Source: Macrostomum lignano (lineage: Eukaryota). From it: a stretch of 64,000 nucleotides of DNA. The stretch spans positions 1 to 64,000 of the forward strand of contig NIVC01003726.1 of NCBI GenBank assembly GCA_002269645.1, written 5' to 3'. Of this stretch, positions 1 to 64,000 are shown one piece after another; position 1 is the first letter of the stretch; every line of letters begins with the position of its first letter. The notes below the pieces were generated by a model. The model saw nothing but the letters and a program-made list of their open reading frames with translations. It had not been told where the DNA came from and ran no database searches. A program made the position numbers and the translations under genes.

Positions 1-176
1 GGAGGCAGAGAAGGGAGAGGGGAAGGCAGAGAAGGGAGAGGGGAAGCAGAGAAGGGAGAGGGGAAGCGAGAGAAGGGAGGGGAAGGCAGAGAAGGGAGAG
101 GGGAAGGCAGAGAAGGGAGAGGGGAAGGCAGAGAAGGGAGAGAGCAGAGAGACAGAGAAGGGAGAGAAGGAGACAA
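1..176 (+). repeat. GA-rich minisatellite, about 20-bp unit
   Basis: (GGAAGGCAGAGAAGGGAGAGG)n. Confidence 0.9.
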
Positions 177-504
177 AGTAACCTGGAGACTCCAGAGGCA
201 GGTGAGTCAATCAGCAAGTCAATTAGCTTTGTCCAGCAACTACACAAAATAATTGCATCTTCTTGAATGGCCGCATTTCTGCTAATCCGATTATTCGAGA
301 ACTCAATCATCTTGTCGCCCCATTAAACTGTCTCTAAGCGAGAACTCGTTTGCAGAGGAGGAATTCCTTTGCTGATCAAGTGTGCGTGACCTGCTACAAA
401 GGAGCAAGCAGTTTCTAGACAAGCGATGCTTTTTCGATTTGCATAATTGGGCACACGCTTGATCATAAGGAACGAGTCTGAAGTGCTCAAAGGTTTGAGC
501 TCAT

Positions 505-908
505 CATGAGGGACTTCATGGGTTCGTTAGGGACTTCATGAGTTCGTGAGAGACTTTGTGAGTTCGTGAGGGACTTCATGAGTTCGTGAGGGACTTCATG
601 AGTTCGTGAGGGACTTCATGAGTTCGTGAGGGACTTCATGAGTTCATGAGGGACTTCATGAGTTCGTGAGGGACTTCATGAGTTCGTGAGGGACTTCATG
701 AGTTCGTGAGGGACTTTATGAGTTCGTGAGGGACTTCATGAGTACATAGGTAATTTCTTGAATGAGTTTGTGTTGAGCATGTAGTTGAGTTTATGATTGA
801 GTTTATGGTTGAGTTCATGATTGATGGTTGAGTTCATGGTTGAGTTCATGGTTGAGTTCATGGTTGAGTTCATGGTTGAGTTCATGGTTGAGTTCATGGT
901 TGAGTTCT
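505..908 (+). repeat. Adjacent 20-bp and 12-bp minisatellites
   Basis: (GAGGGACTTCATGAGTTCGT)n at 505-743 and (GTTGAGTTCATG)n at about 768-908. Confidence 0.92.
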
Positions 909-1407
909 TCATCACCTACTAGAAAAAGGTCTAGTCAAAATCAAATTTTGTTCCTCAATTCTCTAATGAATTTCTGTCAATACCACCTGAAATTCATGCG
1001 GCAGCCTTCGCTTCTCTCATTTCCATTTTACCTGTTATTGGCGGGGAGACAAAAACGCTGAAAAACCCAGGCTTACCCGGGCTCCGGTTCAGCCAATCAG
1101 CCGAGCTGATGGTAAATTCTGAGCGAGTCTCTTTGCATTTTTAATCTGTCTGTCTCTCGCGTATCGCCTCTCCCAGATCCCCGCACTCGCAGTGACTCGG
1201 CCTACTGTAGGTACAGCACTCAGTTTTAAATTGCAATTTGCAAAAAATAATTGCCCCAATTCTTCAGATACAGCATTGCCTGAGGCCTGAGCCCTGATTG
1301 AAACGGTGAGAGGCGGATTTTGAGTTGCTCATTTTGATAAAACAGTTCGCAATGAAAATAATTTGCCCAACACTCGGCGCCTTCAAACTCACGCCCCCTT
1401 CTTTTTC

Positions 1408-1900
1408 CTCCCTGCACCTTGCTCCCTGCTCCCTGCTCCCTGCTCCCTGCTCCATGCTCCCTGCACACTGCTCTCTGCACCCTGCTCCCTGCTCCCTGCT
1501 CCCTGCTCCCTGTTCCTGTTCCCTGCTCCCTGCTCCTGCTCTCTGCTCCCTGCTCCTGCTCCCTGCTCCTGCTCCCTGCTCCCTGCTCCCTGCTCCCTGC
1601 TCCCTGCTCCCTGCTCCGTGCTCCCTGTTCCCTGCTCCTTGCTCCCTGCACACTGCACACTGCACCCTGCACCCTGCTCCCTGCAACCTGCTCCCTGTCC
1701 CTGCTCCCTGCTCCCTGCTCCCTGCTCCCTGCAACCTGCTCCCTGCTCCTGCACACTGCAACCTGCTCCCTGCTCCTGCACACTGCACCCTGCACCCTAC
1801 TCCTGCAACCTGCTCCCTGCTCCCTGCTCCCTGCACACTGCACCCTGCACCCTGCACCCTGCACCCTGCACCCTGCACCCTGCACCCTGCACCCTGCACC
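1408..1900 (+). repeat. 7-bp tandem repeat
   Basis: (CCCTGCT)n grading into (CCCTGCA)n. Confidence 0.95.
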
Positions 1901-2416
1901 CTATTTCTACACCAGAATTTTACCAAATTACGGAATCATCTTAGCTCGTAGCTTAATTGAAAACGAGCCTTACGTGGCAATTATTCTTGCAGCTAAATAT
2001 CCATCATCATTTTTAACAAAAGAGCCGAAAAAGCGGAGTCAAGGAACTACAAACAATTTAATCCCCCTGTGTTAGGAAGCCCATCCCACACTGCGTCAAC
2101 GTTAGCGTCCATTTATTCAGAAAAATATATTCTTTCCATTATTATCAAAAATAAATTCTCACACCAAACAGAAAAATCTGCCTGTATATCTGCAGGCTGT
2201 ACAGGGAATTTCTCGCGCACATCCACCTATGGGAGGTAATGGAAGGCACGAGGCGAAAGCACGTTTTGTTCCTAGCATAATCAATGAGGTGGAAAGCTTA
2301 GTGGCACAGATGCGTTCCGATGGAGACTGGGGTGTCTGCGGGGACTGCACTGAGGCGTTGGGCGACGGATGGTTGAGACTAGAAATGAGTTAGGGAAGGA
2401 GCTGGGATGATAATAG

Positions 2417-3212
2417 AGTTGAGAGAGTCAGGGGTTGAGAGAGTCAGGGGTTGAGAGAGTCAGGGGTTGAGAGAGTCAGGGGTTGAGAGAGTCAGGGGTT
2501 GAGAGAGTCAGGGGTTGAGAGAGTCAGGGGTTGAGAGAGTCAGGGGTTGAGAGAGTCAGGGGTTGAGAGAGTCAGGGGTTGAGAGAGTCAGGGGTTGAGA
2601 GAGTCAGGGGTTGAGAGAGTCAGGGGTTGAGAGAGTCAGGGGTTGAGAGAGTCAGGGGTTGAGAGAGTCAGGGGTTGAGAGTCAGGGGTTGAGAGAGTCA
2701 GGGGTTGAGAGAGTCAGGGGTGGAGAGAGTCAGGGGTTGAGAGAGTCAAGGGTTGAGAGAGTCAGGGGTTGAGAGAGTCAGGGGTTGAGAGAGTCAGGGG
2801 TTGAGAGAGTCAGGGGTTGAGAGAGTCAAGGGTGGAGAGAGTCAGGGGTTGAGAGAGTCAGGGGTTGAGAGAGTCAAGGGTTGAGAGAGTCAGGGTTGAG
2901 AGAGTCAGGGGTTGAGAGAGTCAGGGGTTGAGAGAGTCAGGGGTTGAGAGAGTCAGGGGTTGAGAGAGTCAGGGGTTGAGAGAGTCAGGGGTTGAGAGAG
3001 TCAGGGGTGGAGAGAGTCAGGGGTTGAGAGAGTCAGGGGTTGAGAGTCAGGGGTTGAGAGAATCAGGGGTTGAGAGAGTCAGGGGTTGAGAGAGTCAGGG
3101 GTTGAGAGAGTCAGGGGTTGAGAGAGTCAGGGGTTGAGAGAGTCAAGGGTTGAGAGAGTCAAGGGTTGAGAGAGTCAGGGGTTGAGAGAGTCAGGGGTTG
3201 AGAGAGTCAGGA
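2417..3212 (+). repeat. 16-bp minisatellite, about 49 copies
   Basis: (GAGAGAGTCAGGGGTT)n. Confidence 0.95.
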
Positions 3213-3656
3213 GAGAGAAGATGCAGAGAAAAAAGAAGTTCGGTCAGCAGTCGCTGATTCCGGCTTTCAAGCTGAGCATAGAAAAGCAGTCTGACTTCTC
3301 TCGGGCAGTTTCTCACCAACTCTGACTCAATTCTGTCTTCCAGCCAAGAAGAAAATTAGTTTTCTAGTCTTCTCTGCTCAATTTCTCCAACAGATGGTGA
3401 AATGTTTTTTTCATTAACGGCTGCAATTCTTTGAATCCCAAAGTCGGCCCGATCCCTACGGCTGAGCAGCGAAAATCAGCTCTTTATTTATTGAGGTTTG
3501 CATTTTAAACAGCTCTAATTTTCGGGAACCTGCGTTAATTTCATTTTCTTGTGGAGATTAAAGTACATTTTCTAAGAAATTGCTGCTGAAAACATGTCTC
3601 TGCTGGTGCTTTGCGTCAGCCACCGGAATTAATTTTAACTGGGAGGTTGTAAATAA

Positions 3657-3734
<78 letters not shown>

Positions 3735-3735
3735 G

Positions 3736-3788
<53 letters not shown>

Positions 3789-3824
3789 TAGTGTCTGTCT
3801 GTCTGTCTGTCAGTCTGTCTGTCG

Positions 3825-3877
<53 letters not shown>
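3657..3877 (+). repeat. (GTCT)n microsatellite
   Basis: Direct inspection. Confidence 0.97.
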
Positions 3878-3879
<2 letters not shown>

Positions 3880-4605
3880 CTTGAATCTGTCTGGATGCCT
3901 GTCTCAGAGTCAGTCTGCCATCTTAGGCTAAGCAGTCAATAATTCATAAACCCCTCTCGCTTCTCAGCGACTCTCAACGGGCGCAGAGATGCTGTGAATT
4001 TCCAGGAAAATCGGGACGGTTGTGAATCTTTACTGAATTTTTAATAATTCCTCAAAGACAGACTTCAAGAATCGGATTTGCTATGCGCAACCCCCCCTCA
4101 AAAACCAGATGACATGCGTAAGCGTCCTGGACTCAGATTTTCAGACAGTCAGAAGGCGGCGAGAGGAACATCAGCAACTCGAATTTCGTGCCCAAGTCCC
4201 GCCGCTGGGCTGCTCACGCAGGCAGAATTCTGTTGACAGAAAAACAACAGAGATGAAAGCAGAGACTGGTGCAGGGGGCAGCCGGGGGCTCGAAACTGGA
4301 ATAGTGAATTATTAGCTGAAGGAGGAAGCTGGGAGTTGCTGAGATGCCAGCCAAGAAGCCTGCGCACTTGACTCCGCTGTTCAGGCGGGTGCTTTATGGA
4401 AACCGACAAGCGACGGTTGATGCATGGGCAAACAAGCATAGCAGCCTGTTCTACTACTCCATTCGGACAATTCGCCACTTAGTAAAACTCTACGGCTTCA
4501 TCCGGGTTTCCGTCTGGGCTTTCTCTCCTCCTCTGGTTTGCCCTTCCTGTGCTCACATTTTATGTTTCTGTTCATCTCCCCTCTCACTCTCTCCCCATCT
4601 AGCGC

Positions 4606-7600
4606 CCTGTCTCTCTCTACATCCTCTCTCCCTGTCTCCCTGTCTCTCTCTCCCTGTCTCTCTCTCCCTGTCTCTCTCTCCCTGTCTCTCTCTCCCTGTC
4701 TCTCTCTCCCTGTCTCTCTCTCTCTCCCTGTCTCTCTCTCCCTGTCTCTCTCTCCCTGTCTCTCTCTCCCTGTCTCTCTCTCCCTGTCTCTCTCTCCCTG
4801 TCTCTCTCTCCCTGTCTCTCTCTCCCTGTCTCTCTCTACATCCTCTCTCCCTGTCTCCCTGTCTCCCTGTCTCTCTCTCCCTGTCTCTCTCTCCCTGTCT
4901 CTCTCTCCCTGTCTCTCTCTCCCTGTCTCTCTCTCCCTGTCTCTCTCTCCCTGTCTCTCTCTCCCTGTCTCTCTCTCCCTGTCTCTCTCTCCCTGTCTCT
5001 CTCTCCCTGTCTCTCTCTCCCTGTCTCTCTCTCCCTGTCTCTCTCTCCCTGTCTCTCTCTCCCTGTCTCTCTCTCCCTGTCTCTCTCTCCCTGTCTCTCT
5101 CTCCCTGTCTCTCTCTCCCTGTCTCTCTCTCCCTGTCTCTCTCTCCCTGTCTCTCTCTACATCCTCTCTCCCTGTCTCCCTGTCTCCCTGTCTCTCTCTC
5201 CCTGTCTCTCTCTCCCTGTCTCTCTCTCCCTGTCTCTCTCTCCCTGTCTCTCTCTCCCTGTCTCTCTCTCCCTGTCTCTCTCTCCCTGTCTCTCTCTCCC
5301 TGTCTCTCTCTCCCTGTCTCTCTCTCCCTGTCTCTGTCTCCCTGTCTCTCTCTCCTGTCTCTCTCTCCCTGTCTCTCTCTCCCTGTCTCTCTCTCCCTGT
5401 CTCTCTCTCCCTGTCTCTCTCTCCCTGTCTCTCTCTACATCCTCTCTCCCTGTCTCCCTGTCTCTCTCCCTGTCTCTCTCTCCCTGTCTCTCTCTACATC
5501 CTCTCTCCCTGTCTCCCTGTCTCTCTCCCTGTCTCTCTCTCCCTGTCTCTCTCCCTGTCTCTCTCTCCCTGTCTCTCTCTCCCTGTCTCTCTCTCCCTGT
5601 CTCTCTCTCCCTGTCTCTCTCCCTGACTCTCTCCCTGTCTCCCTGTCTCTCTCCCTGTCTCCCTGTCTCTCTCTCCCTGTCTCCCTGTCTCTCTCCCTGT
5701 CTCCCTGTCTCCCTGTCTCTCTCCCTGTCTCCCTGTCTCTCTCCCAGTCTCCCTGTCTCTCTCTCCCTGTCTCTCTCCCTGTCTCTCTCTCCCTGTCTCT
5801 CTCTCCCTGTCTCTCTCTCCCTGTCTCTCTCTCTCTCCCTGTCTCTCTCTCCCTGTCTCTCTCTCCCTGTCTCTCTCTCCCTGTCTCTCTCTCCCTGTCT
5901 CTCTCTCCCTGTCTCTCTCTCCCTGTCTCTCTCTCCCTGTCTCTCTCTCCTGTCTCTCTCTCCCTGTCTCTCTCTCCCTGTCTCTCTCTCCCTGTCTCTC
6001 TCTCCCTGTCTCTCTCTCCCTGTCTCTCTCTCCCTGTCTCTCTCTCCCTGTCTCTCTCTCCCTGTCTCTCTCTACATCCTCTCTCCCTGTCTCTCTCTCC
6101 CTGTCTCTCTCTCCCTGTCTCTCTCTCCCTGTCTCTCTCTCCCTGTCTCTCTCTCCCTGTCTCTCTCTCCCTGTCTCTCTCTCCCTGTCTCTCTCTCCCT
6201 GTCTCTCTCTCCCTGTCTCTCTCTCCCTGTCTCTCTCTCCCTGTCTCTCTCTCCCTGTCTCTCTCTCCCTGTCTCTCTCTCCCTGTCTCTCTCTCCCTGT
6301 CTCTCTCTCCCTGTCTCTCTCTCATCCTCTCTCCCTGTCTCCTCTCCCTGTCTCTCTCTCCCTGTCTCTCTCTCCCTGTCTCTCTCTCCCTGTCTCTCTC
6401 TCCCTGTCTCTCTCTCCCTGTCTCTCTCTCCCTGTCTCTCTCTCCCTGTCTCTCTCTCCCTGTCTCTCTCTCCCTGTCTCTCTCTCCCTGTCTCTGTCTC
6501 CCTGTCTCTCTCTCCCTGTCTCTCTCTCCCTGTCTCTCTCTCCCTGTCTCTCTCTCCCTGTCTCTCTCTCCCTGTCTCTCTCTCCCTGTCTCTCTCTACA
6601 TCCTCTCTCCCTGTCTCCCTGTCTCTCTCCCTGTCTCTCTCTCCCTGTCTCTCTCTACATCCTCTCTCCCTGTCTCCCTGTCTCTCTCCCTGTCTCTCTC
6701 TCCCTGTCTCTCTCCCTGTCTCTCTCTCCCTGTCTCTCTCTCCCTGTCTCTCTCTCCCTGTCTCTCTCTCCCTGTCTCTCTCCCTGACTCTCTCCCTGTC
6801 TCCCTGTCTCTCTCCCTGTCTCCCTGTCTCTCTCTCCCTGTCTCCCTGTCTCTCTCCCTGTCTCCCTGTCTCCCTGTCTCTCTCCCTGTCTCCCTGTCTC
6901 TCTCCCAGTCTCCCTGTCTCTCTCTCCCTGTCTCTCTCCCTGTCTCTCTCCCTGTCTCCCTGTCTCTCTCCCAGTTTCCCAGTCTCTCTCTCTCCCTGTC
7001 TCTCTCCCTGTCTCCCTGTCTCTCTCCCAGTTTCCCAGTCTCTCTCTCCCTGACTCTCTCCCTTTCTCCCTGTCTCTCTCCCTGTCTCCCTGTCTCTCTC
7101 TCCCTGTCTCCCTGTCTCTCTCCCTGTCTCCCTGTCTCCCTGTCTCTCTCCCTCTCCCAGTCTCTCTCTCCCAGTCTCCCAGTCTCTCTCTCCCTGTCTC
7201 TCTCCCTGTCTCTCTCCCAGTCTCCCTGTCTCTCTCTCCCTGTCTCTCCCCTGTCTCTCTCCCTGTCTCCCTGTCTCTCTCTCCCTGTCTCTCTCCCTGT
7301 CTCTCTCCCTGTCTCCCTGTCTCCCTGTCTCTCTCCCTGTCTCCCTGTCTCTCTCCCAGTCTCCCAGTCTCTCTCTCCCTGACTCTCTCCCTGTCTCTCC
7401 CCTGTCTCCCTGTCTCCCTGTCTCTCTCCCAGTCTCCCAGTCTCTCTCTCCCAGTCTCCCAGTCTCTCTCTCCCTGTCTCTCTCCCTGTCTCTCTCCCAG
7501 TCTCCCTGTCTCTCTCTCCCTGTCTCTCTCCCTGTCTCTCTCCCTGTCTCCCTGTCTCTCTCTCCCTGTCTCTCTCCCTGTCTCTCTCCCTGTCTCCCTG

Positions 7601-8042
7601 TCTCCCTGTCTCTCTCCCTGTCTCCCTGTCTCTCTCCCAGTTTCCCAGTCTCTCTCTCTCCCTGTCTCTCTCCCTGTCTCCCTGTCTCTCTCCCTGTCTC
7701 CCTGTCTCTCTCTCCCTGTCTCCCTGTCTGTCTCCCTGTCTCTCTCCCAGTCTCCCTGTCTCTCTCCCAGTCTCCCAGTCTCTCTCTCCCAGTTTCCCAG
7801 TCTCTCTCTCTCCCTGTCTCTCTCCTTGTCTCCCTGTCTCTCTCCCAGTTTCCCAGTCTCTCTCTCCCTGTCTCTCTCCCTGTCTCCCTGTCTCTCTTCC
7901 AGTCTCCCTGTCTCTCTCCCAGTCTCCCAGTCTCTCTCTCCCAGTCTCCCAGTCTCTCTCTCCCTGTCTCTCTCCCTGTCTCTCTCCCTGTCTCCCTGTC
8001 TCTCTCCCTGTCTCTCTGTCTCTCTCTCCCTGTCTCCCTGTC
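4606..8042 (+). repeat. 3.4-kb polypyrimidine array with internal higher-order duplication
   Basis: (CTCTCTCTCCCTGT)n with unit-length variants; rare variants (CTACATC, CCCTGACT) recur in blocks. Confidence 0.97.
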
Positions 8043-8912
8043 TATATCCCTCTCTTTGTCTAGCTTTGCCATTCTCTCTCCGCCTCCCTCTCTGGCCATC
8101 ACTCCTCCCCAACTTAGTTCACTGCTTCATCTGTCAAAACGCAGTTTTCTGACCGCTTGGTATTCTCAACGGCCGCCTTCTGCTCCTTGAGATCCCTCTG
8201 CCATGCGTTTGAACTTTGGAGTGAAATAAGAGCCTCTTCATCAATCGCTACCCGCCCTTTCTTAGATATCCACCACACCTTGTTCTTTATCAAGTTCCCT
8301 TTCCTCTCTCTGTGCGATTTTTCCGCCAACATTTTCCGCTCCTTGAGATGAAGTCAGCCAGGCTTTCAGTTGAACAAGCATTGAAATTTTTTAAGCGAAG
8401 ACGCCCCCTGTTCTCAAGCCCGGCACTCAGTTCCGCTCTCTGCCTCATCCATCATCTCCATCAATATGAGCTCCCAATCACCTCTCCCAGGCCGGGGCCA
8501 AACAGCAACCTGCCGTAGAAACTGCTGGATTTTTTCTTTCCAGTCCCAGAATAACACGGGACGCCCGGCTTTGGCTTATGGACACAGGTGGCCAGTTCAC
8601 AGGTCCTGGGAATGGCAGAGTGCTTGCGGGTAGCCCTGAGCTGCTCCGCTGGGTGTTTTAGGAAGTTCTCAGCCTCAGATGAGCAGCCATATGCAATTTT
8701 TCAATGCATTTCCTATTGCTGCTCAAAATTCAATTATACAGTGGCTGGCAGAGCCGTGGCAAAAAATGTGCTCACCACTTCATCAACTGCGAAAGTGCCA
8801 AATTGATTACAGTAGGAAGCTTTCGAAGTGCAGGCATGGCTGCAATAAATTTTTTTAAATTCATTCATAAAACAATACTGAAATATTGAAACGCCTTGCT
8901 GTACGGGAGAGG

Positions 8913-9301
<389 letters not shown>

Positions 9302-9336
9302 TTAAACAGAGCTGCAGTCCAGTCCCAACCAATCAC

Positions 9337-10692
9337 ATGCTCGATTTGCCAGACCGGGTCGCCATGTCCACCACGGCCTCCGCCCCGGTGTCGCTGATGA
9401 CGCGCTACCCGCACCTGATGCAGCTGTACGGCAGGTTCATCCCGAACTTCCTCCTATTCGACCGGGTGGTGACCCCGCTGTGGTACATCCTCGGCTTGTT
9501 CGGCAACAGCCTCAGCGCGTACGTCTGGCTGAACCCGGAAGTTCGGCGCAACAACTCCTCGGCGGTGTACCTGGCTGCCCTGTCGATCTGGGATCTAGTG
9601 TTCCTGGTGCTGCACACGTTTCAAGAGCTGCGCGAAGCGTGGAACATCGCCATGGAGAATGTGATCATGTGCATGGTGCTGCCTGTGGTGCTGCTCACCG
9701 CCCAGTACCTGTCGCCGATCCTCGTGCTGGGCTTCACCGTGGAGCGCTGGATCTCGATTTGCTTTCCATTCAAGCGCGAGTCGCTGTGCAGCACCCGCCG
9801 CGCCTACACCGTCATCGGCTTCATGACCGCCGGCGTGATCGTGTGGAACTTGGCCCAGCTCAACTTCAAGGAGTTCGAGCATGGCGCATGCGTGGTGCGC
9901 AGCGAAGGCTGGCTCTGGCTGGTGTACACCCTCACTACCGAGATTGTCATCAGCGGCCTCGTGCCCGTGACCGCTCTGGTCTTCAACCTGCTGGTGATTC
10001 ACGAGATGTACAAGATCGCAGTGAACCGGGGCAGCAACCGGCAGAACCAGTGCGAAGGCGGCCCCGGAGGCGGCAGCGGAGAGGACAGCGGCGGCGGCGA
10101 GGGCCGGTTCATGTCCAGCACGATCATGCTGCTCAGCGTGTCCTTCTTCGTCATCCTGACCTCTCTGCCGGCCGGCCTGGTCTACGGCCTGCAGACCTTC
10201 GCCGGCTACGGCAGCCAGAACCTCACGGACGCTGAGGTGCTGCTGGACCCCGCCTGGAGGCGCCACTTCGCCATGGCGCGGGTGAAGAAAGTGATTGACG
10301 AGATTTCCATCTCGCATTACTCGCTGAACTTTCTGATCTACCTGGCCACAGGGGCGCAGTACAGGCGGCAGGTGGCGCTGCTGTTCGCCAGGACCCGGGG
10401 TTCCGTCGTCGGCGGCTGCAGTGGCTGCGGCAGCGCCGCCGCCTCCTCCGCCGCGGCTGGGGCCGGATCCGCCAGCGGCGACGCGATGCTGAGAAACGAC
10501 AATGGGAAACGGCGGCGTACTGAGGATTTCTACCTGAGCAACAGCCGAACCAACAGGGCCACTCGGCGAGGCGGCGGCAGCAGCGGCAATGACGGAGGCG
10601 ACACCTGCGCAGCAAATCGAGCGGTTGGAATGTCGGAGGGCGAGGAAAACGGGAAAGCCGTGGAAAAACCGCTTCTGGCTACTTATATTTGA
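9337..10692 (+). CDS. Intronless rhodopsin-class (class A) GPCR, FMRFamide/sex-peptide-receptor-like invertebrate peptide receptor, about 451 aa
   Basis: The real coding part of ORF 8896..10692 starts at ATG 9337; upstream is (GACA)n. Seven hydrophobic segments with GN (TM1), YLAALSIWD (TM2), ERWISICFPF (DRY-equivalent), TM5 Pro, TSLPAG (TM6) and HYSLNFLIY (NFxIY variant of NPxxY), then a Gly/Ala-rich C-tail. Confidence 0.92.
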   Translation: MLDLPDRVAMSTTASAPVSLMTRYPHLMQLYGRFIPNFLLFDRVVTPLWYILGLFGNSLSAYVWLNPEVRRNNSSAVYLAALSIWDLVFLVLHTFQELREAWNIAMENVIMCMVLPVVLLTAQYLSPILVLGFTVERWISICFPFKRESLCSTRRAYTVIGFMTAGVIVWNLAQLNFKEFEHGACVVRSEGWLWLVYTLTTEIVISGLVPVTALVFNLLVIHEMYKIAVNRGSNRQNQCEGGPGGGSGEDSGGGEGRFMSSTIMLLSVSFFVILTSLPAGLVYGLQTFAGYGSQNLTDAEVLLDPAWRRHFAMARVKKVIDEISISHYSLNFLIYLATGAQYRRQVALLFARTRGSVVGGCSGCGSAAASSAAAGAGSASGDAMLRNDNGKRRRTEDFYLSNSRTNRATRRGGGSSGNDGGDTCAANRAVGMSEGEENGKAVEKPLLATYI

Positions 10693-10814
10693 ATTGAACA
10701 GAAAAACAGTTCGCAAATATTGAAAACTCGATCAATGCGTGGATTTTTGAGTTCATGTATTTTCATTGCTATTTTATTTAATTTTCAATTTGAATAATGC
10801 TTCGTAGGTGGGTC

Positions 10815-11168
10815 ACTGCTACCCTTCAGGTCCTCAGATTTGGATCGATCGGCGCTACCCTTCAGGTCCCTCAGATGTAGACCGCCGCTACCCTTCAGGT
10901 CCCTCAGATATGGATCGACGCTACCCTTCAGGTCCCTCAGATATGGATCGACGCTACCCTTCAGGTCCCTCAGATATGAATCGACGCTACCCTTCAGGTC
11001 CCTCAGATATGGATCGACGCTACCCTTCAGGTCCCTCAGATATGAATCGACGCTACCCTCCAGGTCCTCAGATATGGATCGACGCTACCCTTCAGGTCCC
11101 TCAGATATGAATCGACGCTACCCTTCAGGTCCGTCAGATATGGATCGACGCTACCCTTCTGGTCCGTC
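10815..11168 (+). repeat. 33-bp minisatellite, about 10 copies
   Basis: (CGCTACCCTTCAGGTCCCTCAGATATGGATCGA)n, head-to-tail with no spacers. Confidence 0.95.
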
Positions 11169-11226
11169 AGTGGTTTAACGGAACCGGAACCTGGTAGCAT
11201 TAATTAATCTGAGGTTTTTAGGACTT

Positions 11227-12382
11227 TCAGGTTATTTCTGTTTCTGGCTGCTTAGTACTCGTAGTTTTGAGGCTGCAAATAAAAAGTTCTAAAGGCAAGA
11301 AGTGTTTTATTTTTCAAAGCATTAATCCAATGAAATCTAGAAAATACATGTATTACCCCAGCGCATGATATTTCGCATAAACTGCCACAGCACACAACTG
11401 CATATCGATATGAATACATGGCCATATATCCATTCAATTATGTAAATCCAATCCACTTTAACCTAATTATTGTGAAATACTAAAATTCCTCCAAGCATCG
11501 TGTAAAGTGCATGCACTCTCCAGTTCTTAAAGTGCATAGAAAATACGTGTTTCAATGTGTTATACTATTTTAAACTATATGACTGTCCAGTCCTATAAAG
11601 TAAATATTGTTGTGCAATCTTCCATGGAAAAAGTAAATATAATTAAATACATTATAACTGAGTGAATATATATATCAGTTCTGTGAAATCAGAAACTGTC
11701 ACTTTAGTTAAATTTGGGGCGAGGGTGTCAGGGGACAGGTGACAGAGAACAGGGGACAAGGGAAGGGGACAGGGGACAGGGGACAGGGGACAGGGGACAG
11801 GGGACAGGGACAAGGGACAGGGGACAGGGACAAGGGACAGGGGACAGGGGACAGGGGACAGGGGACAGGGACAAGGGACAGGGGACAGGGGACAGGGGAC
11901 AGGGGACAGGGGACAGGGACAAGGGACAGGGGACAGGGACAAGGGACAGGGGACAGGGACAGGGGACAGGGACAGGGACAGGGACAGAGGACAGGGGACA
12001 GGGGACAGGGGACAGGGGACAGGGGACAGGGGACAGGAGACAGGGGACAGGGACAGGGGACAGGGGACAGGGGACAGGGGACAGGGACAGGGGACAGGGG
12101 ACAGGGGACAGGGGACAGGGATAGGGCCAGAGGACAGGGACAGGGACAGGGGACAGGGGACAGGGGACAGGGGACAGGGGACAGGGACAGGGGACAGGGG
12201 ACAGGGGACAGGGGACAGGGGACAGGGGACAGGGGAACCGAATGACTCACCAACAAGATGTCCCAAATGTAGCTGCAGAGACGCGCACAGAAGAAGGATA
12301 GATACACAGATATTAGTTTGCAAATGCAAATTTCTCACAGTACGAGACATGCAGCATGTAACAATATGCATTCCACGCAGCC
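11227..12382 (-). CDS. Candidate micro-exon gene, C-terminal part of a small multi-pass membrane protein (5' end unresolved)
   Basis: Phase-compatible GT-AG exons 12339-12382, 12251-12272, 11481-11525, 11357-11397 and 11227-11272 give GCVECILLHAACLVLYIWDILLNWRVHALYTMLGGILLCAVAVYAKYHALGLKTTSTKQPETEIT*. Introns are 66, 725, 83 and 84 nt. No start codon assigned. Confidence 0.5.
11728..12235 (+). repeat. G-rich 6-7-bp tandem repeat
   Basis: (GGGGACA/GGGACA)n. Confidence 0.95.
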
Positions 12383-13063
12383 CTGTCACTTTCATCTCAA
12401 GCGCACAACGCAATGAGAGAGAATATAAGAAATCCCACCCACGCACCCCCTCTATCACAAAATTATTCCCGGAAACCCCCACAGCTTCAGTGTTGCGGAA
12501 CGATTGCGCGCTCGATTTGTCACTTTAGCTTCCTAATTTAGCTTCCTTATCTAATAACAGTATATGGTCTTGATCCATCTAATTACGGCTAATGTGTATG
12601 GTGCATGCTTTAATATGAAATGTTTATCTTTTCTTAGTGTAGCTATCCTTTTAGGGGAAAGATCAACTCGTTAAACAACCTAGAACAAAGAGCCTATAAC
12701 TATTTCGATTGAATAATTGCAAGCAAGCAAATGGGAGATTATGTTCAAAGGAGTTCGAGTTCCATTTGTGTCGCCAGAAAACTGGCTGTTGCGGCACTCT
12801 CCAGACTCCAGCATCCTGTTTGACATCTCTCAGTCTCAGTCAGTGAATCGTGCCAAGCTGGAGAGTATTTCGAAAAGTGCTAGCATTTGTTTTGATTTAA
12901 CACTGACTGATTCTATGTATCAAGAAAATATATTGAACACCTGACGAACCTCGTAAAGGTAAGGCCAATGGAAAAAGGCCTGTAGATCGAACTATAGATA
13001 AGATTCCCGGGAAATTTCAATCCAAAACGTATAAGTAGTCAACAGTGCTCCCCATTAGCCTAA

Positions 13064-13135
13064 GCGATTGTGGTGTAACGGTTAGCATGGATGCCTTCCA
13101 AGCATTCGACCCGGGTTCGACTCCCGGCAATCGCA
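13064..13135 (+). tRNA. tRNA-Gly(TCC): tRNA-Gly, anticodon TCC
   Basis: 72-nt cloverleaf: acceptor stem GCGATTG/CAATCGC, D arm, anticodon stem GATGC/GCATT with loop CTTCCAA, T arm CCGGG-TTCGACT-CCCGG, discriminator A. Confidence 0.97.
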
Positions 13136-13137
13136 AC

Positions 13138-13142
13138 TTTTT
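13138..13142 (+). terminator. RNA polymerase III oligo-dT terminator of tRNA-Gly
   Basis: TTTTT 3 nt downstream of the tRNA 3' end. Confidence 0.75.
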
Positions 13143-13742
13143 ACACTTCTATGAAACTCTGAAACTGAACAGAAATTTTTTTTTAATTCCTTAAATTATG
13201 CAGCATATTGTTATAGAAATTATATTTAAGCCTTTATACACCAGATTCAACGTAATTCTATTTTGGATATGGAAATTGCATCATATAGTTAGAAGTTATT
13301 TACACAACACAACATATCGGCAAATTTGTTCTTGTATCAGAGAAAATTTAAATTATTATATTTAATATTACACTATTACAACTGTATATTTCTGGTCATG
13401 CTAATTTATAAATTCTCAATTTGCTCAAATAATTAGATAATTACGTTTACAATGTAATAAGCTGCATAAGTTATAAATTGTGATTGTTTAAAAAAAACTA
13501 CAATTACAATAATTGAGATATGAGGCAGGGACAACTAAAACCCTCGGGACGCGAAACGAGCCAATTCATGGCAAAAAATCTGAGGGGCTCGCTCAAAAGT
13601 ATTGTTCTATGGCTTTTTCAAGTCCTCTCTGCTATCAAGCAAATTAAAATTGCATTGCATTGCATTAATTAAAATTAAAATTGCCAGCAGTGAAGCTAAG
13701 CTGAACTAAATCAAGAGAAGCATTTTTTATTCACTTGATGAA

Positions 13743-15006
13743 ATGCCAAGAAAGTGCAGCGTATTTCCGTGCTCGTCAAATTACAACTCTGAAGCCGTTC
13801 GAACACGGACATTTGCGTTTCCCAGAGATCCACAGGAGCGAGAGCGATGGAGAAAGGCGCTGCCAAATATTTTCCAGGTAAGAAACCAGATCATTTGCTG
13901 TCATTACTGCTGCATAATTCCGCTTCAATTCTGCATGCCAGTCTCGTCCAAACAACTTGAAACCCAAAATTTATTATTTTAGAGAGTGACTGACAATATG
14001 GGCGTGTGCGTAAAGCATTGGCCAAGCGATGCTCCAATGGTCAAGAAAAACTCTACCGAAAGGCCAATTAATCCTTCTGTTTTTAATGGAGTTCCTAGCT
14101 CGTGTTTTGTTCAGAACCAAGGTACGTAACTTAAAGATTGCTCAACACTTAGCGTCTATATCGATTTTGCCGCTCACAATTATCTTACTTTTATTTTTAC
14201 TCTTATTTTAGACCAGGACCGACAGGCCGAAAAGCGCGGTGTTCTTTCTGACGCGAGGTGCGGCGACATCGATGAGATGGACGCTTTTCAGCTGCTTGAT
14301 TTTTTGCCGGCATGGGAAAGTTTTCGAGCTGAGGTGAAAAATTCGGATGTCGTATCTCGACATGCACTGAACACAGCTATTCTGAACGAAGACGTTTACT
14401 TGTTTACGTTAGATAAAGATGGAGACCTGTCTGTTCGAATTTTTGTCTCACCCAACTTTCTGATTCGTGCATTCAAACTGCATACACCGACTTCGGTTCG
14501 AGACTTGTTGGGATTTCAACCGACACTCAAGCGCTGGATGCTGTTGTCGTGCGGTGCAAAAATTCCGACGCCAATCCCCAACGTGAAGTCGAAGCGTTTG
14601 TTAGTAGAATCAGTGATGATATAGATTCTGACTCTGATTTGGATCCGTCGCTTCAGTTTTTGATTCGACAACTTAGCCTTACATTAGTAAATCGGAACAA
14701 TCGCCGCTATGACATTTCACTAGTGCGACAGTCAGCATTGCTCTACTTGATCAGTAGTTCGGCTTAATCTTACCTACGGAAGCTATTGCCATTGCCTCAT
14801 CCCCGAACGCTGCAGCTGCAACTAGCAGGTACAGGAGAAGTTGGCACAGAAACCGACGCAGCCGATGTGATCCAGTCAGTTTTTGCCAGTCTATCAGGAG
14901 CTCAGCGAAACTGCGTAATTATGTTTGACGAAATGTACATACAACCGTCCGTTCGATATCGATGCCGTCACCTTCTGGGTCGAGCCGTCGACGATCCGGA
15001 CCAGGT
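13743..15006 (+). pseudogene. THAP-domain P-element-type transposase, inactivated and truncated
   Basis: Exons 13743-13877, 13983-14121 and 14212 onward rebuild a THAP finger (MPRKCSVFPC...FPRD...W...VCVKHW). This is followed by a frameshift near 14538, an in-frame TAA at 14765-14767 within SSSA(Y)SYLRKLLPLPHPRTLQ, and the first catalytic motif NCVIMFDEMYI. The rest of the catalytic domain was not found. Confidence 0.88.
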
Positions 15007-15187
15007 TCCTTTATGTACGAGCTACTGACTGTTTGTGTCGTCTTGTCCTTGGAGTTCCGTATTTGCTTCTATCTCCTTGCCGTTGGAGTTTTTTTGTTGA
15101 TATGGCGGTTACTTTATTTTAGATACATTGTAATTATATCACTGGTTCCTATTCTTTAAATTAAATACTCGACATTGCCTCGCTTTA

Positions 15188-15973
15188 CTATACCTTTTCC
15201 ACTCCAAGTCCGTCACAAGCAACTTCAAATCCGCCGCAGATAGCAGAAAGGCATACATTCAGCTCGCAAGCCGAGCGCCAACTTAACAGTCTATGGTTAA
15301 AGCTCAGATCAATTCTGTCAAAAGTAATTTCAAATCTGTCCACTGAACAGATAACGAAACAAAGGTTTATTTTGAACAGTGCTCTCAAATTAAAGCAGCA
15401 AATTCTGTAATTCACTATGCTAACATGTCTGCTACAGTCAATCAGTTGCATAGATATTTCAAACAAAAATATCGCGACGATCCAAGCAGGCCTGTCCGTA
15501 ACTCAACGTGTGCAGGTGCCATCGTGGGCAGTGGTCATGTGTCAGATGAGGCATGCTGGCATGCAATTCGCGAATCAGAATGCTGCCTGTCTATTAAGCA
15601 TATTCTTGCATAGGGCATGGGTGGGTAAGGCAAGAAAAAATTGTTGTGAACTCGCGTTGCTGTCAACATATATATCTCTGACAGATTTGAACTTACTTGT
15701 GACAGAATTTATATATAAGATTGCCATAGACGAATAAGTTTCACTGTTAAAATCTGGGTCTGTCTATAAAGAAGTTTTCTAGTCTTCACTGCTTTGGTTC
15801 CAACTCCCTATCTGTTCAGTGGACAGATTTGAAGTTACTTTGACAGAATTGATCTGAGCTTTAACCATAGACTATTAAGTTGGCGCTCGGCTTGCGAGCT
15901 GAATGTATGCCTTTCTGCTATCTACGGCAGATTTGAAGTTACTTGTGACAGAATTGGAGTGGAAAAGGTATAG
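15188..15973. mobile_element. Nested non-autonomous DNA element (MITE-like) with about 165-bp TIRs and 3-bp TTA TSD
   Basis: Inverted arms 15188-15353 and 15809-15973 (CTATACCTTTTCCACTCC... / ...GGAGTGGAAAAGGTATAG), TTA on both sides (15185-15187, 15974-15976), and subterminal repeats GACAGATTTGAAGTTACTT. Confidence 0.8.
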
Positions 15974-16922
15974 TTAATCTAACCGTTAATGCCTGATAGC
16001 AGAGAAGACCCGAAAAAGCCATAGAACAACACTTTCAAGCGAGCCCCTCAGATTTTTTGCCATGAATTGGCTCGTTTCGCGTCCCGAGGGTTTTAGTTGT
16101 CCCTGATATGAGGAAATATAAATATCTCAAATAAAAATAAATATCTGATTAAAAGGGCTTGTTAAAGCTGCGCTGATGAATGCAAAAAATTAAGATAGTA
16201 GTAAAAAATTCTTCCTGATGAAATAATTGGTCGGGTGAATTTTCCAATTATCTGTGCACATCAGTGATAACGCACGCTCCACTTGCGCTACTAACAGTAG
16301 GCAGTTAAGTAAGCGAAAAAATACTTCGGTGAGAAATAGCTCAGATCATGCGAAAAGCTGGGAAAAATCCAACCCCACCAAAAAAGCATGGATAATTAAA
16401 TTAGAGGGACGATATAATAAAAAAAGTAAAGTTATTTTCACTGTAGGCCAGTTTTCGCTGCAAAAAACTCATAAAGTAATTTTTCTGTTTTATGGCTACG
16501 ATCTAAATTAACAAATGTCTCACTTTTACTTCCTCCGAATTTCAAATCGAGAAATTAATGAGTTATTTTGCCCACGATTAATTTTCCATTTCGATAATCT
16601 TAAAAAAGCTTCTATATTTTATTAAAGACCAAACTTACCAAAAACACAGGCTTTTTCATACTTTGAAGTATGGTGTTACCATAGACAGGACTTAGTCGAC
16701 AGAGAGTGGTACATGCCTGACGATTAGGAAGTCAAAGGGTCAAGCTGTGCACCCTGTGTGAGCGTGTGTATGAGTGCGTGCCGCGTATGTGCTCAAGAGC
16801 CAGCGTGCTGTGGGATCGGGACCATGTCGCCGAAGGCGTTGCGCCAGGGTGAGCACAGCCTTGAGAATATGAATTTTGCATATGCATATGAAAACTGGGC
16901 CTTTGGTGCAAATTAGCGCTCG

Positions 16923-19900
16923 TTAGTTGACGCGCCGCGCTGTCGCGGTCTGAACTCGGCGCCTGTTGAACTCGTGCGCGTGCAGCAACTCCGAGTCGTA
17001 GTAGGCGGCCTTCAATTCGCGTATCTTCGATTCGATTTTCTCCTCCCATTCGGCCTCGCTGGCTACGTATTGCTGCTCAGGATCGGCCAGGTCGCGTTTG
17101 AAAGCGTCGCGGATTAGCAGGGCGGCCGGGGTGGCGGCTACGGCGGATGCGGTGGCGGCTTCGCTTTGATCTGCCAGCCCGCCACCGCCGACGCTGATGA
17201 GGCCGCCATCCTTGGCCCGCTTGTTGCGCCAGGCCTGCCAGATTCCGATCCGGCCGTCCCAGCTGGCCGTCACGTACTGCGGGCGGTTTTTTATGCATTA
17301 ATTTATGTCTACTTTCGATACATATCGGTAATTTGTAACTAGTATTATTGGCGGCTTGTGAAATGCAGCTGTTCAGCATTTTAGCAGCTATCGTTCAGGA
17401 ATGTACTTCTCATTTAATTCTTGACGTTCCATGTATTCCGTTCATGGACTACTAATTTCGGTTTGAGCTCGAACCCTGGACCCTTGGCACACGTGTGCGA
17501 CGCGACGTACCGCTCTGCTACGGAGATGACTTTAAATGGCTGATTTCTGATTATCAGAATGCAGTAAAATGAATTCTATATCTATGGTGCAACAAAATTA
17601 TAAATACAATCTGTGTTTAGACGAAATACCATGATTGGTAGAACAGGTGTTTAAAAATCAACAAAAACTTTGTCTAGATCGAGAAAAAATGCCTACCCTG
17701 ATCGAGTAAACTATTGTGTTCGAAAATTCAAAAGGATTTGAGAGAATCAAGTCCAACACTACCTGGCTACCTTTGCATTACTTAATTTATTAAAAAAACA
17801 ACTGAACTAGAGTGGACATGGCTACGTACATCTATTAAAATTATGACTGCATTTACCACATCGTAAATATCTTGCAGCGCTGCTTGCAAGCCAATCTGAA
17901 TAGAATGATTCCGGAGATAAACCATGATAGTCAGTCATGTAAATGTCAATATACAGAGCCAAAACTGCCGAAATCGAAGGGTTCAACGTAGCTGAGTGGA
18001 TCATAGGGTTTCATTAGCGTTTGGAAGGTACGTGGGTTCGAATCCACCATGGTGAAAATCCCCATTATGGCCATTAGGAATGGTGGCAACCCCAGGAATG
18101 ATGGCAACCCCCACCAGGAATGGTGGCAACCCCCACCAGGAATGGTGGCAACCCCAGGAATGATGGCAACCCCCACCAGGAATGGTGGCAACCCCCATCA
18201 AGAATGGTGGCAACCCCATCAGGAATGGTGGCAACCCCATCTGGAATGATGGCAACCCCCAGCAGGAATGATGGCAACCCCCATCTGGAATTGTGGCAAC
18301 CTCCATTTGGAATGGTGGAAAAACAAAAATTATTGAAAATTCAGAGAGTGCCATATTAAAATTAGATTTCCCAACAGCTTAAAATTTGAAAATTGGAACG
18401 GAACTCACATGCCGATTGTCGGGAATGTGGATGATCGATCGGATTGAATCGAAATGGCCGTCGTTCTTCTGTACCAGGTCGAAATTATCCGGCTCGAAAA
18501 CCCTGGTGAAACGGGTAATGCTTGTTGAAAATTTTTTTATTTAAAAAGACAAGGGACAACATTTCTCTATCATAACAGAGTAAAGTCTAAACTTCTCTCA
18601 TACTCAAATTAAAGTGCAGTCTAAGACTTTTAAATTATAAACACCAAAGTTTAAACGAATTCTCTAAAAATACAATGTAATAACGCGCCCCAACCCCAAT
18701 CATTCTAAAATTCAATGTACACACGCGCCCCAACCCCAATCATTCTAAAATTCAATGTACACACGCGCCCCAACCCCAATCATTCTAAAATTCAATGTAC
18801 ACACGCGCCCCAACCCCAATCATTCTAAAATTCAATGTACACACGCGCTTCAACCCCAATCTTTCATTAGGACTATGTACACACGCTCCCCATTTTTTTA
18901 TTAGAGGCAGGGGGGTTGTGTGCACCCTTGCGCACTTTAAGCGACATAGGCACACAACCGGCGAGAGGCATTACTGCCCATTCCGCCAACTTCCCCTGAG
19001 CAGGCACACAAGCGCGCGGATACGTACGCAGGCACACACTCACACAGGAGTGTACAGCGGCCCTAACTTTATTTTATCGTTAGGCATGTACACTTCACTG
19101 CGCCTTGGGGGGGTAGGCTCTCAAGGCCGTTAATTGAACGAGCAGAGCCAAGCCGAGATTCCAATTCAGCCCCAAATTAATGTGACTGCACTTGGAATCG
19201 AGCCTGGGCCGCTGGCACACCAGAGCCTGCGCTAGACCGCTGGGCTACGGCCCCCCCCCCCACACGCGCCCCAACTCCAATCCTTCATTAGGACAATGTA
19301 CACACGCGCCCCAACCCCAATCATTCATTAGGACAATGTACACACGCGCCCCAACCCCTATCATTCAATAGGACAATGTACGCACGCACCCCAACTCCAA
19401 TCATTCATTAGGACAATGTACGCACGCACCCCAACTCCAATCATTCAATATGACAATGTACACACGCGCCCAACCCCAATCATTCAATAGGACAATGTAC
19501 GCACGCACCCCAAACCGTTGTAGGAGACTTACTTCAGCGAATTTTCAACCGCCACGACAAGCGCATTGCTGACGCTGTCAATGCAGACACACTGCACCGG
19601 ACCCCCAGCGTTTAAGGACAAAATGCAGTCGTTCACGCCGCCGGAATCCTTAAAAATGAATTGATTTGCATTCTAGCCTACTTTCAGTATCGAAAACTGC
19701 ATGTTTGCTACTTATTTAATATTCTCAGAAAATAGTCGAAAGTCAAAGTGCTGAAAAAATGAAACAATAACATGAAATAATAAAAGCAAAAATAATGACT
19801 ACGAGCTCAAATTTAAGGCTTGAGAAAGCTTAAATGAGAGTGCTCATCAACAAATGTAACATGAAGCATGAAGCACCTAGGAACTACATATAAGTGTTCT

Positions 19901-22900
19901 GATTAAATACGTTTGTGATACACGACGTGCGATGATAAAACAACGCTTGCCTCCAATGTCGAATCGTCGGAAAGTCTCTGTTTTTATATAAATTGAGCCA
20001 GTTATTGATTTAATATTTATTATTTACTACTAACAAAAAGTAGCTGAAAAATCCTCACCCAGAGCTTGATCGACCGATCCTCCGACGCGGTCACCCAGCA
20101 GTTCTTCTTGGCCCACCATTTAACACAGTTGACATCCGCTGTGTGACCCTGCAGAGTTCCGAGGAGCACCAACTGGGAGCCGACCGGGCTGAAGCGACGG
20201 ATGTACACCAGATTGTCGGCACTGCTCAGCGCCAACTCGTTTCTAGAAAAAAATCGGGAACTTAGATTAAATTCTGGCAAAGTGTACATGCAAACTTGTC
20301 CACCTCACTCCGAGAACCATAAGCTACAGCGATGGCTCTGTACGCAAGAGACGACCCCATCCATAGGCTAGCAATGTACACACGCGACACCCACCTTACT
20401 CCGAGAACCATAGACTACTACAGCGATGGCTCTGTACGCAAGAGACCACCCCCATCCATAGGCTAGCAATGTTCGCACGCGACAGCCACCTCACTGCGAG
20501 AACTATGAACTACAAACCGTACACTAAAAACAGTCAGCTAACCTTTCCGGAGAGTAGCACATGTCCAAGATGGCATCATCCGCCGCCAACTCTCGCTCCT
20601 CCCACAGCTTCGAATCCACGTTTCGAAAGACGTCTACCAGGCTTAAAAAAGTGTTTAAACGAAGTAAGTATAGATAATTTTTTAAAGATTCGAATGCTAA
20701 AAATTACTGAATATCAGCATCATATACTTACTCTCCAGTCTCCAGATTCCAAATGCAGATCCTCTGATCCCAGCCGGATGTGACCAGATATAGACAGGAA
20801 TTTTCGTCCCGCTTAGGGATGATGGCGAAACATGTGACTACTCCGTTGTGCTCGACCAGCACGTGGCGACACTTGTAGCCGGCCACTCGCTTCGTCACCT
20901 GGTCGTCCATCTGAGAAAATGAAATGAAGCTCAAAGTAAAACTCAAAACCAAACCGACTGCATCCAACAAAAAGAAAATGTTTTCTTTTTGCTTGTCAAA
21001 TTTTTAGTGCCATAATTTGGCAATTCAGCTCACCTCGCTTGTCGATTCAATGGAGGCCGCGTCGCTATTCGAACTGTCTTTGTAGCTGGCCTCCTCGGGC
21101 GCCATGCTCACAAGCACGCCGAATGCTTTCTCGTCGAATCCAATCACGTCTGGAAAAATTTTAAAGATTGAAATATCGTCTCTGAATATTTTAGCGGGCC
21201 TTGGTGATGTCTTCAGTCAGGAAAAATTTCTTTGCCCGCCATGCAAATTTTTCGTGTCACATTCGATAATTTCTACTTGTCAGTAGACGAACCCGAAATT
21301 AATTAGTGTGAAAAAATTTTAAAAGCACTCTGAAACTCACAGACATTGGAGTCTTCGCATGCCGCTACCAGGACGTCGAGTTCTTCAACAAATTCGAGCT
21401 TTCGAAAGCCCATGGAGTGAACATTTTTCTTCTTCTCCTAGAGGGAATGAGGAATTTCAAAATCTACAGCTACCCAATCTGATCTACAGCTACCCAATCT
21501 GATCTACAGCTACCCAAGACATCTACAGCTACCCAATCTGATCTACAGCTACCCAATCTGGTCTATAGCTACCCAATCTGATCTACAGCTACCCAATCTG
21601 GTCTACAGCTACCCAATCTGATCTACAGCTACCCAATCTGATCTACAGCTACCCAAGACATCTACAGCTACCCAATCTGATCTACAGCTACCCAATCTGG
21701 TCTATAGCTACCCAACCTGATCTACCGCTACCCAATCTGATCTACAGCTACCCAACCAGATCTACAGCTACCCAATCTGATCTACAGCTACCCAATCTGA
21801 TCTACAGCTACCCAAGACATCTACAGCTACCCAATCTGATCTACAGCTACCCAATCTGGTCTATAGCTACCCAATCTGATCTACAGCTACCCAATCTGGT
21901 CTACAGCTACCCAATCTGATCTACAGCTACCCAAGACATCTACAGCTACCCAATCTGATCTACAGCTACCCAAGACATCTACAGCTACCCAATCTGATCT
22001 ACAGCTACCCAATCTGGTCTATAGCTACCCAACCTGATCTACCGCTACCCAATCTGATCTACAGCTACCCAACCAGATCTACAGCTACCCAATCTGATCT
22101 ACAGCTACCCAATCTGATCTACAGCTACCCAAGACATCTGCAGCTACCCAATCTGATCTACAGCTACCCAATCTGATCTACAGCTACCCAATCTGGTCTA
22201 CAGCTACCCAACCTGATCTACCGCTACCCAATCTGATCTACAGCTACCCAATCTGATCTACAGCTACCCAATACAAACTACAGCTACCCAATACAATCTA
22301 CAGCCACCCAAGACAATCTACTACAGCTACCCAATACAAACTACAGCTACCCAATACAATCTACAGCTACCCAATACAATCTACAGCTACCCAATACAAT
22401 CTACAGCTACCCAATACAATCTACAGCTACCCAATACAATCTACAGCTACCCAATACAAACTACAGCTACCCAATACAAACTACAGCTACCCAATACAAT
22501 CTACAGCTACCCAATACAATCTACAGCTACCCAATACAATCTACAGCTACCCAATACAATCTACAGCTACCCAAGACAATCTACAGCTACCCAATACAAT
22601 CTACAGCTGCCCAATACAGTCTACAGCTACCCAATACAATCTACAGCTACCCAATACAATCTACAGCTACCCAATACAATCCAACCAGCTAGCTCAATCC
22701 AATCTAGTCACTGAATTTGCGTATCAAGTTGAAATTTTAAAGTGCAAGCAAACTTCTCTCCATCAGCTTCAATTGCCTTTTACTAAAGATTCAGTTTGAC
22801 TCACCTGGCCATCCTTCTTTGCTCGCTTGCCTTCTCTCTTTTGTTCTTGAAGAAGTCTAAAAGTATTAAGCTTCATATAGTCGCAAGAAACTACTTGGAG

Positions 22901-25900
22901 TAGTGTTATAAAAGAGTTTTTACAAAATAATTTTTGTTCCAACTCACTGCTGAGGACTTTTCTTTAGCTGGGCCATTCGCCTGCGGGCAATCTTCTTTTG
23001 CAGCATCTTCTCCATCGATTCTGAAGCTCTTAAAGACTCCTTGCTGGAGAAGGAATTAGCGAATTTTGAGTAGCTTCATTCGCTGGTTGCAAAACAGCGT
23101 CATTTATTGTCTTAAGTTTTGAATTTAATAAATAGTTTGATATACTTTTCAAAATTTATTTTGTAGCAGATAAAGAAGTTTACATATTACTTTCCAGCAT
23201 TTAAAGGTTCATTACAAGCAATTAAAACAAGGAAAGAATTAATTCAGGACAGAGAGTTTCAATCAAGAATAGTTTCTATAAAAATTGAACAGAGGTTATT
23301 TTTTAACAGCTCGAAATGTTGTGATTTTCACCCAACAAACGGCCGTGATTGTTAAATTATTTGTTTAAATGCACATTGCCGGATTTGTTTTCAAATTAGC
23401 AAACCTTTTTTTCTAGGAAAGAGAAAATCATTTTTTCTGTTGGGATAAAAATGCAGTTGAAAAAAATTTGAACTGAATTTATTGCAATTGAAAGAGCTCG
23501 TAGAATACTTAAAGGGTACACTACTAACTAGTAGGATTGTAAGTAGTACAGTCGTGCAAATTCTTTCTTTCGCGATGAATCACGGTTGGAAAAATTAAGC
23601 GGTCTATGATTCACTTCTTAAACAGACTAGCTTTTAGTTCGAGCTAATTTCAAACTTTACCGAGTCTGCATGGCAAGTCCAATTAATTTCGATTGCTGAG
23701 CAATCGCTGAGCTCCTTTTAAAAAACAGGTGCAAACAAGGAGATAAAAAACAATTGTATCTTTAGAAAATAACTTCAGCAAAGTATCATTGTGTGCAACA
23801 ACCAATTTTCACGAGCAGTTCAGGAATTTATCATTTTAGAAAAAGTACGTGTGCTTACTGCTCATCTTTGTGTGCAATCGAAAGATCAATTAAATCAAAA
23901 AGAAGACTTCAATAAAACAATAAAGAAGTTTCCTCTCGAAATAAAAAAATGGTATGGAGCAGTAAAAAATCATCAGACCTCCGCGAACTGTTCGTACAAA
24001 TCCTGCAGGAGTCCGCTAAAAACAATAAAATCAAGTTGAATAGAAATGGCAAACTGGCTAATGTGTGGACCTCGAAAATTTTTGTTCATAAATTTATCCT
24101 TTGGTAGATAGGCCGCGCATAAACATTAAGCTCACCCATCTCACGCCCCAGTCGGATAAGTACACACCGCCCACCTCACTCCCCCAGTCGGATAAGTGCA
24201 CACCGCCCACCTCACTCCCCAGTCCTATAAGTGCACACCGCCCACCTCACTCCCCAGTTGGATAAGTACACACCCATCCACCTCACTCCCCCAGTTGGAT
24301 AAGTACACACCCACCCACCCCACTCCCCCAGTCGGATAAGTACACACCGCCCACCTCACTCCCCAGTCCGATAAGCACACACTCCCTACACACCACCCAG
24401 CATACCTGAAAGCGAAGGCGTTGGTCTGTTTCCGCTCCCATTTGACAATGTCGCCCTGCTGATCAGTTGAGAAAATCAAAATCGGCGCTTTATTGGCTGA
24501 AAAATACAAAAAAATCAAGCAAAGATCAGTTTGTTGGAATCCATTGCTCTCTATCAATTACTCATATATCAAGTCAGAATTCTCACTATATGTCAGGCAG
24601 TCGATTGGGGTCTCGGTAAAGAAGGTTGTAACGCAACCGCTTTGGGAATATTTCCACACAACCAGATTTCGGCGATTAGTTGATCCTGAAACCAATCGGA
24701 TAAAAATGGGCAAGTTTTTAGGCAAGGTTATACATTAGTGCGGAGAGAGACAGGGAGAGAGACAGGGAGAGAGACAGGGAGAGAGACTGGGAGAGAGACA
24801 GGAAGAGAGGCAGGGAGAGAGACTGGGAGAGAGACTGGGAGAGAGACAGGGAGAAAGAGAGGGAGAGAGACAGGGAGAGAGGCTGGGAGAGAGACAGGGA
24901 GAGAGACATGGAAAAAGAGAGGGAGAGAGACAGGGAGAGAGACAGGGAGAGAGACAGGGAGAGAGACAGGGAGAGAGACATGGAAAAAGAGAGGGAGAGA
25001 GACAGGGAGAGAGACAGGGAGAGAGACAGGGAGAGAGACAGGGAGAGAGACAGGGAGAGAGACAGGGAGAGAGACAGGGAGAGAGACGGGGAGAGAGACA
25101 GGAAGAGAGGCAGGGAGAGAGACGGGGAGAGAGACAGGGAGAGAGACAGGGAGAGAGACAGGGAGAGAGACAGGGAGGCAGGGAAAGAGGCAGGGAAAGA
25201 GGCAGGGAGAGAGGCAGATAGAGATTCGGGGCAGTCAGAGAAGCAGCTCACCGAACACCAGGTGCTGGTCAGCCGAGTAGGCCAGCAGCTGCAGTGTGTA
25301 CTTCCTAGCTGTCTCAACTTCATCGTCTTCCTTGGCCAGAAAAGTATCGCAAAATTCGGACACATTCTCTCCGGATTTTGGCTCGTAAATAAAAGCAAAG
25401 TGGTAACCAGCCGCCACCCAGATTGTCTTGTTGCGGGCAATGAAACAGATGCCTGTAGTGCAGCGATTGGCAGCGTTTCATGATTTTGTATTTAATTTTT
25501 TAAAGTACGCATCCAACCACCCCACTCCCCCTATCAGATAAGTACGCACCCACCCACCCCACTCCCCAGCCAGATAAGTACGCACCCACCCACCCCACTC
25601 CCCTGCCAGATAAGTGCCCACCCGCCCACCTCACTGACCATAATCAAATAAGCAAACCATCTCACCAGTCACGGGGCTTGCAAAGTCGTCCAGCCTGTGC
25701 ACCAGTTTGCCATCAGTTGTCCAAACTTTCACGCACTTGTCGAAGGCGCTAGTGATCAGCCAGCTGTTGTGCTCGGCGTCCTGCGCCACTATCAGATTGT
25801 TGAGGCCGGCCTCGTGCGCGCGGCGAACGCTGATGGGCGTCATCTCTCGGACCCCGTGATATCCGGACTCGTAGATAATCAATCGCTGATCAAATCCGCC

Positions 25901-26922
25901 GCTAAACACGCGCGAATCAAAATAGGCGAGGCATTTCACAATGTCCGTGTGCTCGGTCGCCTTGATGAAGTCGTGCGGATCGATGTAGTGTCGGCGCAAC
26001 TTGTCTGTGGGGAGTTTGAGCACAGTTATCGAGATTTATTAGTTAGTCACACGCTCGCACAGGGGTTGACCCCAACTCTGACACCAACATTAGAAAGCCA
26101 GGACTCACATTTGTCCAGCTCGTAGAGATTGATGCCAGTGCTGGTGCCGCAGACCAGCTGGCTTTTTCTAATGTTCACCGCCATTGAGTAAATTGCCTCC
26201 TCTGTCTGCAGAAGAAAGTCGAACATTTTAAGTGCACTCTAGAGATAGAAAGATAATATAATAAAGAGCTTGAGCATACATGCACAATGTCCACCAGAGA
26301 GTTCCCAGACCAGAACATGATGACGCCATCCTGACCAGCTGTGATGAATGTTTTGATTTCTGGCCTAAAAGAGTGTTTTAAGATATTGTTAAGCAACATT
26401 AAAACTTTATGAATAAAAAATTCCAAAAATTGTGGTAAATACCTTACCAGTAAACAATACTTGTAACCCATCCTTGGTGCCCGGGGCTCAAGTGCTGAAC
26501 AAACTTGCAGGGATCGGCTTCCCATACTTTCAATGTGCCATCTGTAAGTACCGAAATTTAGCACGCCTTTTGGAAATTTTTAAATAAATTTAGCTTTAGA
26601 AAAGCAAAAATTCAATTTATGTCATTCACGCTACATGTTGTATGCAATATTGAATAATGGACTATTTACATAACACAGAAACAATAATAGCAAAATTAAA
26701 CAAAATTTGGCAATGGCCAGCTAGAAATATAAAAAGCTTACATATATAAGTAAGTCAAACGTGATACCATTTAGATATATTTTCGGAAGGCTGAACTGAA
26801 AAATAGAAGAACGAATTACCTTCGAAACCAAGAACTACTTCTCTTCTAGCTGGATTAAAACCTATCGCAGTAATATTTCGACTGTGAGTATCCTTAATTG
26901 TGTATGCATGTCTAACAGACAT
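16923..26922 (-). CDS. Multi-WD40-repeat protein, 18 coding exons, about 831 aa, with a central coiled/charged insert
   Basis: Exons in + coordinates: 26820-26922, 26448-26541, 26280-26364, 26109-26205, 25666-26004, 25252-25452, 24587-24685, 24406-24496, 22948-23043, 22805-22856, 21341-21437, 21034-21149, 20732-20910, 20543-20641, 20059-20242, 19533-19648, 18409-18502, 16923-17276. All are GT-AG and phase-consistent with one open frame (2496 nt). WD motifs include GFEDGTLKVW, TAGQDGVIMFW, SAFDKCVKVW, TSGWDQRICIW, GHTADVNCV..TASEDRSIKLW and GHFDSIRSI..TASWDGRIGIW. Confidence 0.93.
17455..17530 (-). mobile_element. tRNA-derived SINE head or tRNA pseudogene in a WD40 intron
   Basis: Reverse strand has A-box-like TAGCAGAGCGG and B-box-like GGGTTCGAGCTC; no acceptor stem. 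Confidence 0.55.
17990..18055 (+). mobile_element. tRNA-derived SINE head or tRNA pseudogene in a WD40 intron
   Basis: A-box TAGCTGAGTGG and B-box GGTTCGAATCC; no complete cloverleaf. Confidence 0.55.
18076..18315 (+). repeat. About 21-bp minisatellite
   Basis: (GGAATGGTGGCAACCCCCACCA)n variants. Confidence 0.9.
18684..19512 (+). repeat. Two blocks of a 42-bp minisatellite (about 18684-18875 and 19260-19512)
   Basis: ACACACGCGCCCCAACCCCAATCATTC..AATGT units. Confidence 0.88.
19182..19257 (-). mobile_element. tRNA-derived SINE head or tRNA pseudogene in a WD40 intron
   Basis: Reverse strand reads GGCCGTAGCCCAGCGGTCTAGCG...AGGCTCGATTCC; the acceptor stem does not pair. Confidence 0.55.
20283..20500 (+). 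repeat. About 100-bp direct repeat, 2-2.5 copies
   Basis: CTCCGAGAACCATA..CAGCGATGGCTCTGTACGCAAGAGA..CCCCATCCATAGGCTAGCAATGT repeated. Confidence 0.85.
21463..22690 (+). repeat. 20-bp minisatellite, about 60 copies
   Basis: GATCTACAGCTACCCAATCT switching to AATCTACAGCTACCCAATAC after about 22270. Confidence 0.95.
24140..24400 (+). repeat. About 35-bp minisatellite (related copies at about 25510-25635)
   Basis: CCCCAGTCGGATAAGTACACACCGCCCACCTCACT units. Confidence 0.88.
24737..25216 (+). repeat. 12-bp purine-rich tandem repeat
   Basis: (GAGAGACAGGGA)n. Confidence 0.95.
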
Positions 26923-27301
26923 TGTGAAAAGTGGTATTTTTATCAAATAAAAATCCGGTTGAATTGTGTAAATTCCCTTACTTTTTGAATAACAAAATCA
27001 GCCCTTGTTTCTATTGTAAACTTAATAAGCATTTAAACAAAATCAAGCTGCATAAGCACAACAGTTTGAAAAATGAAAAAAGTGAGCAGTTTAAAAATAA
27101 AAAAAAGTTTCTTTCCCTCTGCGTTTTATGTTCAAAATCTTTAGTCAATTTATGAAGAGCCAACACATCCCCATGCCAACAAGAAGAGCAATCTTTCAAT
27201 ACTTGAAAGCCCTCCAAAAAACCTGTTTCCGTCGAATGCATGTGTCTCCTTGATACATTTTTGAGCCAGACGAGACATTAACTATCAAAAACTTTCGAAT
27301 C
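26923..27301. promoter_or_regulatory. Putative bidirectional promoter between the WD40 gene and CFAP276
   Basis: Divergent ATGs only 379 bp apart. There is one imperfect X-box-like sequence, ATCCCCATGCCAAC, at 27167-27180 (weak). Confidence 0.55.
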
Positions 27302-29184
27302 ATGTCTACTGCTCACCGAGACCCTTATCCTTATCCTCGGTATGAGAGTGACCAGACTCTTGCAGGATTGAAACCAACGGAGGTACGTTCGAAACAATGC
27401 AATTGTTTTTACTGCTAAGGGAAGCGGTTTACCTTTTATACATGTAGAATCTCTTCGATTCATTTAATTGTCTTACGACTATATGAGCTTTAACTGTCAA
27501 GTCTTGGCAACTATAGATCAGTGCACTCTAAAATCAATATTTATAAAGCATGATACTGATACCAATATCCACTATAATAAAAATTCAATGGAAGGACAAA
27601 CTAGACAAGAAAATGTACTAAATCTTGCTAAATCTTAAATTTTAAGCTAAAATAAGAATTTTTCAGTGAAAATTTGGCTGATTTTATCATTCTTCATTTG
27701 CTCAATTCATACATTCAATAGACTTTTGCTACAGTCATTAAAAAGTATTTTCTAATAATTATTTTAGGTTTTCTATTTTTGATTATAATTTTTTTAGTAT
27801 TTTAAATTTCAACAGAAATTAATTTTTTTTAAAAGACTGGCACAATTTTCAAATTTTTTCTTGGCAAAAATATCATAGCATAAACAATATTCGCTCATTT
27901 CACTGTCTCAACATGATTTCAAACTCAATCTCACAACCCAACAGAAAGCCACCTACTCAAAGCCAACTCATCTGGCGCAGCAAGATGACCCGTGGAGCCG
28001 CCTGAACCTCAGCCAGACCCTGACCAGCACCCGTCACCAGGCATTCTATTACGATCCGCAGGCGCCAAACGACAGTCTGGACTTTGTTCTCAAGACCGAG
28101 TACGATCAGCACAGGGATCTGTTCAAAGGCAAAAGCCAGGTTCTGCTGCAGACCGAGACCTGCTATGATGAGCACGGGTAAGGCATCTTTATTTTTTGAC
28201 CAGATTTTTCGATTCGAATCTTTATTGCGCGAAAGGCCACAGAACTTACTGACAATGATATTTTTTTAAAAAGACAATCAGGAAGAAAGGAAGAGGATCC
28301 GTGAGTTGCTGACGCGGTGAAATATTTTTATTGCATTATTTACTCTTTCATTCATTTATGAAGCTACACAATTATTGTGTGAAAGCTGATTCCGTTGTAC
28401 GAGCTTCCGATTATGATTTCTATCCGCTATCACTTTTTCTCTGTTAATTTCATGCGCTTTGCTATCTTGCTATCTATGTTGCACAACCCGATTTAGCTAC
28501 TGAAAGTAATATTTGAGATTTTTGAGGCGATTACAGCGAAGAACAGATTACTTTTATTTTTCGTTTTTTTAATTACACAAAGGTTCCTTTTATGCTCCTT
28601 TATATTATTTTCAGTCGAGTGCTCAAGAACAGGATCCGCCAGGTGCAGCAGGTGCCACCCAAGCTGGGACACCCGCTGCGCCAGTGGCAGCAACCGCGGC
28701 GCGAAGACGTCAACAGCATCAAGAATGCCATCGGTGAGCATCTGTGGGCTGACTGGCCTAGAGAGAGAGAGCTGAGGCTAACGATATGTATCGAAACTAA
28801 ACTTAACTTGCGTAGAATTCAAATATTGATCCAGACCAGAAGTTAGTTTCTTTTGAAAAAAATTCTAGGTAAGAAAAATTGAAAATCTTTCAAGTAGAAA
28901 AGTATAGACAGGATCGATTCCCTATATGTATCGAAAACAAACTTTTGTGTTGCCAGAAATTTAGGTACATTGGCAAGTTTTCTTGAATAAGAAATCATTT
29001 TTGGCTTTTTCTATTGCCACTGCTAGCTGAAAAGTCCAATGGAATCTAGATTAAAGCTGTGTTACTTTTCTGCTACCGATATGTATCGAAACTCACAAAA
29101 CTTTGCCTTGCAGAGGGCCACCACACTCAGGCCACGAACCGGGGCTATTCCCGCAAGCCAGATGGCGGCCACTTCACTTCCTAA
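27302..29184 (+). CDS. CFAP276: CFAP276 / C1orf194 homolog (DUF3695 ciliary microtubule inner protein), 167 aa, 4 exons
   Basis: Exons 27302-27382, 27945-28177, 28615-28733 and 29114-29184. The protein [70 protein letters not shown] matches the family signatures RDP, PTHLAQ, PWSRLN, D.LDF and TN.GYSRK.DGG.F. Confidence 0.92.
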
Positions 29185-29691
29185 AAGAATTTGACGTCAA
29201 TCAGGCTCGACTGAGCAGCACGATTTTGAACTCTTTCAATATGAGAGCAGATACTTATACATAACTGCTAAATAAAATGTGGAAATATATTCATTTCGGG
29301 TCGCTTTTTCGCAGTTTATTTTGCGAGCGTTGTCGTATCTTTTGTTCACAATTATCCAATACGAGTACTGGATATAGGAAAAGTTTAGCAAGTCTGCTCA
29401 ACTGTTTCCTTTTACAATTTTTTAACAAAAATTGCTGCTGATACCGTTTTATCTTTTATCTCTCATTAGTAGATCTTTGTTTGGTATGTAGTATACCTCG
29501 TTTGGTTGGAGATTTTCGAATACATTGGGAATAAAAAGTGTGTGCTCGATTATTGGCTGCAGTCCTAATCACAATATACTAAATCTCTAAGGTCTGTCTT
29601 ATTATTATGATTATTATGATTTTTATAATTAACTTTTGAGTGTTTTTTGAAGATTACACTGAATTTTTATTGAGCCCCCCTGATCTTAAGG

Positions 29692-30030
29692 ATCAGTGAT
29701 TTGGGATCCGTGATGTGGGATTAGAGATTTGGGATTAGTAATTTGGGATTAATGGTTTGGGATTAGTAATTTGGGATCTGTGATTTAGAATTAGTGATTT
29801 GGGATTAGTGATGTGGAATTAGTGATTTGAGATCAGTGAGTTGGGATCAATGATTTGGGATCAATGATTTGGGATCAATTATTTTGGATCAGTGATTTGG
29901 GATCAGTGATATGGTATTAGTAATATGGGATTACTGATTTGGGATTTGTAATTTAGGATTAGTAACTTGGCATTAGTGATTTTGGATTAGTGATTTGGGA
30001 TTATTAATTTCGGATCAGGATTCGGGATCG
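29692..30030 (+). repeat. Degenerate approximately 19-20-bp repeat between the convergent CFAP276 and tetraspanin 3' ends
   Basis: GATTTGGGAT(T/C)AGT motifs. Confidence 0.8.
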
Positions 30031-30296
30031 AATTTTAGGTTCCGAACAAATCCATCACATTTATAGTTCACAAAATACAGTTTAAAGTTCACTGATATTC
30101 CAAGAACTACTTAAGTATATTACGTTACATTAGTCGTCCTATTCTTTAATACGAGTACTCATAAACAGAAAAATCGGTAATAAAACATTTTTATTGATAA
30201 AAAGAATCAGTTAAGGTTAACAAAAATCACAAATCACTGCAAGTGAAGCAACATATTCATGCAGAAATCAGAGAAGTTGAGAGTTCGAGAATTCGA

Positions 30297-33581
<3,285 letters not shown>

Positions 33582-33894
33582 GACTGAAGAATCTCCCAAA
33601 CAGCCTGGCAATTTCAAAATTCTTGTCTAAAACTCAACGAGCTCTATAGCTCTCTCAGTATACAGTAGAGAAGTGTAGAGACAGCATGCAACGAGTCTAA
33701 ACACTGCTCCACATTTTAATCGGCTAGTTAGTAGATAAGGTTTCCTAGGATACAACGGAGTGAACGTGGCCAAAACTGTGCAGAATTAAGTACTGTAACT
33801 CGACGCCATTTATTGCAAGCGACTTGATAAAAATAAGTATTGTAAACTATAAACGTATGAATTTAGTAAGGTGAGATTCCAGGAATCTGCAGAT

Positions 33895-34305
<411 letters not shown>

Positions 34306-36624
34306 ACGCTCCCAAATGCAGAGTCTGATGAGTGATGGAGGGAACTAACAGCAGCACGCTATGGTTCGTACTTTGTAGACCTACCCATGTGCCCTCGCCA
34401 ATCACGCCATGCATCTGATAGAGTAGCAGGCTCTTGGGAGCCGGGGTAGATGGCTTGTCATGAACTTCTGTGCTTGCGTGGGTTGTCCATCAAGCAGAAC
34501 TACATGTATAGGCAGGATGCGGCTTGTGTTATCAGCTCATCAGTCGGTCAGGAAGTATGGTGCATGCACATGGTGTACAGCTCAAGCTTCTCACGATAAG
34601 CTGCCAGCGTCATGTCCAAACGCTAGCATTATACTTTTCAGGCAAAATAGCCTACGCAAAAAAGTTATCCCCAGCAGCAAGAGCGCTTCGTCAACACTTC
34701 CGCTTGCCAAACCCAGAAAAAACTGAAATCCAAGAGCAAACTTCTCATTTGCTCCCAGTTTGCTAAGCGGGAGAGAGAAGGCCAAGCAGTAAGGAAAGGG
34801 AAGGCAAAGTAAATTCAAGTTATATAAATTTGAGCTTGAACTATATGTTGACCAAGTGAAACTTGAAGAAAGCTTACTGCATACAAAGGATCGTGTTTGC
34901 TTTTATAGGCTGGCTGGCTTAGAATTTTCTGTCTCGAAAATTGTTTAACTAACTAACGAGGCGACGAGCACAGTAAGGAAAAGGTTTTTTTGCGCGGTGT
35001 CTTTTTTGTAGCTAATAAGACCCCAGGATAGAGATCTGCTCCAAGCCCTTAATTTCGACCCTTTCTTGCTTTGTACACTGAAGTTTGTTTGACGCTTCGG
35101 GGTAGGAGGATCTTTGCAAGAGTACAGTACGTAGAAGTGAACCCCGAGGGGGTGGTTGTTCACGAATGTACATTGATTTCAAAGGACCGATTGGTCAAAC
35201 AGAGGGGGGTGTGCCGCGTGCGTACATTGCGGCCTTCCCCCCACTTAACACACAAGCCCCCGCTGTCTCAATATTTAAAATAAGTCTGCCCGAATAGATA
35301 TCGGCCACTGCTGTGCATGTCGCTCTCCAATTAAGTGTGTCCTAAATTAAAATTGTCTTAAATATCTGCGATTTTGACAATTCTGTTTTTTGACTCCCTC
35401 CCATAAAGTACACGCACCCGAGATTGATTAGACCTGCCTTTTCTTAACACAGTCTCTCGGCCAGGCCTCAAGGCGAATCGCAGATTGCACAGAAAGCCTC
35501 AATCTTCAGCCTCAGTGAATCCCGTCCATCCATAATTTATTGTCTTCTCTCGTTTTTCTTACCCACTCCCCGTATACTAAGCCTGCGAGTGCCAGCCTCT
35601 CTGCTGCATCAGATTAAACCCGTTTATTGCAGCCGGGATAGCGAATCCTCCTCCGCCCTCATAACACATAGCCATTTGCATATAATCTGAGATCAAAATC
35701 TGTCAAAGCCAGTGAGAAAGGAAGGAGAAAGAAAGGATATTCTCCCTCGGCAACGAGTCCAGTAAAAAAGTGTAACTGCGGTTAAGGGTTAACTTGCTTC
35801 GGTTGGCCTTAGAGCTTCTTACATCGTCTTCAGAAACCAGCAACAAAGGTAAGGCTGTTATTAGCCAATTTACATCATTGCACATACCTATAAGTACAGC
35901 AGGGTGACACCATGGCGCCTCAAAGCCGGACCAAATAAGTCCCACAGCTAACGCCCTTGCATCAAATTGACGAAATGAGTTTAATTTTGGCTCGCAGCTT
36001 TATATCTTTAAGTTTCTTATATAACTGGCTTAGTAAGTATCGAAATTTTGCTAATCATTTTGGCTAGCTTATGCGTTAATATTATACCCTAGTAATTAAT
36101 GATCAATGCCTTATATATGTATTCATGCATTTTTGGTTTTTGGGGAGTTCTGCTTCTACTCGCAAATCCTGAAGCAGCAACTATAGTCTTTTATCTGGCA
36201 CAGGTTTTTCATTACTCGCGAGTTGTAACTCAGAAAGGCTTCAAAATCCTTTCATATTGAGTCTTTATGGTTCTTACGAGCGTAATTGTAAATCTGAATT
36301 CTGCACGAGATAGTTTTTTATCAGTTTTTTCTAATTAGTTACCGTGCTCTCAATGAGAGCGAGGGGAGATTGGGTTTCTTCTGCAATCTGCATGGAGCAG
36401 TGCAACAGTGTGCACACTAAACCTTTTCTGCTAGCTACACTAGCTACAGTTATTAAAGTACACGGTTCTTACATTAGATTGTGCCAATTGCAACTTGGCT
36501 AGTTTCTTATCTGTAGGCGATTATATAAGGCCAAGTTGTGATTATTAGTTTTAAGTAAAAATTAAACATGATTTATAACGCTGCCAAGTGCTTAAACTTT
36601 GCTCAAATCGGTGCTGGTATCAGT

Positions 36625-37805
36625 ACTTCAGGGTCTGGGATCTGTGATTCAGGGTCTGGGATCAGTAATTCAGGATCTGGGATCAGTAATTAAGGGTCTG
36701 GGATCAGTAATTCAGGATCTGGGATAAGTAATTCAGGATCTGGGATCTGTGATTCAGGATCTGGGATCAGTAATTCAGGATCTGGGATCAGTAATTCAGG
36801 ATCTGGGATCAGTAATTCAGGATCTGGGATCAGTAATTCAGGATCTGGGATCTGTGATTCAGGATCTGGGATCAGTAATTCAGGATCTGGGATCAGTAAT
36901 TCAGGATCTGGGATCAGTAATTCAGGATCTGGGATCAGTAATTCAGGATCTGGGATCAGTAATTCAGGATCTGGGATCAGTAATTCAGGATCTGGGATCA
37001 GTAATTCAGGATCTGGGATCAGTAATTCAGGATCTGGGATCAGTAATTCAGGATCTGGGATCAGTAATTCAGGATCTGGGATCAGTAATTCAGGATCTGG
37101 GATCAGTAATTCGTAATGCGTGATCTGTAATACAGAATGTGAAGTCTGGATCAGTGGATTCTGTAATTTGTGATGAGAAATCAACTAATCTTTAATCATT
37201 TCATTCTTGCTTAGTAATTTGAAGCCATCCTAGCAGTCAGAGCTGCTGCTAAAGCAGTTGCCAACCTTTTAATTACAAATCTTAGTCTTCTTCTTTAGCA
37301 GAGCAGAACAAATCTGCACAAGCTTTGATGCAATTATTGCTTTTTATAAGTAGCATATGAACACACTAAGATAAGCTCGTAGAATTTATGGCTGTTATAA
37401 GACGCTAAGGCTGTAAGAAGCTATAAGGCTGTAAGACGCGAAGGCTGCAAGAAGCTAAGGCTTTAGGAAGCTAAGGCTGTAAGACGCTAAGGCTGTAGCC
37501 TGTAAGAAGCTAAGGCTGTAAGACGCTAAGGCTGTAAGAAGCTAAGGCTGTAAGACGAGAAGGCTGCAAGACGCGAAGGCTGTAAGACGCTAAGGCTGAA
37601 AGACGCTAAGGCTGTAAGACGCTAAGGCTGAAAGACGCTAAGGCTGTAAGACGCTAAGGCTGTAAGACGCTAAGGCTGCAAGATGCTAAGGCTGAAAGAC
37701 GCTAAGGCTGTAAGACGCTAAGGCTGTAAGACGCTAAGGCTGTAAGACGCTAAGGCTGTAAGACGCTAAGGCTGCAAGATGGAAAGGCTGTAAGACGGTA
37801 AGGCT
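36625..37805 (+). repeat. 21-bp (36625-37110) and 16-bp (37400-37805) minisatellites
   Basis: (GGATCTGGGATCAGTAATTCA)n and (TAAGGCTGTAAGACGC)n. Confidence 0.93.
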
Positions 37806-38485
37806 CTTAGACCCTGACACCATAGCAGCCATGCCATTCGGGTTGTTAATTAACAGAGATGTTTAGCAAAGGCACCAACACACTCATACAATGATGAAGC
37901 CAATCACTGCAAAAGGCTAAGTGGTTTCATCTGTATACATCTGCTTTTTCCCCTCATTAATGCCTCATCACGAGAGTTGGGCAAACAACCATAGCCCTTA
38001 GCTTTCATAGTTGCTGCTTTTGCAATAATTTAGCACTGCGCAATGCAAAATACCACAGGATCTATTTTGAGCAGAGCGTGTGAGCAGCTCATCTGGTCCA
38101 CCAGATTGCCTAAGGATTAAATGACTGCTCATGTCTGTCGAGAACTTGAGAAGATTGACAAGAAGCATGAGCTAATGGCAGTAAGAGTCATTTTTAGGGA
38201 GAAATTTTCGGGGTGGGTCCTTTATTCCCTCTCGCTTCTCTACTCGGCTTTCTCAATCCCATTTTCTTTCTCTCTTCTCGACAACTCGAGTCTTCCTGTT
38301 GCTTTCTCTCCTCCCTGTCTGCTTTTCTCCAGCATAAGTGCGTTCCCAGTTGCCTCTTCCTGCGAACCACAGAGCGCTGCCTCCCGCCACTTCCTTTCTC
38401 TGTGTGCTGCTTCATTTTAGGGACTTTTGCCCCTTGATGATGGGCATCACTTACTGCATGGAGCTCTCTGACTGTCTCGGCTGCT

Positions 38486-40562
<2,077 letters not shown>

Positions 40563-43500
40563 CGGCAGTGTACCCACTGTGCCTTGGGCGTTGTCACCTT
40601 GCACAAGCCGCAAACCAATTTCTGTACACAAGTTTTGCAGATGCCAAAAACTCATTATCTCCTACTTTAATAAGTAGTGTACGCATACTCTCCTGCACCC
40701 TCGCAAGACATCAGTCCCCTGCCGTTCATGAACCCGGCCTTGGTGCGCAAGGCGGTCAGTCAGCAGCAGTTCATCGGCGGCATCGTCCTGCCGCTGTCCC
40801 TCGCTCTCGCCCGCGTGCTGCCGCGCACCGAGACGGACATTGTGCAGCCGGTCAAACGCCAGCTGGAGTTCTACACTCGCCTGGTTGAGGATGAAGAACG
40901 GGAAGCTGCTGTCGCTGAAGAGGATTGACGCAGATGAGGATAATAGCGGCGCTGGTCAGGCATAGCAAAATGGTTGTTTTTTGCATGCTTAAGACTGGCG
41001 AAGTTAGTACGCAGATACTTTATTATTAACGATTGCGTTAAATTTTGTATTAAAATCTAAATCCAATTCAAATTGGCGCGAATGAGGAACGGGTTTTTTT
41101 AAACGGCGGTTAAAACGTCTAAAAAAATCAACAAGTTATTGTAAAACACAGCAATGCGAATTGATTGTCTGCAGAGGAACAAAAGCTTAGGAACTCCTTA
41201 AAATTCATAATAATGAATATAAGACCGTTGTTGGACACCATGGCACGATGCAGAGACAACATGGGGGGTCGGTGTTTTAACCTTTAACCAACCTTTAATA
41301 TAGTATTTAAAGGTTTTCTTAGATTTTGTCTCTCTTTGGCACCAATTTGAATTTGATTTAAATTTAAAGATTTGAATTAGAGTAAAATGATAGAAGTTAA
41401 ACTACAAAATCATTCCAAAATTAACTAATTTCAGTTTTACATCTCCACTATATCCTACGAGTATTCTGTGTGTTTTGTTTTTGCCTCCTATCAGATATCT
41501 TGCTAAATTATTTTTCGACAAGTTTGATATCAAGTTACGAGTAGTTTCGCTTATTCAGGGGTTGGCATTTTTTTACCTCGATGGCCAGGTAAAGAATACA
41601 GCTCATGGCCAGATGAGAGAGGAAAGGAGAGGGAATAGAGCAGAGAGAAGAGGAAAGGGGAGATTAGAGGAGATGACGATGAGAGAAGAGATGAGGTGAG
41701 AGATAAAGGAGAGAGAGGACATATGACATAGGATAAGAGAGGAGAGGAGATGAGAGAGGAGAAAAGAGAGCTGAGAAGAGACACAAACCTTGAGCAGGCC
41801 GGATTCATTAGTGAAGTTTTAAAGAATCCGAGAGCCGGAAAAAGAGGCTTCGTTGCATTTTGCCGGACTTTCCGGGTTGATCGGGTTCTGTAATAAAAAC
41901 TGTGATTTTTGTTTGTTGCTTTAAAACCTTGTCTGCGTTCTCTTTACGAGCTTTGTCATTCGATATTCATCTGTCAAATGTGTCTCGCATATTTCTATAC
42001 AATATTCTCTATTATTTTACATGTAATTTGTGTTTTTATTATTCTTATCAGGTTGCTGTGATACAATGACTGCTCTCAGTTAAAATTTTCCATTTCGCCT
42101 TGCTTGACCTTGACCAATGCATATGAGCGTTGGAATTTGGCTGCGTTGGAATTTGGCTGCGTTGGAATTTGGCTTGTTTCATTTAGACTTATTTATATAA
42201 CAGATTTTAGACTGACTTTTAAATATCGAACTTATGCAATATTAACGGCCACTAATATTATTTAATGACATGATCGAAGTAAAATATCAATGACATTTGT
42301 GAATTTTCAGCTAAATGTGCAAAAGCTGACTTTTGAAATCGTTTTAAATACACTTAATGTCTGACATTTCTATAGCGATTTTTGCTGACATGCTTACTGC
42401 TTGAGCTGTCGTGAAATTATCCGGGTCCCGCATTGTCCTCCAAATGTCTTTAATTAATAGAGGCCCACGACTTGCCAGAGGTTCCGGGATCATTGCAATG
42501 CTTATACTTTTACGAGTAGTATCTGGATGTTCTCACGCTTGTCCCAGACCCAGACTAAAACTGGAAATATCTACCTCAACACCAAGGATCACTAGAAGAA
42601 GTGGTCTTCTAGTGGTCCTTGCTCAACACATTTTTAAATGTGTTTTTCAAAAGCAGCAATTTTTCTGAGTCTCGAATGTAGCAACACGGTTATATCAGAA
42701 AATAGGCTACGAACAATTTATTAAAACTAACTTTCTTATTGAAGGAATCTGCGCTATTTTTGTTTTAATGTATGTTTTAACGATTTTAAAATACAAATCA
42801 CTTAGATTTTTGTGCTGATATATAATAATGTTTGTGTGCCGATTTAATGACAATTAATTAAACTTAGGTTTTATATAATAATATATATGTTAATACAATT
42901 TTGATTTAAATTTCAGCATCACTGCTCTCTTCTGTTTGAGTTCTCCGCTGTAAGCCATTGGTAGTTGGTACTGATGTTGCTAGAGACGTAGAGAGGACCA
43001 CTTGTCTTCTTGACCACTTCGGCATCGGCACTTGTCTTACCTTAAAACTAGGCCAGTAAGGCCAAGGGCACACATAGGATAGTGCCCCTTTGCCTGGAAA
43101 TTCTGGCGCACAGAAACCTTCACAGGTCAATACTTTAGCACATGTGGCACATATAGTGTAAATGTGAAGATAGTTTAAAAGCATTTAGCTATAATAAATA
43201 AAAAGTTGCCCTAGGCCTAGCCTATAGCAAGTTGGAAAAGGATTAAATAGTGAAGACTCAAGGAATATATTTGGTACTAGGCCTACTTGAATACCAAATA
43301 GAGGAATGTTATCATTATATTGACTATAAACTTAATTTTTTGTTTTATCAATAATTATAATTGCAATACAAGCTTTATTAACAAGTTGTAAACTTAGTTA
43401 GCTTTATTAAAAATTTTATATGCAATTAATAATAAAAGTTTTTATTACCAAAAGGATAGATATTTGTAGAAAAAGTAAAAAATCATATATCAAAGTCTCT

Positions 43501-44403
43501 ATGGCATAAGGCACTTTTTCAAAATTGATCAATCACTTGATCTGCATTAACTGTGCCAACTTCCAGGTGGATATGCAATAGAGATAGAGCTAGTGCATGG
43601 TAATTTCATCTGCTGGCGAGCCATATGAAGAGTTCTTTTGTGATGTTTTTGCATGTATAGGCCCTAATATTGTTTAATGCAATATTTCTAAGAAATATTA
43701 TATTTAATTTAAATATCTATTGAAAAAAGTTTTGTGGCAATCAGTTAGTCATTAGTGAATCAGAAGTTCACATTTGAATATGATTGTGAGCATTGTTATG
43801 ATCCCTAGCCCCATCCCAATCCAATGATGATAATGCATTTGCTATCTTATTGCAAAGTTTATATAAACTTAACTTTGAATTATATAGCCTACCTATGTAT
43901 AAAAGTCAAGTCAACATTTGGTGGGTCTTAAAATAATTTTTAAGACCTTTCAAATTTGTCTCTTTTCTCAGTTGCACCTGGCTAAGGTCAACTTCAGGGG
44001 GGCAGTTGCCCCTCCCTCTGCTCCCCCCTGTTTCTACCCTTGCAAACACTTCACCTTGTGACCTTTGATGAAAAATAGAAACTTTAAAGAGTTTGTCATT
44101 TTGGAGATAGGAAGTGTTTCATACTATTAATTTGTAGTTATTTTTGTTAAGATATATGTTTCATAAATATCTTGAAAAGTTCTATTGAAAAAATTATTTT
44201 ATTTCCCAGTTTTCTAGAATATTCAAACATAGAGAAGTCTTAACAATAGATAATGATATAAAAGAAAGCTAAAAAATAATAAAATGTTGTTTAAAATTAA
44301 TTAAAAATGATAGTAAAAAATTGTTCTTGGCAAAATGATCATACATAGTACCCTAGACCTACCAGCCTATAGGTTATAGAACTTGTTTCAATGACAAGAT
44401 ACT

Positions 44404-44943
44404 CAGTGTTCGGAGTGGGGGGTCCTGCAATTTTTTGCGCCTGAGGTAAATTTTTGCGCCTATGAGTATGCCTAGGGGCGCAGTCTACTGAAAACAACAG
44501 GTAAATCCCGGTAGTGTTCAAATTTTAGCCCTTAAAAGTATTTTCAGTGCCTAAGTTCCTGTACTAATTTCCACAGCACATTTTATATAAACAAAAATAA
44601 ATCCACAGCTGGAAAAACGCAAAAATGATCGCAGGCAAGGACTCCATCATTTAACCCACATCCTAAACATGTGCCTGACTACATTGCATAGCACACAGTA
44701 GAATAGGCAATATATTGTACCGGAAAACAGCACTGACTTGCCTTGCATACTAATATTGGAGAATAAACCACCCAACAAATTGGAACAACGTTGCGTTGTG
44801 CGCCATTGAGGAGCCAAAAAATGTAAAGATTTGCGCCATTGAGGAGCCAAAAAATTCACGCCATGGCTTCAGAATTCGCGGATTCGCGCCTGTCCGAGCC
44901 ATTTTCGCGCCAAGCACGAATTTGCTCCACGCTCTGAACACTG
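44404..44943. mobile_element. hAT-like MITE, 540 bp
   Basis: TIR CAGTGTTCGGAGTG versus CAGTGTTCAGAGCG (rc of right end), 8-bp TSD AAGATACT at 44396-44403 and 44944-44951, and subterminal TTTTTGCGCC and GCGCCATTGAGGAGCCAAAAAA repeats. Confidence 0.8.
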
Positions 44944-45476
44944 AAGATACTTTGGTGACAAGAAGACCCTATTGGTGATAGCCATTGCAGTTTCAAACAT
45001 AAAATTATCTTGCCAATCTTGCATTGATTTATTTAATTCTGTTTATTTACTTTATAGAGTTACAATCTATTGTATTTATTTTACCTTTTCTAAACCCTAT
45101 TGTTTTTCTTGTGATACTGATAGGCATTTTATGATTGATAAAAAATCTAATATAGCCAAAATGGCCAAAACCTTTGCAACAAAGCCTAAAGTCTGTCTTA
45201 GGCCTAAAATGCATAGAAAGACCATAGAAAAACATTTTTTGCCATTTTTGCTATAACCAATGCCTTTAATTCCTTTTTCTTATAGTAAAAATAATTTACT
45301 ATATTAAAAGTTGTTTCAAAGCAAAGCAAAGCAAAAGTTTTTTCTCAATGACAAAAAGTCCATTTAGAATTAAAGTCAACAGTGGTAGAAAATTGACTAG
45401 CTAGGTTTACTTTTGAAATAAGATAGAAAAAATATTGTAGTATATGATTAGGGATTAAATTAGTAAGTAGCTATAG

Positions 45477-45741
45477 CATACATGCGCAACAGTCGGCCGA
45501 TTTGGTGGCCAACCTTGGAAGTCGCAAAAATGCCCACCCAAAAAACACCAAGTAGTAGTACTAAGTAGCTGACGAGGCATTTTTGCTTTGTAAGACACTC
45601 ATAGTTATTCCTGCCATTTACCCAAAGTTGCGTTAATTGCGTTTTTTACATGTAAGTCGCATTTTTGGCCAACAACTACGTCGCATTTTTGTTAAAACTA
45701 AGTTGCACGGCCGACCGAATTTTGAAGGTCGCGCATGTATG
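45477..45741. mobile_element. MITE with 8-bp TSD (P- or hAT-like), 265 bp
   Basis: TIR CATACATGCGCAAC versus CATACATGCGCGAC; TSD AGCTATAG at 45469-45476 and 45742-45749. Confidence 0.8.
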
Positions 45742-45789
45742 AGCTATAGCCATAATTATAATGTTACTACTAGATGGGTTATACAGGCT

Positions 45790-47182
45790 GATATCTGGTT
45801 TATTACAGAGCAATCTTTGATATCTGGTTTATTACAGAGCAATCTTTGATATCTGGTTTATTACAGAGCAATCTTTGATATCTGGTTTATTACAGAGCAA
45901 TCTTTGATATCTGGTTTATTACAGAGCAATCTTTGATATCTGGTTTATTGCAGAGCAGTCTTTGATATCTGGTTTATTGCAGAGCAATCTTTGATATCTG
46001 GTTTATTACAGTGCAATCTTTGATATCTGGTTTATTACAGAGCAATCTTTGATATCTGGTTTATTACAGAGCAATCTTTGATATCTGGTTTATTACAGAG
46101 CAATCTTTGATATCTGGTTTATTACAGTGCAATCTTTGATATCTGGTTTATTACAGAGCAATCTTTGATATCTGGTTTATTACAGAGCAATCTTTGATAT
46201 CTGGTTTATTACAGAGCAGTCTTTGATATCTGGTTTATTACAGAGCAATCTTTGATATCTGGTTTATTACAGAGCAATCTTTGATATCTGGTTTATTACA
46301 GAGCAATCTTTGATATCTGGTTTATTACAGAGCAATCTTTGATATCTAGTTTATTACAGAGCAATCTTTGATATCTGGTTTATTACAGAGCAATCTTTGA
46401 TATCTTGTTTATTACAGAGCAGTCTTTGATATCTGGTTTATTACAGAGCAGTCTTTGATATCTGGTTTATTACAGAGCAATCTTTGATATCTGGTTTATT
46501 ACAGAGCAATCTTTGATATCTGGTTTATTACAGAGCAATCTTTGATATCTGGTTTATTACAGAGCAATCTTTGATATCTGGTTTATTACAGAGCAATCTT
46601 TGATATCTGGTTTATTACAGAGCAATCTTTGATATCTGGTTTATTACAGAGCAATCTTTGATATCTGGTTTATTACAGAGCAATCTTTGATATCTGGTTT
46701 ATTACAGAGCAGTCTTTGATATCTGGTTTATTACAGAGCAGTCTTTGATATCTGGTTTATTACAGAGCAATCTTTGATATCTGGTTTATTACAGAGCAAT
46801 CTTTGATATCTGGTTTATTACAGAGCAGTCTTTGATATCTGGTTTATTACAGAGCAGTCTTTGATATCTGGTTTATTACAGAGCAATCTTTGATATCTGG
46901 TTTATTACAGAGCAATCTTTGATATCTGGTTTATTACAGAGCAATCTTTGATATCTGGTTTATTACAGAGCAATCTTTGATATCTGGTTTATTACAGAGC
47001 AATCTTTGATATCTGGTTTATTACAGAGCAATCTTTGATATCTGGTTTATTACAGAGCAATCTTTGATATCTGGTTTATTACAGAGGAATCTTTGATATC
47101 TGGTTTATTACAGAGCAATCTTTGATATCTGGTTTATTACAGAGCAATCTTTGATATCTGGTTTATTAATGAGCAATCTTTG
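45790..47182 (+). repeat. 29-bp minisatellite, about 48 copies, ending just before the RBM33-like ATG
   Basis: (GATATCTGGTTTATTACAGAGCAATCTTT)n. Confidence 0.97.
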
Positions 47183-47190
47183 AAAATTGA

Positions 47191-49625
47191 ATGTCTCGCT
47201 ATCGCTACGCCAACGATCTGGATCTTGAGCCAGACGATATTGATGATGATGACGAAGAATTCGTTCTAGAACATCGAGTTGGCCTGACAGCATCGGCTGC
47301 TACTGCCAGTGGCGGAACTAATAGCGATGTTGGTCGCTACCAGCTCACAGAAGAGGATGAAGAACAGCTGCTGGGCAGCGATGCGGAGTCTTGCGACGGA
47401 ACGGCTGCTCCGGCTGCAACTGCCCAGCTGATAGGCAGTCTTAATAGCGTCGACAACGACAATAGTAATACTAATAATAATAATAGTAACCAAACTGAAA
47501 GCAGCGATAATAATGATAATAATAATGCCGACGGAGTCGATCTACACGACGAAGACGATCCCGACGCTATTGTTGTCGGCGTTGATATCGACGACGACGA
47601 TGTCGATGATCTGTTGCAACTCTCCGCTAGCGAAGACGATATTGACGACGAAGCGCCTGCCGCCCAGCCTGCCGCTGCTCGGTCGCCCATTGCCGTCAAG
47701 CGGAAAGCATCCTCGCCGATGCCGCCGCCGACTGCCCCGCCTCAGCCAGCGGTATCAGTCGCCAACGTCAGCATCGGCAGCAGCTCCAAGGCTTCAATAA
47801 TTAATTCACCCGAATTACTGACTAAAAACGGCATAGTAACCATCAAGCGTCCAGAATTGCCAAAGCCGCTTGCACACAGTCAGCAGTCGAGTTCGTCTGC
47901 CAGCGCTCAGCTACCAGTAGACGATGACTACGAGCGACGCTACGAAGAATTAAAAGAGAAGCAAGCTCGAATCCGGCGCATGATACAGAATAAGAAAGAG
48001 CAGAATAGGCTGGCTCGGGTTGGAGCGGCTGCTCCTAAGCCTCAGCAGCCTCAGGCTCAGCCACCGCAGGCGCCTCAGCAGCGGCAGAATCAGATTCGAC
48101 CTTCAACTGGTCCCGCTGGTCCCCGCGCTGGAATAGCGGCCCGGGCGCCAATAGCCGCTGTTCCGACAAAGCCTTTGATGCAGCAGCAGCAGCAGAGGCC
48201 TGTGCGACCTCCATTTGTACCGCCGCAGCAGCAGCGGCCATTTGTTCAAAGAGCCGCTCCGGCCGCAACCAGTCTGCTGCAGCAGCAGCATCGCGGCCAG
48301 CTGCCCCGACAGGCTCCAATCAATTCGCTGTTTAACAATCACCAGCTCAGGCAGCCGATGCCCAACCAGCAGCAGCAACTGTTCATGCCGGCCTTCTCAA
48401 TGTCATCGATTACATCATCGGTTGTCGCCAATGTTGTCGCTTCCGCCGTGTCAGCCGGCGTTGCTCACGGTCGTCGGTCTGTTCGCATCGCCAACTGTCC
48501 GCCTGGCACCGGGCCTAACGATTTAAAAGTCTATACTGAGCTGGTGGGGCCTGTGCAGGTACGCATGGTTGAGTTCTTGTGCTGCTGTCTCTTGTTTTCT
48601 GTGCTTCAAAGTGTGCTGAGTAGTTAATGGGGTGGCTAAGAGCGTAGCCGAGTGTCTATTAATGTAGCTTAAGGGGTAGCTAAGTGTCTATAATGTAGCT
48701 GAAGGGGTAGCTGAGTGTCTATAGATGTAGCTAAAGGGGTAGCTGAGTGTCTATAGATGTAGCTGAAGGGGTAGCTGAGTGTCTATTAATGTAGCTGAAG
48801 GGGTAGTTGAGTGTCTATAGATGTAGCTGAAGGGGTAGCTGAGTGTCTATAGATGTAGCTGAAGAGGTAGCTGAGTGTCTATAGATGTAGCTAAAGGGGT
48901 AGCTGAGTGTCTATAGATGTAGCTGAAGGGGTAGCTGAGTGTCTATAGATGTAGCTGAAGGGGTAGCTGAGTATCTATTGATGTAGCTGAAGGGGTAGCT
49001 GAGTGTCTATAGATGTAGCTGAAGGGGTAGCTGAGTGTCTATAGATGTAGCTTAAGGGATAGCTGAGTGTCTATAGATGTAGCTGAAGGGGTAGCTGAGT
49101 GTCTATAGATGTAGCTGAAGGGGTAGCTGAGTGTCTATAGATGTAGCTGAAGGGGTAGCTGAGTGTCTATAGATGTAGCTGAAGGGGTAGCTGAGTGTCT
49201 ATAGATGTAGCTGAAGGGGTAGCTGAGTGTCTATAGATGTAGCTTAAGGGATAGCTGAGTGTCTATAGATGTAGCTGAAGGGGTAGCTGAGTGTCTATAG
49301 ATGTAGCTGAAGGGGTAGCTGAGTCGGACTGTCTACCTCTGAGGTGCGCGCCTGCACACCGGACTGAAACTGGGCCAGTTACTAACTAAGCTAAGCCTCC
49401 GAAACCCTCAGAACTGCCAAGTGTACCCCAACAATGGCCAGGCTTACATCACATTCTGCTATCCTGAGCATGCGCAAGAGTTTCTTCAGAGATTCAATCG
49501 GTAATTGATGAGAATATTTATATTTGTTCTCTCAAAGATTGCATTGTACTTACAAATTTCATTACTCCTTTGTTTCTTTCAGAGCGCACCTGAAAGGCTA
49601 CCAACTGCAGCTGACCCTATGCTAA
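47191..49625 (+). CDS. RBM33: RBM33-like RNA-binding protein: acidic N-terminus, coiled coil, Q/P-rich region and C-terminal RRM, 499 aa
   Basis: Exons 47191-48558, 49412-49500 and 49583-49625. The C-terminal RRM SVRIANCPPGT...VGPVQNCQVYPNNGQAYITFCYPEHAQEFLQRFNRAHLKGYQLQLTLC and the overall architecture resemble RBM33. The gene model is solid; orthology is less certain. Confidence 0.8.
48650..49325 (+). repeat. 32-bp intronic minisatellite
   Basis: (GTAGCTGAGTGTCTATAGATGTAGCTGAAGGG)n. Confidence 0.95.
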
Positions 49626-50214
49626 ATAATTAACTTATTTCATCTGAACCATTTGCTTATTGTCCTGATTTGTTTTAATCAACTCTTTATCCTGTTTTGC
49701 TATAAATAACGTTTTGTTAATTTCTTTTCAAACACAATCTTCCCTAGTCTTGGTGTTCAGTGACTGAGCCGCGATTAATATATAATATTATATATTTTAC
49801 ATGTAAAATACTCATTTTCTTTCCAGGAAATTAAGAGAACAAAAAATTCTGGAAAAACTAAATAGAAAACAAATCAACTTTAACAGAAGTACATCGCATA
49901 AAAGTACTTTCTTTTGCTGTTGTATCGCGTGTCGCTCTGTCTAAATATTTGTCAGTTTCTGCTAAAGTTCCAAAATTTCTTATGTGCCGCTTTCAGTAGC
50001 TTGTGTGCGAATAAAGGCGTTTTTTGCTTGCTGTTATCCGTTTGAAGCCATCATCTAATTTGCATATAGCTGGTCTCAATAATAATTTAAACTACTGGTA
50101 AATGTTATTTGTTTTAATGATACTTTTAAACGTAGGTTTTTATAGGGAGTTTGTAGGTTTCTATAGGACTGAAATTTGGCGTTTGGCTGTCTTGTTAGTA
50201 ATTTCTTGGGGTAT

Positions 50215-52476
50215 TGTCTGGTTGTAAAGTAGGGAATTATCTGGTTGTAAACTGGGGAATTATCAGGTTGTAAACCGGGTAATTATTTGGTTGTAAACTG
50301 GGGAATTTATCTGGTTGTAAAGTAGGGAATTATCGGGTTGTAAACTGGGGAATTATCAGGTTGTAAACCGGGTAATTATTTGGTTGTAATCTGGGGAATT
50401 TATCTGGTTGTAAACAGGGGAATTATCGGGTTATAAACTGGGGAATTATCAGGTTGTAAACCGGGTAATTATTTGGTTGTAAACTGGGGAATTATCAGGT
50501 TGTAAACCGGGTAATTATTTGGTTGTAATCTGGGGAATTTATCTGGTTGTAAACAGGGGAATTATCGGGTTATAAACTGGGGAATTATCAGGTTGTAAAC
50601 CGGGTAATTATTTGGTTGTAAACTGGGGAATTATCGGGTTGTAATCTGGGGAATTATCAGTTTGTAAACCGGGTAATTATCTGGTTGTAAACAGGGGAAT
50701 TATCTGGTTGTAAACTGGGGAATTATCAGGTTGTAAACCGGGGAATTATCAGGTTGTAAACCGGGGAATTATCTGGTTGTAAACAGGGAAATTATCTGGT
50801 TGTAAACAGGGGAATTATCTGGTTGTAAAGTGGGTAATTATCGGGTTGTAAACAGGGTAATTGTCTGATTGTAAACTGGGTAATTTTCTGATTGTAAACT
50901 GGGTAATTTTCTGATTGTAAACTGGGTAATTTTCTGATTGTAAACTGGGTAATTGTCTGATTGTAAACTGGGTAATTGTCTGATTGTAAACTGGGTAATT
51001 GTCTGATTGTAAACTGGGTAATTGTCTGATTGTAAACTGGGTAATTGTCTGATTGTAAACTGGGTAATTGTCTGATTGTAAACTGGGTAATTGTCTGATT
51101 GTAAACTGGGTAATTTTCTGATTGTAAACTGGGTAATTTTCTGATTGTAAACTGGGTAATTTTCTGATTGTAAACTGGGTAATTTTCTGATTGTAAACTG
51201 GGTAATTTTCTGATTGTAAACTGGGTAATTTTCTGGTTGTAAGCTGGTGAATTGTGTATTTGTAAAATAAACAATTTTCCTGTTAACCTGTTCTAAAAGT
51301 TTGCTCAGATAGTTAATCATATTCCTACCCAACTTTTTATTGGCATTGTTTAGGTCCAACTTTTTTAAAATCATCGCTCACTATTAGCTGCTTTTAGTAG
51401 TATGATAAACTGTCTTTAACTTGTTTAATCAGCAATATTTTCCTGTACTTTTATTTAGTATGTATTTTTCATTCAATACTGTGCATTTTAACAAGCAGTT
51501 TTTATAGGCTTTTGTAGGCTTCTATAGGACTAAAATTTGTCTCTTGGTTGTGAGAGTGGCGTTTGGCTGTCTTGTTAGTAATTTCCTGTGGAATTGTCTG
51601 GCTGTAAACTGGAATCATCTAATTGTAAACTGGGGAATCGTCTGGTTTAAAACTGGGGAATTATCAAGCTGTAGACTGGGCAATTATCGGGTTGTAAACC
51701 GGGGAATTATCGGGCTGTAAACCGGCGGGGAATTATCGGGTTGTAAACCGGGGAATCGTCTGGCTGTAAGCTGGGGAATTATCTGGTTGTAAACCGGGGA
51801 ATTATCGGGTTGTAAACCGGGGAAGGATCGGGTTGTAAACGAGGGAATTATCGGGTTGTAAGCGAGGGAATTATCGGGTTGTAAACCGGGGAATTATCGG
51901 GTTGTAAAACGGGGAATTATCGGGTTGTAAACCGGGGAATTATCGGGCTGTAAACCGGCGGGGAATTATCGGGTTGTAAACCGGGGAATTATCGGGTTGT
52001 AAACCGGGGAATTATCGGGCTGTAAACCGGCGGGGAATTATCGGGTTGTAAACCGGGGAATCGTCTGGCTGTAAGCTGGGGAATTATCTGGTTGTAAACC
52101 GGGGAATTATCGGGTTGTAAACCGGGGAAGGATCGGGTTGTAAACGAGGGAATTATCGGGTTGTAAACCGGGGAAGGATCGGGTTGTAAACGAGGGAATT
52201 ATCGGGTTGTAAAACGGGGAATTATCGGGTTGTAAACCGGGGAATTATCGGGTTGTAAACCGGCGGGGAATTATCGGGTTGTAAACCGGGGAATTATCGG
52301 GTTGTAAACCGGGGAATTATCGGGTTGTAAACCGGGGAATTATTGGGTTGTAAACCGGGGAATTATCGGGTTGTAAACCGGGGAATTATCGGGTTGTAAA
52401 CCGGGGAATTATCGGGTTGTAAACCGGCGGGGAATTATCGGGTTGTAAACCGGGGAATTATCGGGTTGTAAACCGG
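50215..52476 (+). repeat. Two related approximately 21-23-bp arrays (50215-51245 and 51595-52476) inside a tandem duplication
   Basis: GGTTGTAAAC(T/C)GGG(G)AATT(A/G)TC units; the unique flanks are also duplicated. Confidence 0.9.
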
Positions 52477-53024
52477 GGGATGTTAAGCTGTTCAGAAGTT
52501 TACACAAATGCTTCTACCCTTGAATTTTATTGATATTACTTTTTTCTACTGTAAGATTTTTAATTATGCTGCAAATTATCGTCACTCACTACCAGCTGTT
52601 TTCAGTAGTATGAAAACCTGTCTTTAACATGTCAAATCAGCAATATTTTCCTGTACTCACGAGCTTATAATCTGGCATGCATTTTTCATTTAATCCTCCT
52701 GTGCATTTTGAACAGCAATTTTTTTCAAGTTCGCTGCATTTCTCTTATTTTTTCTTAAGTTTCCCGTTTTCAGGTTCTCTTTTAGGTCCGGCCGAGCTGT
52801 ACTGATCCTGACCCAACGGCCCACTGACAGGCTGAAGGTAGGTCATTCTTTATTTATTCATTTTTTTACTAGTAAATGTATTAATAAATAATAGCTAATA
52901 TTATTTTTTTAGGCTCTTATGTGCGAATCGGAAATTATTATAGGACATTCTATCCTGTTCTGCAATGCGAGCGCGCCTCTGTGTGCTTTGTAAGTAACCG
53001 ATTTTTATTTCAATTGGGCTCACA

Positions 53025-54535
53025 CTTCTCTACCTGACCCTGAGAATCTCACTTTTCTCTTCTACCTGATCCTGAGAATCTCACTCCTCTCACTTCTACC
53101 TGACCCTGAGAATCTCACTTTTCTCTTCTACCTGATCCTGAGAATCTCACCTCTCACTTCTACCCGACCCTGAGAATCTCACTTTTCTCTTCTACCTGAT
53201 CCTGTGAATCTCACTCCTCTCACTTCTACCTGACCCTGAGAATCTCACTCCTCTCACTTCTACCTGACCCTGAGAATCTCACTTTTCTCTTCTACCTGAC
53301 CCTGAGAATCTCACTCCTCTCACTTCTACCTGACCCTGAGAATCTCACTTTTCTCTTCTACCTGATCCTGAGAATCTCACCTCTCACTTCTACCTGACCC
53401 TGAGAATCTCACTTTTCTCTTCTACCTGATCCTGAGAATCTCACCTCTCACTTCTACCTGACCCTGAGAATCTCACTTTTCTCTTCTACCTAACCCTGAG
53501 AATCTCACCTCTCACTTCTACCTGACCCTGAGAATCTCACTTTTCTCTTCTACCTAACCCTGACAATCTCACTCTGCCCTTCTACCTGACCCTGAGAATC
53601 CCACCCCTCTCTTCTACCTGACCCCGAGAATCTCACCCTTCTTCATCGATCCGCCAGCTATTATCGTCAACAGTTTTATTACTTTCTCATATTTCAGGTG
53701 GCCACATCAAAGTAAAAATATTCGTTCGAATTCGATCGGCAACCGTGGAAGGTTTGCGACACGGCAGCTTAATTAGCAAGTGTTTGTTTACGGCTGAGCT
53801 TCATCAGGGACACTTCTAGAATAAGGCTGGGATTAGATACTAGGGACATAGGCTACATTGCTGTTGCGTGCTGCCTTGGCTAGTCAAAGGCTAACATGTA
53901 GCAGCATTTTTTAGTGCTCGTATTACCCGTATTAAAATCTATTTTATATGTGCTTTAAAATTAAAATAGGTGCTTTTCTCACCCTTCATTTATTTTATTA
54001 CGTCTATCTCATCCCTCATCTTTTTTACAGTGTCTATCTCATCTCCCATCTATTCTATGGGTGTCAATATCATCTCTTATCTACTCTATGGTGTCTTTCT
54101 CATCCCTCATCTACTCTATGGTGTCTTTCTCATCCCTCATCTACTCTATGGTGTCTTTATCATCCCTCATCTACTCTATGGTGTCTTTATCATCCCTCAT
54201 CTATTCTACGGTGTCTATCTCATTTCTCATCTATTCTATGGTGTCTATCTCATCTCTCATCTATTCTATGGTGTCAATCTTATTCCTAATCTATTTTATG
54301 GTGTCCATATCAGCTAATCTATTATATGGTGTCTATCTCATCCTTCATCTATTCCATGGTGTCTATCTCAGCTAATCTATTCTATGGTGTCTATCTTAGC
54401 TCATCTATTCTGTGGTGTCTATCTCAGCTCATCTATTCTATGGTGTCTAGCTCGCCTCTCATCTATTCTGTGGTAGCTCGTATCAAGCTATCCCTCATCT
54501 ATTCTAAGGTGTTTATCTCACCTCTCACAGCTGTT
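53025..54535 (+). repeat. About 32-35-bp (53025-53640) and 30-bp (53985-54535) minisatellites
   Basis: TTCTACCTGACCCTGAGAATCTCAC.. and CTCATCTACTCTATGGTGTCTTTCTCATCC units. Confidence 0.9.
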
Positions 54536-55483
54536 CTGTGCCTATCCGGCCAGTCGTCCATTCTAAGGTTTTATGTTCCTGTTATATGCATTGCTGATAC
54601 ATCATGCCAAGTTGTTATCTCGCACACGAATTAGCATCATTTTTTGGCCGTTTATTGACGGTGCTTGACATTCTGTCATTCAATGATCTCCGCTGTCTCG
54701 GGCATCATTGCTTTAGTAGCAATAAGCATTTGCTCAGCTGTTACTGTACTATTTTTGTTTAGGCAACAACAGCAAAGAATGCACAATATTCTTTGTAAAT
54801 ATCAGGTACACAATCTTAAGCATTTCTAATTTTTGTACTGAAGCAATACATGAAATGCAAATAAATACACAGATACGAAATATTGAGGCTCAAACTTTGT
54901 TTTGATAAAAATAACTCATATCGATTTTGAAAGCAAAACAAAAATCTTATGGCAGCTTTCTTCGCATTTCTTCCATCCTTTAAATAAGCTTCAACAGTTT
55001 GATGCGCTCAAACTACTTACATGTACATGCATAAGTAGGCATGCGGAGTATGAGCTTAGTTAAGTAATTTACTATTAAAATCTGAACGATACAAGGAGCT
55101 TAAGCAGCCGACTCCAGCAATATTGAGTATATTGGCAGCAATAAATTCATCAAAAAAACTTTTCGAATCGCCTGCCGTTATCTGCCTGCTCTCTGGTCAC
55201 GTTTTCAAAGCAACAAAAAGCACAGTTGCTGCCCCCGTTAATTAAATCGAACTGTCAGCAGGTAGCACACAGGCCTGCAGAAGTTGGTATCTTTGAAGCC
55301 GCTTGCAGCAAATATTGGCTCAGACATCTCTCGCATCGGTCCGTGCTCCAGCTGTTTGCGCTGAGACGCGGCTATTTAAGACAGCTCGCCATATTGCAAA
55401 GCTGCTCTGCACCTGCCTTCAGCGCTTAGCCTTTGTGTCACAGTTGCATCGCTTCCAACCAACAGATTCGCTACAGCGCAGTT

Positions 55484-56659
55484 ATGAACCCGCTGACAAT
55501 CTTGACCTTGACGCTGGTGTCTCTGGGAGCCGCGGTCGTTGCCACTCCGATGCCGCCCGTTCAGTCGTCCATGACTGACGGGGCCAACAAGCTGCAACGG
55601 TGATAGACTGAAACTTTGTTTTCATGGACTACGGGTTATTGCGTTTCTTAGAATTCATTGACTACGGGGCATTGCGTTTCTTAGAATTCATTGACTACGG
55701 GGCATTGCGTTTCTTAGAATTCATTGACAGTGGGGTATTGCTTTTCTTAAAAAAAGAAAAAACTTAACTAATTCGTCTTTTCTAAAAATTGCTGCAAAAG
55801 TTACTATTTTACGAGCTATTTCAACAAAATCAGTGTAGTATCCTTTGCTACATTAATAACAAAAGCACGTTTATAATAAAATGGCAATATTTAACATCCG
55901 CAGCAACAATGCCGCCTTGTATCGGAATCTTCTGCTGCGAACTCGCGACGCTTTGCACACAATCAACGTGGCCGATAAGTAATTTGCTAGCTTGAAATAT
56001 CTGAAACATCTTGCATAAATATACGTAATTTAATGTGTGCCTAACTTAATCTATTGCAGAGATCTGCACAAACTGGCCAACCTACTGGTGCAGGCCCTGT
56101 CTCTGAAGCAGGGCATCAGGCGGCAGGTCACGGCTCTGCGGTAAGCATTTAATAGGCATCTGTGCATCGCTAAGAAGCTGGGTCCGTGTAGCTTGGCGGT
56201 CTAGCGGGTCGCTTGTTTGTTCGAAAGGTTGTGGGTTCGAATCCCATGAATCAAAATAAAAAAAATTCTAAAGATGCTTAATGTATAAACAAGCGGTCTA
56301 GCGTGTCTCCCTTCTATGCCGAAGGTCCTGGGTTCGATTTCAAACTCGCCAAATTTAATAAGAAGCATCATCGAGAAAGCCGCGGGGTTGCTAGCTCTTC
56401 TGTGACTAAGGTCCGGGCTTCGATTTCATTCTTTCAGTTAAACTTAGCGAAAAACTTCATTGGGAAAGTTTGGCTGTTCGGAAGGTCGCGGGTTCGATTT
56501 CCATATGGGAAAAATACAAAGAATCCCCAACCTACGCACGGCAGCAAGCGGGCCTGCGGTGTCCTGGACCTCGGCGGTCATTGCGACGCTGAGTATGGCG
56601 CCGAGCTGCTGGACCAGATCAACCACATGCTGAAGCCCGGCGGCCCGGGACGCCGGTGA
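55484..56659 (+). CDS. Calcitonin-type neuropeptide precursor, 103 aa, 3 coding exons
   Basis: Exons 55484-55599, 56060-56140 and 56545-56659 give MNPLTILTLTLVSLGAAVVA (signal-peptide-like), a propeptide, KR, ACGVLDLGGHCDAEYGAELLDQINHMLKPGGP, then G-RR-stop. Confidence 0.85.
55626..55745 (+). repeat. 33-bp repeat, about 3.5 copies, in neuropeptide intron 1
   Basis: GACTACGGGGCATTGCGTTTCTTAGAATTCATT. Confidence 0.85.
56181..56510 (+). repeat. Four degenerate tRNA-like (B-box-bearing) units in tandem within neuropeptide intron 2
   Basis: Recurring AAGGT..GG(G/C)TTCGA(A/T)T(C/T)C at about 56225, 56322, 56410 and 56485; GCGGTCTAGCG in units 1 and 2. Confidence 0.6.
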
Positions 56660-57316
56660 AGTTAAAGTTGAAGCGATGATGCAAATAAAATCGGTTGCAA
56701 AATATTTTGACCTTCAAGATCAATGAATCATAGAAGTTTGAGCGAATAAAAATTTTAACTAAATAAGCGAACTTCGTAGCATTGAAGCATATACCGACCG
56801 ATATATTTTCCTTTCTTTGCTACAAAACAATAATTTTTCGATATTGCTACTTGGCAGTAAAGAAGTCCGCATATTACGAGCGTATTTTCACAGTTTTCGC
56901 CAGAATCCAGAAGCTGGGATTTCAACAGGCTCAGTCAGACAGCCGCGGCCAAGTGGTTAATTTTCAGATATCGGCCAATCTGACGGCATGAGTGGAGCCA
57001 TGAATAGTCGATGAAGACGCGCTGGCTGGAAGCGAGGCGTTGCACCGCAGCATCAGGCGAATCTCTCCATCACTTGAGAACTCATTTCTCTTATCTGCTG
57101 TTTGATGATGGGCAGAGAAGCTGGGCGGCTGAGAACTTTCATGCAGTCAATTTTGGACGACTAAAACTATCCAGCATTCTGCTCTGCGGATCACCCTGAC
57201 ACCAATAAAATGCTGAGATTGGCTCTCCATCGGGAACTGCTGAGCTCGGAGCTCAGATTTGTGCCATGCTGCATCTGCAGCTGATGGAGCTGGGCTGCTG
57301 TGGGCTCTGGGGTTGG

Positions 57317-59440
<2,124 letters not shown>

Positions 59441-59835
59441 AATTTTACTGTCAGGGACAGCCAAAGCTACAGTACAGGGGGCTGAGGTCCTGAGCACACT
59501 TATGCACATGCAGATGTTATTCCACTATGACTCATAGACATTTCCAATCGAAGGTGATTTATGGGCCCAAACAATGTGAAACCGATTGGGTGCAATAAAT
59601 TTAGTCACTCAGTCACTCACTACACACCTTGCAAATCTTTATAAAATACAGAGCCACTGTCAGGCAGAACTTGAGAGGCACTTGCTGTCTCTCAGCCAAT
59701 CAGCTTCGACCTGGTTCCGCCATTGGTCCTCCTTACCCCAGCAGCAGACTTTTCAACTTAAAATGGTCGCGCAGAACAGCTGAGTTTACCTAGAGAATTC
59801 CAGCACTTTAAATTGTTTAGAAGTTAGAATAAAAA

Positions 59836-62800
59836 ATGGCATCATTTCAACAGCTTCTGCTGCTCCTAGCAGCAGCAACAGCAACAGCTGCAGCAATGGT
59901 CGCATCGCCGACACCGTCGGATGTCGTCCTAGACGAGGAGCTGCCACCGGGCAGCCAGCCCGCCGAACTGCGTCAGGCGTTGATTCAGCGCGGCCTGGAC
60001 AGCCCCGGATGCTGCGTCATGATCCCGCCTCATCCGTACTTCGAGTACACCGCCAACGAGGCCGCGGCCCGCGCCGAGCTGACGGTCAAGAAGCGCCTGG
60101 ACCGCGAGTCCATGTGCCCCGAAGCCGGCCTCTGCTGCAGCTCGGCCGAGCTGATCTGCCAGCTCAAGCTGCACTTCCTCGACCGTCGGCAGTCGGGCGC
60201 ACCCCGGGAGATCGTCCTGACCGTCGGGATTCGTGACATCAACGATCACCGGCCCGTCTTCCCGGAGGCCGAGCGCCGGATTCAGGTCAGCGAGGACGCC
60301 CCGCCGGGTCAGCTGGTCCGCCTGCCGCTGGCTTCCGATCCGGACTCCGACTCCAACTCAGTCAGGGACTACTCGCTGCTGCCGAGGGTCGGTGTCTTCG
60401 GCCTGCGCGAGGACCGGGCCGGCTCTGGCAGGGTGACCCATCTGTCACTCGAGCTGCTGGACAGGCTGGACAGGGAGGCCCAGCCGGTGCACAATCTGAC
60501 CCTGGTGAGAGCCACTGCATCACCCACTCCATCACCCATTGCATCACACACTGCATCACCCACTCCATCACTCACTCCATCACCCACCCCACCACTCCAT
60601 CACCCACTCCATCACCCACTCCAGCACCCACTCCATCACCCACTCCATAACCCACCCCACCACTCTATAACCCACCCCACCACTCCATCACCCACTCCAG
60701 CACCCACTCCATCACCCACTCCATAACCCACCCCACCACTCTATAACCCACCCCACCACTCCATCACCCACTCCATCACCCACTCCAGCACCCACTCCAT
60801 CACCCACTCCATAACCCACCCCACCACTCCATCACCCACCCAACCACTCCATAACCCACCCCACCACAACCCACCCCACCGCTCCATCACCCACTCCATC
60901 AGCCACCCCACCACTCCAAAACCCACCCGACCCCACCACAACCCACCCCACCACTCCATCACCCACCCCACCACTTCATCACCCACTCCATCACCCACTC
61001 CATCACCCACTACATCACCCACTTCATCATCCACCCCATCACCCACCCCATCACCCACCCCATCACCCACCCCATCACCTACCCCACCACACGCTCTATA
61101 TCCCCAGGTTGCCACAGACATCGACGGCCAAAACGCCAGCCTCCGCCTCATCGTGAACGTCACGGACGTGAACGACAACCGGCCGCAGTTCCACCCAACC
61201 GGCCACCGGACTGTCCGAGTTCGCGAGTCCGACCCGGCTGGCAACTGTCCGGTCCAGCTGTCGGCCATCGATCCGGACAGTGGCGAGAATGGCCGAGTAA
61301 TCTTCGAGCTGGACCCGCACCAGCCGGACCTGGCCGCGGTCGATGCCAACTTTCGCGTGTCGCCATCGAGCGGCTTCATCTGCCTTCGTCGGAGTCTGGA
61401 CTACGAGACTAAGGAGATCTTCGAACTGTCCGTCATCGCCAGGAATCCCACGCCGATCAGAGGCGACCCTGGAGCTGGCGGAGCTGGCAGCCGGCTGGCG
61501 ACGGCCACCGTGACGGTGCTGGTTGTTGATGAGAATGATGAGGCGCCCCAGCTGCAGCTGGACTATCTGGATGGGACAGCGGAGGTGTGAACTGGATTTG
61601 GGGTCTTCGGTAATCTAAAAAGTCCACAATGAATAAACTGTTACCAATCAGTCGCCAATCAGTCACCAATCAATCACCAATCAGTCACCAATCAGTCACC
61701 AATCAGTCACCAATCAACCACCAATCACCAATAAGTCACCAATCAGTCACCAATCAGTCACCAATCAATCACCAATCAATCACCAATCAGTCACCAATCA
61801 GTTACCAATAACTAATCAGTCACCAATCAGTCACCAATCAGTCATCAATCGATCACCAATAACCAATCAGTCACCAACAAATCAACCCAGGTAACGGAGA
61901 ACGACCGCCGAGGCCACACCTTGGCGGCCCTGCAGGCCACGGACAGGGACCGGGGCGACAACGGCCGGGTGAGCTGCCAGATCGACCAGCCCGACCTGCG
62001 CGACGTCTTCGAGCTTCTGCCCACCGCCGGCTCAGCATCCGCCGGCGCTTCATCCGGTCAGCCGCAGCGCTGGCGATTCTACTTGGGCACCAGAGACGGA
62101 GGTCCCGGACTCGATCGCGAGGCCCACCTGAAACTCGGACCGATGGCGGCTCACCGAGAAGTCGTCCGACTCGACGTAGGCATCGTCTGTCGCGACGGCG
62201 GCCAACCGGCCAATGTCCGGTTCGCCAACGCCTCCGTGCTCATCGGTGACGTCAACGACAATGCGCCAGCGCTGCGGCTGGTCCGGTCTGCCGCTGCCGC
62301 TACAGCAGGCGGCGGTGACAAAGACCTCTTAGCTTCGGCCAGCGTGCCGAGAACCGTCCGCCCGGCTTCCACGTCGCCAAGCTCGACGCTCACGACCTCG
62401 ACTTCGGCGTCAACGGCTCAGTGGCGTTCGCGCTCGATCCGGCTGGCACCGACACTTTGGCGCTGGACGCCTTCGACGTTCGAAGCGATGGCTTGTTGGT
62501 CACCCGACGGACGCTCGATCGAGAGTCGGCGATGCCGCCCATAGACAGCTTCCGGGTAGCCGTGATGGCGCACGACCGGGGCAGCGCCGTCCGGCTCAGC
62601 TCCACCCTGACGCTCCACGTCCGCCTGATCGACGAGAACGACAACGCGCCGGTCATCCTGCCGCTGGCCGGATCTGCGGCGGCGGCCGCCGGCGCCGGGC
62701 TGGAGTTCCGCCTGGCGGAGAACAACAAAGCCGGTGCCGCTGTCGGCCGCCTGCGCGTCGTGGACGCCGACTTCGGACCGGACGAGGCCGACTGGCGACG

Positions 62801-63833
62801 GCGTCGGCGTCGGGTCTCGCTGTCACCGGCGGCGACTTCGAGTTCGACGCCTGGCGGCGGCGCTCGACTGCCGTTTCGAGTGCGGCCGTCGACAGGCCCC
62901 GACCTGGACGAGTTCATCATCGAAGCCACGGACGTGCTGGACGCGGAGCGCCAGGCCGAGTACCGCTTCCTGCTGCTGGCCAGCGACGGTCAGCACTCCT
63001 CCAGCTGCAATGTCACTGTCATCGTCGAGGACGTCAACGACCACCCGCCGAAGATCTTCTATCCTTGCAGCGGCAGCGGCGGCAACCGGAGCTCGAGCTC
63101 CGTCCGCCGCCAGTTGCTGAGGAACCACAGCGTCTCCTGGCGCGAGCCGGTGGGCTACACGGTGCTGAAGGTCAACGCCAACGACGAAGACTTCGACAAG
63201 ACTGGGAACGGCAGGTTCCAGTTCAGTCTGCGGGAGGCCCCGGCCGCCGGACAGTCTGGTGACGCCGTCCGGCCACTGTTCAGCGTCGATCCCGACGGTG
63301 GGCAGATCCGGGTGGCCGCTCGCATGACCGGCCGAGACCGCGGCGTCCGGCGCCTGACGGTGACAGCGACCGACCGAGGACAGCCGCGGCCGCTGGCCAC
63401 CGAGTGCGTCTTCGACGTGACGGTGGACAGCTCGGAGCCGAGAAGCCAAGCAGCCTTGGCGCCGCGTCTCGGCGAAGATGGAGGAGGAAGAGACGGTGGC
63501 GGCGTGTTCACCCAGGTGCCGCCGATGCCACGCCAGAAGCAGCAGTTCGGAGACTCTGTCGTGCTGGCCGTTGTTGGCATTTTCGCGCTGCTGTTGCTAT
63601 TGGCAACGGTGCTGCTGCTGCTGTACGCCAGGCATTGGCACGCGGCGCCGGGCTTCCTGCCAGACGTGCTGGGCGCCTGCTTCGGCAGGAGGGAGCAACG
63701 GAGCCAGGCGGGCCGTGGCGGCGGCGGTGGCCGCGGCCGCAAGTCCGCTGAATCTGCCGAGGCTGCTGGAGCGGCCTTTCTCGGGGTCAAGTCGGGTCAG
63801 CCGGATCAGCTGAGATCCAGGCCGCTCAGTCAG
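59836..63833 (+). CDS. Protocadherin with 7 EC domains (delta1-like), TM and partial cytoplasmic tail; 1-nt frameshift near 62347; continues beyond the window
   Basis: Signal peptide; exons 59836-60504, 61108-61584 and 61891-63833. Repeated DRE/DYE, DxNDNxP and AxDxG motifs; EC1 DRESMC..CC; TM SVVLAVVGIFALLLLLATVLLLLYA; donor CAG|GTTAGT at 63834. Confidence 0.9.
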
Positions 63834-63906
<73 letters not shown>

Positions 63907-63907
63907 G

Positions 63908-63943
<36 letters not shown>

Positions 63944-63944
63944 C

Positions 63945-63983
<39 letters not shown>

Positions 63984-64000
63984 CAGTTAGTTAGTTAGTT
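60511..64000 (+). repeat. Protocadherin intronic arrays: CA-rich about 12-bp (60511-61090), CAATCAGTCAC (61643-61878), (GTTA)n (63834-64000)
   Basis: Each of the three introns carries its own array; the first and last begin at or within about 6 nt of the donor, the middle one about 60 nt after it. Confidence 0.93.

Follow-up and report, generated by a model that had tools for sequence, protein, structure and literature searches.

A four-exon gene of the flatworm Macrostomum lignano that probably encodes a calcitonin-type peptide precursor

The bilaterian ancestor already had calcitonin-type signalling. The two cysteines of the calcitonin ring are separated by 4-5 residues in deuterostomes and by 7-9 in protostomes (Cai 2018). 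Published lophotrochozoan calcitonins include those of nemerteans, brachiopods and phoronids (Thiel 2021), and for the oyster calcitonins, secretin-class receptors are described as deorphanised (Schwartz et al. 2019). Within the flatworms, a calcitonin precursor is described from the polyclad Prostheceraeus crozieri, where a cluster of neurons in the larva expresses it (Piovani et al. 2023, PMC10396302). An earlier reading of the M. lignano DNA (hereafter the sequence-only reading) had called these peptides poorly documented in flatworms; the polyclad report qualifies that statement, although it is the only earlier report we found. The planarian prohormone supplements (Collins 2010) contained no match to the motif, and, to judge from Figure 2 of Thiel 2018, which has calcitonin and neuropeptide Y/F panels, the species covered there include M. 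lignano.

The locus described here lies within positions 1-64000 of contig NIVC01003726.1, the 64,000-nucleotide stretch of DNA that we analysed as a whole (the window). M. lignano belongs to an early branch of the flatworms, is free-living and serves as a model for regeneration. We propose that the locus is a four-exon gene for a 128-aa preprohormone yielding a secreted, ringed, amidated calcitonin-type peptide, a reading to which we assign a probability of roughly 0.85. Its features are as follows.

55274..55483, + strand: probable 5' UTR of at least 174-210 nt; 5'-open products of sister copies read through it in frame
55484..55599, + strand: coding exon 1, with the start codon, the predicted signal peptide (MNPLTILTLTLVSLGAAVVA/TP) and the first part of the propeptide; donor CAACG/gtgata; GC 0.61
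55904..55978, + strand: coding exon 2, 75 nt, in frame, encoding the propeptide part NNAALYRNLLLRTRDALHTINVADK
56060..56140, + strand: coding exon 3 (exon 2 of the sequence-only reading), encoding the helical propeptide DLHKLANLLVQALSLKQGIRRQVTAL(R)
56545..56659, + strand: coding exon 4, with the one base that finishes an Arg codon and, after it, Lys-Arg, the peptide itself, Gly-Arg-Arg and a stop codon
56552..56647, + strand: predicted mature peptide ACGVLDLGGHCDAEYGAELLDQINHMLKPGGP, 32 aa, with a Cys2-Cys11 ring plus a Pro-amide at the C-terminus via the following Gly
56684..56689, + strand: AATAAA polyadenylation signal, 25 nt past the stop codon

The sequence-only reading had assembled a precursor from three exons, 55484-55599, 56060-56140 and 56545-56659 on the + strand. 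These exons, their GT..AG introns, the 312-nt ORF and the quoted 103 aa all proved correct, but the model is incomplete: its first intron hides the exon at 55904-55978, and the annotated gene has four exons and 128 aa. The omission leaves the frame open because 75 is divisible by 3; no annotated product, however, supports the shorter version. Nor is the gene unannotated, as had been suggested, since GenBank and UniProt already hold it as a hypothetical or 'conserved secreted' protein. BOX15_Mlig031819g1/g3 (GenBank "hypothetical protein", 128 aa) is annotated at exactly 55484-56659 of the contig with 4 coding exons and a CDS of 387 nt, and our four-exon translation is identical to PAA50059.1/PAA67779.1 at the same coordinates. 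We found no mention of Mlig031819 in the literature.

The added exon is bordered by cag/CAACAA...GATAA/gtaatt, has a GC content of 0.52 against 0.30-0.33 in the flanking introns, and is found in every annotated product of the gene family (P0121, P0125, P0126). Across the gene, GC is 52-69% in exons and 30-45% in introns, and GC3 is 0.77. Coding exon 4 opens with a phase-2 acceptor, 1 nt ahead of the K-R codons. A loose motif, in which a dibasic site is followed by a Cys ring, Pro-Gly and another dibasic site, has a single match in the window, where a shuffled window would be expected to hold 0.02, and the exon and motif signal of Mlig031819 exceeds chance. A scan of the window for a second, alternative calcitonin-like exon found none. 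At the 5' end, two 5'-open sister products, PAA59768.1 (186 aa) and UniRef A0A1I8GFH5 (198 aa), continue in frame across 55274..55483; the window's own copy of that stretch has a stop codon in the frame they use. A TATTTAA at 55373 was considered as a TATA box and rejected for the sister transcripts because it falls inside this stretch, and hence within the 5' UTR that the sister products imply. Elsewhere in the window, a neighbouring exon, PDE9-like, matches an M. lignano protein at 100% identity, and the only GPCR belongs to the rhodopsin class and is divergent.

The predicted mature peptide is the same in the three-exon and four-exon models and is flanked by R-K-R before it and P-G-R-R-stop after it. 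A crude hydropathy test gives a hydrophobic core at residues 4-20 (mean Kyte-Doolittle 1.9-2.5), as expected of a signal peptide, and the putative cleavage at V-V-A/T-P fits the -3/-1 rule, with V and A at -3 and -1; one sister product is named 'Conserved secreted protein' in UniProt. At 32 residues, the peptide falls in the usual calcitonin-type length range, about 30-40, and its middle part forms a predicted amphipathic helix, as is also typical; its calculated mass is 3289.532 Da in the amidated, oxidised form. The helix, ELLDQINHMLK, has a hydrophobic moment of 0.64, exceeding all 2000 shuffles (p=0.013 for the paralogue). A low-confidence AF2 model places residues 28-98 in one helix and a further helix at precursor residues 106-120. 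The sequence-only reading had noted that the C-x8-C ring is wider than that of vertebrates, which is correct (8 residues versus 5); it is not an unusual width, falling within the 7-9 typical of protostomes (Cai 2018), and both M. lignano paralogues have it.

The second paralogue, A0A1I8FBD4, carries YCGFLDLGGHCDAMHGAELLDQILHLSRPGGP-GKRRKR, with 72-76% identity in the peptide region, K-R upstream and P-G-K-R-R-K-R downstream, so that both paralogues have a dibasic site ahead of the peptide and Gly plus basic residues behind it, a layout that predicts processing. Its propeptide has no visible similarity to that of the window gene. It is thus the predicted mature peptide, and not the propeptide, that is conserved between the paralogues. 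There are at least three near-identical copies of the window gene with an intact ORF, and the two comparable genomic copies differ at only two positions across the gene, both intronic; because they are almost identical, comparing them is uninformative on selection. A profile search of a large protein database returned no other flatworm homologue, a result that says little about absence because the search depends on shared 5-residue words.

We compared the protein with known peptides using a profile HMM of 8 published lophotrochozoan (nemertean, brachiopod, phoronid) calcitonins from the Thiel 2021 supplement. The exon-4 ORF and the 128-aa protein both matched at E=3e-7 (28 bits) and the paralogue at 1e-5, while the best of 3000 composition-matched shuffles and 1026 window ORF fragments reached 10 bits. 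When the positions of the KR, the cysteines and the PG-dibasic site were fixed, 5000 shuffles had a mean of 2.6 bits and a maximum of 29.6, against an observed 32.5; global alignment to the lophotrochozoan set with Cys and Pro fixed gave z=6.96 and 5.58. Close family members score about 80 bits, compared with 28-32 for the flatworm peptide, a score that is nonetheless within the range of the family because ecdysozoan calcitonin-A peptides score 19-29 bits with the same HMM. DH31 scores 8 and human and salmon calcitonin 0-2.5. A joint alignment shows no variation in the ring motif's L-G and almost none in a Glu three residues past the second Cys.

Gene structure points the same way, in that the peptide exon begins just before the dibasic site. 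An AG acceptor 1 nt ahead of the K-R codons is also present in three independent non-flatworm genomic contigs (L003, L004 and L005) bearing nemertean-like and other lophotrochozoan-like calcitonin exons; the intron position agrees with published nemertean transcripts in L003 and is deduced from upstream stop codons in L004 and L005. Taken with the HMM match (E=3e-7) and the alignment scores (z=7.0 and 5.6), the shared exon boundary bears out the earlier proposal of a 32-residue, Cys-ringed, Pro-amidated predicted peptide of calcitonin type. In the comparison of profiles, the lophotrochozoan calcitonin profile finds the protein and the DH31 profile, built on only two sequences, does not. These results support placing the predicted M. 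lignano protein in the protostome cysteine-containing calcitonin family, where its closest relatives by sequence are the nemertean, brachiopod and phoronid peptides with a 'C-x-x-N-L-G-G-H-C' ring.

Other comparisons returned no match. Pfam, including its vertebrate calcitonin/CGRP/amylin family, gave no family at E<=0.1 for the 103-aa model, and with HMMs of ecdysozoan calcitonin-A plus mussel, of calcitonin-B and of DH31, the flatworm peptides ranked no higher than shuffles. Once Cys and Pro were held in place, pairwise and anchored-column comparisons with ecdysozoan calcitonin-A gave p 0.07-0.13, while leave-one-out controls passed. Beyond the scaffold, residue similarity did not reach significance for ecdysozoan calcitonin-A, calcitonin-B, DH31 or deuterostome calcitonin. 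Three further candidates were set aside. A resemblance of the propeptide, especially the part encoded by exon 55904-55978, to the ecdysozoan 'L-R-x-L-L-x-x-L-D' spacer gave a shuffle z=0.4 against z=3-14 for controls. An exhaustive protein search with the 103-aa model recovered the annotated products, which a word-indexed search had missed; its matches to two giant fish proteins labelled 'epiplakin-like' (36% identity across 36 residues) we attribute to chance or repeats. Arthropod calcitonin-B has a C-x7-C ring with W/F-D-D/E, followed by N-G...G-A/S-G...D-D, and usually several copies per precursor; the M. lignano precursor has a single copy, the calcitonin-B HMM did not match, and z was -0.9 to -1.0 with the scaffold fixed.

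Two alternatives concern the gene model. The 103-aa product lacking exon 55904-55978 could be the main or a regulated alternative isoform, with the same peptide behind a shorter propeptide: skipping the 75-nt exon keeps the frame, the exon has the lowest GC of the four (0.52) and a weak polypyrimidine tract, and alternative splicing of calcitonin genes is known from vertebrates, arthropods and echinoderms, and apparently also occurs in phoronids, where two isoforms have a common N-terminus. However, the exon is part of each of the four database products, which come from three gene copies and two annotation sources, and the exact 103-aa sequence was unmatched in word-indexed and exhaustive protein searches, which makes such an isoform distinctly unlikely. 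That the model arose as an artefact of annotation, or is a duplicate that is not expressed and from which no peptide is made, we consider barely credible. The M. lignano genome is indeed highly duplicated, and the sister models are messy, with one paralogue copy labelled 'Transposase' and another extending to 255 aa, yet the ORF is intact in at least three near-identical copies, the diverged paralogue preserves the peptide and its processing sites exactly, GC3 is of coding type, the splice sites are clean, a poly(A) signal is in place, and the 5'-open sister products resemble translations of transcripts.

Two others accept the four-exon gene and question its family. Short peptides converge easily, and a lineage-specific secreted, disulfide-ringed, amidated peptide might have come to resemble calcitonin by convergence rather than homology, a view favored by the empty Pfam result, the unrecognisable propeptide and, with the scaffold fixed, a residue similarity that is not significant for ecdysozoan calcitonin-A, calcitonin-B, DH31 or deuterostome calcitonin. 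We nevertheless judge it very unlikely, given the lophotrochozoan profile match (E=3e-7; z=7 with the scaffold fixed), the common L-(D/N)-L-G-G-H-C ring motif and post-ring Glu, the common intron position and phase, and a profile that gives ecdysozoan calcitonin-A 19-29 bits and the flatworm peptide 28-32. It is also possible to read the peptide as the flatworm counterpart of DH31, or of the undivided calcitonin/DH31 ancestor, and not of the cysteine-containing calcitonin paralogue. DH31 is likewise about 31-32 residues long, with an N-terminal LDLG, an amphipathic helix, a GGP-amide and a family-B receptor; 'LDLG' near the N-terminus and the 'GGP-amide' of the M. lignano peptide recall termite and locust DH31 (GLDLGLSRGF...AGGP), and the full-shuffle z against DH31 is 2.1-2.3. 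But what defines DH31 is that it lacks the two cysteines, both of which the M. lignano peptide has, and of its core, GLDLG...AAKHLMGLAAANYAGGP-amide, the M. lignano peptide shares only LDLG and GGP. With Cys and Pro fixed, z falls to 1.1-1.2, the DH31 HMM (a weak test, with only two DH31 sequences behind it) misses the peptide, and the calcitonin profile that finds it gives DH31 only 8 bits, leaving this reading highly improbable.

If the four-exon calcitonin-type reading is right, the steps from precursor to peptide would follow established prohormone processing. The signal peptide (residues 1-20) would direct the protein to the secretory pathway, a prohormone convertase would remove the largely helical propeptide at Arg-Lys-Arg (residues 91-93), a carboxypeptidase would trim the C-terminal Arg-Arg, and the exposed Gly would become the amide. 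The end product would be ACGVLDLGGHCDAEYGAELLDQINHMLKPGGP-NH2, with a Cys2-Cys11 disulfide ring followed by the amphipathic helix. Neurons or endocrine cells would release it, and it would activate a secretin-class (family B) GPCR of calcitonin/DH31 or possibly PDF type, with a rise in cAMP; we infer these last steps because calcitonin/DH31 receptors have been deorphanised in oyster, annelid, insects and echinoderms.

A secretin-class GPCR is thus the candidate receptor by analogy, and the flatworm literature on such receptors is mixed. A BLAST-based survey, which counts against the calcitonin-type reading, did not find a calcitonin/CGRP-receptor homologue in flatworms; 20 secretin-family GPCRs are described in Schmidtea, and in Fasciola the sole secretin-class receptor resembles the PDF receptor. 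PDF-type receptors are activated by calcitonin-type peptides in a fly and a sea cucumber. Flatworms may have kept a calcitonin peptide but lost, or never had, a classical calcitonin-receptor-type GPCR, signalling through a PDF-type family-B or non-canonical receptor; the BLAST result, the Fasciola receptor and the fly and sea cucumber findings all fit this idea, which we still regard as unlikely.

We conclude that the locus is a real gene and a useful but unsurprising addition to a known hormone family. Calcitonin identity corrects the public labels of its products, which read 'hypothetical protein' or 'Uncharacterized protein', with 'Transposase' given to one copy of the paralogue. A named calcitonin gene and its diverged paralogue can serve as anchor sequences in searches of other flatworm lineages, and the gene supplies a defined peptide that mass spectrometry can look for and receptor assays can use, and opens the question of which family-B receptor serves it.

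Compared with vertebrate calcitonin, the predicted peptide has the same 32 residues, N-terminal disulfide ring and C-terminal Pro-amide, but its ring has 8 residues instead of 5, and there is no detectable sequence similarity (Pfam; profile 0-2.5 bits); RAMP accessory proteins are not known in protostomes. Counting against the calcitonin-type reading, the Gly usual five residues from the C-terminus is absent from that position in M. lignano, and the ring is 1-2 residues longer than in the closest relatives. Arthropod and ecdysozoan calcitonin-A (Veenstra 2014, PMC4237046) is similar in layout, with one C-terminal peptide per precursor and the same order of signal peptide, helical spacer, KR, 8-9-residue ring, 'C-D', ~21 residues, P-G and basic residues; the termite A transcript is comparable in having three coding exons. 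These peptides differ in ending (D/N)SP-amide where M. lignano has GGP-amide, and the propeptide similarity is not significant. The P. crozieri precursor (PMC10396302), likened from its published description, belongs to the same phylum and calcitonin family but to a different order (Polycladida versus Macrostomorpha), and the oyster calcitonins (Schwartz et al. 2019), also likened by description, come from the same phylum group as the lophotrochozoan set.

Against the lophotrochozoan calcitonins (PMC8557429), the differences are a ring of 6-7 residues versus 8 in M. lignano, an SP-amide versus a GGP-amide, and a C-terminal half of ...ADMYHYLNSAESP versus the diverged ...LLDQINHMLKPGGP; many trochozoan precursors also hold two to four calcitonin peptides, whereas that of M. 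lignano holds one. What they have in common is KR ahead of the peptide and PG with basic residues behind it, the ring motif L-(D/N)-L-G-G-H-C with a Glu three residues past the ring, a Pro-amide 21 residues past the second Cys, and a phase-2 intron one base ahead of the K-R codons. The nemertean, brachiopod and phoronid precursors likewise place the peptide at the C-terminal end, usually as the last peptide, behind a helical Leu-rich spacer. Mussel CALCIa (A-C-x8-C-x21) has the same layout as the M. lignano peptide, with an 8-residue ring and the Pro 21 residues past the second Cys.

The sequence-only reading proposed a calcitonin-type neuropeptide precursor spliced from three exons. All three exons are present in the window, GT..AG-spliced and in frame, and the joined 312-nt ORF encodes exactly the 103 residues quoted; one exon, however, was missing. 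When the 103-aa model was used as query in an exhaustive profile search, two M. lignano proteins matched, one of which reads ...KLQR-NNAALYRNLLLRTRDALHTINVADK-DLHKL..., with 25 additional residues between the first two proposed exons. These residues are encoded at 55904-55978 in the window.

Coding exons of the calcitonin gene (slash, splice junction)
55484-55599, +, coding exon 1 (first exon of the three-exon model), present in sequence
55904-55978, in frame, coding exon 2 (75 nt, absent from the three-exon model), cag/CAACAA...GATAA/gtaatt
56060-56140, +, coding exon 3 (second exon of the three-exon model), present in sequence
56545-56659, +, coding exon 4 (third exon of the three-exon model), present in sequence

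With this exon included, the CDS spans four exons and 387 nt, and its 128-aa product is the same as GenBank PAA50059.1 and PAA67779.1, labelled 'hypothetical protein BOX15_Mlig031819g1/g3'. On NIVC01003726.1 the annotated gene occupies 55484-56659 according to contig look-up; the retrieved locus was identical to window 49484-62659 at every base. Thus, the gene is not unannotated, as had been thought possible, but annotated and unnamed, and the three-exon version, though in frame, found no support in any database product. GC content is 0.61-0.69 in the three originally proposed exons, with GC-poor introns, and 0.52 in exon 55904-55978 versus 0.30-0.33 in the surrounding introns. GC3 is ~0.8, close to that of a coding exon confirmed at another place in the window, and AATAAA lies 25 nt 3' of the stop codon. 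A loose motif (dibasic-Cys ring-Pro-Gly-dibasic) matched once across six frames of the window, versus a mean of 0.02 per shuffled window.

We compared the peptide with known families, using ecdysozoan calcitonin-A, mussel, calcitonin-B, and DH31 sequences from Veenstra 2014 (PMC4237046) and Cardoso 2020. Pfam gave no match for the 103-aa model, and profiles of calcitonin-A plus mussel, calcitonin-B, and DH31 did not score the flatworm peptides above composition-matched shuffles. Global alignment of the two M. lignano peptides, from the window gene and its paralogue A0A1I8FBD4, to the calcitonin-A set far exceeded full shuffles (z=4.8 and 4.4), but z fell to 1.3-1.5 with Cys spacing and terminal Pro fixed, so that the excess was almost wholly due to these features. 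An anchored column test against calcitonin-A gave p ~0.12, while known members all passed leave-one-out. A likeness of the propeptide to ecdysozoan spacers, apparent by eye, was rejected on testing.

In the supplementary data to Thiel et al. 2021 (PMC8557429), nemertean, brachiopod, and phoronid calcitonin precursors carry the ring C-(x)-x-N-L-G-G-H-C in their last peptide; the flatworm ring is C-G-V-L-D-L-G-G-H-C. Here the proposed calcitonin-type identity held: in alignments to eight lophotrochozoan peptides with Cys and Pro held constant, z was 6.96 and 5.58 for the M. lignano pair, and 0/5000 shuffles equalled either score. We searched 1026 window ORF fragments, 3000 shuffles, and the two precursors with an HMM built from the eight peptides alone; the exon-4 fragment and 128-aa protein reached E=3e-7 (28 bits) and the paralogue 1e-5, while the top decoy scored 10 bits. 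Scaffold-fixed shuffles (KR, both Cys, PG-dibasic; n=5000) had a mean of 2.6 and a maximum of 29.6 bits, compared to 32.5 and 28.6 observed. Close relatives scored ~80 bits with this profile, lophotrochozoan first-position calcitonins 22-39, ecdysozoan calcitonin-A 19-29, and calcitonin-B, DH31, and vertebrate calcitonin all <=8. Judged by sequence, these scores make the flatworm peptides divergent members of the protostome cysteine-containing calcitonin family.

Profile search of a large protein database also returned three short ORFs from metagenome contigs, each an animal calcitonin exon of nemertean-like or of annelid- or mollusc-like type (JGI 3300040954; ENA ERZ27262672; ENA ERZ23498364/ERZ27279858). 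These contigs are eukaryotic host or contaminant DNA within metagenome assemblies. In all three, the AG acceptor lies precisely 1 base 5' of the Lys-Arg codons, as it does in M. lignano (cggcag/C AAG CGG GCC TGC).

Acceptor sites in the metagenome contigs (slash, splice junction)
Contig 1: ttttcttcag/A AAA CGT AAC TGT
Contig 2: ttttatag/G AAG CGG ATG TGC
Contig 3: caccag/G AAG CGG ACG TGC

The nemertean-like junction agrees with published transcripts reading ...V-I-K-R-N-C (Thiel et al. 2021); the boundary in the two remaining contigs was inferred from upstream stop codons. The apparent phase-2 intron at a common position is independent support for homology.

The paralogue carries KR-YCGFLDLGGHCDAMHGAELLDQILHLSRPGGP-GKRRKR, and its peptide region aligns to the window peptide with 72-76% identity. 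Its signal peptide and propeptide are unrelated to those of the window gene, so that conservation is confined to the peptide and its two processing sites. Bioactive peptides usually show this pattern of conservation within a non-conserved precursor. UniProt models of the paralogue are poor: the 255-aa product continues into low-complexity sequence past GKRRKR, and a further copy, A0A1I8F8U6 (80 aa, named 'Transposase'), is without the first half of the ring.

A duplicate locus (NIVC01001456.1:229473-242648) is ~98% identical to window 49484-62659 over 5 kb. Within the gene the copies have only two differences, both intronic, and the comparison is therefore uninformative on selection. A third copy (g2) lies on a further contig; the multiple copies fit the large-scale duplication known for the M. 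lignano genome. Repeats surround and interrupt the gene: a tandem array upstream (54002-54527, 30-bp unit x 17.6), a 33-bp unit TTCATTGACTACGGGGCATTGCGTTTCTTAGAA in intron 1 (55621-55749, 3.9 repeats, 91% identity), and a GACA-rich microsatellite of ~650 bp downstream (57317-57982). The last intron contains four diverged unit copies spaced 74-97 bp (56196-56502), ending GGTTCGA(A/T)T(C/T)C, similar to a tRNA B box/T-arm, which suggests a tRNA-derived, SINE-like array; ARAGORN found no tRNA there.

Elsewhere in the window, a 3.4-kb satellite (4605-8036, 14-bp unit CCCTGTCTCTCTCT, ~246 copies) and a (GTCT)n run (3657-3879) explain both a 1012-aa 'ORF' at 4344-7382 and why GC and AT skew are extreme there. 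A phosphodiesterase-9A-like catalytic exon (38338-40677, +; given as 39538-40677 for the protein match) shares 100% identity with M. lignano A0A1I8GGX6. Cadherin-repeat ORFs (59836-63842, +) occupy the GC-rich (0.61-0.65) window end.

Beyond the demonstrated gene model, family assignment, and conservation pattern, a scheme of maturation and action can be proposed. The precursor begins with a hydrophobic core (residues 4-20) followed by V-V-A/T-P. Under standard prohormone processing, the signal peptide would be removed, the precursor cut after Arg-Lys-Arg, the C-terminal Arg-Arg trimmed, the Pro amidated with Gly as donor, and a Cys2-Cys11 bond formed. The hydrophobic moment of ELLDQINHMLK (0.64) exceeds 2000/2000 shuffles, and a low-confidence single-sequence AlphaFold model (pLDDT 61) is helical in the propeptide and again at precursor residues 106-120, or residues 13-27 of the peptide.

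By analogy with other animals, neurons or endocrine cells may release the peptide onto a putative cAMP-coupled family-B GPCR. Receptors have been deorphanised in oyster, in Platynereis and Drosophila, and in a sea cucumber. In two phyla calcitonin-type peptides activate PDF-type receptors as well; action through a PDF-type receptor would therefore be a live alternative. Reports on flatworm family-B receptors are few and mixed. The window encodes a single GPCR, of divergent rhodopsin class, in an intronless-looking ORF (8896-10692, +; Pfam 7tm_1, E=2e-13), whose best solved-structure matches, to neuromedin-U, QRFP, and TRH receptors, are weak (E ~1e-6). This receptor does not belong to the secretin class and is probably a peptide-type orphan.

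We found no paper naming the M. lignano calcitonin gene; Thiel 2018 includes the species in a figure with a calcitonin panel among others. Larvae of the polyclad Prostheceraeus crozieri are reported to have a calcitonin precursor (Piovani et al. 2023, PMC10396302), and a 2026 review reports such conserved peptides lost in many planarians and parasitic flatworms. The gene is not surprising, although useful for flatworm neuroendocrinology and annotation correction. Nor is its C-x8-C ring, first noted as wider than vertebrate C-x5-C, a new variant: 7-9 residues separate the cysteines in protostome calcitonins and 4-5 in those of deuterostomes (Cai 2018), so this spacing is normal, and mussel CALCIa, A-C-x8-C-x21 with 32 residues, is built as the flatworm peptide is.
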